A stretch of 64,000 nt of DNA, from positions 7,192,001 through 7,256,000 of the forward strand of contig CM119384.1 of the NCBI GenBank assembly GCA_051294905.1, in the 5' to 3' direction. Numbering within the stretch: the first letter of the stretch is position 1; each line of letters opens with the position of its first letter. The DNA comes from Botryllus schlosseri. Its lineage: Eukaryota. This document shows, piece after piece, positions 1 to 64,000 of the stretch. The notes below the pieces were generated by a model. The model was not told the origin of the DNA, ran no database searches, and saw only the letters and a program-made list of their open reading frames with translations. The translations under genes and the position numbers were made by a program.

Positions 1-3000
1 TAATTACGGTGGCTTTTGTGTTTTTCAACCACGGAGAGTGTACCAGAGTGATGTGGACACCGCCATTGCGGGAAAGCTATGCAATGCCGTTTCTTATCCT
101 GGAGCTGTTTTTAGTCACTCATATGTTGAAGACCCACCGGCCAAGTCGTCAGTATGTATTAGTTTACTGGCATTTAAGGATGCAGTGTGTGTATAGTGAG
201 CACAAAGACACTTTATTTCTTTGCAGTAAGCAATATAATCGTCATATATCGCACTGAAATCATTTAGAAATATTGTTTCGTTTTTGCATGTAGACTTAGT
301 GCCTCATAATTCTTGCTAGATACGAGCCCAGGACGCTGAATGATTTTTATTCAAGTTGAATTTTTCCGTCTTATTATTCAGGATTGTTGCTTTCATGTTG
401 GTATAACATTTCAGGCATGGCATTTGGATCGGACTTGCTGCGTTTTCGTTCATGCTGCCATGGCAATTTGCTCAGTTTGCTCTACTCACGCAGACTGCCG
501 CTGTGTATGGGATCTACCTTCTAGAATTTATAGGCTCATATAAGGTATGTTTCATGAATGCATGTCATTTCGCTCCTACATTAAAGAATGAAATTTCAAT
601 CTGATTTAGGTAGTGTTACGATTTCGATAGGCCTATAATGCAGAAAATCAGCTACCTGCATGCATCACTGTATGCTCGTGTTTAGCATTGCATGGCCAGC
701 ACAATATGTTAAAACCTTTTAATGTTTTTTTGAAATCCTCTTTTCAAATATTCTCATACCTACCAACGTTCCCAATTGCATTGAATTTGGGAATTAATTA
801 TATTTATTGAAAAATTTATTGCATTTTATTGCTCAATTTAACAATCGTCATCTGGTATTCACTCTTGCGCTTTTGTTTACCTTAACCATCGAATCATTAT
901 TTGCAGATGAAGATACTTCTTCACGCACAAATTGGCGCGCTGGCGGCGAATTTCGTGTTTCAGTTCGGCAACGAGATGCTGCTCACCTCATTTTATGCTT
1001 CTAGCATTCTCGTAGTGTTGGCAGTTGTCATGTTGGAAAGCAGAATCGATAGAATCTTGAGAAACTTCTTTGTTCGGGTCTTCGTTAAGGTACAGTAATC
1101 TTTTGTAACATTGCACTGGACAATGATTGTCATGTATGTATTATAATTCCACTCCTATAGTATCCGAATACTACTATCTACTTTGAAAATTGTAATAAGT
1201 ATGGCGATTTTTTTCACCTAAAAATAGAAGATTTTGACCTAAAAAATCAGAATTTTGACATTTTTTAATCTAGAAAAAATTAATTTGACAAAATTTTGAC
1301 CTACCGTATGTAAATTAGGTGTTTTCCCACATTGTACTGGTTGTCTTTATTTCTGATAGGAACTTATGTCTTTACGAAGTAGTTTGTCCTGGAAGAACTT
1401 ATTGTTTGACTTGAAAACTGACAAATTTGTACATGAAAATACTTTTTATTAACGAAATCAGGACCTATGAAAAATTCCCGTAGTTACATCACGCATTATG
1501 GTGGAAATAATTAAAAAATTTTGTAGTACAGCGAAAGTTACTTTCCTACATTCTCGGGTAGAAAGTGTCTGTCCTTACTAAGTAGCTTGTCAAGAATGGA
1601 GTAAGAACGTTCAACAGCAGCAGAAGTTGGCTGGCAACACTGAAGTTGTGCGTACACTGCTGGTGACACACCGTGCTGCTCCATTCTGACAATGTTGCCT
1701 ACATCACAATTTTTCATCATGCACTTCTTGATATGAGAACCAATGCCCACGCAGTCTTGCTTCAGTTAGGATATTGCGGTAAGTTCAGCATAACACCATG
1801 TCAACCTATTTGTTTCATTTGGCCGTTTATGATTCACAATGAGCAGATAATGGGCCGTCTACAACGGTAGGCCTATAAAGTAGGCTAAAAGCTGTAAAAT
1901 GTCAAACGATAAAGTTCACCGACAGTGCAGATATTTCCGATACAGACAAAATGCAGGTGACAAAATTTTTTTTGACTTTGTGAACAATTTTGACAATTTT
2001 TTGACCTAATCGCACTAGTAATAAGTTAGTAGTAGATAGTAGAGGTACAGTCAGTGGTAGAGACCAAAGTAAAGTTTCATTCCATTCATGAAAATCTCAG
2101 AAATCAATTGGTCAAAAGACTCTATATTATCTAGGTTCTGATTTGGGGTTTCGGAACGCTTTTCTTGAAGAAAGCCATCGCCGCAGCTTTATTCATCGCC
2201 GATGACGCCCACATTTGGGACATTTTGAGGTCGAAATTTTCCGATTTCAACAACTTCCACACGATGCTGTACACATGTGCAAAGTATTGTGATCCTGTCA
2301 TGCTCACTTGAATTATTATATTCACTATCAAACGTTTATTTCCTTAGGGAATTTGATTTCATCGAAATGTCAACTATATTCGGCTTGGTTAAAACAATGC
2401 TCATTCCGACCAATGTTGTTGTGTGCTTTTTGGTGGCTTTCAAGTGCCTTCAATACGAATACAACATATACAAGGTATGTTCCGAGTTGAGTGTTGCTAT
2501 GCATGACTTTACTAGTCTTCATAAACGTATCGGTGAAAAGAATCGTTCAATAATTGCCATTTGTATTTTGGGTTTATAGTTTCATGGGGATTTTGAGGTC
2601 TTGATGTTGAACCGTAAAATAATGAAAGCTGGCAATATAAATACTCACATGTGGGCTGTAGAATAGATATGATGCTGTTGACATATTTTATAGTCGGATT
2701 CATTTTATAGTCGTTCTTTGCAATGTCAATCCAGCATGTTTCTAGATACACGTATTTTTAGTGTGACATAAAATGTCACTAGTGCTCCCAAATAGTACAG
2801 TTCAACCCATTTGTTATCGAAATATTCAATACATGTTAGGCTACAAAGGCGTGCGAGGGAAATACATCTAGTGATGAGGATAACAATTCCGATGCAAAAG
2901 TCATTACTGCAAAGTCGAAGAAAAGACAAAGTGTGGACACAGAAGAAGATAAAGCATTCAGGTAGCTACTCGTACCTTTGTATTTTAGACCTCCCTCAAC

Positions 3001-4573
3001 ACTCGAAATCTTATTTCAGGACAAAACCCCACGCTGAAATTGTGTACAACATCCTGCAAATGTTCGCGTTCACATTTATGGCAGTTATGATTATGAGATT
3101 GAAGTTATTCATGACCCCGATTATGTGCGTCGTGTCGGCGATCATTGCTAATAGGTATGTGTCTAGCGTCCGTTTTCAAGTTCTCATTCTTAAAAGTCAC
3201 ACCGAGATAACTTATACAGGCAAATTCTTAATGTCGCTCGATCCAAGTTTATCTCGTTTCTTATCGTTCTACTTGCAATGTCGTGCGTTCAGGGATGGCA
3301 GAATCTCTCTAAACAATGGAATATCATGGGTGAATTCGAGAACTACCCACACGAACAGGTAGGGCGCTGGTGTGAGTATTGTTTGCGAGGTTTTTGTTTC
3401 TGACATCTTGATGATATTTTTCCTGAAATGCTACGAAATGACATATTCGCACTTTATTGTTTTTGTAACATCAGGACTCAAAAATTGGTTTGATTTGTGA
3501 AATTCAATCTTCCTTTCCAAGCCTTTCTTTTGCGCTCCGCACACTACACCCAAATTAACCAGATTATGATCGTGAAATGTTGCCGTAAAATTATTTAACG
3601 TTGGTCTACCCAGTAACAATACCTTTACGGACCAGCTCTTCATTTTTTTGCAGCTTATCGATTATATCAACCAGAATTTGCCACAAGAAGCTGTCTTTGC
3701 AGGTGCCATGCCGACTATGGCCAGTATCAAATTGTCGTGCAACCGTGCCATTGTGAATCACCCGCATTATGAAGACGCTGGTATGTTGTACGCGTATATT
3801 GGCAAACTGTGTAAAAGCCTGGAGCTTGTATTGTATCTATTCTGATCTGTGTTTCGAAGCCAGTGCCTGTATAGTCAGTCAACTATGCACACGATATATC
3901 TGGAAGTGAACTGTGTCTTTATAAACCTAACTTTTATTTGTTAACAGGTCTCCGTGAACGAACGAAGAAAGTGTATTCAATGTACAGCCGCCGACCAGTG
4001 GATGTGGTGCATAGGACAATTCTCGAGATGGGCGTCACCCATTTCATTCTGGAAAACTCGTGGTGTGTGCGGAAAACCAGGGACGGATGTCAGATGCCTG
4101 AGATATGGGATTTAGAAGATGTAGAGTATCGGGTAAGTTTCTGGGACATTTTTGTTGGGGCATTTGGTGCCTGTGCGGTTGCTACACTTGGTCTGTTATA
4201 GGGAACTTGTCGATAAATAAGAATGTGCTCATCATGAAAGCCCAATGGTTTTCAAGTGTGAAAGACCATTAATCACCATGGCTAGAATAACTGAGTTTTG
4301 AACATATGGGACTCTCTGCATTCGAATGATGGTCAGTGAATGCATATTTGTGAATAGAACATTAGAATTGATCTGGAATGTCAAGATGAGTTTGTGGTAT
4401 CAAATTCAAACAAGACAAATGCCTGATGCACTGAACATTTTGAATTCCTTGATCTATTACAGGGACAAACTCCTGCCTGTGCGCATGTCAGAGAGAAGCC
4501 GGGGCCATATTTTTCGGAAGTCTACAAAAACCAGGTTTACACTGTGTTGAAACTGAATCCGCCACCCATCTAG
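1..4573 (+). CDS. DPY19L1: DPY19-like C-mannosyltransferase, multi-exon, 5' end outside the window
   Basis: Exons splice in phase (approx. 1-151, 415-544, 907-1089, 2136-2273, 2349-2474, 2840-2960, 3020-3154, 3220-3359, 3655-3780, 3949-4133, 4462-4573). They give DPY19 motifs HGECTRVMWTPPLRESY, FMLPWQFAQF, FGNEMLLTSFYASS, DDAHI..L.SKF, IMRLKLFMTP, FAGAMPTMASIKL, IVNHPHYEDAGLRERTK.VYSMYSR. Stop TAG at 4571-4573. Confidence 0.92.
1165..2045 (-). mobile_element. Degenerate hAT-type insertion in a DPY19 intron, carrying a transposase C-terminal fragment
   Basis: Minus ORF 1538-1750 contains CQPTSAAVERSYSILDKLLSKDRHF..EN, resembling the hAT C-terminal dimerisation region. TTTTGAC subterminal repeats lie near both ends, and there is a short CTACTATCTACT inverted repeat at about 1173 and 2030. 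Boundaries are approximate. Confidence 0.5.
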
Positions 4574-5996
4574 ATTAATGATTTTTGTTTGGTTGTGGCC
4601 GTTTCGACTATGTTTCGTTGCTTAAAGCGTTTGTGTTCTGTTTAGAGTTATAGTTTACGCTTTCATAATCAGCTTGCCATATGCATTCACGACAGAAAAA
4701 GTATACAATTATATAGACAACTTTGACTCATATCCAAAGAATCTGTGCCTGTTACAAAGTGTAGCATACTACCTATATTTTTTCCGGACTGTGCAAACTG
4801 TTTTTATCATACTTGTGCAGTGACCAGTTTCAGTTATGGGTTATTAACCAATATCAGCAATATTTGCACATTGTGAAGCACTTTTGGTAGCCCCTCTTTT
4901 TGCCGATTTGTTGTTTGTGTCTGAAATTATCAGTAGATAGAAAATATATAAGTGGAGTCGAAATGTGACTTCACAAAAGCAGCCAATCATAGCAATGGCC
5001 GTGTGCCTTTAGTCGAATTTGTGCGTTTTATATAACCATGACAATTTTATAACACAAGCAGTTTGAATTCGTGACTCTTTTTAACGTTGAAATCATAATA
5101 TAATTTGTGGTGTGGATAGTTTGGTGAAGCTCTTCTATATTCCATGTGCCTTTGTTGGATACTTTCGCTATTGATACATTTATTAAGCGGGATGGAGGCC
5201 CAGGGTGCCTTGGCATAATTTCCGGGTGTACAATGATTGGCACTACTTGAGCTTGTGTGTATGCCCCGAAGAGATTCGCCGCATCTTTTCTGATACAATT
5301 TTTAATGTTGCTGGTTTGTTTGTAAAATGTTGGTCTTATCAAGTAAAACCTTTGCATACACTTGAGTAATGTTGTTATTCGAGAGATTTTAGGATAGTGG
5401 TTCCCAGTTTGGAATTTTGTAGACTTTGAAATTCTTTACCTCAGATCAGGTAAAATATTTAGCAAAGGTTGAGATAAAAGGTGCAGAGGGTCACGTCAAC
5501 AAATAAGCATGAAGTACTCCGATGTAGTACTGATTCACATTTGATAATAACAGAAGTCAGTCGTCAACACTGCTGCTACTGTAGTGGCCTTCCCTCCTTC
5601 TCCATGCTCAGTGTTATGGATGTATATTGCGCTGCGCCGTGCAGTTCTTATGTTTGCCGTCTGCAATACTTGCAGCTTTTTGGTCTGCCTCAGGGGTTAT
5701 TTATGTTTTCTGCCTATACAGCACTAAAAAACCTTCACACATGCTGGAACCCACTTACACAGAATGAAAATGATAGACACGACGGGTGACTTCACTTGGG
5801 ATTTGACATTTCGAGTTGGATAATTGCTGGTGTAGCGGTTAATTCATGACCACCAGCTGCACAATTCCATGAATGCACGCTAAGCAGGGACTCTTAAATC
5901 TGAACAAATTAGATTTTCCTACAATCTGTCACTCGAGACAAACCCTCATTTCTAAATATTTCAAACATGTATTCAATTCTCATATATCTATGAACT

Positions 5997-8900
5997 TTAC
6001 CAATCATTAGAGGGCAGTTCTCCATTAGAATGCCCGTAGAGACTTTGCCAGAGAGACAGGGACGAAGAAAATGAATGAAGGGAAAGTGCAGAAAGGAAGT
6101 TGACAAAAAGTTCACAGATAACAGAATCCTTTCCCCACTTCGATGCTTCGTATGCAATAGTCTTCGCTGCGTGTAGGAGTATCCATTGGCTTACCGGTTC
6201 AACAGTATTCCGTATCTGTGTAGCAATATTCATAAGCTGAGCTGCCTACAGTAGGATTATCAGCAGATAAATAACACCATTCAAAAAAATTGTGAGGGTC
6301 TTTCAAGCTCAATCAGCGTCTGTTTACTTGTTTTGACAACACTATGACCTAGCACTCCCATACAATATAGCAGGAATGCGGTTTGGATGGACATGTGCAC
6401 TGGGGTTATGACTTGGAAAATTTGCCTGTAGCAGGAATTATAATTATAATCGTTTTGTTCAATTCGAAAAAAATGTCCCGCACAAATTAACCTCAATTGG
6501 ACACTGGTCCAAATATAGAAAAAATTCACAATTTAAAGGTATTCTTTGCTACAAATTTAATCTTCATATACATGTCCTTTAGCACTTCTGGCAAAGTTCA
6601 TCCATCAATTTGACTTCCCTTTCTGTTATGTTAGTGCCAGGGACATCTACAACGGACATATCCGACTTCCAATGGGATTTTAAGGCACTTTATCGCTGCA
6701 GGACATTCGAGCGCGACGATAGCAGTAAATAAACTTTGGTATACTCTAGAGCCCGACCGATATTCAAAAGAAGTTGGATATACATAAGCACATTTTCAAA
6801 GCCTCAGAGCATTTATTTGAACATCTTTACAGCCATTGTTATACCTCAACATGAAATAATCTGGAAAGGCTACATTTGGACACTTGTTAAGTGCAAGTTA
6901 TGTGACATATATCAATATTCTCAGTCTAGCGGTCAAAGATTATAGTTTTTTGACTTCGTACCGCAATTATGTGACGTCACGAAAATTGCCGATAATTTTT
7001 CAGCTTCAATGGCCGATACCGATAATTCTTTTAAAGTGTGATATCGTCCTGATATTATCCGCGAACCGGTAATCGGTCGGGCTCCAGTATATTCCATCTA
7101 TGGACATCTGGTTAGAATACCAGGCTTCCTGACACGCATTTGCGATAAATAAGCATGATATCCCAAGAGTTACTCTACATCTGGGGACTTGGAAGTACGA
7201 AATTACACCCTTGAGCTCCATGTCGCATTGCGTAGAGATGGAAGTTTATGCTATTTGATTAATGACAATCTACTATCTTCTCTGAAAGAGCGGCATGCTC
7301 TGCACAGCACGTATATAAACTTGAAATCATCCCATTCATTTGAAATTCTGGCTTGGTGGATTGTACCAAGTTTTCGTAGTTTTAACCATATCATCTCCAA
7401 ATTTGTAGCTGAGAGTTGGATTTGTTGAGGATGTTGGATTGAAGAACTCTGATATAACCTTTAAGAACCGATAATATTATGTTGGCAACCAATGTACTGC
7501 GATTTATGGAAACTCTCGCTCATCATTGTAATTCGCAGATTCACAACGCCATTCCGACGCCCAGTATCACCAGATGCTGAGTCACATATGATATGACATT
7601 TTCAAATTTTCATCATATTCCTCTAATTGGTTTTCTAGACCACTGAAAATATGTTGAGTTGTTCTACTTTCGCCTTTTCAAACAACCAGTTGAATTTGTG
7701 TCAGACAATTAGAAATTATACGATATATACAGTCTACATCTAAAATCGAAATTAATAATTTATCAAATTATTTAATTTTGACTGTAAGCAAGAAAACGAT
7801 TGGATTAATTCAATCTGGCGAATCACAATTTACCAAAATACTATTTTAAATCTTCGCAACTGGAATTGTGTCTTTGGTGTGAACCAGATGATATGACTTT
7901 GAGCGGGGAGGGCCGTATAACTTTGGTGCACGAAAGCATGGACTCGAGTCAACAAAATCGACACTCAAATCGCTTTGCCCAGACGCAGTTACATAAGTAA
8001 ATTGTTCAAGCCTAGCACACAAAATACCTCCGAATATTTCGGTCCAAACAAATGCAGGTGTAGAAGCGTCGATGCTTCACTGCAGCTGATTCTCTAGAAA
8101 ATTAAGAAACTATTATCATTTAATGCCCACTGAAACAGTGACCATGCAGGGTTGTAATGTCTCGACTCGAGTCACTATTTTCTGATGACTCGACTTGACT
8201 CGAGTCAAAAAATAGTAAAGTAACCCCACTGTTGGGATTTCGTCTATTGGTACTGGTACTTGAAAATGCGACCAAAAAACTGCTAAAAGTGAGGAAAATT
8301 AGTATATTATTAATGCCGTAGGTTCGCTATCACCAAACAGAGTTATAAACAGTGTGTTTAGCAAGACTTTAACAGGAATCTGAGCAATCAACACAATGAC
8401 TTGGACTCGAGTCATAAAACCATGACTCGGACTCGACGCCCTGCTCGACATGACTCGAAAATGACTCAACTTGACTCGAGTCAAATCTATAAAAGTGAGA
8501 TTGACTTGTGACTCGGAGCCTTGTGACTTGGTTGGTTACAACCCTGCGACCATGTTCATACCATATTAGAATCTTCCTTTAACAGTAGCTTTACGAGCTG
8601 GAATACGAAAGCGTCGCCTATTTCTCCACCGATAGAACGGCTTTTGAGGGTGTTCTCTGAACAAGCTTGTTATAATTAGCGTAGGTACAGATTACAGAGT
8701 AAGGATATTCAAACTCACTATCAATGTTGAATATTTCACACAGTAAAAGACCGGCAGCCCATGCGTCTGATTTTCGATAGTCGAACACATACTGTGGGTC
8801 ACGCGTGCAGTTGACGATCTATTCACACAAATCAGTACATCAACTATATGCTGTTTGCGACTGCCTGTAATTCCCGGCGTACCTCTGGAGGTTGAACACT

Positions 8901-11900
8901 AGGAGAACCATTCCTCAAGTCGTGTTTTTCTGTCAGTACAAGGTTGCCGCCATGAGACGCAATATGGGCGCAGCCAAAATCTGCAATCACCAATCTCGGT
9001 ATGCCACCTGGACGTTAGAAGCAATTGAGACGCAAGCAAAGAAATGATGAAGATTAAACATATTGAACTATATAAATCAAGCCTGCCAGTGTTATATACT
9101 ACGAACTGAAATATTGAATTAAACGTTTCAATCCTGTCATGAAGCTGCTGTGTGATAAAAGAATTCTGATTCATTCCCAATGCAGCTTATTTCTTACTTG
9201 CGTCCGTTTCAATCAGTATGTTATTCGACTTGAGGTCCCGGTGAGCTATTTGATGTCTTTCCAAATGGGCGACTCCGTTCAACAGCTGCAATGCCAGAAT
9301 GTTACTCGTTGTTTGACTTAATTCCCCATCCATCAGAAGATCTTTCAACGTTGACTGGTATCTGTTACATAATGAACATACAAAACCGATGTATTCATCA
9401 GTAAATCCAAGGAATTATTCAAGCAATAAATCTACTGAAATAGGTGCTTTTTAAAGATGTCAGAATAGTAGATTGATCCACTGAGATTTGAATAGAAGTA
9501 TGCATAGATAGGGCCATGGGATAGTTGTCAGTATTTTAGTTAATACAGTGCACACTGTCCATGATCATCAAGGTTAACTTGATACTAACAACATCAGGTG
9601 TATTGCGATGGTGTGACACTGGAGGCTCATTTGAAAGGCCACCTCGCAAATTGATGGAGTTTGATAGTCGACTTGGCCTATCTTCGATTCATTCATTCGT
9701 GAATCAAACCTGGCCCATCAAGGCAGCCAGCTAGTCGCCACACAATGGCAACTGTGTTTAACACCCCAAGCTCACCAGTGTTACGATTGAGTACTTTGCT
9801 ACTGACCACCTCCGCATATATAAGAACAGCGATGATACTGCATGGAGTCACTCGTAAATTATAAAAAATTCGGAAACACGACACTCGCAACAAACCTCTT
9901 CATCGCGAGAAACATCGCAGTCGACCGGCCGAACCCGTTTGGACGAGGCAGTGCCGCGGGATGTCTCGTCTCGAACTCCTCGTGCTGCGGAACTTTGTCA
10001 AAAATCACTTTCTTGATTTTGATAATATTAGAGTGGGGCGGCAGCCTCCTTGTTTTGAATTGTGCTCTGTCAAGTGGAAACAAACAAGGATAGTTATTTT
10101 GGTCAACAGTGAAGAAATGAATCCCAGAAATTTTACACAGAGAGTCGAGAAGTGATGACATAAGAGTTACCACAATACACAGCAATGATTATTTTTAGGC
10201 GGCAGTTTGAATACATCGGCTGTATGAGGAAATTATTTTCACACTTATCGCATTATATTTAGTGTGCATTTAAGCCAAACTATGAAGCAGATCACCAATC
10301 CACAACGGCTACCCTTACGAAAGAATAGCCGAATGAGAAAAAAGGAATCGAAAGGGTGCAACAATTCCAAGTATCACAAAGTGAAATCCAGGACTGAACT
10401 TTTTACGATCTCGTGATATTCTGTACTGTCATATGTACCACGCATTTTACTTCATTCAAAATAATAACAAAAATCTCATTAAACCAGATGAACAAAATAC
10501 TTGCATACAATCCGAAAAACCTTCTCATACTGCAGGTTGGAAACCCGTTCAATAGGCAATGAGGAATTTCGTGTATTGGGTACATTTCGATCAAACCTTA
10601 CCGGGATCCGTTCTGCCAATCCTTTGTGCCGGTGAGAGCACCGCGTCCGCAAGTCACCATTTCTGCTGCGACGCTTCTCCACACGTCACCGGCGTTAGAT
10701 GATTCAAAATTAAAAATCATCTTGATTGCGATATATTCAGGTCCTCGTCTTCTCCGATCTGAGCAACATAATGTCAGATGCCACGTGTTTATAACAAAAT
10801 GATCATCGGGGCAGAGTTATGGTAAAATCCAACAATAAGTCCCGAGCAAAATCAGGGACCACACACTAAAGTGGTCAGGTGCTCTGTAGTAGAATATACA
10901 ACTATTAAAGCAAAGACCACATAATCAAAGATAGATGACAATTCAGAATACCTGCCACACCATGGTGCTCAGAACTTGATGTTTCAACAACCGATGTTTG
11001 CTTATGGTCGTTTACAGCCTGCAAGAAATGAAGTCTAATTTATTCCATTACACAGAAGCAGTCCATATCACGTTTTGCGTAGAATAGCTTATGCCTGTTC
11101 CTGGTATGGCCATTGAGTGAAGATAGTACAATAAATGACAAATTTAAACAGAACAGTCCAACATCATTGGCTAACATGTTGTTCATGTCCTACTCAATTG
11201 TACTACTATAGATCTACCCCATAATAACAGCCAGTGTGTATTGCAAACAGACTGAAGAACAGACCCCTCATCATAACTTACTGCCTGTACAGCATGAACT
11301 ACTACAACCTTCAATTTACAAATCATGTCAAGACATCTCAGCTTCTGGGAAGATAAACTTAGTCAATTAAACCATACAGTGTATCCTGCATACAATTCTT
11401 GAATCAGACTTTAGTTGAAAGTAGAAACCAAAATCAAAATCAGGATAATGTGACAAATGATTGTCTGGACTTTGGAGTCATCCCAATACCTGGCATTAGT
11501 GGCGTAGAAAAACTGGACGAGATAATTTATTTTACCTCCGCTTCATATACAGCCCCGTTACATCCAGTCTCAATACACTTTCCTAGTTTGTAATCAGCCA
11601 GAGTATCGCCATAACGGTGCGAATCTGCATTCCTTCTCTTCTTACTATTTCTTTGAGAAAACATTACCTAAATATAAAATCAACCTATCAGAACACCAAG
11701 TCGTAAGAGATGTATGACCGAACACCGAACTAACCTTTATATTGTGAAATAGTACTTCGTATTCTTCCATCCTCCTTTTCAGGGCGTCATCTTCAGCAAT
11801 TCTTTCCTCGCTTGCCAGAAACAAAGTGGCAAAACCGATCAAGTGGCCGGTTCTCATTCGTCTCCACAAGTAATCCCTGCCGAAAAACCTTGAACCACCT

Positions 11901-12687
11901 CTGCACCAGCCGACTTGCCTTTCGTATAGCCGATGTTGGAATCGAGCATAGCCTGATTTTTAAAAGGGCTCATCACCTGTTAGTGTACGAGGGGTACATC
12001 ATTAGACATACTGTACCTTTGGTGTTCAGAAATCCCTTCAAAATGGAACGTCTCGTTGCAGTGCCAAGTGTTGGGCTGGGAGTTACTTCTTTGATTGAGT
12101 TCTCCCCTACTTCACCACATCTCTTACCAGACACTGAAAATGAATGTGGTTGACATTAATTTCACATTCTTCTACATATTTTTGATCTTGCCGCGATATG
12201 ACATCCTCTGGACATTTGGCATCGTAAAACATTAATATTTGCAATTACAACCGTTTACAAATAATATTTATTGGCTTATCGCCACGAACCATGTATTATC
12301 ATCTTAGTTGACTAGAAGTTTTTCATCAGATTACAACTCAAGTAAAAATACACTACCTTCAAGTTGAATAAAATATTACCAGACAGCTAATTATCTTTTA
12401 ATTAGGTCTGTTTGACTATATAAAATAGCAAATCCCCCCCAAAATGCTATACACTTGTTGGGCTTGCACAAAGGGCATTGGCATCTGGAACAAAAATAAG
12501 GCTTCCCAAAAGATTTGATAGGCTATAATGCAGTGATTCTATCCGAGATACAAGATAATAATAATTTACCTCTGTTGAAAGCATCTCTTATTACTTTCTT
12601 TGCCCGGGATAACTTATCCCAGAATGGCTGGGACCATCTCCCGCCAACATGCGCGTGTATTTTCGTTACATAGCTTGCAGCGCTCAT
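5997..12687 (-). CDS. PINK1: PTEN-induced kinase 1 orthologue, about 12 exons
   Basis: Spliced exons give a basic N-terminus, a weak TM segment, then DYKLGKCIETGCNGAVYEAE, IAIKMIFNF, AEMVTCGRGALTG, LPPHSNII...MFLAMKRY, HRDLKSNNIL (exon 9198-9361), LVIADFGC...PPE, DYRKSDAWAAG and the C-terminal WILLHAAKTI...FLSAL (stop 5997-5999). This is the PINK1 motif order. The first exon (ATG 12687) is tentative. Confidence 0.88.
6747..7086. mobile_element. hAT-type MITE in a PINK1 intron
   Basis: TIR TAGAGCCCGACCGAT / ATCGGTCGGGCTCCA; 8-bp TSD GTATACTC / GTATATTC. Confidence 0.75.
8147..8546. mobile_element. hAT-type MITE, GACTCGAGTC family
   Basis: TIR CAGGGTTGTAA / TTACAACCCTG; 8-bp TSD TGACCATG / CGACCATG; arrays of GACTCGAGTC and TGACTTG. 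Confidence 0.85.
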
Positions 12688-13778
12688 TCTTCACGACAGA
12701 TCTTGCAACACCCTAGCCAAGGAACTGACCAGGCTAGGGTTTATGTTAAGATACGGTATACGATATCCAAATAACTTCTGCAACAAGAAGCAAAAGCAAT
12801 ATGAATCATGTAATGATAGTTGATATGAAACGCACACAATCCTAATCATTAGGCAATGTAGGACAGCACAAAATACCACAATGTGCGCCGCTAAAATTTA
12901 TAAAACACTAATACCGTTGAATGTGCAATACCTACAGAAAAGCCGTGGATAAATATACAAAAATGCTTCGCCCTAAGTGCTTGGAAGTGTTTAGACAGTT
13001 GGACTTGGAAAAGTGAAAATGAGCATACATAAGTCAACATGGCAACCGTTTCAACAAAAAAGGCGTTACACAATGAAAAATGGTGGCAGGAATATTTGAT
13101 GCAAAACTTGAGGGTTATATCAAAATTGATGAAAATGGGCTCGGTCAAAATAAAATGACTTACTAATCAACCTAACATAATTTTACAATGTGCTAATATG
13201 CAAACGACAATAATATCGTGGATGAGCTGCGTCGTATATACATTATTGCTATCGAACGTCTTTCATTCAAGAAAACAGGAGAAACATAGAGGTACTGGTA
13301 CTGAAAATACAAGATGTAATCGAGATTGTCATTTGTGAGCGGTATTTTAATTGTAATAAACTAATAATGCATCCAATAAGCATTCCACATTGTACAAATT
13401 AGAAAAAACTCCATTGCTGCAACGATATTGCATCTGTGTAAGCTTTTTAAGCCTTCTATGATAAAAATGATTGGTCATTTATGAATCTGCATCGATTAAT
13501 TGTACATGTTAACTTCATGATTGGCAATGTCGAAAATAGAAAATGGCTTTTTGTAACTCGCGATTGAAGCAAACGCCGTAACTTGATTACGCTATGAAAA
13601 GTAGCAGTTGTGCTGGATTCAACACCAATAATATATTATATGAATATTAAAATGGCACCAACAGGAAATGTTAATACAACGTTCAGCAACACGTGCACTG
13701 CATTCATATATGAACTGAAAATGTGCCGTGCACTGTTGATCACACTAACCAAATACTTGAAATATTGTAGTGTCAGTT

Positions 13779-16700
13779 TCACTTTCGCCGTCCATGCGCA
13801 TTTTTACTACTCGGAGTGTTGCCTTTCTTGGGAGTAGATTCATCATCCGTTTTCTTATTCGCTTGACCGAGTTCCACTTTTCTCACTCTTTGAGCGAAAG
13901 ACAGCGAGCATATCGTCTCGCTAACATTTTTCTCCACCGGCGCAACCTGGACTACCATCAAGGTTTTGCTGTCCTTACTCAACGAGTCTTGTAGAAGATA
14001 AGTGAGCTTGGAATTACGGAATGGAACGTGAGATTGCTTAGCGCCAAGTGCTTGAATGACATCTCCCAAAGCCGACAGGCTTTTATTGATGTTCTGTGCC
14101 TCTTTCAGTCGGTCGCCAGAAGCTCCTGATTTGGAAACTCTCTCCGAGCCCGCCAGATCGATAAGATTGAGTTTACCGAACGATTTCGAACCTGTTGTTG
14201 TGTTAATTCCATTCACGTATATCATCAAAACTGCGTGCGACCTCGAGCTGTGTTCGTTCATGTTGGTAGTTGCGGTAGCCCGGTTCTTACGACCCAGCTT
14301 AAATAAATTGTTCACATCTTCCAGATTATGAACCGTTTTCTGCGTCAACCCAGGAACATATAGACTGCCGTCGGCATTCATTTTGATGTCCAGTTTTTCA
14401 TAAGCACTTGAAGACGTAAGCAAATCCTTCAATGTCTCATTGTAAATTTCTATCAAAGACACCGTAATTTCGTAAGTCCAATCGCCCGTCTTTTCTTGCA
14501 TGTCTTTAAAAAGATCGGACAACGCTCTTTGATTGATCCCGGGGTTATCAGCCGTGCCTTCCATTGTGTATGTTTTACCCGATCCGGTTTGGCCATACGC
14601 AAAAATGCATACGTGATATCCATCGATACACGACGTAACTAACGCTTTTACTTCCGAAAAGACTTGGTTTTGCGTGGAGTCGGGTTGAAATACTTTGTCC
14701 AGTTCGAAAAGAGTGCTACGTCCACGTTGTGAATTATGCACGTACATCACCCCGTCGTCGTCACGATCGTATGTGATCGTGTTCTTGGCTTGTGCTCCAG
14801 AGCCGTCTTCTGAAATTGCAGGACGCACGCGAGCAAACACCCTAATGTTTCCTTTTAGCTCCACGAGTTCGTTATGGTATTTTTTACGTAACATCATTTC
14901 TTTCTTGTATCGTCTAATCAGCTCCTTGCTATTCTCGTTAATATCCGATATCGAATCCAGAATTTTTTTCTCCGCTTGTCTTAGAGATTCTTCAATGAGA
15001 ATGGGGAATTGGGCACATTCCTTCTTCAAGTGCTGGTTCTCATTTGAGATTGAACGCAGTGAAGACAACAGATGACGGAGGGAGTAATGCATCTTATGGA
15101 GCTTTGAGCTGTACACACGGATTTCAGAATTGACAGACACGCGCACCTGCTCCATTTCGGTGGAATGGCGTCCGTTCAACTGCACAACTTCGCTCGCATG
15201 AGACGCTGTCAAAGCCGCTATTTGATTTTCCAAAGATTCCAAATGAGCCGACATTTCATTTTGCTTATCGTTAGCATTACCCAGATCTGTCTGGTAAGCT
15301 AGGTTTTGCGATTCAACGGTGCTTATGTTCATTTTTAGAGTCGCGTTTTCCCTTTGGAGTGCCGATAACTCGACTGTTGCGACATCGGACGCGCCGCTGA
15401 GGTCTTGTATTTGAGATTGTAACGCTCTGGTCGCGTTATCCGCCATGAGAAGTTTATGACTCAAGTCATCTTGTTTGCGCTTTTCTCGTGTAACTTGAGA
15501 TTCCAATTCGAGATTTCGAGATTTCAGAAGGGCAATTGAATTCTCTTTACTATCCATCTCAACATGCAATGACTCTATTTTTTTGGCGTTCGAGTCCATT
15601 TTCTCCGATAGATTCCGATTGAAATCTCTCGCTTTCAGCAAATTGTCCTCCGTCCTGTGAACTTTCTTTTCAAGTCTCTCGATAACAGATTCAAATTCTT
15701 GTTTCTGTATTTCGAAAGATTTCTCGGCGTGGCGCAGCTCCTCTTTCAATCCGGTCTCTGTTTGCTTCATTTTGTTTGTTAAAACATTGAAGTCGATCAT
15801 CGCTTCGTCTCTGGCGCGTTTTGAGGATGCCTTCAACTCCTGCAACTCTTGTTCAAGTTCCGACACTTTGCTCTTTTCAGTTTTCAAGCTCTTCTTTCCT
15901 TTCTCCACATTTTTCTTCTCTTTATTCAGCTCCGTCTCTTTGTGTCGCAGTTCGCAACGGAGGTTTGCTTCTTCCTCAAGGTGAGACGAATTTTTCTCGT
16001 CCAATTCCGCCCTCACAGTCTGGATTTCTTGTTCCGCGGAACCCAAATTATTCTTCAGTCTAGATATTTCATCATTTCTGCACCGTAACAATCTTTCCTT
16101 GTCATTTATGACCTTCTCCAAATTTACTATCTTATCTTTAGCAGAGCCAATTTCAGATTGCTGTTGAGTTGATTCTACTTCTATCACAGACTCGACAGTT
16201 TTCGTAACAACAACGGGAGGTCTATTTTCCAATTCGATTAAATCAGACGACTTCTTGTCCAAGTCCGACTTCAGACGCTCCATTTCAAGACGCATTTTTT
16301 TTTCATTGGATTTCCGCTCCTTCTCCATTCCTTTGATTTTCATTTCCAGTCGATCTAATTCATCCGAGAGCAAATCCTTATTTTCTCTCTCAGCGACAAG
16401 CTCTTTATTTCTATCTTCAAGTACGATTTTTACCTCTGATAACTCCTCTTTCAATCGTTTGACAAACCCATCGTCCAACGATGAAATTGTGGTTTTGGGA
16501 ACGTCGGGTTTCTGAATCGGGTTTTCATGAAGTTTTTGTAATTCCGACGATTTTTGCTCCAGGTTCTGTTCGAGATTGATGATTTTTTCGTTCAAACCAA
16601 ATTTTTCGTTTTGAAACGATTTAAGATTGTCAATTAGTTTTTGAACGCTGGATGTTTGAGGTATTTTTTCGATCGTCGGTTTGATTGGATTCCCTTTCAA

Positions 16701-17192
16701 AGTGTCTTCAAGCTCTCTGATTTTCATTTCATTTTCAAAAATGATGTCTTCCAAATTTACAATCAAATTATCCTTATCTTTCATGACATCTCTTTGTGCT
16801 TTTTTGAGTATTTTGATGTGCCGTTGGTATTTCAATTCTTCTCTTTGAAGGCGAGAACTTAGGATTCGCATGTCATCAGACAATTCCTTATTCCGCACTA
16901 ATAAATTATCCCTGTCCTTTTGCAACGAGGCATGTTCGGCTTTGGTTGGACCATCAATCATCTTCATTAAAGTATCGTCATCGTCACTGAAAGTAACACT
17001 GCTATCAGAGTCAGTCTCAGATTTAAAATCATCCACTTGATCCAGCCCAAGCTCTTCCATCAATAGTTGACTTTTCGATGGTGATGGTTTTGGACGGTCT
17101 AGTATGAGTTGAGGCTTTTTGTTGGCTTGCGATGTATCAACAAGTCTTTTAGGATAATTGAATTTGGGCTGAGATCTGGACAGTGCATCCAT
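13779..17192 (-). CDS. KIFC3: Kinesin-14 (KIFC3-like) C-terminal motor protein, intronless, 1137 aa
   Basis: Long coiled coil followed by ELKGNIRVFARVRP, P-loop YGQTGSGKT, switch I NEHSSRSH and switch II LIDLAGSER in one uninterrupted ORF. Confidence 0.92.
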   Translation of the reverse strand: MDALSRSQPKFNYPKRLVDTSQANKKPQLILDRPKPSPSKSQLLMEELGLDQVDDFKSETDSDSSVTFSDDDDTLMKMIDGPTKAEHASLQKDRDNLLVRNKELSDDMRILSSRLQREELKYQRHIKILKKAQRDVMKDKDNLIVNLEDIIFENEMKIRELEDTLKGNPIKPTIEKIPQTSSVQKLIDNLKSFQNEKFGLNEKIINLEQNLEQKSSELQKLHENPIQKPDVPKTTISSLDDGFVKRLKEELSEVKIVLEDRNKELVAERENKDLLSDELDRLEMKIKGMEKERKSNEKKMRLEMERLKSDLDKKSSDLIELENRPPVVVTKTVESVIEVESTQQQSEIGSAKDKIVNLEKVINDKERLLRCRNDEISRLKNNLGSAEQEIQTVRAELDEKNSSHLEEEANLRCELRHKETELNKEKKNVEKGKKSLKTEKSKVSELEQELQELKASSKRARDEAMIDFNVLTNKMKQTETGLKEELRHAEKSFEIQKQEFESVIERLEKKVHRTEDNLLKARDFNRNLSEKMDSNAKKIESLHVEMDSKENSIALLKSRNLELESQVTREKRKQDDLSHKLLMADNATRALQSQIQDLSGASDVATVELSALQRENATLKMNISTVESQNLAYQTDLGNANDKQNEMSAHLESLENQIAALTASHASEVVQLNGRHSTEMEQVRVSVNSEIRVYSSKLHKMHYSLRHLLSSLRSISNENQHLKKECAQFPILIEESLRQAEKKILDSISDINENSKELIRRYKKEMMLRKKYHNELVELKGNIRVFARVRPAISEDGSGAQAKNTITYDRDDDGVMYVHNSQRGRSTLFELDKVFQPDSTQNQVFSEVKALVTSCIDGYHVCIFAYGQTGSGKTYTMEGTADNPGINQRALSDLFKDMQEKTGDWTYEITVSLIEIYNETLKDLLTSSSAYEKLDIKMNADGSLYVPGLTQKTVHNLEDVNNLFKLGRKNRATATTNMNEHSSRSHAVLMIYVNGINTTTGSKSFGKLNLIDLAGSERVSKSGASGDRLKEAQNINKSLSALGDVIQALGAKQSHVPFRNSKLTYLLQDSLSKDSKTLMVVQVAPVEKNVSETICSLSFAQRVRKVELGQANKKTDDESTPKKGNTPSSKNAHGRRK

Positions 17193-17738
17193 TTTATATT
17201 ATTGAGGCTGGACTGGCAGGTCACTGTCACACAAACTTGGGGTATACCGTATCGTATACTACTGGTGCCTGGTGGTAGAGATCAGCGGTCTACTCTTCTT
17301 GCCAAATTACAAAGCGATCTTCTTGAGCGAGAGCGAAAACCAACAGAATAGAATCGGCAACCGTAGACTGCTTCAGAATCACGATCCTAGTTGCATCTAA
17401 CCGGCTATACACCTCCGTCACATAGATTGAACGCCGAAAGAAGTACGATGTTTATGTCTTTATTTACACCAGGAATCATCACTACCATCATTCTGGCAGA
17501 AAATGTTTCAATGATGTAATAAAAGTCAGTATGCACAAATGCACTTGCACATGCACTATGCATCCGATACAGGCACTACAAAAGAAATCAATTTATATTA
17601 TAGATTTATTACTGTTATGATCCCTTATATTGTATAACATTAGCGATTACTGGTAATAATGTACAATTGTATTTCTAGAGCTTCTTGGAGGTACAGAACT
17701 TCAATATACAATTAAATAGTATATTCATATTGAAATGA

Positions 17739-17772
17739 ACCCGAATATTTTCGGCTGACACTCGTCAGGGGT
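17739..17772 (-). ncRNA. Minimal type I hammerhead ribozyme (PLE-associated)
   Basis: Minus strand reads ACCC-CTGACGA-G-TGTCAGC-C-GAAA-ATAT-TC-GGGT: intact core, 4-bp stem I, palindromic AATATT stem III. Confidence 0.7.
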
Positions 17773-18804
17773 AATGATTTTTACAACAACACAACTGCTC
17801 CCTTCAACACGCAAAGACGTGCTTCCTGCACTTCAACAAAGTAATGTAGTGTACGAATATAGGTGCCACTGTAGAGATTGTAGGATGGAGTGACGACTGA
17901 TTTAAATGCCTAATTAGTATTCATCCGCGACATATTTTGTTTGCGTGATTTTTCAGCAATTATCTCGTAAAAATGGATATTTATGGTATTATTGCCCATA
18001 ATACTACAAATATGAGATATTATACCGGTATTAGTGCATTGATATACCGAAATATCTATATAAGTTGAACTACTCTATTTACACTACGCGCAATAATATT
18101 TTCAACTCCCTTTAGATTGGTCACGCTCCGCTTTGCGGAGGGAGCTACCCATTGTTACGTGTACCATTAATAATCCCACATGGAATTCAGACGGTGGAAA
18201 GTTGAGTGTTCGGTTGGTTTTATGCATGGTTGTCTATGGGAATGAGTCGGAGTATTGGAGGTTGAATACTTATAACGGACTCTGTGACTAATTGGACGTC
18301 TTAATATGTTTGGCCTGATTAGTGAATATCTTGGATACGTGCGTGAAGGTCTTGCGTTTGTTGCCGTACGAAGCGATGAATATACCGGTATATAATCGCT
18401 GCACAATGCGCACGGTCGGTGAATACCAGCGATGATTTATGATATAATAGCTATTATAGTGGCGTATTATGATTATAGAAGATAACAATAATAGGGCAGG
18501 CGATGAAAATGAAACGGCATTTCGTTGCAGGCGAAGTGGGTATGCCATATCATGGTCCTTCTGGAAGGCGTCATTCAGCAGAATCTGTATGTATTTTAAC
18601 TTGCCGACGAGAAAATATAAGTCACTTACCGTACTATTGGAGGACATTGCTGTGATACTATAGAATTAGCGAGCTATCTTCATTTACTGTTCCGGTATGG
18701 TAGCCTAATTGTTATTTGATTAGCAAAACGGAAATAAAATTCTGAGTATTATGCTTTCACAGAAATTTTGATTCCTTTATAACCGATACTTTTTCGTAAA
18801 AGTT

Positions 18805-20593
18805 ATGGCCGAAGAATCATTGTGGGAGGATTGGGAATCCATCACTGAGGAGGAAATTTCCCAATGCTTTGAAGGATTGGATGAGTGGAGTGGAATAAGT
18901 TGTGACGTCTGTGAAGCCATATTTCCCACCGTAAGGGAACTCAAGAAGCACGGGAAAGTGCATAAGCTCCCGTCACCAACTGAGGAAATTGACATCGACC
19001 GAATAATGGACATTTTGAAAATTGCTTGCCGTAATTGTCATTCTATTTCCAGGTGTGGACCACGATTTGAGGAATTGGATTTGAATCTTATTGTTCCACT
19101 TGTCAAACGCTTGAATGCTGTGTTCTGTGACGTTGGTACTGATGGTATTTATCAATACTACTCCAACATTTGCCAACAGGCAAGCAAACTTCTTGGACTG
19201 CAGCATCAGCTCCTTGCTGTATCTTTGCTTGTGAAGATTGTTGATGCACTGGTTCAAGCTGAGGAAAAAGTTTCCACTGCAAGAATGTCTGGTATCAATA
19301 GCAGGGAATCGGGTATGGTATATTGTGCAATTCTGTTGAATTTTATAGCATACCAATCAATATTCTAGTTCCGTGTGCCGGCCTAGTATTTATTCAATTC
19401 ATTATAGTTGGATGACTTTACAGACATTCTTGAGTACATTGGAGGGGTACTGCTTCATTCACTCTCTACGAAATCACACAAGGCTGTTGCTGCTTGCTTG
19501 TCGGAGGATGCACCAACCGGACAACTGATTCAAATAATGGAAAGAAAGCATCACTGCCTGAAGTACCCATCAGATAAGTTCATTTCTAGTTATGTGGTTT
19601 ATGATTAGAGAAACTGTAAATTCCAGACCAATTGGCATGGGAAATTTGGATTGAATTACATGAATTCATTTACAGTAGGCCTATACAACCAATTTATGTG
19701 AATTTCGTTTGTTAAGCTTGTTTGGCTTGTGACGTCATAATTGGAAATACCAAAAATTCACAGTAATCAGAAATTGTCAAATTTCCACCAGATAACGTGG
19801 AAATTAATTGTTCATTTTTTGTAGCAAGGTAGAATGCACATTGAAAACCATGAATTCATGAAAATGACCTTAAATTTTTTTTCCCCTTTTCAGATATACC
19901 ACATTCCATTTAAGCTGTAGGAAAATGAGAAGCTGCTACTCACAAGCCTCACTAACATGATATAGACTTCAAATGGTTCATTCGGCTCACTTTATATGTT
20001 AGTCAGGCTCTTGAGGAGATTTCCACCAAATTTTAGGGTTATCAAACTATCATAGCAAGATATATTGCTGTTTCACTGCAGATTTGATGAAAATCACTGA
20101 AGCGTGACATGCAAAAAGCATGATTTTGTGAGGAGTGTAACTCGGTCATCAGATTGAATTTGAGAAAAAAAATTTGGATTTCCTCATAATAATAACAGAA
20201 GAATCAATGTGCCAAATTTCATAGCCATCCATTAACCTTGGTGCTCATCTGAAAATAAATTTGCTCATTTGGCAGGAAATTACCCAGGGAGTAATTATGC
20301 GATTTTACTGTTTCCATAGCAGAGAAAGGTTTAAACCTGCCTCGCAAGTTGATTTTCTACAACTAGTTGATGAAATTCACCAGGATCCATGGTATAGAAG
20401 TCTTATTGAAAATGTTGTCATGCAAACAGGTGAATGTGACAGTTATGTGGAAGATGTTCTTGATATGACAATGAAGCATTTGAACAGGATTCTGACGCAT
20501 GGTTTAGTGAAATTTAAATTGAACAGTAAGCTAAAAAATAACTCTAAGTTTTCCAAGGCGTTACGAGATGAGTTGAAGTCCTTGCGTAGTTAG
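18805..20593 (+). CDS. Transposon accessory protein: C2H2 zinc finger plus a region resembling the P-transposase C-terminal domain, about 320 aa
   Basis: Exon about 18805-19312 (CDVC...HGKVH), exon about 19423-19588 (DILEYIGGVLLHSL...LIQIMER...LKYPSDKF), a possible 22-nt micro-exon near 20082, and a last exon to 20593 (ERFK...SKALRDELKSLRS). It lies wholly between the TIRs. Confidence 0.72.
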
Positions 20594-20776
20594 GGAGTTC
20601 TTCTGTAGTTTTCTTTTCCCATTGTAACTGATGCTGCCTATGTACAATGGGTTTCTTTCTACCAAAAAAAGTAAACCAATGCTAAGGCCAAAACCTTGAC
20701 GTGGTGCATTGGCTTGTTGTTTACACTAATATTGGCCGGCAGCCATATATCATGACGGTCCATTATTTGAACAAAT

Positions 20777-23700
20777 TTATTTAGCCTTTCGCTTGCGTCT
20801 GGGTAGTTGATCTTCACAAACAGTAGTCCATGGATTTACTGATCCATGAGCGTAGGTTGTGTTGGCACCCTTAACCATTTTGATGATTTTCCTTTGGCAT
20901 ACAGCTGTGATCGAGTATCCAGCCTGTGCCACATCTGGATTCCTGGAGTATCTCCCTGTCAGCCTCTGAAAAATTTCAATCAAGTTTTTGAATCTTGAAG
21001 CCTATTTAAAATCACTTTTCCTTACCAAGGATCCGAAAGTTGCTTCGAGTACATCTTGTGTCAAGACTTTTAATGCTACCGATTTATGTCCAGCATTAAG
21101 TAACCGAATTACTAGGCGAACCATATTTCTGGTTGTAAACATGAGGCCAATCAGTGTTGGCGTGGCCATTAATCGTTTGTGCTCACCAGGATGTTTTGTG
21201 TGCACCTCATTCTGTGGGGAGATTGTATTACCGGTATAGTTCTTGCTCTGAAGATTTAAAAAAATACCCACCTGCCAATCCTCCAAGTATTTGATGAACA
21301 CATTTTTCAGCCAAAGTAATCTTTCATCAGTTACAGATGAGATGGAGTGAGATGTTACAATGTTAAACCATCGATCGAACAGCAAGACGAACTCTGACGT
21401 CCCAGCGGAATTTGAAATATCGTACACAAGTGACTTCCCAACTTCGTAACTGAGCACATCTTTCGCCAGTGAAACTCTCATCTAAAATTTACAAAGTGGA
21501 ATCGTACAGCAATAATTTTGAAGTTAAGAAGGTAACGAACTTTGCTGTATGAGTCGAGGTCAATATGTGATTTTGTCAACTTATTAGGAAGGTGCAGTGG
21601 TTGTGCCTGATCTTTGTTGAACAATTCGCGCACATGTGTCCAGAGAATATCTTTTCCATCCTTGCAAAAATATTTCGTCCCTCCTGGTTTTGACGAATAC
21701 AATCCATTCCTTGCTGTCTGATGGGAATCAATAGGACCATATCTGTATTTTGTTTATGATATTACAAACTTACTTTCAATAAGTGACTTGTGTCGGAGCA
21801 TAAAAATATTGGCTCGTCGGGTAAACTGGGATGTGGGATGGTGTAATTATTGTAGTTTGAGTTACCAATTGCTCCATGCGCCATAGAAAAAAACTTTCGG
21901 TTTGTTGATGCTCCATCAGCCACCACAGCATGGATTCTGACACTGCGGAATTCGCATGCCATGAATGCCTCCCAGAACATTGAAGTCAATTGTGCCGCTG
22001 GAGTGGCCTTTGTCGGGTACCAAGATACAGGCATTGATATTGTTCGGTCGAACGATCTTACGTAAAACACTGAAATGAATATCAAAGCTTGAATTGTAAG
22101 GGTCAATCTTGTAGCTAAAGTAAAATGAGCCTACTGTATATATGTGTTGCAATATCCTCGGGAGAATGTCGATCACCATGATCTACATATCCCAATATCC
22201 TGCCATCCTGATATACTAGGTTTTCTCTCACTAAATGAAGCATTTGTTTAGCCTGTCAGTTTGTATAAATGTAACATACGCTTAACGTACCTTTCATTTC
22301 GTCAACCACCAAATATGCATTGATAGTTTTTGTCAATTTTTCTAATTGCAGGAGTGTGGACTCACAAACTCCAGCATTAGAAGATGCAAAATTCCTGAAC
22401 ATATCAAGCAATGCTGAAAAGTTCCAATATTACAAGCATGGTGAAGATTCTGTATAGGTGTACCTATATTGCCTCAGAACACCAGAAGAAGGAAGCGATA
22501 AAACTCCGGTTTGTCGGAGCATTTGGTATCCCGCAGGTGATCTTGCGTACAATTCTAGTGCCCACCTAATCACGTCTGGATGATATCGTCTAGCGTTAGG
22601 ATGCCTCTCTGCATTTGAGCACTGCTCTTGAAAAAACATTCTTTGCCACTCGTTCATGTTATCCGATTCCTCATTCATCATTGCCTGCGAGTCATAAATG
22701 AATTGAACTATGAACTTCATTAATCACGAGATGACTCTCGCAACCATAATTTCCATGTGGAGGTCTTCCTGCACTGTGAGCCTCTCATCTTTTTCTAAGA
22801 GTTCCAACTTTTTTTTGCTACAGTACTTCCTGTTATATCTCGCTTTTATGTCGTGTTTGGCACAGTTTGTGCATACTGAATCGGGATCCCAAACTAAATA
22901 CATACCGCATCACTTGAAAATAGATTCAAACAATTGAACTGCAATGGTTACCTGTTATAATGCAATTTTTAGCTCGTGAAAATGTTTTTTCCACTTTCAA
23001 CTGGTCCGACTCCCATTTCATAATTATATGCTCCTTTGTATGCTTTGTCACTTCCTGAACTCCGGTGCAAAGTCTTACTTCATCAAGCTTTTCTATAAAT
23101 AACTCGTATTATGCGAGTTTTCTAATATATTGGTAATTTATAGGTAACCTAAGACGTTATGAAGGGTTGAATGTTTCAGATCGATATGAAGAAGCTGGTC
23201 CGTACAGAATTTCCAGCCGTGAAGAGCTGCTGATTCAATGGATAGAGTGCTGGAAATCACTACCCTGTTCAAAATGAATATAATTTCATGCGTGCCACAA
23301 TCAATATAATGAAATTAACATTAACTTAACCTGATTATTGGCACTATGTCATCTTCCATACCATGCTTCTCAATGTGCAGTCTACCTTTCAGTTCATAGA
23401 ATGCCCAGTTACCTTAAATGAAGAAGCAATATATAGCTATTTAATCTACCCGTGATATCAAACCATCAGGCCTGCTATACCCCAAATTTTGCTGTTCAAA
23501 TTAGAAGCTGATTGTACCAAATCTGGAATATTTTTGTGCCTCACTGTCTCTGGCAACTCTTTTCTTGGAAAAGGTATCTTCCTTTCTTTCTATATGAATA
23601 AATATATCAATTGGAATCGTTTGGTGCATTGGTTTCTTGATTTGAGTGAGAGATACCCTGCATACCTTTATAATTGTGCTACATCTTTCAGGCAGATTTA

Positions 23701-24056
23701 GCTTAGGCAGAGCTCTCACTTTGAGTTGCTTTCTGGTTTTGAGCTGAATGATGTCGCTCTCCTCAAAATGATTTTCGCAGATTGCGGCTCTATTATAAAT
23801 TACACTGTTAATTCTGTTGAAGTTGAGACAGCTGCTTTACTTACGTCTCCTTATGGAGCAACGTCTTGATACGATCTCCTTTTGAGGGGTCCCTGATGGA
23901 AAGAAGGAGGCTGGCCATTGCTGCGTGCTGCTTCTGGGCCGCTTCATTCCTTAACAGCTCTGGTCTTCGTACCGTGAATAAGGACCTCTTACGAGATTGA
24001 TCACTACGCGGAATGTTCACATATGTACACCCAGGGATAGCGCAGTTTTTGGCCAT
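20777..24056 (-). CDS. THAP-domain P-element (THAP9-like) transposase, 15 exons, roughly 800 aa, apparently intact
   Basis: All exons join in phase with GT-AG introns of about 55-70 nt. THAP (MAKNCAIPGC...ICENHF...LPKLNLP), RYHPDVIRWALELYARSPAGYQMLR...LPS, catalytic VVDEMK, VVADGASTN, DTSHLLKTARN, KMRVSLA, TQDVLEATFG, C-terminal PRRKRKAK. Confidence 0.92.
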
Positions 24057-25218
24057 AATTGCCGCGGCGGATCTATTATTTTTAACTGCTAAAGACGCGA
24101 AATGTACAACGGGATATAAGACAATGCGATGTAGCCTAGTGAACAGAAAAGAAGATGTCAAAACGAACAAGTACAGTCTTCCAATGTAACATAGGCCTAA
24201 TGCCCGATGAAACAGTGTACGATATTGATCTTTTGGATGTAGTGATAATCTTTTCATCGCTCTTTTTCATCCGCTTTCCGTGTAGGCTATTCGTTTTTTT
24301 CATCGGTTGCTTATGCACAGAAAATAGTTTGGGCAGTTTTGTATCGGTATCAGCGGCTTTCAACGGCCACTCAGTTACCGCATAAAGCCTTATCAATTAT
24401 AGCATTGTCTACGAGTTTACGGGATTCGGACATGGTCGGCCGCGGAGAGTTTATCGCTGAATAAGGCATTGCGGGAAATTGATTTTAAACATGTTCTGGG
24501 TGGAGGCCAGTTGTGAAATTTTTATAGTGAGAACATATTGATGCTTCCTCGTAACATGCCAAATTTGAAACGTCTAGCTAGAATATTTCCACCCTTTTTC
24601 GGCGGTCAAATTCGTCCATGTATTTCCGAAATCGCCTATACTTTTACATGTAAAATAGGACAATCGGACTCTCGCGAATGGAATTTTACTCCGCAAAGTC
24701 AAGCGTGACGAATCTAAACTTAGAACAATGGGTCGTCGCTCCATCCTATAATCTCTATAGTGCCACTGTGATTGTGGCTACGTGGGAAGAACGTCACGAC
24801 GTCTGCAGGACCGCATAAACCAACATGTCCCCAGATTTATCAGAACACGTGCGTCACGCGATGTGAAAAGCTCACCCTTAACTCATCCACTCAAGATTGA
24901 TGCTGACCGATCAAAGGCCATTAATTCTGCCATCGGCAAACATCTGTTGGATAATCCGATTTGTGCGAATAATTATCGAGACGACCGATTTCGAATCGTA
25001 GGTCGAGGCCGTTCACAATTCCATTTGTGTGCCTTGGAATCAACTTTTATCAAAATACACCAACCAAAACTCTGTCAACAAAAGGAGTTCGTGTATCACC
25101 TAAAAATAGTACATTGAACGCTCTCTCATTCGAAATTTCATGCTGGTGACGTCATATTTTGTGATACGATTGTTGATATACAATGTTCTTTCCAATTCTC
25201 TACTAGTTGCTGACGATT

Positions 25219-25252
25219 ACCCCTGACGAGTGTCAGCCGAAAATATTCGGGT
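25219..25252 (+). ncRNA. Minimal type I hammerhead ribozyme in the PLE 3' end
   Basis: ACCC CTGACGA G TGTCAGC C GAAA ATAT TC GGGT; predicted cleavage after C25248. Confidence 0.72.
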
Positions 25253-25527
25253 TCATTTCAATATGAATATACTATTTAATTGTATTTCTCAACCAAATAT
25301 GAGCATTGTAAATAGTAGACTAGTTACTTTGATTCCACCAACTTAATCTTAACACAGAAAACTGCTGGGCTCTTTGACGCCGGTTTTGTATTTTTATCAC
25401 TGCTTGCCTAGGCTATGGTTTCACGGGAATACCTTCATAATGTCAGTGACGTAACTATAATTATTCACGATGGTTCGAAGTCGCTAGAGCAATTATGTAA
25501 ATAGCACGAGCAGAAAGTCTAGCGTAG

Positions 25528-25541
25528 TTTCGCGGCGCAAA
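25528..25541. promoter_or_regulatory. E2F-like site in the probable TERT promoter region
   Basis: TTTCGCGGCGCAAA resembles overlapping E2F sites on both strands and is followed by a GTAAGT donor at about 25547. Motif match only. Confidence 0.3.
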
Positions 25542-26175
25542 GCTTAGTAAGTGTAATGCCGGATTACTTCTGAGTTGGGTAGGACTGCAGTTAGCAATGA
25601 CCACGTTCTTATTTTATTCTGCAAGAACAGTTTGTGACTCTGTGTGCATAGCAACTGTAAATTGCTATGGTGCGTGTGCACGGCGTATACTTCACTCTTC
25701 AGTGTAAACTTTGCTAGTCGAGTAATGTTGAATATTGCCATTGGGATTGGTCGATTGGATGGATTTTTTTTTATTAGGGAAGGCATGAGCCCTGGACCTA
25801 CAGCGTACCCAAAATAAACTACTTGTAGTTGTAGTGATCTTATTTACAGATGATTTTAATGGCGTGGTAGCACAAGACGGGTCAACAGTAACGGGAAACA
25901 CATACGGTAACCATTATACACTCGGCCAAAACAGTGACAGCCTGACACTGACAGGATGACTTCTCCATCAGGACTGTCAAATAAATATTTGAATTAAAGT
26001 TATTTTTACCCATCTTTGAATTGATGACTTTAATGATACTGTTCAAAAAACTGAGGCACTTCTTCGCTTTACTTCACAACCATACACCGACAAGTGTTCC
26101 CCATGAATTGATTCCAAGAATCAGCGTGCATGGGCCAGAATCGGAATGATGAATTTGAACTGCATTGTCCACTAA

Positions 26176-26366
26176 CCCATTTTTTGTTGCTTGCTTTTTT
26201 ATACTATCTTCTTTTACTTTTCATTCAGTATGTGTACCTCCTCTTTACATCGCCTAGGCCAAGGTGTGTGTCTGATTCCATAGACTACTCCAAGTCGCTT
26301 GGACACCTTCCTATCTTTTCATTGTATCACATTTTTGTGGTGTATTGAACTGATAAAAATTGCTAA
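26176..26366 (+). repeat. SINE-like / LINE-tail repeat, partial copy
   Basis: Reverse complement of 26727-26915; same family as the copies at 30301, 58091 and 58715. Confidence 0.75.
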
Positions 26367-26698
26367 CTCCTATTCTCTTAGGAAGTATTGTAATACAAAT
26401 TTATGGCATTTTATTAAACTGTTGATTACCATGTGTGAGACCATCACAACGGTATAGGGTTACCATATTATGAGGTCCCAAAAAGAGAACACTCTTCACA
26501 TGTTACATGACTTTTAGATGCGGCCCAGAACAATTAATTCGACTCCCAAAAGACTCGCACCCGCATAAAATCGGTTGTCGACCTTTTTTTCTGTTTCTGT
26601 TTTTTGTCAATCTAGATTTCGTATGGCAACCTTACTGCAGAAAATGTACCGAGATTCCGATTGTGAACTGTTGCATGTCAATAATGCTGGCAAGATGT

Positions 26699-26990
26699 CA
26701 TCATCATCATCATCATCATTGGTTTATTAGCAATTTTTATCAGTTCAATACACCACAAAAATGCGATACAATGAAAAGATAGGAAGGTGTCGAAGCGACT
26801 TCGAGTAGTCTGTGGAATCGAACACCCACTTTGGCCTAGGAGATGTGAAGAGGAGGCATGCACACTGAATTAAAAGTAAAAGAAGATAGTATAGAAAAAA
26901 GTAAGTGACAAGAAATGGCATGTCATGGATGGTGAGATCGATGGACCTGGCCGTGCTCCGGCAATCTTGAGGATTGGATGGGTAGAGTAC
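26699..26990 (-). repeat. SINE-like repeat, about 290 bp, with AATAAA and a (TGA)n tail
   Basis: Minus strand ends ...TTGCTAATAAACCAATGATGATGATG; similar along its length to 30301-30580. Confidence 0.78.
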
Positions 26991-26996
26991 ATACGG

Positions 26997-27537
26997 CAGG
27001 GTTGTAACCAAGTCACAAGGTTCTGAGTCACAAGTCAATCTCATTTTTATAGTTTTGACTCGAGTCAAGTCATTTTTAATTCACCACCGAGTCCAAGTCA
27101 CGGAGTTGATTCCGAGTCAGTGTTTTGACTCGAGTCCGAGTCCAAGTCATTGTGTTGACTGCTCTGTTTCCAGTTAAAGTCTTGTTAAACCCACTTTTTA
27201 TAACTCTGTTTGGTGATATCGAATGGTTCAGATTTATAATATGCTAATTTTCCTCACTTTTCACCGTTTCTGGTAGCATTTTAGGGTATTAGTACTGATA
27301 GACGAAATAATTATAGTGTGATAACTTTGCTATTCGAAATGTCAATGAAATGCCTGTCTTGGTAGATGCAGTCTCGAGTCGTATGACTTGGTTCGAGTCA
27401 TGCGCAATGACTCGAGTACAGGTCGAGTCAATACACAAACTGACTCGAGTCGAGGTCATTTTTCATTTTTTAGAAGATGACTCAAGACCAAAAATCGCAA
27501 CTCGAATCGAGTCATGACTCGAGTCATTACAATCCCG
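26997..27537. mobile_element. hAT-type MITE, GACTCGAGTC family, just upstream of the TERT coding exon
   Basis: TIR CAGGGTTGTAA / TTACAATCCCG; perfect 8-bp TSD ACATACGG (26989-26996, 27538-27545). Confidence 0.88.
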
Positions 27538-27618
27538 ACATACGGTGATTTTATGGTTAACGCTGGATTAGCTAATAATTATATTCCGTTTCGGTTACAG
27601 CTACAGGGTCTGTTTATC

Positions 27619-29835
27619 ATGCTGCAAATTCACAATTTTCTTTATAACTATGAGGATAAAGAACAATGGAATAAATTTTTCAAACCGAATAATATGCTCT
27701 GTGACCTTCAACTACCAAACAAATCCAATGCACGGAAAATGGTGAATTACATGTTTTTACCCAACACTGCTACAAAATCCAAAGAACAACCTCTACGCCG
27801 TGATGTTAAGAGTTTGAAGACGAGGCTTCCTCACCACCTACTAGGCTTTGTTGATGTCACATATCATATGTTGAATTGGTTGAAGATTGGATTGTTCAGG
27901 ACTCGGCTGAATCAAATCTGCGGTATCCCGGAACTGCGACCCGGAGACGAGATGCAGGAACTTGTGCGAGACCATACTCCTCCATCGAAAGTATATCGAT
28001 TTCTGAAGTCCGTAAGCTGTCTGTTGCTTCCAAAGAATCTATGGGGCGTTGAAGAAAATGAACGTTTATTTAACAAACTCATCTCTAAAGTTGTCAAGGC
28101 AAGAAAATATGACAAAATATACGTATATAGTATTATCAAAAATTTGGATTTATCCGCAATCAAAGTTTTAAAAGGTAGAGATAAGCAAAGCTTGATGCAA
28201 ACATTTTTAATGTGGTACATGGAAAACTTCTTATTTGAAGTTATAAGGAGATTTTTCTATGTTACAGAACATGGCGCTTTCAAGAACCGGTTGTTGTATT
28301 ACAGAGCTAGTGTGTGGAAAAAAATTGTTCAACGGACTATAAATCAACAGATGTCAAATGGCTTCTGGACCAAGTTAACAACGCTTGATGGGAAACATTT
28401 CTATTCAACATTAAACCATGTTGCTCTACCAGAAGAGTACTCGTTGTTTGATGCCCGTATTATCCCAAAAAAGACTGGATCAAGGATCATTCTTCGCAAT
28501 GCAATCGAGTTTGACAAGTGTACATCACAAGATCAATCTATCAACGACAGAGACTTACTGAAGCTGCTCACTACATTGTGGAGACTGCACCCTGACCTTA
28601 GAGCCTCTGGTGGATTCGGTCTGAAATCTATTCACAGCAGATGGAAAGATTTTCTGGGAGGTCTGCAAACTAGAAAATTGATCTACTTTGCAAAGGTTGA
28701 TATAAAACATTGCTTTGATTCGATTCCACACAAAAAACTCGTGGAAGTTCTTGAAATTCTCCTTAAAAATCATCCCCACTTCAGAATCCCGCTTTCAAAT
28801 TCGGTGAGATCTGCCTTTGGTACGCGGGATGTGTTGAAGGTCTTGAAGAAATCATTGAGTTGCTTTGTAATCAGATTGAAAAGCAAGTATTTTTTGAAAT
28901 CGACGGGCATACCACAAGGATGGAGACTGGCTTCGATGCTATGTAACTTGTTCTATGCCCATTTTGAGAATTCAGAACTACCCCATCTCGTGAGCAATTG
29001 CGATGGGGATGGCCATCATCACATTTTGATGAGAGTACTTGATGACTTTATGTTAGCAACTACTAACCTTGATGAAGCAGTGAAGTTTGTGAAAGATATG
29101 CATACGGGCTATGCTGATTATGGCATTGAAATCAATTCGTTCAAAACAATGACAAATTTTCCTTTTTCCTCCAGTTTTCAACATAGCGATCGCATCAAAG
29201 TGATCGGGCAGCATGAAGCATTTCCATGGTTTGGTCATTTATTTTTGCCTGCTAATAACCAATCTCACACATCGTCGTTCATTGGTTATGGAATAGGCAT
29301 TGAATTGGATCGCTATGGCCAATTGGAAAGCATGCGAGATTGTATTAGTATAAAAGGCAGCACTTCCCTCCCATCAAATATTGAGAGGACGATGGCTTCG
29401 ACTATAAAATTCCGCCTGTCCAAATTTTGTGTTGATCGTTTCATCAACTCGTGCTCCAGGATACATAGAAATGCTTTTGAATTATCATACTTGATCACAC
29501 TGCAGTGGATGTCGCGCAACTTTGGTGCGGATTGTAATTTGTCAATGCCAAAAGTCGCTGCTTTGAAACGTCTTCTAATACATCATGTTGCAGCACCTTT
29601 CCAAAAAAACAAAAGGAATGTGTACAATATGGGCATCAAATATGTTGTCCTGAAGGCGGGATTCAAAGCTTTGAATAGGTTCAAGTCTATCATTGGTAGG
29701 AACGTTTTGAAACTAGAAATGATGCAAATGAATGTGCTGCTACGCAAAAGCTATTCAACCAGGACAAAGCTAAGAATGCTGAAAAGAGTCACTGGATTCC
29801 GCCCTCTCTCTTTATGTAAAGTGAAGTTTACATGA
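27619..29835 (+). CDS. TERT: Telomerase reverse transcriptase, single coding exon, 738 aa from the first ATG after the splice acceptor
   Basis: TFLY-like NFLYNYEDKEQ, CP (LNQICG), QFP (HTPPSKVYRFL...LWG..N), T motif FFYVTE...KNRLLYYR..VW, motif 1/2 RIIPKKTGSRII, A KVDIKHCFDSIP, B' GIPQG, C RVLDDFM, D YGIEINSFKT, E FPWFG, plus a CTE. The ORF-track ATG at 27514 lies inside a MITE. Confidence 0.95.
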   Translation: MLQIHNFLYNYEDKEQWNKFFKPNNMLCDLQLPNKSNARKMVNYMFLPNTATKSKEQPLRRDVKSLKTRLPHHLLGFVDVTYHMLNWLKIGLFRTRLNQICGIPELRPGDEMQELVRDHTPPSKVYRFLKSVSCLLLPKNLWGVEENERLFNKLISKVVKARKYDKIYVYSIIKNLDLSAIKVLKGRDKQSLMQTFLMWYMENFLFEVIRRFFYVTEHGAFKNRLLYYRASVWKKIVQRTINQQMSNGFWTKLTTLDGKHFYSTLNHVALPEEYSLFDARIIPKKTGSRIILRNAIEFDKCTSQDQSINDRDLLKLLTTLWRLHPDLRASGGFGLKSIHSRWKDFLGGLQTRKLIYFAKVDIKHCFDSIPHKKLVEVLEILLKNHPHFRIPLSNSVRSAFGTRDVLKVLKKSLSCFVIRLKSKYFLKSTGIPQGWRLASMLCNLFYAHFENSELPHLVSNCDGDGHHHILMRVLDDFMLATTNLDEAVKFVKDMHTGYADYGIEINSFKTMTNFPFSSSFQHSDRIKVIGQHEAFPWFGHLFLPANNQSHTSSFIGYGIGIELDRYGQLESMRDCISIKGSTSLPSNIERTMASTIKFRLSKFCVDRFINSCSRIHRNAFELSYLITLQWMSRNFGADCNLSMPKVAALKRLLIHHVAAPFQKNKRNVYNMGIKYVVLKAGFKALNRFKSIIGRNVLKLEMMQMNVLLRKSYSTRTKLRMLKRVTGFRPLSLCKVKFT

Positions 29836-30229
29836 ATTTTTGGAGGTAAATGTATTGCCAAAAATAAATGGTTTATGCAATGGTGTTTCTCTGCTGTCAA
29901 AAGTTGAAATTGGGTTTTACATATTTAGATGTGAGAATATTAGACGCGAGTAGAGTCTATGACACATTATGTAGTGTGGTTTGTTTGAGATGATATTGAG
30001 ACTGGTATGGGGATAGTTTAGCATAGTGGTTCACAACCTGGGGGGGGGGCGAGGAAGCGGTCAACTGAAAAAAAATTCGCGCTATGGGCGATTTACCTTA
30101 AGTTCACGAGTGTTTATATATAGACCGAAGTACATATTTTTTAATTCTCTCATTAACAGTCATAACCTATCATGCCATCAAACAATCTGTTGGGGTTGCT
30201 AGCATCCCGGTTGGATTTTGTGATATTAC

Positions 30230-30251
30230 CATAGCCTTTATAAAGGCTCTG
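30230..30251. repeat. 22-bp palindrome flanked by a 7-bp direct repeat
   Basis: CATAGCCTTTATAAAGGCTCTG between ATATTAC and ATATGAC. Confidence 0.7.
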
Positions 30252-30300
30252 ATATGACGATAAGAGGGGCGCGAAATTTTTCACTATCATAAAGGGGGAC

Positions 30301-30580
30301 ATCATTGTCATCATTGGTTTATTAGCAATTTTATCAGTTCAATACACCACAAAAATGCGATACAATGAAAAGACAGGAAGATGTCGAAGCGACAAGGAGT
30401 AGTCTATGGAATCTGACACCCACCTTGGCCTAGGCGATGTAAAGAGGAGGCATGCACACTGAATGAAAGTAAAGAAGATAGTATAGAAGAAAAATGCGAC
30501 AAGAAATAGGGCGGCATGTCATGGGAAGCGAGATCGATAGGTCAGTCGTGGTCCGGTAATCTTGAGGATGGACTGTAGAC
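30301..30580 (-). repeat. SINE-like repeat, near full-length copy
   Basis: Aligns along its length with 26699-26990. Confidence 0.78.
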
Positions 30581-31222
30581 ATGTCTGAAAACAGGTTGAG
30601 AACCGCTGGTTTAGCACTTGAGTCGTATCTTATGAATATCCCAGATGCGCAGAAAGGTATTTATACGTATTTTTCATAACAAGAAACCTTGGATAGAATG
30701 GCGTTAGGTATGACATCTAGTGGAGGTTGAAACACCATCTCGCGTCGTCGCTTGCCGTATCGGAGGCGGAGCTTCAGGTCGCAGCTGTCCATCAACGGTA
30801 GCCATCAAACTAAACCAGAGCGTTCCGACTATCGTAATGCACACTTCCGACGAAATCGGGCTTGGTAGATACGTAGATTGAGCAATAAACGTTGTTATAA
30901 TGACTATTCCGATACTACATTACGTCTGTTACGTTTAATTACACTTGAATTCCAAAAGCGATATGTGAATTTAGAATGGATTTCCCATTACTGGACTACT
31001 CTGGCGCGCTACTGGAAAATAGTTGGTTATCGTCATCGACAGGCAAGTTTAGAGTTGCGATTCTTCAGTGTAGTGTATGCTCATTGCCCATGGAGAATAT
31101 TGAAGTCTATGATATACAGGCATTAGCTCATTAGAATCGTTCTTAGCTCTGCAGTCTGCAGCTGCTTGCCGCCCCAGTCCGTTCGACTCCGTTGCAGGTA
31201 ACAGTGTTTGGAATCGGTGGCA

Positions 31223-31640
31223 GGTGCTCACCTGACGGCTTGCCGGGTGCCTTGCTCACTGCTCACAATGTTCCTCATGAATTGGCGCCCCGTGCTCACC
31301 TGACAGGGAGGCTCTTGCTCACTGCTCACTGCTTGTCTTACCCACGCTATTCTCTCTATAGTTTTTCTTGAAGATCACTCTCGACAAAAAGTGATAGGGA
31401 GGATTTTCCTGCGAGTAAATCACTATTGTGCGGGTGGCCTATGTATTTCTTATTGGCAATGGTGATTTTCTCGCAGGAAAATCCTCGGTGTCTCACAGGG
31501 AACGAGATTGTCTCACAGCAGAATCACCTGTGTCGAGATAGTCTCACAGCAAAATCGTCAGTGTCTCACAGGTAACGAGATTGTCTCACACCAAAATTGC
31601 CTGTGCTCACAGAGGAATCTTCAATGCTCCCCTGATATAT
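31223..31640. repeat. Short-motif repeat cluster, probably DNA-transposon subterminal sequence
   Basis: GCTCAC repeats, a 17-bp inverted repeat GAGGATTTTCCTGCGAG / CTCGCAGGAAAATCCTC, and about six TGTCTCACAG units. No TSD found. Confidence 0.4.
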
Positions 31641-32232
31641 CAGGCAAAACGTACCGAGATTCCAATCAGGCGGCGCCGGGTGAACACAATTGAAAGCCTC
31701 TGTTGTTATGGAATTGAAAACAAATACAAAGAGTTTCATGAATTTAGTATTGATCATCATGACAACCATTTTTTCATTTGGTATCTCAATATGCTTATTT
31801 CGTATGGACTTTGCGTCCCGTGCTTCAGTAAGTTCCAGCAAGTACCTTACTGTCATACAGAAGATAATCACATCTCATGCAATTAACTCTGGAGTAGGCA
31901 CTGAGATTATACAAGGTTGCATCGACAAAATATGCATATATCATATGCTGACGAATCAATTGCAAAAGTCATTTACAATTTGAGTATTTGTCAACTTACA
32001 CTACCAATCAAATATAATTTATTCTTCGCTGCAGGACATCGCTGAAATTTTGCTATATATATACATATATACCGGTATATATTTTATATGCCTATAGACT
32101 AGCGTACCATTTTGATGCCCGCTGTTATCTGTGTTAAGGTTAACGGTATGGATAGAATGGGTTGGTTATTGCTGCCTTTTTCATGCTGTGTAAGTGACAT
32201 TTCATACAATAGATAGCTGTGTGTATATATAG

Positions 32233-33181
32233 TAGGGATGGTGTGAACGTTCACGTTCTGTGTGTGAACCTCAGAGATTTAGAGGCTCACGTTCACAAAT
32301 GAACGTTGGTAGGTTCTGCAGCTGTGAACCTTATCCAATATTACAATTTTTCACGTCATTATAATATCTTTGGTTGAATAGTATATTCATATTAAAATGA
32401 ACCCGAATATTTTCGGCTGACACTCGTCAGGGGTAATCGTAACACAAAATATGACGTTACCAGCACGAAATGTCGAATACGAGAGCGTTCAATGTACTAT
32501 TTTTAGATGATACACGAACTCTTTTTGTTGACACAGCCTTGGCTGGTGTATTTTGATAATATCTTTGGTTGGAACTCTTTGCATTTCAACTTCGGACCAC
32601 TCTATGCATGGTGCTGGCACAGCATAAAAAAATTAACACTAAACGAGTACGCACCTTGCCAATCTCAAATACTTTACTTGCTTTGTTACAAAATCTTGCT
32701 CAAAATATTCAGCTTTCCGTTTGTGCAGAATATAGTGACTCTCTGCTGTGAGTTTGACCCGCAATCACACAACATCAAGAACGAAATACGCTACATGTAG
32801 GTAGTCAGCGAATGATGCTTATTTAATCAATCAATCAATGAAATTGATGTAAAGAATGCATATAGTTGTATAATGTGAAAAAACTAGCAGGTGTAGCCTA
32901 TACGGGATCCATATTGATTTGAAATGTTTATTGTATCATAAAAACCAAATCCGCGATTGAGGTGTTGGCTACTGTATAACTTGTTTATAGGGTAATATCT
33001 GTAAGAAGCATAGAAACCTGTTTTAGACTCTGCTCAATATCAATGTGGCAATAGGCAGAAGACGTAAGCTTGTATTTTCTTGCAAGTCCTCGTCGAAATT
33101 GTTGGCAAACGATGTAGTAAAAAAAATGTAGCGTGGGAATTCACACGAGCCTGAACCTTTCAGGGGTTCGCACCATCCCTA
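32233..33181. mobile_element. hAT-type MITE (GTGAAC family) with a nested PLE 3' end
   Basis: TIR TAGGGATGGTG / CACCATCCCTA; inverted homologue of 47812-48790. Confidence 0.8.
32380..32570 (-). mobile_element. Penelope-like 3' end fragment with an intact hammerhead at 32401-32434
   Basis: Reverse complement of about 25040-25275 with an internal deletion; hammerhead core identical to 25219-25252. Confidence 0.8.
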
Positions 33182-33442
33182 GTATATACCACACAAAAGT
33201 TGGTCCTGTCCCGTGATAAATGTCTGTCTGGGAATTCTTTCACCTTCACTAAATTACAGACTCTTTGAACTTCTTAAAGTTTCGAATAAAAGTTTGTTTT
33301 AGGGAATGTCACATTCTTTCATCAATTGAATTACTTCTTTTCATGACTTTTCAAGAGCTGACTGGATATTGACTGCACCACTTTCATCCAGCAATAACAG
33401 TCTTACTATATTTTGCATTTATGCTTTCTGTTACAGCTTAGT

Positions 33443-36418
33443 ATGGTTAGATTGAGTGTAGATCATAATCATCACACCCAGTCCAACTCTGCTGATATGA
33501 CGTGTAACAAGAAAGTTCATTGCCTGTTGAATCAAAGGCATATGTGTTCCTGTGAAGTTTGTATACACCGGTTATCAATGAACAAGTCAACTATCAACAG
33601 AAACGCTAACTGCGCCACCGTCTGGAGGATGTTGGAAGAAGAAATTGGAGATGAAAGAAAGGGCGATGTTCGGGATGAATATGAACCCCATCACAATGAA
33701 CACCCCCGAGGACAATTGTACCTGCCGATTTCTGTTTGCACCCAAGAACACATTCACCGTAAAAAATTTAAATTGATAAAGTTGATATCGTTGGGCTATG
33801 ACACTCAGTCGTCTGCTTTTGAGATTGCATCAACTCTGTTAGAAATATATTCCGAATTCATGAAGATGGTAGGCGAGTTGGCGCACTACGCCGCGTCACA
33901 ATGGGCCGACAAATGGTCCAGCTGGAGCAAAGCTCTCTTTCAAGGCGTGATATTCTACGAGCCGGTTTTGCATCAAGCGTTATCCGAAATTATAGTTCAA
34001 TTGAAAAAAGGTTCACGGGAGGGTCCGAAGTCCAAGGATTTCACGCAACTGCTGCAGCAATTTGTACATTTTTGTGACGAAATGTTACAACCGATTGAAA
34101 ACAAGCCATTACAGACCTTGATTAACGAGTGTTGGACCGATCATTCCACGGACCCAGAAAGACCGAATCGTTATTATCACTCTGTACCGCTCCACATGGA
34201 CGCGGCTTCAAACGAGCTGATTGCGCCGCCGAGTGGATACAACATTGTAACTCCGTTGCAAGGGGTTCCGTTACCAGTATTGTCGACGTCTGCTATACCC
34301 ACTCAAGACTGCACTAATTTGTTCGCGGAAATGCCTTTTGGCTCGTTTTCTTTTGCTCCGCAGGAGCATCAGAATTTCAGCTACTCCTTATCTCGACCGA
34401 ACCTTCTCAAGCACAACCCCATCACGTCGATGAAACACGTAGCAGCCATGATACACCCGCCCAGCATTCCGTCTGACGAATCTTCCATGGTGTCAAGCGA
34501 CGACGAAGTCCAAGTCACGTTGACGCATGATAATCTCCCGAGCGATTATTTCGGAGGCGATGACATGTCGAGTTCCACGAAAATTTTCAATCCTCTTGAC
34601 CATCGGTCGTTTCCGACAAGTCTAGGTGATCACAGCGTGATTTTTCACGAAGGTCAGGTGTTGTCGTCCGATAAAATACCGACGGACATGCGCGCTTTTC
34701 CTTTCGGAAAATTCAAGTGTGACAGAACGGCCGCCGCTGAGTCCTGCAAGAAATCAGAATCGGCGTATCAACAGCTGGATTTATCTGGCAGTCACATCAG
34801 CCCGACGTATCCGCCGAGGTTCGGTTTTTCTTCGCCTCAAATGCCACCTTTTATGACTCCGCCCGATTTTTCCGCACCCTCCATGCCGCTTTTTCCTCCC
34901 GCTACCGAAAATCCACTATGTTTCACATCGTCTCAGAAAGCGGCGGCCTCTCAAGAATTTATCAGTCAGAACAGCGGCGTGCTGAATTTGCTGGAAAAAG
35001 CGGCGGCACATCCCGCCATGTTTGGTAACCAGCCCAAGTTTCCGACGTTACGCAATTACACCGTTACCCCAACAACGACCACATCCACCAGCGTGCAAAA
35101 CAGGAAGAAACTAGTAGCCCACAGCAAGCTCCGGCACGGTCTGCAAGACAAGCAAACCGTCAAGGGCGACGGCGCCAAGTTGCAGCAGAATTTTTTGTGC
35201 CCAAATCATGCAGAGGGCTGTGTCGATTTCGGAAATTCCATCGCGACTAACCCACCGCATGAGCATCAGGAAGGCAGTAATGTAGACGGTAGTCCACAAC
35301 ACGAAACCGTCAAGTCGCAAGTTCCAGAAAATCACACTTTAATCAGCGACGCTCCTAACATGCCCACGGCCGGTATTTCGGATGAAACCTCAAACGATCC
35401 TTGTCATAAAGAATCGGATCCCTCCTCGTGTACTCGCGGCAGCGAATGTAAGATTACGGGTACTGGGGCTACTTTAGGTGGCGCCACAAAGTATTGCGAC
35501 TGTTGCTATTGCGAATTTTTCGGCAACGGCGGACCCACGGTGGCGCCGACGAGTAAAAACTACGCTGAAATGCGTGAAAGGTTACGGCAGAAATTGAAGC
35601 AGCGCAAGGATTACTCGCAAAACGGCAAGGCCGACTGTCACACGCACCACGGGAAGCCCGGGAACCATCACTATTCAGAGGAGCGACCGCTGGACGAAAT
35701 TCTGTCGTTCATCGAGGGGGATCAGGACCGGACGGGTTCCGGCGCGAGAAAGCCGCAAAAAAAGAACAAGGGGAAAGACGAAGAGAAAAAACGTGTCGAT
35801 AAACAGGATAACGTTGCTTCGGCGAAAAGCGAGATTCCGGCTGCGGTCGAAAAGACCGTTGTTCCGAGCGGTAATGCTAATAAACAAGTTCAAAACAAGA
35901 AAAAGAAAAAAAAGAAGAACTCGGAAGAGAGGAATTCCAGCCCAAACGCGACACCGGTCAATAGTACTGTGAAAAAAGATAATAACGCCGATGCCGCCAA
36001 AGGCAAGGTCGCGGATCACCCTGCTCCGTCCCACGCAAAGTCGAAAAACCATTCTAATCCCGCGGAGCTCAGAAACGGGCATGAATCGGGCGCACTCTCC
36101 AAATCTTCGCAGCCGGAGAAAAAGGCGAACGAAGAAACCAGCAACCGGAAAAACGATACGAAACGGAACACCGGCAACGCGGCCCGTGCGCAACAACAAC
36201 ACGCAGAGAAAAAGAACACGCAGTCGCACCATTCGGCGTCTTTCGACCACGTGTTTTTGCCGAAAGATGGGCGCGACGGGTCGGAAATGGACGACATCGA
36301 GAAGGAAATCGACAGCTTCAAGAGGTTCTGTCTCGACTCGCAGACGAAAGTCCGCGAAAAGAAGATCAAAGTGAATTGGAAGGACTTCTCCTTCAAGAAA
36401 GTGCACAGTTCCCATTAA
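33443..36418 (+). CDS. FAM193A: FAM193 family protein, single coding exon, about 990 aa
   Basis: YCDCCYCEFFGNGGP.VAPTSKNYAEMRERLR and the C-terminal VFLPKD...EMDDIEKEIDSFKRFCLDS...VNWKDF match FAM193. A splice acceptor lies at 33436, just before the ATG. Confidence 0.9.
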   Translation: MVRLSVDHNHHTQSNSADMTCNKKVHCLLNQRHMCSCEVCIHRLSMNKSTINRNANCATVWRMLEEEIGDERKGDVRDEYEPHHNEHPRGQLYLPISVCTQEHIHRKKFKLIKLISLGYDTQSSAFEIASTLLEIYSEFMKMVGELAHYAASQWADKWSSWSKALFQGVIFYEPVLHQALSEIIVQLKKGSREGPKSKDFTQLLQQFVHFCDEMLQPIENKPLQTLINECWTDHSTDPERPNRYYHSVPLHMDAASNELIAPPSGYNIVTPLQGVPLPVLSTSAIPTQDCTNLFAEMPFGSFSFAPQEHQNFSYSLSRPNLLKHNPITSMKHVAAMIHPPSIPSDESSMVSSDDEVQVTLTHDNLPSDYFGGDDMSSSTKIFNPLDHRSFPTSLGDHSVIFHEGQVLSSDKIPTDMRAFPFGKFKCDRTAAAESCKKSESAYQQLDLSGSHISPTYPPRFGFSSPQMPPFMTPPDFSAPSMPLFPPATENPLCFTSSQKAAASQEFISQNSGVLNLLEKAAAHPAMFGNQPKFPTLRNYTVTPTTTTSTSVQNRKKLVAHSKLRHGLQDKQTVKGDGAKLQQNFLCPNHAEGCVDFGNSIATNPPHEHQEGSNVDGSPQHETVKSQVPENHTLISDAPNMPTAGISDETSNDPCHKESDPSSCTRGSECKITGTGATLGGATKYCDCCYCEFFGNGGPTVAPTSKNYAEMRERLRQKLKQRKDYSQNGKADCHTHHGKPGNHHYSEERPLDEILSFIEGDQDRTGSGARKPQKKNKGKDEEKKRVDKQDNVASAKSEIPAAVEKTVVPSGNANKQVQNKKKKKKKNSEERNSSPNATPVNSTVKKDNNADAAKGKVADHPAPSHAKSKNHSNPAELRNGHESGALSKSSQPEKKANEETSNRKNDTKRNTGNAARAQQQHAEKKNTQSHHSASFDHVFLPKDGRDGSEMDDIEKEIDSFKRFCLDSQTKVREKKIKVNWKDFSFKKVHSSH

Positions 36419-37303
36419 TTCCGTTTCCCACGTACGCTGTTGAGTGATTTGCAACTCTGTGGGCTCGTATGCTTTTCCATTATCTTTGGCTACTTTTGTA
36501 GGGAAAGAACTAAATGACAGACTCTGCAGTTGTAAACTCGGAAAAGATCATGTGTACCGTAATATCAGAATAAAATCGGTGATATCAGGCTGTCGTTATA
36601 GAACTGAAAGCACTAACCTGTAAATGTCCTGACGGTCGCTGGTATGATCATTTCTTTTCTGAAAATCTTTTCAAGTTTACATGGTCTGTCATCTAGTGCT
36701 TGCCGTTTCTTGTTCTATTCTCTGTAGCTCTGTCTAAGATCTTCTGTAATGTCGCTTCTGGACTGCGACAATGTTTCATTCAAAAATTATGTTGGTAATT
36801 GTAGATATCTTGATATGTAGAACTTTACTAAATCTAGTTTGATCAGGATTGTGAAGTTGAATTCAAGTTTGTCCTCGTGTGGCTTTCTTTCGGAATTGTC
36901 GTTGATGTTTGTGTTACTTTCTTCTCAGCGTGAAGCTCATTTGCCGTATCTTGTTTCAGAAATGGGGCATAGCTATGTTATTCTTGTTTAGAAATGTTAT
37001 CGCTTTTGTTATGATGGCTGTGATTTGATGCGATGACTGTTGAGATGATGTGGCTGCTAGATTTCACGCATTGAGATCTTTTTCTGTGTCCTTGTTGATA
37101 TACCTCGTGGGATGAATGGTAGATCGATAGGCTGCCTGCAAATGTCATTGTCTCTTTTTAGTCCATCTGAGAATGTTGGCCTTCCGTTGTTTTAATAGAG
37201 TTTTATATTATGATATTAATGACTTTTAATTGCGCCTTGTGTATTTTAGCTCGGAGGTATTAGCCAAATATTGTGATGCCGAGAAATTGATTTTTTTTCC
37301 CTA

Positions 37304-40300
37304 ATGGAAAAAAGAGACAGCGTTGAGAGCACGGCAAAATCCATTTATGAAGGCAGTGGGGAAGACGCTTTGTACCAGACCACTCCTGGTATCGATGAAG
37401 CAATTTCACGGGCAGGCGAGATATTTTTAGAGAATGAAGTGAAATTTGTGCGGGCCAAGTCAAATGACTTTGTGGGATATACTGCCAAGGCACAGACCAC
37501 CATGGCTCACAACCGCAGCGATATAACATATTTACTCCAGACCAATGTGCTGCTTGTTGCTGTGCTGATCATCTGTTTCATTACACTTGCGTCCGTCTTC
37601 GCAATATGCTTTTGTATGATCAGGTGAGGAAAATTGGATTTGTGTGTTTCATTATATGAATTTGAAATGTGCATTAATTAGAAATGAAGACACTAGATTT
37701 TAGGAACTCAATTCCCTTGTATTTCATTTTGCACAATTTTACCTTTTAAAGCCAAATAAGTAAGTGTGCTTTGGTACCGCTTTTACAAATGATAATGTCA
37801 AAATCTCACAATGATAATTGATCATGATTGTGTTATTGTAATTTGTTTATTTGGAAAGCGTTCTCAATTATTCTAATTAGAACGATCCTGTGTTATGTAG
37901 TTGCTTGTTGCTCACAAGTATGTTACGCCTGCAGACTATACTATATTTTGACTTGGAGTTTTGGGTTATTCCTTAGCTATAATTATATCACATATTGCAA
38001 TGAATGAATTGAAGTTGATAGCATTGTGGACTTGCCAATCCTATTTGCCCTGCCCATCAGATCACTGACTATTCACATTAAACTCTGTAACCACTTATTG
38101 GTTTTTCATGTATACATATGTGTAGCCTACTTCCGGATAACTATACTAAAATACTATACCGTACCAATGTTACCCGCCACCAATCAATTACTAAACTGGT
38201 TTGCCTTTAAGTTGTTAATATTTGGTCAAAATGTGTAAAAAATCAACTCTTAAGATCATTGGTCATTCAAAATCATATGTGCCAATATTAAAAATGATTT
38301 ATTCACATCCCTCTGCTGTGATTTTGTTCTATTCATTGCTTTTCACACAGTCTTACAATATATACTTCATTTTAGAACTCAAATTGTAGTACGAACAACG
38401 AGCATATATATTCTGTATACCTTAGCCGTAATTATGCTACTAGCATTGATATATTTGTCATCATTGACCCATCTTTCGTAGAGAAGCTAAATCATTTTTT
38501 TAACCATGAGATACATGGATGGCACAATAGGCGTACTACTTCTACGTAGTCATTTCTGATATCATCTTAGGATATTTCCTAATCTCTAAGGGACAGATGA
38601 TCTGACAGTATCATCCGGTGTCTACTTGGTGACCTTAAATAACTTTTTGTATTTGTCTGCTTTATCGAAAGACTGGCTCAGTTTGTGCATGATTTGATGT
38701 CAGATGGAGATGAAAGTGTGGGAAAATTCTAATACTGTTGTGATTTGTTTAGCTAGATGGCTTTGACATATTATACTTATATATGTAGCTGGATTGATTT
38801 TTGAAAGGAAATGTACGAAATGTATACTATGGATGTCATTGCTTAGCCTGATTCATTCTCTCGTATCACAGTAAACATTTTGCGAACAAAATTACTTCCA
38901 TGAAAGTTTAAATGTGGAAAATTTGCTTACCAACAAGACTGTGATTGGTGTGGTTGTCAGCTACTGATAATTGGCTGGTTTAAAACCCACCCTCTGGGAT
39001 TTCTTCAAACAGATTACCTAAGGTCGTTGGATGTAATTTGCATGTAATTCTGATGTTCATACCCTATTTAAGATCCACGGTAAATGCATTGGATATGATT
39101 ATACTTACAAATATGCTCCCAGCTCCCCAATCTGACTCCTGAACTGGCACACGTATTGTGGAATGCTGTGATATCGTCGCAATTCAAGATTTAATTTTTG
39201 CAGGCGCTATTGCAAAAGACGCAGACATCCGCAAACAGTCGCAACAACTACCGCAATTTCAAAAGCCACATCGATAACAGGGTTGAATGTGGCACACCAA
39301 TATTACTCGACCAAAGTTGAGAAGAGAGACGATTATGCCCCCACTGTTGCGGTGCATAGTAGATGTGAGAAAGCAATTTCGGTTAGTAAGTGATTCCCTT
39401 TATTTCTACAATTGTGCTTGACAACAGCAAGTCTTGAAAGGTGGCGTGTTTAAATTGGGTTGACAATTGTGCCTTTGCGGTTCGGACTCCTAAAACCAAA
39501 TTCAGTCACAATATAATGAGCAAGTCCCCTTTATCGATTCTGTCCTGGGATGCTTACTGGGGTCATCTAAGAGCTGATAAAAGTAGGTTGAATACGCGCT
39601 CATGATTAGCCAGTACAGGACTTTACCATGACGGTACCTCTCTGGGTCTTTCCTATGACTTACCTATATAAAAAATTCCTGTATTTTCCGAGAGGGGTGC
39701 CGTAAGGAATTCCTGGGTTCACATTGAGCAGATCAGCTTTGGAGCTATTGAACGCTCAATTTGTAGACTTCACTTAGGCACTGATCAGTTACACTGTGAC
39801 ATTATAATAGGCAACGCTATTTCGTGCAGGCCATGGATCTTGTTTTGTTGAAAATGATTTTTGGTGCATTCTCGGTAATCTAGCGTTTGCCGGTTCTCCA
39901 CACAATGCCATACTTGGGATCTGCGTGAAATGGCTTGAGAGAATGTCGCTAGCGCAATTAATGTTTATGAATGGCGTTGAAGAGTCTGCAGACTAGAGCC
40001 GCTCGCAAAAGAAGTCGTATCATTGAAAAACGTGCCATATCCTAACGATTGATGCCTGGGTAGATGCTAATTCCACAAGACTTGAAATGCCACAAGTGCA
40101 CGAGTGAGGGACACAAAATAGTCCGTCATATCAAAAAGAGTACTGATACTGAAGAAACTTTACGAGTCGTAAAACCGTGAACACTATACACTTCAGCAGA
40201 TTTACAGTAAAATGTTGGCATGTTAGAGTCGCAGTTGACTGTCTTGATAACACGATCTAATAATATATCGAAATATACCTGAATATTTCCGACTGACACT

Positions 40301-43300
40301 CGTCAGGGGGCAGGGGCAATCGTCAAGTAGGGAATTGCAAAGAACATTGTATATCAACTTCAACAACCATATCGGCAGTCTTGTGTTTGTCCATTAAAAA
40401 CGTCGTTGGCACACCAAACAATGTCATTATGACAAGCCAGACGAGTTTTTTTTATTATAGCTGTTCATCACATTAACCGTCAGGGGTCACAGAATAAAAA
40501 AATGGACTACGAGCGAAAAAATTTGGAAGCCATGGTGTATTATTGTGCATTACTAGTTAACCATGTGACGTGGTAACAGCATATTGATCCATTATATCAG
40601 TCTTGGACTAGTAAGCCCATCGATGAATCAAAGGTGGTGACATTTCACGAATTGCAACTATAGATTTGAAGTTGATAAATTTTGTAGTTTCATAATTTAG
40701 GTATCCTTGTCGGCGAATTTCTAACATTCCGATTTGCAGTGCAGAATCGAGTTGTTGCAAATTACCACCTTGTGATCATAGTTATGTACTTCGAGGCACT
40801 TGCTGCATGCTTGTCTACCATTTTATGCTGCGTGAAATTGTTTTGAACTGCTTTCAAGTTACAAATACTGATCGCCGCGGCAAAGGGGGCCTTCGCCCTT
40901 CAGTCCGCTCTACAACTTGCAATCACGTAATCGGTGTTGATTGCCAGCATTTTGAAAGTAATGAAGCGTGTGCTCGAACAGCATGGCCGTGAACCTAAAC
41001 TATCACTCAACTTCCGTGCTTATATCACCATAGTGGCTATGTTGATTGTGTGAGTCGACCAGGCCCGATTTAACTTGTTGATGATGATATTGGGTCCTAG
41101 AATATTCATTGCAACTCTCAATAGTGTGCCATGAATTGATTTAGTAATGGACATGCCATCTGCTGTGCATGTTGTGCAAGTTCGCAGATTATTGATACTT
41201 CATTCTGGATCGCTTCACAATGGTTCTTATGCTGTGTCAGGATGAATAAAATTCAATTGACTTTAAATGTTATCAACAAGTCAAATGATAATCTATCATA
41301 AATAGGTTTTCGATAGCTACCATGAAAGTCACTCGCAATGGTGCTTCTGTAGAATCATGTCGAAAGCTTCATATCATTGTTCTATTAGCACTATGAATTT
41401 GGATTGGTATTTTCTTGCCTAAAATCTTTGCGTGTATAACTGTATTACAGCAGTGATACGCAGTGGTCATGTATCATCATTCAAAGTATGGTTGTATCAC
41501 AAGTCACCTGAAAAATCTCTACCAAAGGCTCATGCCATCTCATTTGAATTTTTCATACCAATCAAGTCAATAGCGCGTATCATGTATGAGATTTCATTGG
41601 AATACACTTTGTGTCATCAACTTTTGACAATAAAAAAGATCATACAATCGATGCTTTCAGTGTGAACTGGGCGCAAACAACCATTCTGTCGGCAATGATC
41701 ACTCAATCTTAACGAACACAAACACAGGAGAACCATCCGAACAGCCAAACTCTGAAAATGCACCGTCGATGTATTTTAAGGAGAGGAATATGTTCACGAG
41801 TACGCCCACTAGGAATCAGGTGTATTCTACTAATGGTAAGCATTGATTTACATTTTTGATGATTTTACTGGTCCGACTCGCAAGCGATGAAAAACTAATG
41901 ATTCCGTCCAGTGACCAAAACTGAGTTTGACGTGCCTAGTTCAAGCTATCATGTTACTGGAATATAAAATATTAGTGTGACAATAGATATTAATGCGATT
42001 TTTACAATGTGACTGAAATCCATTGTTTTCCCTTATGCACCCAATGTTAATATATTATTGAATAGTAGTCTATATTCGTATTGAAATGAACCGGAATATT
42101 TTCAGCTGACACTCGTCATGGGTAATCATCAGCAATTAGTAGAGAATTGGAAAGAACATTGTCTATCAATAATCGTATCTCAAAATACGACGTCACCAGC
42201 ATGAAATTTCGAATAATATATTGCATAGTATATTGCAGGATGTGTTTAGCATATAGAATAAAGAGACACTTTGATGTTAGATAAAACAGTTAATAAGTGA
42301 GAGACCATTTCAGTTATGGATTCTGCTACATCGCAAAGCAAATGCAGCATAAGGCATTGATTCATCATACATCAGTTATTGCACATCGCTATTTTCATCT
42401 ACAAAAAAAATACGAGATGATAAAAAGTTGCATTACGTCTCGTATGGCATTTACAGTGAGAATTTTGAGCAAAAGATCTTCCCAAAATGTCTTAACCGTC
42501 AGATACGAAAAACTCGCAAGTTCCAGTTCCACACAGGAGCATTCATCCATCGAATTGGCTTCAGCACTGAACGATAGCAGTGGCAACCAGCAAGAGGACT
42601 CTGTCCAGCCTGTCGAAGATAATTCCGGTAACCAATTGATGTCATTTCTTGGCGTGAATTATCGCACACTAAATTGGTATTGCCGACCAGTATTTAACCG
42701 ACACTGTAGGACTATAGATAAATAACCTACGGATAGATACTCAACACCCGTCGTCACGCTGTCTTGCCCGGAGGAAATTTGTGCTCAGCAATCTGAACGC
42801 AGCAGAATTGCTAATCCCATAGCTGACGACCTGAACGCTCAAATTAAATAGAGTGGATCTTATTTGAAAGGTACTGTCGCGTTGATTCTGAAAATATTAC
42901 ATTAAAAGTTCATTAAGGGAATGGCACCAGCTCGAAATAGCCTTCAAAGCAGTGTTGGGATGACTCGAGTCATGACTTGACTCGAGTCAGACTCGAGTCA
43001 ACTTTTTCGTATGACTTGACTTGACTCGAGTCACTTCGGAAAAATGACTTGACTTGACATGACTCGGAGCTTCAAAAATGTGCATTGACTCGTGACTCGG
43101 AGCAAAATTTACAAGTCAATTTCAAGTCATTAACTAAGCGGTGTCGAATAAATCACTGTATCTTGTTGATGTTCGGATTGTTCGAGATACGCCGGTGTCA
43201 CTTGTGAGAACAACCAGTCATTCACTGATTGTAAGTTACAAGGTTCCTCCATTGTTCGATCACAAATAAATTGACCGCAATGTAGAAAATTATTCTAAAT

Positions 43301-45297
43301 ATCAATGTGTCTCTGTTTCTTAGACGGCCCAATGCTTACATTGCCCAGTGCTTACATTTACCAATTCTCTTGTATGATTTAAATCGAACGAATACTGGGT
43401 GCGTTTATATTCTCATGGAAGTGTAGATAAGTAGTGTAGGCTATTGTACCATATCAATTTGTTTCAACTTCTCGAAGCTTCGTATTAGGTCCTATATTTT
43501 GACTGATAAGAACTGACTGTAGTATGGAGCTGTACAGTTACTCACGTACTTTATTAGCAGTTCTACGTGTGCGTGAGGGTTATACCGTCTTTTTGCATGC
43601 ATATTTAACGAGATATTCGTTATTCGATTAAGATAAATGATTAATTAATCTGTCTTTCACACAGCTAGCAAAATGTAATGACTTTGAATCATCACTCATA
43701 CTTCGAAAATTCAATTTGACTTGAATTGTGACTTGACTCGTGACTTGACTTGACTTGACTCGACTTGACTCGAGTCACCTCCAAAAAATGAGTGACTTGA
43801 CTTGACTCGAGTCACCTTTGAAAATCGATTGACTTGACTTGACTCGAGTCAAAATCTGCAATGACTCGAGATGACTCGTGACTCGAAGGTAGTGACTTGA
43901 TCCCAACACTGCTTCAAAGTCTGAAAATGGGCATTGTTGCTAACGATGGCAGAGACCAGAACAATGGACCTTGCATGGTTGCGATTGTTTACAACAATGC
44001 AGATTTTCAGACTTTGAGGTGAATTTTGAGTGGGTTCAGCTGCCCTGATCAGATTTTAATGTATATTTTCGAAATCAGTGCGACAGTAGCTTTCAAATAA
44101 GATCAACATTATTCAATTTGAGCGCTCAGGTCATCAGCTATGAGATTAGCAGTTATGCTGCGTTCAGATTGCTGAGCAGTAATTTCCTTCGAGCAAGCAA
44201 GCGTGACGACGGGTGTTGCGTATCTATCCGTAAGTTAGTTATCTATAGTAGGACTATTAATTCCAATTCCAATTTGACATTATAATAGAATATATCAATC
44301 AACGAAATCGCATTAAAAAGAGAAACATCTGCCAAAATCGAGTTTGTGGTTTCGACAGGACTTAGCCTTTTAGAAACTTCAATAGAACTGTACCAGAAGT
44401 AACCGTACTAACAGCTCTGTAGTATCAAAAAGACAGTCTCAGCAAATTTCTCATTAAATTCAAGTTACAAACGTTTGTTTTGAGTTGCATGCTTTTGTCG
44501 TAATTTGATTTGTGCAAGTTTACTGGTCCCAAAATTAGTTTTGAAATTTTACCTGTCAGTTCGCAAGCTGAAAAGTTTGGCGTAACATGTTCCGAATCTC
44601 TGTGTGTATTTTTCATTCAGGAGTGAAATACTCTAGGTGCTTCCAGAAAGTACGATGCAAATATCTGCAAGCTGCTGGTTTTGTCAGGTAATAAGTGTCA
44701 TGCTCTATCCGATTCTTTTCAGAGAACGCTGTTCCGACGCAGCAGCTGACCCACGGCCATCAATCCATCTCGTGGTTCGTGCCACTGAACGGATCACAGA
44801 ACGAGCCGCTTCGTCATTCCATTATAGAGACTACTCGTAATGATGCGAGTACCAAGGTCTGATAATAATCCCGTTCCTGTGTAAACATATTATATAAACA
44901 AGAAGCTTTTTGGCAATTGGCCGCACAGGACAATGATGGTACAGCTTCAGATAAAAACAGTGACAAGACAAGACTCGGCAAAGATAAACACGTTCTATTA
45001 TGTGAATTGCATGAAGACAATGTTGCGGCACTCACGTCGAGGTCAAGCTCCTGTAAGTCTGATGGCACCGCGGAAGACATTCCGCTAATGGAAAAATGTT
45101 CTAATCTGTCCAATTCAGCACCCGGCTCTGTTGTCATAAAAAGGTCTCGATTGACTTCGGCGTTATCGGAGGACCGGGGATTTTCTGATTCAACAATATG
45201 TTGCCCGCGATCTCAGTCCTTTTCGCCCGATTATTCGAATGCTTGGAAGCAGAGGGAGGATAGGCCCGTTTTATTTTTAGGCACAGGAGTCAAGTAG
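37304..45297 (+). CDS. Uncharacterised single-pass membrane protein, 6 exons, 448 aa
   Basis: Exons 37304-37623, 39204-39381, 41661-41835, 42457-42627, 44723-44856 and 44929-45297 all join in phase. TM VLLVAVLIICFITLASVFAICFCMI is followed by RRYCKRRR and a long low-complexity tail. Confidence 0.75.
40270..40365 (-). mobile_element. Degenerate PLE 3' end with a mutated hammerhead
   Basis: Homologous to about 25170-25260; GAAA is changed to GGAA. Confidence 0.6.
42065..42215 (-). mobile_element. Degenerate PLE 3' end with a mutated hammerhead
   Basis: Homologous to about 25130-25280; CTGACGA is changed to ATGACGA. Confidence 0.65.
42713..44247. mobile_element. Non-autonomous P-superfamily element with long TIRs
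   Basis: Ends TATAGA / TCTATA, roughly 190-bp imperfect inverted arms, perfect 7-bp TSD GTAGGAC (42706-42712, 44248-44254). Confidence 0.85.
42950..43911. mobile_element. hAT-type MITE rich in GACTCGAGTC/TGACT, nested in the P-type element
   Basis: TIR CAGTGTTGGGAT / ATCCCAACACTG; perfect 8-bp TSD CTTCAAAG. Confidence 0.9.
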
Positions 45298-46599
45298 CAT
45301 CCAAACTCAACAGTGTATTGTAACGCATGTCCGCAATATGATAATGAATCATAGAGGCAAATGATGAATTCTTGTATCATTTTCATCTTTGATTCTATTG
45401 TAGTTACGTGGACACAATATTCTTCCGAGCTGATAGTTTCTTATTGCAGTTTTCACTACCTTATTTGAAATGTTTCCATGTTTTGCATCCTTGTTTATTT
45501 CGAAATTGTCCTGCTCGTTTAGACACCGTGATTGCGTAGGAGCAATGAATGCTTTCTGCGTCTCGTTTCTCTGGCAGTGTTGCCCTAATAATAGTGGAGA
45601 CGAGAGAGTCGTCGCACTTCCATTCAACTTTTTTTCTGTGAGGCGGCATTGCTGTCTCGAATGTGTCATGTTGTGAGGTAGTGATTGAGTTATCTGATCA
45701 AATAAGTGATTATGTAGTGCATTGAGCAAATAGTTCTAGATTTTTTCAATCATGTCTTTAGTATCCTGATTCCGAATTGTGTTCTTAATTTGTTGTAGTT
45801 TTAATTGATTAATGCAATAGAACAATTTAGTTGCAACCATTATTTTATTAAGTATAATCAAACTTTATGGTGTCCTTTGCAAATGCTGTGTTACCATGCC
45901 TGTATCGTATGCTGCCAGAATTCTTGTGTATTGTCTACATGAATGCAGCAGATATGCCAAGTTTGAACTTCGTGGAGGCTTGGGTAAATTTTTCACTGTT
46001 ACACAAAATATTTTAGGTGCATTCATTCTGTTTCTATAACAATCCACCACTGTGTTGTCTTTTCTGACGACTTATCTACCACCCTGGTTAACAGCAAGAC
46101 GTTTGACCACTTCATTTGACTCTCGGCAACATCACACAATGCTAAAATCAAAATCTACTTGCTTTTTTACAGTTCATAGTGAAATGGTACATGATGCATG
46201 TTTATCATCTCTTGACTTTACCTTCTGCTTTAACGCTTTAATATAGCTAGCCCTCTCCTTTGTTTTGTGATTGGCGACCGACTTGCCACAATCAATTTGT
46301 TGCAATTATACTCTTTTCCAGTGGCACAGTGTTTACAATGTCTGTTGCAAGCATGTCTCATGATTAACGTTTGTACATTTGTATGCTCAATGTTTTATGT
46401 TCAAGATACTGCATTTTACACCTGTGAAGATTTTACTGCATTTTACACCTGTTATGATAATACAAGTACTAAACGCAAAGAATTGTTTTCATGTGGCCAA
46501 AATAGTTCAATGACTACGTTAATGCAGAAGCAGAACACATTTTGAAGTTCACGAGGACTGATAGTAAACAACACCTAAACTCTGGATGCATAAAGTTTG

Positions 46600-47170
46600 C
46601 TCTGGATGAGATGCGTTTCAATGAGCTGTTTCGACATCCTTCCGCCGTATCGTAATCTTGTTTTGGTTGAAGAAAGAAAAGTAGCGGATGTACTATCGAG
46701 CCCTTTGGGCGATCGTAGGTGGTAACCGGGACGGTATATTTGGTGGCACCGAGACTTCTAAGGTGTTATGACGATGTGGACACATGGCGTAGTCGAATCA
46801 AAGTAGAAAATGCGTTGCTCCGATGATATTCGTAATTTATGTATCCGACATTCGCTAAGTGCTATATGAAGCTGCCTATATGCATTAAACAGTCTTCATA
46901 ATTCGTGTGGTATATAGCTTCGCGATGATCAGCCTCTTGCGCCTGATCTGCTATGGGTGTGTCCTAATCCTGCATGTCGCAATGCTGTGTGTTGTAGTTG
47001 CACGATATCCTTTGTAAGAGGCTAGCGGAGAGGTCCCATATTGATCTCGGCCTTGATGTCTTTCATACAATCGTGGTGCGAAACCCTTCCGATTGATTTC
47101 CAGGTAGTTATCAGTTCACAGTCGTCCAGGGCCCATTCCATCCATTTTTCGTTTGTATTGTCATTCTTGC
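46600..47170 (-). mobile_element. Possible decayed CR1/L2-type LINE 3' remnant
   Basis: Broken minus frames show IVQLQHTALR, RRKRL..KLY and YFSFF, reminiscent of LINE ORF2 C-termini. Weak evidence. Confidence 0.25.
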
Positions 47171-47316
47171 ATTATCTTGGTGTGATAAAAACGGCAATAA
47201 AATGATACCGATCGGCTTCGGTTACTACGAGATGCGTGAACAAACATTTGTAAACTATGAACAATGATATGTATCATGTATTGTTACGAACGAACAATCT
47301 CACTTCGATAACAGAC

Positions 47317-48807
47317 TAGTGATGAGCGTCGGAGTGGATTCGGAGCGGAGTTTGCCGATTTTAGGACAGTCGGAGCGGAGTCGGAGTTCACTACAGATAT
47401 TTTTTCGGAGAATTTCGGAGTATTGTAACTTTTGTCTCCGATATCTTTGGATAGCTCTGACCCGAATACACTATTGATTATGATTACAAACCAAAACACA
47501 GACAGTTGACACCTTGTAAAGTTGTAATATGACGGGTAGCATGCAAAAATGATAGCCACGTGCATAAAAATCAGCCATCTGCATTGCTTTGGGGACTGGA
47601 GAGTAGACAATACTATGAGGCCAACCCTATTGTCACATTAATTTATTCAAACACATTACCAAGTGTACCATGCTTCCCACTGTTTCGGATACTTGACGAG
47701 ATTCATCGGAGTATCTCGGAGTCTGGGATTGAACTCTTCGGAGTCGGAGGGACTTTTCCTTAGACACTAAAGTTGTCGGAGGGATTCGGAGTCTCGAAAA
47801 GCACTATCCGCTAGGGATGGTGTGAACCTCTGAAAGGTTCGGGTTCGCGTGAACGCGAACCTTTTTGAAAGGTTCTGTGTGAACACGAACGTGAACCTCG
47901 TGACGTCATATTGCTAATTCCAACCCTATCTTTCAATGAAGTGATAGCCTAATGTACACGATACCTAGCGAAGACTCGGGCCACATAATGTCACATTGCT
48001 GAAGTACATATTGGCGTTTTAAACGTCGCTAAATGTATCAACCACGGTTATCAAAGGATATAATAATCTCATAAAATCAACACATTCCGTCGCTTTGCCA
48101 ACAATTTCGACGAGGACTTACCAGGGAATATAACCTTACGCCTTAACGGTCTTGGCCAGACCGGACAATGTGTTCGGAGTCTGAGTATTGCTACATTGAT
48201 ATTGAGCAGAGTGTAAAACGGATTTCTATACTCGCTACCGATACCATAAACAACAAGTTATGTAGCAGTAGCCAGCACCTTAATCGCACGGATTTGGTCT
48301 TAATGATACAGTAAAGATATGAAGTCAAGATTGACCCCGTACGCCCGCTCGATTTTTTACATCAGAAAACGATGTCAATGTGATTGATTGGTTGAATAAG
48401 CATCATTCGCTGACTACGTATATCGCTCGTGATGTTGTGTGATTGTGGGTCAAGCGCACAGCAGAGAGTCACTAAATATTCACAAACGGAAAGCTGGATA
48501 TTTCGAGATATTTTTTGTAACAAAAAGGCAAGTAAAACTTTTAAGGTTGTCAAGGTGCATGCTCGTTTAGCGTTGATTTTTTTTATGCTGCCAGCGCCAT
48601 GCATAGAGTGACCCGCAGTTGAAATGCAATTAATTTGAAACAAAGATATTATAATGAAGTGCAAATTACAATTTTTTAGAAAGGTTCACAGTGCAGAACC
48701 TACCAAGGTGCTGTTGTGAACGCGAACCTCTAAATTTCCGAGGTTCACACACAGAACGCGAACGTGAACCTCACGTTCACACCATCCCTACTATCCGCTC
48801 ATCACTG
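47317..48807. mobile_element. hAT-type MITE (TCGGAG-rich) interrupted at its right TIR
   Basis: TIR TAGTGATGAGCG / CGCTCATCACTG; TSD TAACAGAC / TAACACAC. Confidence 0.8.
47812..48790. mobile_element. hAT-type MITE (GTGAAC family) nested in the previous element
   Basis: TIR TAGGGATGGTGTGAAC at both ends; perfect 8-bp TSD CTATCCGC. Confidence 0.9.
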
Positions 48808-49607
48808 TAACACACCTTGGTGCGACATCTACTGGATACTTGGATGCAATGAGTAATGTTGATTTTGTGCTGGCAGCCAACATCGCGACTTTTTCTGGAA
48901 GGCATAGTGTTAATCCTTATTTGGCCGTGTGTGCCGGAAGAAAGCCTGCCAATTAAATTACCGAGAAGCAGTGCGTCGCTGTGAATGAACTCCTCCAACG
49001 CCAAGCATATAGCTGTCAACCAGGTAAGGTCTTACATTTCGTATATTCAAGTTACGTTCTAAATATTGAAAATAAATATTTGTCATAGCCTCATCCAATT
49101 TTCGACGTAGTTATTCAAATCTCATTTTATAGCCGTTGATCGTTATTAACTACCAAAACCAAGACTTTTCAAACTTGAGTTGGCATGGGTCATGTCGGGT
49201 AGGACAAAATGGTATGCGAAGTTCCACCATGACTGCTGACTTTAGTGTTTAGACTTACCAAGTCCTTGTGTGTTTGTGTTAGCAAACTTCTACCATATAG
49301 CTGTGTAAATGGCAAATATTTGATAAAATCATTGAATAATATGATCATGTTTATGACTTTCAACCACTAAACTGTTGTTTTGAATGTAAATTTTACGCGA
49401 GAGCATGATGCGATGTCCGATAACTGAACTAAATATAGTACTTGTGCGCGAGTGGTAGGCCTACCTAATGTGAGTAATAACACCACATGCGTCGATCATG
49501 TTATCTGTTAGGATACAGCAGCGTTGGTCAACCGGTGGCATGCGCAGAAGTGGCTATTTTTAATCACGTGCAGCTTATGAAATGGATTTTTTACATATGC
49601 CTTATGA

Positions 49608-49659
49608 GAGTCTAATAGGTTTGAATCAAGCTCGAGTCTAATAGGTTTGAATCAAGCTC
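49608..49659. repeat. Perfect 26-bp tandem duplication
   Basis: GAGTCTAATAGGTTTGAATCAAGCTC x2. Confidence 0.85.
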
Positions 49660-52600
49660 AAGTGAACTAAGAGGGTACGAAGAAAAACCTAAAACTTGCT
49701 AAAAATATGCATCTGATACTTTGTGCATAAAGACTTCTGACAAAATAGATTATAATATCCCGAAAATTAGTTTGACACTTCACGGAATTTTCGTCGGTCG
49801 TTACAAATTGTTATAGCCTACTTATAATAGATAATTGAATTTTAGAGATGAATCTCATCATCTCCTCTGCCAATTTTTGATGAGATTATTGGCCTTGCAA
49901 CTACGATGAAGCATATGTACTTCGACATTTTCACCGCCATTTTAAATCTTTCCCACTTATCAAAAATGTTGAACACCCATCTGGCAGCTGTGTGTTTCCA
50001 GTACTAGGTCAGCCAGTTTCTAATTCGGCCTGTATATTCAAATCAACTGTTCAACAATAGTGAGTGATCTATGTCATGATGTCGGTCGTCAACAAATTGG
50101 GTGTAGCCAGGAGACTCATAGCACCTTGTTATGTCACAACTCATCAGTGATTATGTCCAATTCTTCAAACCTATGGATTGAATTCCCGGCACCGTGATCA
50201 GGTCATGTTATGTATAGTAAATAGTATGCCTAGCTACGAATTAACTAGTAAGAATTTGTTTGTATCTTTATGTAAGGCATAATGGAAGTTGAGTTTTTTC
50301 AATTTGATCAGATTCGGATGTGCTGATTTTGCTTTTCAGTCATTGGTATTCAGCTGAGACTAGCTAGAACTATTATAGCTTGTGTACAGGTGGGAGAAAG
50401 AGTTCATTGAACCATGAAAATATGCGATGAGTCGATAGTCCGCAATCCGAGCATGAATATGAAAATTACATTGAAAGTCAGCCAGCTTGAAACATCCCAT
50501 TGATTTCAAACTGACAGGCAGAAGTTCGCTATGATTGTCACGGCATGCTGGTTATTGTCCCTCTTATTTTCTTTCAAATGTTGCATCATTTCTCAGGTTA
50601 TAACGAAATAAACTTGGTTGATGATCCATTGGTACTATATGTTGTTATATGTGTGTTTCATTGCAACTATCTCGTTGTTACTATGTCCTACTGAAACAAA
50701 AGAAACCTGTGCAGTGACGTGGGCATCAATTCTTTGGTGTCCATAGAGAAAATTTGATGTTTTTAGAATTTCCTTAAAGGTTTGCCATTGCTCAGTTATG
50801 CTAAACATTCCTTAAACATCTAATCTCCTCGGCCAGATTGCAGTGTTTGAAGTCGTTTGAATTAATTTTTACGGGAATACAACTTTCCAAATAGTTGTTA
50901 AAATTCTTCAAATTCCAACTAGGATGGTGTGTGCTCTTTTATGTTGACATTTTATACCTGAGATTTTATAGCCTAACCTCACTCCTCGGATAATGACTGG
51001 ATTTGTATGCTTTTGACATCAAAGAAACTAATGCATATATTCGTGGACTAAATTGTAACTACTTCCAGACACTGTCACAGCTCTGGCTACTCTAGCTACA
51101 TTTGATTGCATTATTGAAATATCGGAATGGAAGGAGCCACATAATTCCGTTTTTATCACTGCAACTTTGAGTCAGAAGTTTACCTTGGACTTCTTCCTCA
51201 TCAATTATATATGGGTCTCAAGACGCATAGACAGTTTCGCGCACGAATCTCACTCGATAGAATGCGTTGTTGTATCTCGCTGGTAACGTTTCGGCCGACC
51301 CTGAACTATGGCGATTAGAGTCCTGCGTCCTTTCTGTGTCTGTCATATGATACATACGGCAATGAACAAGTATGTTTAAATACAGTTCGCTTAATTACAA
51401 GTTGTTAATCATTGACCTGTAGCGTCGTCGGTATGGAATCATCCAGTTACTTGGACTGGCAATGTCACCGTGTAATATTACTTGAGGGAAAAGCAAACTC
51501 TAATCGAAACCGAAGAGAAAGATCGCATGCCGCAAACACTCCATATACTTTATCCGTTTTCCCTATCCCCATTTACTTGGCACTTGAAAGCAATTGCTCG
51601 GTAAGCCGCGATGCTCGAGTTATATATAGAGAGCAGATGTAAAGAAAAGCGCAGCATTTACGATAGATAGTAATGACGCCGGCCAGTGTCGGTTAACGGC
51701 GTTGAGCTTCATTTTGCGGCCGTGATTGACATCGGTATTTTGACAACGATTCCCGTGAAAGGAATGTGCGAAACTCTCGTCGACTTGAAAATCAGCGATC
51801 CGGAAATATACGATCACTATATTTGCTCGGCTGTTTCACGGGATAGGCGAAATACCGTAGGTGTGGTTGCTCGACACTTGTTCGGAAGAGATTAGAACGC
51901 GTCGACCGTATTCAGCGGAACATTGTAAGAGTTGTGCACTTATCTGAGATTTGCCGAGATAGCGACTCCCCGATTATCTTACTTAAACGAGGCAAGACCG
52001 CGAAGTGTTGCGAACGATAATGACGACAAGGAATGGTAATGCCAGGAACATGACTCTTGAAATGAACGAGTCGAATCTGTTTCAGAGGAGAAAGGAGTCG
52101 CCTAGAGACCCCGTCGGCGAGAGGTAAGGTTTGGAATGCATCTGGAGGGAGGGAGATTAGCGAGGCATTATCCGTCAGGCCGTCACTGAAACATTGATAT
52201 CGTACGTGCGTAGTATGCCCGTGGTAGTGTAGCGGCTCGATGAAAAATAAGCCTAAATGGTTGTGAATGCCGTTTTCCTGAATTTATCGGTTTGTGGTAA
52301 TTAAAATGAAGTTGAAATCTTGAGCTGCCGACTGATAACTTGGCTCACTTCAGCCCAAGCTTAGCAGGCTATCGGTCGGCAGCGTCCAAGTATCGTAAAA
52401 TATGTCGGCATGGTTTGGCCATTAATCTCGAAGTACTATGAATAGCGACAACGACAAGTCTAAAATCTTTTATCGCCGTGGTTCGACGCGTTTCTAAGAA
52501 TTGATTGAGTTCTGATGTGCGCTTACAAGACGAAATTCGGGCTTATCTGATTCATCGCGAGGCGACGGTACGTCTCAGGCTTCTTGTGTTTAGAATACGT

Positions 52601-54016
52601 TGACGGATACGTTGCATCATTACAACTGCGCCTTCCGCTGATAACGCCTTTGGTGTGATTTAGCGATTCGTCGACAGCGGTATTAACAGATCGATTTACA
52701 TGAATTAAATCGCATGTTACCCGATACTTGTAACGTATCTCGGCGGCCGGCCGGAAAGTGCAATTAGATCATGTCTTCTAGCCACATTGTTTCGATTGAC
52801 GCGATTTGACGAAGTTTGTCTAGTGCGATGCCTGGTACTGACCTGTGAAAGTGATCAATTGCGTTGTCGCTTTTAGGCTGTCGTGAACTAGCATTTCGTG
52901 TGACTTTTTTGATCTGTGATGTAGCTTGTGTTTCTGCAGTCGCAATCCTATCCATAAAAGCAGTGCGACTTTTACTTGAATCGTGGTATGATGTTGTCTA
53001 TGATAATCGTAAATTATTTAATAATAGAGTATATAGTGGCTTAAGTGGTATTGTTTTCTTCACATCACGAACAGCTGTAGCTGTGACTAATTCCGATTAA
53101 TTTACTGACTTGATGCTATTACTGAGGAACATTTTTTTCAATCGAGCTTTGAATCAGAGATGTTCTCTGAGCATGTGGATGAACAATGAACACGGAATTA
53201 ACGAATATAGTGGTATTTGATTGATTGTTATTCTGTAAGATAAGCCAGTTGTTTCAAGTCGTTTATGGTACATATGTTGTATACATTGATTTTGTCACAT
53301 GATTGTCAGTGTAATTGCATCAGTGGACTGTTGATATATGCTATCTGTAATTACCCTAATTTGTTTTGAGATTGTTGCCCTATAAAATATGATAACAGGA
53401 CATGTAAGGTGTAACAATAATCCTATATCTTGACCTGATTCAAGTGACCAATTACATCTGAATTGAAAATTCATCTGTCTTATTTATGTCTTGTCAATTA
53501 CACGCCCTAATCTGTTTTGTGACAGTATTATGATATTTTGAGGACTCTTAGTTGGTCTGAATCTGAACTAAAATTCTAACCGCACAATACTGTTAACAAA
53601 CGTTACCCTAATCAGCATTGGTTGCGTGTGTCTTGAGAATGCTGAATTATTTGTAGATCACTATGTAAACTACCATTGAAAGCCTACCATATGTTGAGAC
53701 CATTAGATTTGTCTGGTGTACGCTCAACACCAAATTAATGATGCAGAAGGCAAAGTCATATCTGATATAGCGGGAAGTAGATTATAACAAAATCATCTAA
53801 AGGTACATGAAAATGACTTTTTAATCAATGGAGATCCGAGTAGCGTTTCTAATTAATTATTAAATGTGAAATATGTGAAGTTCATGTCAGGATAGCCCTT
53901 AATCGGGATAATGGTCTTGTATTTTCTATGCTGGCGTTGTATTTGAAGGATTTCTTTATCTAAATAATTTATGCCATCTCGAAAGTCACGTTGCCAATAT
54001 TCTTTATTTTAGCACA

Positions 54017-56256
54017 ATGATGTCAATGCAACTTTCCAACTCCGTCTGCATCCGATGCCAAAGAGGCTTTTCGGAACAAGAGCAAATGGTTAATTCGAAC
54101 GGTGAAATATTCCATGAAGAATGCTTTGTGTGTGCTCAGTGTTTTGAAAAGTTTCCAGAAGGATTATTTTTTGAAGTGAGTGTGACATTTCATTTTAAAT
54201 CTTATAATATTTGCACTTTATTCAAAATTACTTCTCTATTGACAGTATGATGGAGTTAAATATTGTGAACACGATTTCCATATGCTCTTCGCACCCTGCT
54301 GTGGGAAATGCGGTGAGTTGCATCTAATTTTCTTTGGCTCTCTTCGAGCCCCATCAACATTTTGCTGGTATACAGTAAATAGGCTAACAACTTGTATATA
54401 TATGGTCTGTTATGTAGTCCAATTTGACTCTGTATAGGAAATTGAATGAGACTGCACTCTTTTTGCCCTTGCTGTGAACTGTTGAATAGCTACGTTAATG
54501 TTATTTCAGAGGAGTTCATCATCGGAAGAGTTATTAAAGCCATGAACAACAACTGGCATCCGGCCTGCTTCACATGTCAAATTTGCGACGCCCCGTTGGC
54601 TGACATTGGCTTTGTCAAGAATCAAGGGAGAAGTCTCTGTAGACCTTGTCACAACCGGCAAAAAGCGCTTGGATTGGGAAAATATGTGTGTCAGAAATGC
54701 CAGTGAGTCCTCTTTCCCTTCAAAAGATGTCACGCTGTTTGTGTTGAAAGGCATTACAATATCAAAGTGGCATGTAATTGGATACGTCCTGACTTTTTGT
54801 AATTTTTTGACAATTGACCATTAGCGACACCGATCAGCTTACATGGTCTTGTTGTTCCATTGTTTTCAAATGAATACCACACCGTTTTCAGAGCGATTAT
54901 CGAGGAAGAGCCGCTGCGGTTCAAAGGTGAACCTTATCACGCTTTCCATTTCAACTGCAACAATTGCGGGTATGTAGATTATTGTCGATTCTGAAAAGTG
55001 CACCCGACCCCATGCGGCTGCGTTGCAGGAGAGAGCTGACGCCCGAAGCTCGGGAACTTAGAGGCGAACTGTTCTGTTTGCCTTGCCATGACAAACAAGG
55101 CATTCCGATTTGCGGCGCATGTCGGAGACCGATTGAGGAGCGAGTTGTCACTGCGATGGGAAAACACTGGTATGTCTGATGTCGATATTCCTTGTAGCCA
55201 CAAACAATTGTTTAAGAAAGCTGGTGTTTATTGGAAGAAAATGATCTGTTCTGGTATAACATCCTTCTTAAGATCTGGATCTTTTTTGTGTGATAAAACA
55301 GCACTAAAGCTACCGCTGACACTTGATTTTTCTACGATTACAGGCATGTCGAACACTTCGTCTGTGCACAATGCGAGAAGCCGTTTTTGGGGCAAAAGCA
55401 TTACGAGCGAAATGGATTGGCGTATTGCGAGACTCATTTCAATCAACTGTTTGGCGACATTTGCTATCACTGCAACGGTGTCATCGATGGAGACGGTAAG
55501 GCGATGATGTAAAATGTTGGACCGCGTTTTGGTTTTGTGTCTACTGGCACGGAAAAAGTGTGCATACTGTATAACATATCCTATTCTGTGCCTTAATGCA
55601 TAACTTACAAGACATCTCTATCAAATAGGCGGTGTAATTTTAGGCTGTTTAAACTCCCTCCATCCTTGTGCCAATCGATCTCGTTACCTTTAAACTTCTT
55701 TCTAGTTGTTGCTGCTCTCAACAAGTCCTGGTGTGTACATCACTTCCAATGCACCTGCTGCAATACCAAGCTCACACTCAAGTAAGTACTTGAAATCTTT
55801 CAATTGCGTATCCCGAGTCATTATGTTCAACTCGCATGATGCTGATGTAATAATTATCATTGACATTGCGACTATAGAAAATGAAGGAAAGATGTCAAAA
55901 CTTTCTAATTATATTAATCGAAGTAATGAACCCACTTCGTGAATGTGATTTGACGTTATCTACGCAATTTGGGGAGGAATTTCATTTTGTTGATATAAAA
56001 GAATTATTGACTTAGCCCATGCTGGTTGTGATTAGAACAAAAAGGACAAGGGCATACGATATCTTTTTCTGTATGACATTACTACGTTCGTCGCAGCTAA
56101 GCTTATATCGTGCTACTTCATTCCTCTTTTTTTTTTTTATTCAGAAACAAATTTGTAGAGTTCGACATGAAACCTGTCTGCAAAAAGTGTTACGAAAAAT
56201 TCCCGTTGGAGCTTAAAAAGAGACTGAAGAAGGCAGCAGAAACTGACAGAAAATGA
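54017..56256 (+). CDS. LIMS1: PINCH, five-LIM-domain adaptor, 8 coding exons
   Basis: CIRCQRGF...[68 protein letters not shown] and [28 protein letters not shown]; splice phases are consistent. Confidence 0.97.
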
Positions 56257-56524
56257 GTTCATTTACGTCTAGAGTGCACGAATTCCTGCCTGTTATTTCA
56301 TTTTTGTATACTACTCTGCAATCACGTCTGATGAAATTGCTATCCTACTTATTCAGTGGCAAATACTAATAGTGATACTCCAAAATTTTTAATAAACATA
56401 ACACATTTCTTGCTTTGTGAATTGGTATTGAGGGTGTAGGTAGCCAGCTGTTATCAGAAATTGCTATTTGTGAAGTTAGACCGTTTTAGAGGTCCCTTGC
56501 TATATATTGTAGATCCATGTAGTG

Positions 56525-57118
56525 CAGTTTTCGCCAACTCAAAACGGGTCGCGGGCCAATTTACAGATTTCGTAGAGGCCGCAAGAATGCATTATTGAGA
56601 CAGAATCGGCCACGCATTTACAACGCTGCGCTCTCTAACATGGACGACGGGCATGGTTAGTAGGCTAGTTACCAAAATAGAAAGAAGAAATGCAATGATC
56701 GTGAATTTTATTGTGAACTATGAGCTGCGCACAATAGCTGACAACGCTTTTCGGCGACTGGGGCTAAACGAGGCACGGTGTTAGCTGAAAGACCATCTCC
56801 TGAAGCTTGATATTGTGTGAAGCACTAAGCCATTTTACAAGCGTCTCGGTCTTGGCAGTGTCTGGTCCACATTATACGTCAATGAAATTCGCCCATACAA
56901 CTCGGCCGATTCTCCCGCAACGGAACGCTGTTGCCCTCGCCGTGAGGAATAGTGATGTTGGGAACAGGCGAGTAGCTCATTTTCATACAACTACGGTATT
57001 TTGAAACTGAAATCAATTTCAGCATTTCAAAATGCTTTACTCGGCGTTCTTCCGAAGTCTCAAATCATATCGCGGGTGGCTAAAAATGACCTCGCGGGCC
57101 GCGTGTTGGTGACCCATG
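56525..57118. mobile_element. hAT-type MITE
   Basis: Imperfect TIRs with GCGGGCC subterminal motifs; TSD ATGTAGTG / ATGTAGAG. Confidence 0.6.
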
Positions 57119-58090
57119 ATGTAGAGGGCATTTGATCAAGATCGCCAATTTTCTATATGCATGCTGCTCGAGATTTGTATCCAAGTACATGACTGTTTAG
57201 TTCAATATATCAGGGGCGTTGCGCGTTCTCTGAGTCAGCCACCTATGCAGTCGTTCATTAAAATTTCTACTTCGCTCTGTCTTTTAATCGCCTGAGTCAC
57301 TCGTGCATCCGTGAGAGTCGGAGAACCCTTTTCAAAATCTGAAAACTATGTGTTGAATGTTGCTTGCTATTGCGCATTAATCAGTCCAACATAAGGAGGC
57401 AAATATGGCATATTCAGGCTACCTTGGAGCGTCAAAAAATCTTGGGTGTTTAAATTACACGCAAAATGATTCTAGCCTTGAGAAATGACAGAAAACGTCA
57501 CTTTATTTTGCTAATTTCGGGAACAGTTACGTTCCAGCTGTTGCCGTGACCGTATGGCTTATTTCATGCGCGCCGGATCGTGCGACTCGATATCATTTGC
57601 CAAGAAATCTCTGAAACATTATCGGGAGCCTTTTAGTTCATACCAGCTATTTCGATGAATCGAGTCTATGCGGAAATTTCAGTTACACAATCACATTCGA
57701 TAGTTTCACCAATGGCCTCCACAGCATCCAGAAATGCAACAGCTAAAAATACTATAATGCTACATCAATATCTATATAGAGAGTAGGCACATTACAGCTC
57801 GCTACCGTATGATACTTTCTGTCTCACGAGTAAATGAGAAGAGCAAAGAAAGTCACGATACCGTGTGATTGGCTCTTCAACTCAATGTAACTTGAAAGTT
57901 CATCACAGTTCAATAACCTTAAAACTGTGGCAAATCCGCGACCAAATTATGTGTTGTAAGTGACATCCCGCGATCCAACCTCGCACATCAAAACGAACGC
58001 ATTTTTTATACGAGTTTGAGTTGTACGCTGCGATTTTACGCGCATGTATGACATAAAGAACGCGCACACACACTCAACAACGCAACAACA

Positions 58091-58167
58091 CATTTCATTG
58101 TATCGCAATTTTTGTGATGTATTGAACTGATAAAAATTACTAATAAACCGAACCGAACTGAACTGAA
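58091..58167 (+). repeat. 3' end of the SINE-like family with a (GAACC/GAACT)n tail
   Basis: Matches the family 3' end up to TAATAAACC, then continues with a different tail unit. Confidence 0.65.
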
Positions 58168-58714
58168 CAACAGCAACGGACACGCAACATAGCCCTACGA
58201 AACTTGTCCGACGAAATCGATTTCAAATTGGATTGCATGTTTTATTCCTCCGCTCGTCGATTTGTACTACCTATGTCGATGTCCACTCAGATTGACTATT
58301 TGGTGCCGACTGCCAACCATTTCGACAACGGAGCATACCAAACCAATAGAAAGTTTTGGCCGACCATGCAGCGACAGTCGACAGTCATATTTGGTCAAGG
58401 TTCTTTTTGCACCGAACTTATTGGCCAAAACTTTACGACTATTTGTGTCCCTACGCAGAAGGGGTTGACCTTGATATGAATGCGTCTCATAGGCCCGCAC
58501 TCGCTTGTCACACACCCCTGCACTGAAGCATACCAACGGTCTTCGACGGTGTTTCCCAGAGAAACCAGTCAAACAAATCTTATCATAAATTCGAACCAAT
58601 TTGTGTATTACAAAGGTCGGTACATTTTCATGATCAAGCCGTATTTTCTGTGTGTCTCGTTTATTGGCTCCAAAACAGCGACATTGGATATCATCTCCCT
58701 TTCATTCAGTGTGC

Positions 58715-58870
58715 TGTGCAACTGTGCAAGTGTGCATGCCTCCTTTTTCACATCGCCTAGGCAAAGTGGGCGTCTGATTTCAAAGACTGCTCCAAGTCGT
58801 TTCGAAACCTTCTTATCTTTTCATCATAGCCTTTATAAAGGCTATGTTTTCATTGTGGCGTATTGAAATG
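58715..58870 (+). repeat. SINE-like family copy containing the 22-bp palindrome (58825-58846)
   Basis: Matches the family body; CATAGCCTTTATAAAGGCTATG is flanked by TTTTCAT on both sides. Confidence 0.7.
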
Positions 58871-59427
58871 ATGAAATTGTGGAATTAAATTATCACATGC
58901 TCCACTGCCAGAGTTTTGTTGTCGAGTTTGTGATTTTCTTCATTTGCATTGTAATTAAAACTCACTTCTGGTAACAACCATCCGAAAACATTCGTAACAA
59001 AATCTGAAATCCGTATGCAATCTGACTCCCATAAAATTGTGCAAAATCCGGTTCGATTGCTATCCGAATCCGAATGATGCTCATGCTCATGAAGAAAGCT
59101 CGAGGAAAGAATCAAGACACCAGAAAGTGTACTGTTGAACGGGACTGATGTGCACACGTGTTTCACATGATGGATGCGAAATTGGCAAAGTTTTTGGTAG
59201 GAAAGGGCATTGACAGCCGTCACGTAGAAGTGTTGGAAGGTATGTAAATCTTGGATATAAGACAATATATAATCGTACAATCAGGTCGTACGCACTTCAC
59301 CCTGCAAGTAACGATAATTTTTTTGCCAGCGGTATTTGTCTTTCATCGTCCTGCATGTCTCTGCAATGTTGTGATGATTTTAAATGACTAACAAATTTAA
59401 CGCTCTAGATTAAATCTCAAAATATAT

Positions 59428-62400
59428 ATGCAGTGGACGGTAAGGCTGTAGAATGAACATGTTATAGGCTTATAGCGAGGGCATAAAGTGTATAATTGAT
59501 CAATGATCATACTTGCAGAGCACAAACTGCAGCAGCATCATAGATTAGTATTTTTTCTCGCAATAGTCATTCTGTATTGTTTTTTAAGAAAATGAAGTGG
59601 ATTCCTATGTCTTTGGCTTACTGCGAGATAGTGACTTTTATCTCATGTTCAAGAATAAAGTGGGAGTTGCTCGTAAACTTATGATTCTTCAGGAGGTAAG
59701 TTTATATAACATTTTTATTTGTTTTCACCATCACTTATGTAAGCCATTATCATTTACAGTCTTGGGGAGCGGCAGATATAAACGATGCATCTACGTGGCC
59801 TGATTCAGCATCGCATGCTAACTCCGAACCAATGATGACTGATAACTTGGAAGTTTATGATATTTCTATGAGTGGAAAGCCAATTAATAGCGAATCACTG
59901 CCTAATTCTTGCAATTCAAAAGATACTTCGAAGTTGGACTCCAATCAGAAAATGATTGCTGCAAAAGTGTCCGTTGGCAATTACAATGGTGTGCAGTCTA
60001 ATACATTGAATGGTGCTGCTAAAGGTCGCTCTGTTGATACACACGTAGAGCTAACGCCTGGCAATTCTAGAAACCCTCCAGTTTCATGGTCTGTTAATAA
60101 TGAAATGGAACTCAGCCAAATGTCTGATCAGGTATGTGTAGCTATTTCCTACATCAGAACTATTATTCATCATATGATTAATCTATAAAGGCTACCGACA
60201 CCACAAAGGATGCGGATTCTTCATTATTTCAAGAGTCAGATTTCGTCAATATTTTTGCTGGGAAGGAAATGTCCAAAGTATATGCTTTATTCTTCATCAT
60301 AATACCTTGTAAAATAATTGTAATATCATGTTGTGTACAGAATGCGACCAAGGGAAAACGCTTTACCGGTCCAAAAGTGATACCTCTGCCGATATTTAGC
60401 AAACAAGTGGAGACGGCATTATCATCTGGCAACGGTGCCTTTTGCATGAATAAGGTCATTAATGAGATTGGATATCACATCATTGCCTTTGGAGATATGA
60501 GATCGAAAGGCAGCTACCTGCGCTATTGCAGTGCGCTCTGTCAAAAGTATCCGTGTCTCAGATATCCTGGAAAGCATGAATATGTGCGTCTGTTGGTGGA
60601 ATTAATGACATTACAAAATCTTTACACATCAATTATTTTCCTGCAGTCATACATATCAAAAAAGATTTCACAGAAACTTCGAAATCTACGTTCCCATCGA
60701 AGGGCTGCGGGGCAGAACAATCCAAATGGTGAGACAACCGTTAACTTGGATGGAGGCAAGTAGCCTATATCAATTATTGAAATTGAACTGGTTTAACTAA
60801 GACTTTGTTATCAGATGACCCAATTACAGCCGGTCTCCAGAAAGCATATGAATTTTTGGACATTGAATTCTCTCGGGGAAATTGCGAGTGGAGAAAACTC
60901 TTGACCCTGTTCAATAGAGTATTTCCAATTCGACGCTTGAAATTGGAAAAAATTGAACCCAGGAATGCTCGTCAAATCTTACAAACTATTCCAACCTTGG
61001 GCGATTTGAGATTAGTAAGTGCTATGTTTTTGGACTTATCTTGCTTGTAGACTTGCTGTATGCAACAGAAACAGTAATTTTTGTATTCATTTCAGGTTCG
61101 AGAGGACATGAATCAGTTGTTACCCATAAGTATTGTTGAGATGAAAAAGAATTATGTTGAGATGCTTCATACCATTCAGACATTGCTTGACATTGTTTCG
61201 GGAAAGGTAAGTGTGTAGCTAATAGTGTGCGGACTTGTTTTACCCCTTTTTACATTATCAGGAGGACGAGGCACAGGAAGCAAACACTCTCCTTCAACTC
61301 CAGCAACAATTGAGTGATAGACGTGTGAAATCAAAGTACTCTGCTAACTTGCTGACCTTGAAAATGGTGGGTTTGGCAAATGTATTGTTCCTGATATGTT
61401 CTGTCATGTTAGTGATTTCTCGCAGGTGTATTCTGTGTTTGATTTTTCGGTAGCAATCCGTCTTATAAGTACTTTGTAGATTCAGTTTATTGTAATTTAT
61501 CCTTCTTTAATTTACAGTAGATTTTGTGCTGGAAATTCACAATAACCTTAAGAATGTTTTGCTCATGGTGTTTAGTAGGTGGTCAGTTTGAAAAGTGGAT
61601 TTAATGGAGGAGGGATCACATACGTTATAATTTACCCGGAATGCTACTACCGCAGAGTGTATTAAATTTACAGACTGCGTCTGTGTAACTGACATGAAAT
61701 GATAATGACGCTACAAACAGGCACAATTTTCCAAAATAAATTCAGTTACTCTGGTACAGGTACAGTGTAGGGTTGTAACAAAGTCTTAAGGTTCCGAGTC
61801 ACTAGTCAATCTCGCTTTTATAGTTTAGACTTGAGTCACCAATTCACCACTGAGTCAAGTCCAAGTCACACAATAGAGTGTCGAGTCATAGTGTTTTGAC
61901 TCAGTCCGAGTACAAGACATTGTGTAGACTGTTCAGTTCCAAGTTTATGTCATGTGAAACCCACTTTTTACGACTCTGCTTGGTGATATCGAATGCTTCA
62001 AATTCATAATATACTAATTTTCCTCACTTTTAGCAGTTTCTGGTAGCATTTTCAAGTACCAGTACAGGCAGTACTGATAGACGAAAAAATAATGGTGTGA
62101 TAAACTTTACTATTCTGCGAAATTCCGATGAAATGCCTGTATTGGGAGACACATTCTTGAGTTATATGAATTGGTCCGAGTCATGCGCAATGACTCGAGT
62201 ACAAGTCGAGTCAATACACAAATTGACTCGAGTCATTTTTCATTTTTAAGAAAATGACTCAAGTTAAGTCGAGTCACCAAAAAATCGCGAGCAACCCCTG
62301 TACAGGGGTTATTTCGTCCAGTTAATAAAGGTGTAGCAAACGTGAAACAAACCCCCAAAACTGCTCTCTGCTTACATTACACCTATCATTTGAGTAGGTG

Positions 62401-63101
62401 GTGTAAGTAGGGAAAAACTGCTTGAAGTAGGCGTACTTTGTTAATGTCTGGATGTGGATGCCACTAAGTCGCATCAAGTTATTGGTTGATTTATCTTTCG
62501 TTCAAATTGTCTGTAGCGCTAAAGACACAACCCTAAAACTTACATTCGGCTACTTTCAACGTCTGATGCAGTCACTCATGATTGTACAATGTTGTAGCTT
62601 ACATTGTCGTCTTGGAAAAACCCATCTCTCTGGTCAAGTACTACATGACGGGCCCATTGAATAGTTTCAATCAAACCCTGCACCCTTTGCTGGAATCCTG
62701 ACACGACATTATCAGTCATCTGTACTTGGAACATCTTGTGCATTATAAGGTGGGACGTTACCAAATGTGTCTTTATTTAGGAAAACGAGGAGGTAATAAG
62801 CCAGAAGGATGATCCGCCACATTTGGTGGTAACCGTGCTGGAATCGGGCAGAACTCACGGAAGTATTCATGCCCACGGGAAAGCTATTCCCTGCGTTGAA
62901 GGGGAAGGAATTTGTGGCATGATTATTGATCTCATTGCTTGTTATTCTGCATGGGGCATTGTCTACCCAAAAGAATACCCGATGCTTGGATTCTTCGAAC
63001 AGTTTGTGATCAACGACTGCAGAAGTAAATTTCCCAAAACGAACAAATACGTTGAATTCGAAAAGAGATACCTTACATACAAGGATGGCAATGGGGTGTA
63101 A
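59428..63101 (+). CDS. SAM-domain/SAMD3-like uncharacterised protein, possibly transposon-derived; 5' exons uncertain
   Basis: In-phase exons: SAM-like ENEVDSYVFGLL...KVGVARKL, SQKLRNLR, LFNRVFPIRR...ILQTIPTL and a last exon with LIACYSAWGIVYPKEYPMLGFFEQFVIND. Family assignment is from recalled motifs only. Confidence 0.55.
61768..62299. mobile_element. hAT-type MITE, GACTCGAGTC family
   Basis: Starts TAGGGTTGTAAC and ends CAACCCCT; TSD GTACAGTG / GTACAGGG; body similar to 26997-27537. Confidence 0.8.
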
Positions 63102-63840
63102 GCACCAAGCAGTGTAATTTGGCATTGTCTGGGATGAACGCATCTTCAATTTCGATTGCGATGCAATTACGGCCTGAATACCGGTACATGGCATATTCCC
63201 TATGCTACATTCCAGCCGTGACCTTGAAATGCTGTCAAACTGGCGCAGCTTGTAACAAATTGAGTACTGCTACAAACTGTTCAGGTGCTGCTTATCAATG
63301 AAGTAGTCAAATGTCTGAAACGAAACTGCTTTTTGTAACAACTGTTTCTAGAGTGCCACATGTGAAGCAGGCATTGTTAGGTCTATCTGAAAACTTTTTT
63401 TGAATTTCATTTCACTTTCATTGGCACATGTGTTGCAATTCGTTATTTTTCTAAACATTTACAACTTATTTGAATGCTGTCTGAAACCTAGTGTTGGGTA
63501 TTCGTTTTTACATCATGCTTGCAATAAACCGTTTGCTTTGTATCCTCTGTTGAAATTCAATAACGAACGAACTGGTTTGAGAAGGTCTAACCTAGATGAC
63601 TCACAGCCATACTTTGCAAATATGGATATAGCGGGCCAAGATTTATGATTCGGGAATATTGGAGTCTTGATATTCCTCGGGTTTTTTGATTAGATAGCGC
63701 AATTGTAGCGCGTCTGGCTTCTGTTGTTGGGTCGTGGGTGCAATCTACAGACCAAAGACTTCTCTGAGTAAGACTGGTGTCTGCGGCTTCCATACTCGGC
63801 GCTTAGCATTCAGATAGAGTGAAGACGAAAAACGATGGTG

Positions 63841-64000
63841 TAGGGTTGTGTAACCAAGTCAATAACACTTATGCAGTTTTGATTTCAGTCATTTTCTATT
63901 CACCACCGAGTCAAGTCAGTGTTCAGTCTCGAATTCAAGCGATAGTCAGTAACTTTTTCGAAACTCTTGACTGATATCGAATGCCTTGCGTTCATGTTAC
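63841..64000. mobile_element. hAT-type MITE, GACTCGAGTC family, cut by the window end
   Basis: Starts TAGGGTTGTGTAACCAAGTC; diverged homologue of the 26997 and 61768 copies. Confidence 0.6.

What the first reader, a model, noticed from the sequence alone, without database searches (positions are those of the whole stretch)
17870..24759. Two-gene P-superfamily transposon with an apparently split transposase
Seen in the sequence: TIRs and a 7-bp TSD enclose two convergent genes whose stops are about 180 bp apart. The THAP-DDE transposase ends only about 68 aa after its catalytic Glu; about 220 aa follow E531 in the 751-aa Drosophila P transposase. It lacks the C-terminal YIAGYV...L.(F/Y)PS domain of P/THAP9 proteins. 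The partner gene (18805-20593) encodes a C2H2 finger plus EYIGGVLL...LIQIMER...LKYPS...helical tail, which resembles that missing domain. Inference: a two-subunit transposase, or a dedicated regulator supplying the C-terminal domain in trans. I do not know of a description of this architecture.
Basis: partly seen in the sequence, partly recalled or inferred. Interest (0 to 1): 0.85.

Follow-up and report, generated by a model that had tools for sequence, protein, structure and literature searches.

The report
Split two-gene P-type jumping gene
This is a recently active P-type DNA transposon whose cutting enzyme has lost its tail domain, while a neighbouring gene inside the same element encodes that domain as a separate protein; no such split layout was found described for this family.

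Summary
Window 17871-24759 is one copy of a multi-copy P-superfamily transposon with 28-bp terminal inverted repeats and a 7-bp target duplication, seen in three copies. Its THAP/HTH/RNase H/GTP-binding transposase (minus strand, 24056-20777) stops about 70 residues after the catalytic Glu. It has no C-terminal domain (CTD).

The convergent plus-strand gene (18805-20593) encodes a protein of about 330 aa. Its last 160 aa are homologous to the P/THAP9 CTD:
- Profile-profile comparison gives 95.8% probability, E 7.7e-9, over 137 columns.
- 11 of 21 relatives hit Pfam Tnp_P_element_C.
- The solved Drosophila CTD (6p5a_B) is the best PDB match, Z 7.7.
- ESM Atlas matches reach TM 0.65-0.70, and all of the top five are THAP9_C or P-transposase clusters.

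One correction: the 703 bp at 19583-20285 is not an intron. It is a nested repeat private to this copy, and it breaks the partner gene.

The pairing recurs. Two distant relatives from other samples end the transposase at the same place. About 70 loci of many families in this genome pair the two genes, mostly convergent and some in tandem. A canonical fused-CTD family in the same genome has no partner gene nearby. Both genes show pN/pS of 0.16-0.24.

Best reading, at about 0.6: a split transposase whose CTD is supplied in trans. Binding and activity are untested. I found no published description.

The parts
17864..17870 (.). Left copy of the 7-bp target-site duplication (GTGCCAC)
   Evidence: Two sister copies carry different 7-bp duplications.
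17871..17898 (+). Left terminal inverted repeat, 28 bp
   Evidence: The same terminus occurs in sister copies.
18111..18140 (.). Left arm of a 30-nt subterminal inverted repeat (partner arm 24689-24718, 87% complementary). Possibly a transposase-binding region; this is inferred.
   Evidence: pair I3.
18805..19317 (+). Partner gene exon 1, 171 codons: acidic N-terminus, a lineage-specific C2H2 finger (residues 32-53) and a helical module. The donor is probably ATG|GTATAT. An alternative donor at 19312/19313 paired with an acceptor at 19423/19424 would also keep the frame.
   Evidence: It aligns with the N-halves of relatives of about 300 aa. It shows no homology to canonical P transposase (hhalign probability 0.1%).
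19408..19582 (+). Partner gene exon 2, first part: start of the CTD-like domain (EYIGG...LKYPS)
   Evidence: profile match at 19417-19587.
19583..20285 (.). Nested 703-bp repeat private to this copy. It interrupts partner exon 2. No target duplication was seen. The boundary is ambiguous by 1 nt.
   Evidence: Sister copies join query position 1712 directly to 2416. Solo copies of this repeat occur elsewhere at 96-100% identity.
20286..20593 (+). Partner gene exon 2, second part: rest of the CTD-like domain, with the stop at 20591-20593. It is in frame with 19408-19582 once the insertion is removed.
   Evidence: profile match at 20285-20584.
20777..20983 (-). Transposase last exon: end of the RNase H fold (RNPDV...RKIIK) plus a conserved tail (KG-N...NPWTTVC...P+R+), then the stop at 20777-20779. 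No CTD follows.
   Evidence: It maps weakly to canonical residues 515-549 of 772. Two distant relatives end at the same place (A3).
21002..21481 (-). Transposase exon block: second half of the GTP-binding insertion domain and the RNase H helix carrying the catalytic Glu (QDVLEATFG)
   Evidence: Pfam TNP-like_GBD, E 0.006. About 51% identical to the L036 relative.
21538..21729 (-). Transposase exon block: first half of the GTP-binding insertion domain
   Evidence: Pfam TNP-like_GBD, E 4.9e-4. 55% identical to L036.
21765..22411 (-). Transposase exon blocks of the RNase H N-terminal part: first Asp (LVVDEMK, about 22290) and second Asp (AVVADGAS), separated by short introns
   Evidence: Pfam TNP-like_RNaseH_N, 27.2 bits, above the 24.6 cut-off..
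22445..22903 (-). Transposase exon blocks: putative coiled-coil region (KKKLELLEKDERL; inferred by position, not tested) and the P-type helix-turn-helix domain
   Evidence: Pfam Tnp_P_element, E 0.0018. 41-52% identical to L036.
23504..24056 (-). Transposase THAP domain in two exon blocks, with the start codon at 24056-24054 (MAKNCAIPGC ... AICENHF ... ALPKLNLP)
   Evidence: Pfam THAP E 9e-4 on the sister copy. The same two-exon THAP occurs in L059.
24689..24718 (.). Right arm of the subterminal inverted repeat
   Evidence: pair I3.
24732..24759 (-). Right terminal inverted repeat, 28 bp
24760..24766 (.). Right copy of the 7-bp target-site duplication (GTGCCAC)

Best explanation
This is a P-superfamily cut-and-paste transposon in which the transposase is naturally split into two genes. 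The minus-strand gene makes the catalytic subunit: THAP DNA-binding domain, HTH, and an RNase H fold with a GTP-binding insertion. It ends right after the RNase H fold with a short conserved tail. The plus-strand gene makes a protein of about 330 aa with a disordered acidic N-terminus, a helical module of about 80 aa (plus, in this lineage, one C2H2 finger), a linker, and a 150-aa all-helical domain homologous to the P/THAP9 C-terminal domain.

Inferred mechanism. The second protein joins the transposase oligomer on the transposon ends and places its CTD-like domain where the covalently attached CTD sits in the Drosophila strand-transfer complex. There the CTD lies between the RNase H domain of one subunit and the GTP-binding domain of another, contacting transposon and target DNA. 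Transposition would then need both gene products. The partner's N-terminal module and the transposase's conserved tail are candidate docking surfaces. That is speculation.

The window copy has its partner gene broken by a nested repeat, so it would depend on partner protein made by sister copies.
For: Shown:
- The transposase lacks a CTD. It stops about 70 aa after the catalytic Glu, against about 264 aa in the canonical family of the same genome and 220 aa in Drosophila.
- The stop position and tail are conserved in relatives that share only about 50% transposase identity.
- The partner's C-half is a CTD homologue. hhalign against about 110 canonical CTDs gives 95.8%, E 7.7e-9, 137 columns. 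Against whole transposases it maps only to residues 608-757 of 772. Eleven of 21 relatives hit PF12596, and P0018 is above the cut-off.
- The AF2 model has pLDDT 88.8. Its best PDB match is the Drosophila CTD chain, Z 7.7. THAP9 residues 710-853 is rank 1 in Swiss-Prot AFDB. The top five Atlas rows are all THAP9_C or P transposase.
- Linkage: about 51 convergent and about 19 same-strand partner/transposase pairs in this genome, across families with 39-100% identity.
- The canonical fused-CTD family has no listed partner match within 5 kb.
- Both genes are under purifying selection between two sub-lineages: partner pN/pS 0.16 (p 2.6e-6), transposase 0.24 (p 3.6e-5).
- Recent mobility: TSDs, copies at 94-100% identity, and amplified deletion derivatives.

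From the literature (PMC7776569): the Drosophila CTD is all-helical, is tethered by a flexible disordered linker, packs against another subunit and contacts DNA. [quoted passage not shown]
Against: - No evidence of physical interaction. The complex prediction gave no verdict.
- No expression or splice evidence. About 27 reads per 1.9 Gb were laid, with no joints.
- The window's own partner sequence does not itself reach any Pfam threshold, and phmmer did not find long P transposases. Homology rests on profiles and fold.
- For helical domains a Z of 7.7 alone is middling, as the tool's own caveat says.
- Gene order varies among families, and I could not inspect the tandem loci. The many copies of the abundant family with 166-aa open frames, apart from one locus (C15), have no listed transposase exon nearby.
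- The pairs were matched by eye from coordinate lists that are lower bounds.
Confidence: 0.6

Rival explanations
1. The partner is a dedicated regulator rather than an obligatory subunit. A free CTD-like protein could titrate, inhibit or time the activity of a transposase that can work without a CTD. Alternatively, the CTD-less transposase could itself be a repressor-like protein, as the Drosophila 66-kDa product is.
For: In Drosophila the presence or absence of the C-terminal third switches the protein between transposase and repressor (PMC7776569). The partner evolves faster than the transposase: about 27% against about 50% identity between the window family and L036. The deletion derivatives that amplified keep only partner exon 1 and the THAP exons.
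Against: A pure inhibitor is unlikely to be retained under purifying selection inside dozens of diverged, recently mobile families. The complementary distribution, with the CTD either fused or in a neighbouring gene, fits a required function better.
Confidence: 0.2
2. The partner has another element-specific role unrelated to catalysis, such as nuclear import, target choice or host-factor recruitment. Its CTD-like fold would then be an exapted remnant.
For: Its N-terminal half, including the lineage-specific C2H2 finger, has no counterpart in canonical P transposases. The canonical CTD's C-x2-C motif is absent.
Against: The homologous region spans the whole CTD, 137 aligned columns including the conserved EYxGGY and LxYPS motifs. 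The transposases paired with it have all lost exactly that domain.
Confidence: 0.12
3. The arrangement is a chance or degenerate one: a truncated, dead transposase next to an unrelated captured or nested gene.
For: The window copy is indeed damaged by the nested insertion in the partner gene. RNA support is lacking.
Against: The same truncation point and the same neighbour occur in distant relatives from other samples and at about 70 loci here. Both genes have pN/pS well below 1. TSDs, near-identical copies and non-autonomous derivatives show recent mobility.
Confidence: 0.05

Closest known systems
Drosophila P element transposase and animal THAP9-type P transposases (single polypeptide)
   Same: Same domain order (THAP, HTH, RNase H with GTP-binding insertion), the DDE motifs, TIRs of about 30 bp, a 7-8 bp target duplication, and internal-deletion derivatives. 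The partner's C-half is homologous to their CTD.
   Different: Here the CTD is not part of the transposase polypeptide. It is encoded by a second gene, usually on the opposite strand, fused to an unrelated N-terminal module. The catalytic subunit carries a conserved short tail that canonical proteins lack. The catalytic core is only about 20-35% identical to canonical ones over short stretches.
Drosophila P 66-kDa repressor (IVS3 retention) and KP proteins
   Same: Like the 66-kDa repressor, the catalytic subunit is a P protein that keeps the N-terminal DNA-binding part but lacks the C-terminal part (the repressor lacks the C-terminal third). The 2.7-kb deletion derivatives keep the THAP exons, as KP does.
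   Different: In Drosophila the CTD is added by splicing of one gene. Here it is a separate gene product. No repressor role has been shown here.
Two-gene eukaryotic DNA transposons: PIF/Harbinger (transposase plus Myb-like protein) and ProtoRAG (convergent RAG1-like and RAG2-like genes). Recalled from my own knowledge, apart from the PIF/Pong abstract seen.
   Same: Two proteins are encoded within one pair of TIRs, and both are presumed necessary. ProtoRAG also has a tail-to-tail gene layout.
   Different: The superfamilies are unrelated. In those systems the second protein is not a detached domain of the ancestral transposase.
Heteromeric bacterial transposases such as Tn7 TnsA/TnsB (from my own knowledge)
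   Same: The functions needed at the transposon ends are divided between two polypeptides.
   Different: The folds are different and both Tn7 subunits are catalytic. No evolutionary relationship.

Membership tests
P superfamily of DNA transposons (catalytic subunit) | RNase H-like DDE domain of the TNP type, with the three acidic residues | tested here: met
   PF21787 at 27.2 bits, above the 24.6 cut-off. The motifs LVVDEMK, AVVADGAS and QDVLEATFG are read.
P superfamily of DNA transposons (catalytic subunit) | GTP-binding insertion domain between the second Asp and the Glu | tested here: met
   PF21788 matches on two consecutive exon blocks, covering profile positions 17-56 and 58-113. E values are 4.9e-4 and 6e-3, each below the curated cut-off because the domain is split by an intron.
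P superfamily of DNA transposons (catalytic subunit) | N-terminal THAP zinc finger and P-type HTH | tested here: met
   THAP E 9e-4 (20.4 bits, cut-off 23.9) on the second THAP exon. The C-x4-C ... C-x2-H pattern is readable. HTH PF12017 E 0.0018. Both are weak individually and colinear together.
P superfamily of DNA transposons (element) | Terminal inverted repeats of about 30 bp and a 7-8 bp target-site duplication | tested here: met
   28-bp TIRs. 7-bp TSDs in three independent copies.
P superfamily of DNA transposons (canonical architecture) | C-terminal domain (THAP9_C / Tnp_P_element_C) on the same polypeptide as the RNase H domain | tested here: not met
   The transposase stops about 24 residues past the RNase H C-terminal region. 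The partner-family (CTD-like) profile matches the plus strand only. The canonical family in the same genome has THAP9_C at residues 604-746.
P/THAP9 C-terminal domain (PF12596, PF22824), tested on the partner's C-half | Sequence-profile match to the domain | tested here: inconclusive
   The window family's own sequence has no Pfam hit. Eleven of 21 relatives hit PF12596 (best E 1.6e-5; P0018 at 26.5 bits, above 22.6) and one hits PF22824. Family profile against the canonical CTD profile: 95.8%, E 7.7e-9.
P/THAP9 C-terminal domain (PF12596, PF22824), tested on the partner's C-half | All-helical fold superimposable on the solved CTD | tested here: met
   6p5a_B: Z 7.7, rmsd 3.2 A, 110 of 118 residues, rank 1. 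ESM Atlas THAP9_C clusters: TM 0.65-0.70, rmsd 2.6-3.2 A. THAP9 residues 710-853 is rank 1.
PIF/Harbinger-type two-gene transposons | PIF-type DDE transposase plus a Myb/SANT-like second protein | tested here: not met
   Only P-type domains were found in the transposase. The partner has no Myb/SANT hit.

The most novel reading that the evidence does not exclude
A whole clade of animal P-type transposons uses a two-subunit transposase. The DNA-contacting C-terminal domain has been detached from the catalytic chain and is delivered by a separately transcribed protein with its own docking module, so mobility needs co-expression of two genes. This would be a genetic counterpart of the splicing switch that controls the Drosophila P element. 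Fold hits to free-standing CTD-like proteins of 180-540 aa hint that the layout may extend beyond this genome and the few unidentified samples searched here. Those hits include entries annotated 'Cnidarian restricted protein' and 'C2H2-type domain-containing protein'. Their organisms are not given, and some may be fragments of ordinary transposase gene models.
Probability: 0.55. Interest if true: 0.8.

Novelty: new variant of a known kind. Interest (0 to 1): 0.7.

Why it matters
P elements are a textbook model for cut-and-paste transposition, and their CTD is the least understood domain. A natural version in which that domain is a separate protein would be useful in four ways.
- It gives a ready-made system for asking what the CTD does, because it can be added or withheld.
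- It shows that eukaryotic DDE transposases can evolve into heteromers by domain fission.
- It offers a second route, two promoters instead of alternative splicing, to the same regulatory logic: there is no transposition without the C-terminal part.
- For annotation, free-standing 'THAP9_C-like' genes and 'truncated' P transposases should be recognised as halves of one system rather than as debris.

A two-component, GTP-dependent transposase could also be of interest as a controllable genetic tool.

Tried and rejected
- Pfam and PDB sequence searches with the window family's own CTD-like exon found nothing.
- PF12596 found nothing in the whole genome. This turned out to be a sensitivity limit, not absence.
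- phmmer against 1.84 billion representatives found only partner-like proteins of about 90-310 aa and no long transposases.
- The word-index search with partner exon 1 found a single close relative.
- RNA-seq laying gave about 27 reads per run and no splice joints, so the gene models rest on sequence, frame and conservation only.
- Complex prediction with P0011 and the transposase last exon of L036 gave no verdict, because the chains did not fold (pLDDT about 30). It is not evidence either way.
- The protein-atlas search by features gave no usable hit.
- I tried to find the TIRs of the distant relative L036/L059. The right end lies beyond the DNA that could be fetched.
- hhalign of the partner's N-half against canonical transposases found no homology.
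I did not try to get round it.
- Six literature searches found no description of a split or two-gene P element. Repbase reports are not in that library, so prior description there cannot be excluded.
It is a nested insertion.
Full report
**What is at the coordinates**

Window 17871-24759 is bounded by 28-nt inverted termini (17871-17898 and 24732-24759, three mismatches in this copy). It is flanked by the direct repeat GTGCCAC.

A search of the window's own 495-Mb assembly with the 6.9-kb stretch found six roughly full-length copies and many shorter ones at 92-100% identity. Two sister copies that I cut out have the same termini and their own 7-bp duplications, CTGAAAC and GCCACAC. A third copy lacks a matching pair. 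It is therefore a real and recently mobile element with a 7-bp target duplication.

At least nine copies are 2.7-kb internal-deletion derivatives that join element position 1465 to 5641 (window 19335 to 23511). They keep partner exon 1 and the THAP exons only.

All sister copies join element position 1712 directly to 2416. Window 19583-20285 is therefore a 703-bp nested repeat private to this copy. It occurs as solo copies elsewhere at 96-100% identity and shows no target duplication.

In the window copy the partner gene reads into a stop at 19606 and is broken. The transposase exon blocks of the window copy are open wherever the sister copies are open.

**The catalytic gene (minus strand, 24056 to 20777)**

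In order, its exon blocks carry:
- a two-exon THAP finger;
- a P-type HTH (PF12017, E 0.0018);
- the RNase H N-terminal part (PF21787, 27.2 bits, above cut-off);
- the GTP-binding insertion domain, in two pieces covering PF21788 profile positions 17-56 and 58-113;
- the helix with QDVLEATFG.

The last exon carries the end of the RNase H fold and 24 further residues, then a stop. That is about 70 residues after the Glu.

A canonical, intron-less P family in the same genome (L037 type, 16 or more copies with open frames of 790-813 aa) has THAP9_C at residues 604-746 of its 772-aa ORF, about 264 residues after its Glu. In Drosophila the Glu is E531 of 751. The partner-family profile, which models the CTD-like half, matches the window on the plus strand only.

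**The partner gene (plus strand, 18805-20593)**

Exon 1 has 171 codons: an acidic N-terminus, one C2H2 pattern and helices. Exon 2 has 160 codons.

An exhaustive phmmer search with exon 2 found 21 proteins. Most are 280-312 aa long and match with their C-terminal halves. None is a long transposase. Their N-halves also align with exon 1, except for the C2H2 finger, which is peculiar to this lineage.

An AF2 model of a full-length relative shows a disordered first 57 residues, a confident four-helix module (57-136), a linker, and the C-terminal helical domain.

**Is the C-half the missing CTD?**

Three independent kinds of evidence say yes.

(i) Pfam. Eleven of the 21 family members hit Tnp_P_element_C (best E 1.6e-5; P0018 at 26.5 bits against a cut-off of 22.6), and one hits THAP9_C. 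The window family's own sequence hits nothing.

(ii) Profile-profile comparison. I cut the CTDs out of about 110 canonical THAP9-like transposases and compared that alignment with the partner alignment. The result was probability 95.8%, E 7.7e-9, 137 aligned columns. Against the whole-length canonical alignment, the partner maps only to residues 608-757 of 772 (90%, E 1.6e-6).

(iii) Fold. The model of exon 2 (pLDDT 88.8, all helical) gave these matches:
- First PDB hit: chain B of 6P5A, which is residues 620-734 of the Drosophila P transposase. Foldseek rank 1 at E 0.37. VIA-align Z 7.7, rmsd 3.2 A, 110 of 118 residues, with the next hit at Z 5.1.
- First Swiss-Prot hit: human THAP9 residues 710-853.
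- ESM Atlas: the first five rows are all THAP9_C or P-transposase clusters, TM 0.65-0.70 and rmsd 2.6-3.2 A.

The partner's N-half has no detectable counterpart in canonical transposases (probability 0.1%).

**Does the pairing recur?**

In a 1.36-Mb contig from another sample (L036/L059), a 308-aa partner is only about 27% identical in the CTD-like part. It is followed by a convergent transposase that is about 50% identical exon by exon. That transposase's last exon ends at the same place with the same tail.

A third, shorter contig (L057) shows the same layout. Gene layouts of two more contigs without DNA are compatible.

In the window's genome the partner profile finds at least 151 matches. 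I matched their coordinates by eye with the matches of the transposase's last exon and Glu exon. The result was:
- about 51 convergent pairs, with gaps of about 0.1-2.6 kb, in families whose last exons are 39-100% identical to the window's;
- about 18 pairs on the same strand with the partner upstream;
- one pair with the partner downstream.

Some of the same-strand pairs are clearly deletion derivatives. At C9:6577884-6582317 there is room for a whole transposase gene between the two. I could not read these loci.

None of the canonical fused-CTD copies has a listed partner match within 5 kb. The domain is thus either fused or next door, which is the pattern expected of interacting parts.

**Selection**

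I compared two sub-lineages of the window's family (L031 and L033).
- Partner: 10 non-synonymous and 17 synonymous differences, pN/pS 0.16, binomial p 2.6e-6.
- Four transposase blocks: 16 non-synonymous and 19 synonymous differences, pN/pS 0.24, p 3.6e-5.

**How it most likely works**

The review of P transposition (PMC7776569) makes these points:
- The CTD is entirely helical.
- It is joined to the RNase H domain by a flexible, disordered linker.
- It contacts transposon and target DNA.
- Only the full 87-kDa protein transposes, while the 66-kDa product lacking the C-terminal third is a repressor.

A domain that is tethered loosely and packs against another subunit is the kind that can be supplied as a separate chain.

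I therefore infer that the partner supplies the CTD in trans, and that both genes are needed for mobility. I also suggest that the partner's N-module and the transposase's conserved tail replace the covalent tether. That part is speculative.

None of this is shown. The one complex prediction allowed gave no verdict, and RNA coverage was too thin to confirm expression.

**Comparison and novelty**

The element meets the defining features of the P superfamily except one: the CTD is not on the transposase chain. It works like other two-protein transposons but is not a member of their families. Six full-text searches found no description of a split or two-gene P element. Repbase was not searchable.

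I rate it a new variant of a known kind. The architecture and homology are well supported at about 0.9. The trans-CTD mechanism is at about 0.6.

Noticed in passing
window 17706-17775 and 25216-25285 (with 24767-25117): A perfect 70-nt inverted repeat brackets the P element about 100-450 bp outside its ends. The P insertion interrupts an ORF that reads across the target site as ...VYEYRCH|CDCGYVGRTSRRLQDRINQH... By eye this resembles a GIY-YIG nuclease motif, but Pfam gave no hit for the 111-aa right-hand part. The P element seems to sit inside another small repeat of about 0.7 kb with long TIRs.
   Followed up: partly
window 19583-20285: A 703-bp repeat is nested in the partner gene. Several solo copies elsewhere in the genome are 96-100% identical. 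It has no target duplication, no obvious TIRs and no poly-A. It is unclassified.
   Followed up: partly
G000 copies such as C9:22333340-22336026, C8:4399925-4402604, C2:582748-585422 (loci L013-L018, L026-L030): Internal-deletion derivatives of 2.7 kb outnumber the full-length copies. They keep only partner exon 1 and the transposase THAP exons. This recalls KP-type P derivatives and could mean truncated products of both genes are made.
   Followed up: no
G000 C9:6577884-6582317, C1:9205060-9206424, C10:340866-341913, C15:23812142-23815193: In some related families the partner-like ORF and the transposase 3' exons lie on the same strand: the partner is upstream in about 18 loci and downstream in one. 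Gene order in this clade is therefore not fixed. I could not read the DNA.
   Followed up: partly
L037-L052 (for example G000:C6:29539614-29542718): The same genome holds a canonical, intron-less THAP9-like P family. It has 16 or more copies with open frames of 790-813 aa and all five Pfam domains, including THAP9_C. Fused and split P elements therefore coexist in one genome.
   Followed up: partly
Fold search afdb_clusters: Free-standing predicted proteins of 180-540 aa with a CTD-like C-terminal fold appear among the top AlphaFold DB clusters. Examples are A0A8B6CVS7, 'C2H2-type domain-containing protein' (residues 241-407 of 411), and A0A7M5X5K7, 'Cnidarian restricted protein'. Some may be partners of split P elements in other genomes, and others may be fragments of gene models.
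   Followed up: no
window 13779-17192 (minus strand): An uninterrupted 1137-codon ORF lies immediately upstream of the element's host repeat. It has a long coiled coil and a C-terminal kinesin motor (PF00225, E 6e-114).
   Followed up: partly
L059:11591-11635 and 14381-14425: In the distant relative, a 45-nt inverted-repeat pair 2.7 kb apart runs from the spacer between the two genes into the transposase 3' region. This suggests a nested insertion there too.
   Followed up: no

What the first reader, a model, noticed from the sequence alone, without database searches (positions are those of the whole stretch)
27619..29835. Minimal telomerase: TERT apparently lacking the TEN domain and most of the IFD/TRAP
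The ORF starts a few residues before the TFLY motif. I found no TEN-like coding sequence between it and KIFC3 (17192); that interval is almost all TEs plus short non-coding gaps. The motif A Asp to motif B' GIPQG spacing is 69 aa, versus about 118 in human TERT. TEN and TRAP are reported to be present or absent together (both are missing in Tribolium TERT), so the two losses support each other. A TEN-less, TRAP-less TERT in a chordate-like genome would be an independent loss, raising questions about processivity, TPP1-type recruitment, or a TEN supplied in trans.
Basis: partly seen in the sequence, partly recalled or inferred. Interest (0 to 1): 0.8.

Follow-up and report, generated by a model that had tools for sequence, protein, structure and literature searches.

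The report
Sea-squirt telomerase lacking TEN and TRAP
This is the intact, weakly expressed telomerase catalytic gene of a sea squirt; it lacks the N-terminal TEN domain and the TRAP insert, as every other tunicate telomerase examined here does, and the TEN loss was already published for Ciona.

Summary
One uninterrupted ORF (27514-29835, + strand; likely start 27619) encodes a true TERT. It has the Pfam domains Telomerase_RBD and RVT_1, human TERT is the best solved relative, and the AlphaFold2 model (pLDDT 89) matches the human TERT ring at TM 0.84. The protein starts just before a TFLY-like motif. The motif A Asp to GIPQG spacing is 69 aa, against a median of 120 in 151 TERTs.

A 190-position TEN profile found TEN in 116 of about 170 TERTs. 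It found none in the window's six frames and none in 11 tunicate TERTs.

Styela, Ciona (two species), Phallusia, Clavelina and four unnamed relatives all begin at or within about 40 residues of the same Met and have 55-73 aa spacings. They form one clade with 100% SH-aLRT support on a quick tree. So this is a tunicate-wide state, and loss of the GQ/TEN motif in Ciona is published (Lai 2017, citing Li 2007). I found no paper noting the TRAP co-loss in tunicates.

The gene looks functional: the catalytic residues are conserved, polymorphisms run 16 synonymous to 8 non-synonymous, RNA-labelled contigs cover it, and a relative shares the downstream neighbour. A short 5' exon or a trans-splice site just upstream of the ATG was not resolved. 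No other TERT is noted so far in this genome.

The parts
27619..29835 (+). TERT coding sequence, single exon, 738 aa plus stop (preferred gene model)
   Evidence: ORF. Pfam Telomerase_RBD 2.9e-25 and RVT_1 3.3e-14. Human TERT 1.5e-42. Met36 aligns with the start Met of P0001, Styela P0002 and P0003. RNA-labelled contigs cover 27665-29865 with no joints.
27514..27618 (+). In-frame upstream extension of the ORF (35 codons), probably untranslated. It holds the AG acceptor-like sites at 27601 and 27607.
   Evidence: In-frame stop at 27478. 27500-27527 belongs to a GACTCGAGTC-type repeat with copies elsewhere in the window. Contig depth falls from about 700 to about 3 between bins 27431-27617 and 27618-27804. 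No relative has residues that align here.
27619..27756 (+). N-terminal TFLY/CP2-like segment (aa 1-46), directly at the protein start
   Evidence: Aligned to hTERT 327-368. Tunicate consensus LPxWxxLYS...ARKLVxxIF. Block pLDDT is 87-94 over aa 1-50, except 69 for aa 11-20.
27988..28347 (+). Core of the telomerase RNA-binding domain (Pfam PF12009 match), including the T motif FFYVTE
   Evidence: aa 159-278 of the 773-aa ORF. T216 and W233 are invariant in 72-115 TERTs.
28699..28701 (+). Motif A catalytic Asp (D361)
   Evidence: Invariant column in alignments A3 and A4. Position.
28702..28905 (+). Shortened insertion in fingers (68 aa): two helices (371-383 and 402-414) joined by an 18-aa loop where TRAP lies in human TERT
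   Evidence: Spacing of 69 aa against a median of 120. The HMMER alignment skips hTERT 740-808 against 20 query residues. Secondary structure and a pLDDT dip at 395-397.
28906..28920 (+). Motif B' GIPQG
29041..29046 (+). Motif C catalytic Asp pair (D475, D476)
   Evidence: Invariant columns.
29371..29832 (+). C-terminal extension (thumb), helical, aa 585-738
   Evidence: Helices 585-733 in the model. The whole model superposes on human TERT. The Pfam thumb family PF21399 is not matched in any tunicate TERT.
29863..29868 (+). AATAAA polyadenylation signal 28 nt after the stop codon
   Evidence: Sequence. The longest contig ends at 29865 and depth is about 0 over 29862-30048.

Best explanation
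This is the single functional telomerase reverse transcriptase gene of an ascidian on the Styela side of the tunicate tree. It encodes only the TERT ring (TRBD, RT and CTE). The protein begins at a TFLY/CP2-like motif, and its insertion in fingers is reduced to two helices and a short loop. The TEN domain, the TEN-TRBD linker and the TRAP motif were lost together before the sampled ascidian lineages diverged, so the state is inherited rather than specific to this genome. The enzyme presumably copies a telomerase RNA template in the usual way, because all RT and T-motif residues are conserved (shown). By analogy with Spodoptera telomerase, which also lacks TEN and TRAP, DNA retention during translocation and recruitment to telomeres would rely on the ring's own surfaces and on accessory proteins, not on a TEN-TRAP-TPP1 interface (inferred). 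In this lineage the gene has also lost all its coding introns; Ciona intestinalis has at least 15 coding exons.
For: Identity as TERT: Pfam Telomerase_RBD and RVT_1; human TERT is the best PDB sequence hit at 1.5e-42; the AlphaFold2 model has pLDDT 89.3 and pTM 0.90 and matches the human telomerase catalytic core at TMq 0.84, and Tribolium TERT at TMt 0.72.

Catalytic competence: T216, R280, K284, R289, D361, D475, D476 and K509 fall in invariant columns across 72-115 TERTs.

TEN absent: the TEN profile detects 116 of about 170 TERTs but none of 11 tunicate TERTs, and nothing in six-frame translations of the window, L001, L002 or L003. tblastn was also negative.

Clade-wide state: Styela clava, Ciona intestinalis, C. 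savignyi, Phallusia mammillata, Clavelina lepadiformis and four unnamed relatives start within about 0-40 residues of the same motif. Their A-to-B' spacings are 55-73, against 88 or more in all 139 others. The group is one side of a branch with 100% SH-aLRT support.

Start codon: in-frame stops lie 1 codon (L003) and 8 codons (L001) upstream of the equivalent Met.

Functional gene: 16 synonymous and 8 non-synonymous variants in contigs from other samples, where 21% synonymous is expected by chance. Contigs from RNA-labelled runs cover the ORF but not the unique flanks, and stop at the AATAAA. FAM193 lies downstream both here and in the 49%-identical relative L001.

Literature: Ciona lacks the GQ motif (PMC5405514). 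Tribolium and Spodoptera TERT lack both TEN and TRAP, and the Spodoptera enzyme is active (PMC12920920, PMC11892584).
Against: The 5' end of the mRNA was not captured. RNA-labelled contigs begin at 27665 and 27696, and the raw RNA reads sampled held almost none from the gene. A short upstream coding exon spliced to 27601 or 27607, comparable to the 28-aa exon 1 of Ciona intestinalis, is therefore not excluded.

Only 64 kb of this genome could be searched, so a second TERT or a separate TEN gene elsewhere is not ruled out directly. TEN is poorly conserved, and a very divergent one could escape the profile. The search for a stand-alone TEN was of low sensitivity (2726 candidates).

The X1 and X2 runs are only presumed to be RNA. 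No telomerase activity data were examined for this species.
Confidence: 0.85

Rival explanations
1. The gene model is truncated: TEN-encoding exons lie further upstream, or outside the window, and are spliced to the acceptor-like AG at 27601 or 27607.
For: Acceptor-like AGs sit 12-18 nt upstream of the ATG. A similar tttcag lies 6 nt before the ATG in L001. Ciona intestinalis has a small coding exon upstream of its TFLY exon. The 5' end of the transcript was not observed.
Against: No TEN signal appears anywhere in the 64 kb window or in the 10 kb upstream of Ciona TERT. Gene models from five named tunicate species, from independent annotation efforts, all lack TEN. L003 has a stop codon immediately before its start Met. 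The extra residues in Ciona (about 35 aa) and Clavelina do not match the TEN profile. The co-loss of TRAP, TEN's binding partner, argues that TEN is truly gone (PMC11892584). The AG may instead be a spliced-leader trans-splice site, which is common in tunicates (my own knowledge, not tested here).
Confidence: 0.05
2. This is a derived, intronless retrocopy of TERT, and a full-length, intron-containing TERT with TEN and TRAP exists elsewhere in the genome.
For: The gene has a single exon, whereas Ciona TERT has at least 15 coding exons. Its neighbours differ from those of Ciona TERT. Only one window of the genome was examined.
Against: The same single-exon gene with the same FAM193 neighbour exists in a relative that is only 49% identical. 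The multi-exon Ciona gene has the same TEN-less, TRAP-less architecture. No TEN-bearing TERT clusters with tunicates among 1565 TERT hits. Purifying selection and conserved catalytic residues are evident. No other TERT is noted in 771 scanned windows of this genome, which is weak evidence.
Confidence: 0.04
3. TEN function is supplied in trans by a separate small protein, a split TERT.
For: Nothing direct. Human TEN can act in trans in reconstitution experiments (my own knowledge).
Against: A profile search with 26 TEN domains for proteins of about 110-350 aa returned only two fish TERT fragments and nothing from tunicates whose proteomes are in the database. The TRAP surface that TEN docks on is deleted. 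The only TEN-like fragment in the window is an 11-bit, 35-aa match.
Confidence: 0.03

Closest known systems
Ciona intestinalis and Ciona savignyi TERT (Li, Yates and Chen 2007; discussed in Lai et al. 2017, PMC5405514)
   Same: Same clade. No GQ/TEN. The protein begins near the TFLY-like motif. The A-to-B' spacing is short (73 aa against 69 here). All TRBD and RT motifs are present.
   Different: Only 25-27% identical. The Ciona proteins carry a low-complexity insert of about 100 aa after the TFLY-like motif and are 843-906 aa long. C. intestinalis has at least 15 coding exons and different neighbours, whereas this gene has one exon.
Styela clava TERT-like protein (P0002, 803 aa) and the unnamed relative P0001 (727 aa, locus L001)
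   Same: Closest relatives at 36% and 49% identity. The start Met is identical. The IFD is short (70 and 55 aa). In L001 the gene has a single exon and the same FAM193 neighbour.
   Different: P0001 has an even shorter IFD, lacking the loop 384-401 region.
Tribolium castaneum and Spodoptera frugiperda TERT (PDB 3DU5, 6USR; PMC11892584)
   Same: TERT ring only, with neither TEN nor TRAP. The fold matches at TMt 0.70-0.72. These enzymes show that this architecture can be an active telomerase.
   Different: An independent loss in arthropods. Sequence identity is about 14%. The tunicate protein keeps a vertebrate-like TFLY/CP2 segment and resembles the human TERT ring more closely (TMq 0.84 against 0.58-0.60).
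Human TERT (PDB 7TRD, 7QXA)
   Same: Best sequence and structure match for the TRBD, RT and CTE. The TFLY-like motif aligns to hTERT 327-368.
   Different: Human TERT has TEN (1-195), a linker, and a TRAP insert of about 70 aa (hTERT 740-808) that is replaced here by about 20 residues.

Membership tests
Telomerase reverse transcriptase (TERT) | Telomerase-specific RNA-binding domain with the T motif (FFYxTE) and CP/QFP regions | tested here: met
   PF12009 at 2.9e-25, above the gathering score. FFYVTE is present and T216 is invariant.
Telomerase reverse transcriptase (TERT) | RT motifs 1, 2, A, B', C, D and E with the catalytic Asp triad | tested here: met
   PF00078 at 3.3e-14. R280, K284, R289, D361, GIPQG 430-434, D475, D476 and K509 lie in invariant or nearly invariant columns.
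Telomerase reverse transcriptase (TERT) | Closed TRBD-RT-CTE ring fold | tested here: met
   AF2 model with pTM 0.90. TMq 0.84 to human TERT and TMt 0.72 to Tribolium TERT.
Telomerase reverse transcriptase (TERT) | Templated telomeric repeat synthesis with an integral RNA | not testable with these tools
Canonical four-domain TERT (vertebrate, fungal and ciliate type) | N-terminal TEN domain (GQ motif) | tested here: not met
   The TEN profile HMM and tblastn were negative for the protein and the window. The protein starts at the TFLY-like motif.
Canonical four-domain TERT (vertebrate, fungal and ciliate type) | TRAP motif within the insertion in fingers | tested here: not met
   A-to-B' spacing is 69 aa against a median of 120. 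hTERT 740-808 is unmatched. The model has only two helices and an 18-aa loop there.
Tunicate TEN-less TERT clade | Groups with Ciona, Styela, Phallusia and Clavelina TERT and shares the start position and the short IFD | tested here: met
   One clade at 100% SH-aLRT on a quick IQ-TREE run, midpoint-rooted for drawing only.

The most novel reading that the evidence does not exclude
Tunicates as a whole, the sister group of vertebrates with TTAGGG telomeres, run a ring-only telomerase. TEN, the linker and TRAP were deleted together while the vertebrate-type TFLY/CP2 element was kept. Processivity and telomere recruitment must then use a mechanism unlike the vertebrate TEN-TRAP-TPP1 interface. 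The TRAP co-loss and its extent across stolidobranch, phlebobranch and aplousobranch ascidians do not appear in the papers I could search. In this lineage the gene has additionally become intronless.
Probability: 0.8. Interest if true: 0.4.

Novelty: new member of a known kind. Interest (0 to 1): 0.3.

Why it matters
TEN and TRAP are considered essential for repeat-addition processivity and TPP1-mediated recruitment in human telomerase. A natural chordate lineage that dispenses with both gives a second example, independent of insects, of how a ring-only TERT can maintain telomeres. That lineage includes long-lived, regenerating colonial animals. It would be a useful comparison for identifying compensating accessory factors and the tunicate telomerase RNA. 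For this scan the practical result is that the finding is real but inherited. The TEN loss is already published for Ciona, so the gene is an ordinary member of its clade.

Tried and rejected
- **tblastn of non-tunicate N-termini.** Ten non-tunicate TERT N-termini were run against the window. They hit only the TERT TRBD itself.
- **TEN profile against six-frame pieces.** The TEN profile HMM was run on all six-frame pieces of the window, L001, L002 and L003. The best window hit is 42297-42722, 11 bits over 35 aa around an NVL motif. Pfam gives only a sub-threshold WPP match there. I rejected it as chance.
- **Stand-alone TEN search.** A profile of 26 TEN domains was searched against the 5.8-billion-protein set. 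It returned only two fish TERT fragments. This is a weak negative.
- **Reads.** The two raw RNA runs sampled held almost no TERT reads. The two sets of Logan contigs did not reach the 5' end, so the acceptor question stayed open.
- **Li, Yates and Chen 2007.** The paper is not held in the library. I rely on Lai et al. 2017 for its content. My recollection that Ciona TERT has few introns was contradicted, and I dropped it.
- **First structure job.** A 72-row alignment was used instead.
- **Careful tree.** The careful tree search did not finish within the time limit. The quick tree is reported.
- **Long ORF start.** I rejected the ATG at 27514 as the start because its first codons lie in a dispersed repeat and no relative aligns there.

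Full report
**What is there.** The window holds one uninterrupted ORF on the + strand, 27514-29835, 773 aa. Pfam finds Telomerase_RBD (2.9e-25) and RVT_1 (3.3e-14), both above their gathering scores. The best solved relative by sequence is human TERT at 1.5e-42. ORF residues 146-423 align to hTERT 447-739, residues 444-589 to hTERT 809-946, and a weak stretch at residues 38-84 to hTERT 327-368, the TFLY/CP2 region. About 20 residues of this protein therefore stand where hTERT has residues 740-808, which is the TRAP part of the insertion in fingers.

Numbering from that Met, the motif A Asp is residue 361 and GIPQG starts at residue 430, a spacing of 69 aa. Among 151 TERTs in which both motifs could be located, the median spacing is 120. 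The twelve shortest values (55-73) are this protein and eleven tunicate or tunicate-like sequences. The next value is 88.

**Which start codon.**
- The first codons of the long ORF lie in a dispersed GACTCGAGTC-type repeat. 26996-27486 and 27500-27527 have copies elsewhere in the window.
- Contig depth in the RNA-labelled runs falls from hundreds to about 3 between the bins ending at 27617 and starting at 27618.
- No relative has residues that align to the 35-codon extension.
- P0001, Styela clava P0002 and P0003 begin with a Met that aligns exactly with Met36.

I therefore take 27619 as the start.

**Is TEN hidden upstream?**
- tblastn with ten non-tunicate TERT N-termini found nothing outside the ORF.
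- I built a 190-position TEN profile from 56 TEN domains. It recognises TEN in 116 of about 170 TERT representatives. It recognises none of 11 tunicate TERTs, and no six-frame piece of the window, of the relative's locus L001, of the Ciona locus L002 (with 10 kb upstream) or of L003.
- The best window piece is 42297-42722, 11 bits over 35 aa. It has no supporting Pfam hit, and I take it as chance.
- In-frame stops lie 1 codon (L003) and 8 codons (L001) before the equivalent Met.

**The state is clade-wide.** The close homologues are all tunicate TERTs: Styela clava, Ciona intestinalis, C. savignyi, Phallusia mammillata, Clavelina lepadiformis and four unnamed sequences. All start within about 0-40 residues of the TFLY-like motif and all have the short IFD. 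The starfish Acanthaster and the vertebrates have TEN and a long IFD. On a quick maximum-likelihood tree the ten TEN-less, short-IFD rows form one side of a branch with 100% SH-aLRT support. The window groups with P0001, and then with Styela. One loss on the tunicate stem explains the data.

**Prior literature.**
- Lai et al. [quoted passage not shown]
- Tribolium and Spodoptera TERT are described as lacking both TEN and TRAP. The Spodoptera enzyme is active, and processive when reconstituted in cells (PMC12920920, PMC11892584).
- The 2025 paper lists nematodes and arthropods as TEN-less but does not mention tunicates.
- I found no paper describing TRAP loss in tunicates. That part may be a small addition to the record.

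**Structure.** AlphaFold2 on a 72-row alignment gave mean pLDDT 89.3 and pTM 0.90. Between motif A and B' the model has helix 371-383, an 18-residue loop with the only pLDDT below 50 (residues 395-397), and helix 402-414. These correspond to IFD-A and IFD-C without TRAP. Foldseek against the PDB ranks the human telomerase catalytic core first (TMq 0.84, TMt 0.67). Tetrahymena, yeast, Candida and Tribolium TERT follow, the last at TMt 0.72.

**Is the gene functional?**
- The catalytic and T-motif residues sit in invariant columns.
- Of 24 variants seen inside the ORF in contigs from other samples, 16 are synonymous and 8 are not. Chance would give 21% synonymous.
- Contigs from two RNA-labelled runs tile 27665-29865 without joints. 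Unique flanks have zero depth. Coverage ends at an AATAAA 28 nt after the stop.
- The next gene downstream encodes a FAM193-type protein both here and in L001, at 58% identity.

**Not settled.**
- The mRNA 5' end was not captured. The acceptor-like AGs at 27601 and 27607, and a tttcag 6 nt before the ATG in L001, may mark a spliced-leader trans-splice site or a short 5' exon like the 28-aa exon 1 of Ciona. Neither would supply a TEN domain.
- Only this window of the genome was searched.
- The search for a stand-alone TEN protein returned two fish TERT fragments and nothing from tunicates, but it was a low-sensitivity search.
- Earlier notes of the scan list no other TERT in this genome.

**Side observation.** Ciona intestinalis TERT is split into at least 15 coding exons over 9 kb and has different neighbours. 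This gene and its orthologue in L001 each have a single exon. The neighbouring kinesin-14-like gene (1137 aa) and the FAM193-like gene (1001 aa) are also single ORFs.

**Verdict.** The claim of novelty is reduced to a new member of a published TEN-less tunicate TERT clade. The clade-wide TRAP co-loss is a modest, apparently unreported corollary.

Noticed in passing
window 13779-17192 (-), 27619-29835 (+), 33413-36418 (+): Three consecutive long genes are each a single uninterrupted ORF: a kinesin-14-like gene (1137 aa), TERT (738 aa) and a FAM193-like gene (1001 aa). Ciona intestinalis TERT has at least 15 coding exons. This suggests intron loss or cDNA-mediated replacement in this lineage, shared with the relative L001.
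   Followed up: partly
window 27595-27618; L001 440-454: Acceptor-like AG sites lie 12-18 nt upstream of the TERT ATG (ttacag/ctacag). In L001 a tttcag lies 6 nt upstream of the ATG. These may be spliced-leader trans-splice acceptors, which are typical of tunicates. The reads sampled did not reach this position.
   Followed up: partly
window 26996-27527, with copies at 8161-8547, 42960-43023, 43767-43912 and 61769-62263: A dispersed repeat family rich in GACTCGAGTC motifs lies directly upstream of TERT. It creates the spurious 35-codon N-terminal extension of the ORF. It is very abundant in the RNA-labelled contig sets, with depths in the thousands.
   Followed up: partly
window 42297-42722 (+): A 142-aa open stretch has an 11-bit, 35-aa match to the conserved NVL segment of the TEN profile (whole-search E 0.036). 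Pfam gives only a sub-threshold WPP hit. I judged it to be chance.
   Followed up: yes
window 29371-29832: The Pfam TERT thumb family PF21399 is matched by bird and fungal TERTs but by none of the tunicate TERTs. The predicted C-terminal extension is nonetheless a confident helical thumb. The tunicate CTE is therefore strongly diverged in sequence.
   Followed up: no
window 34001-36000: GC content rises to 0.50 inside the FAM193-like ORF, against about 0.39 elsewhere in the window. A 259-aa antisense ORF (35675-36454) overlaps it.
   Followed up: no
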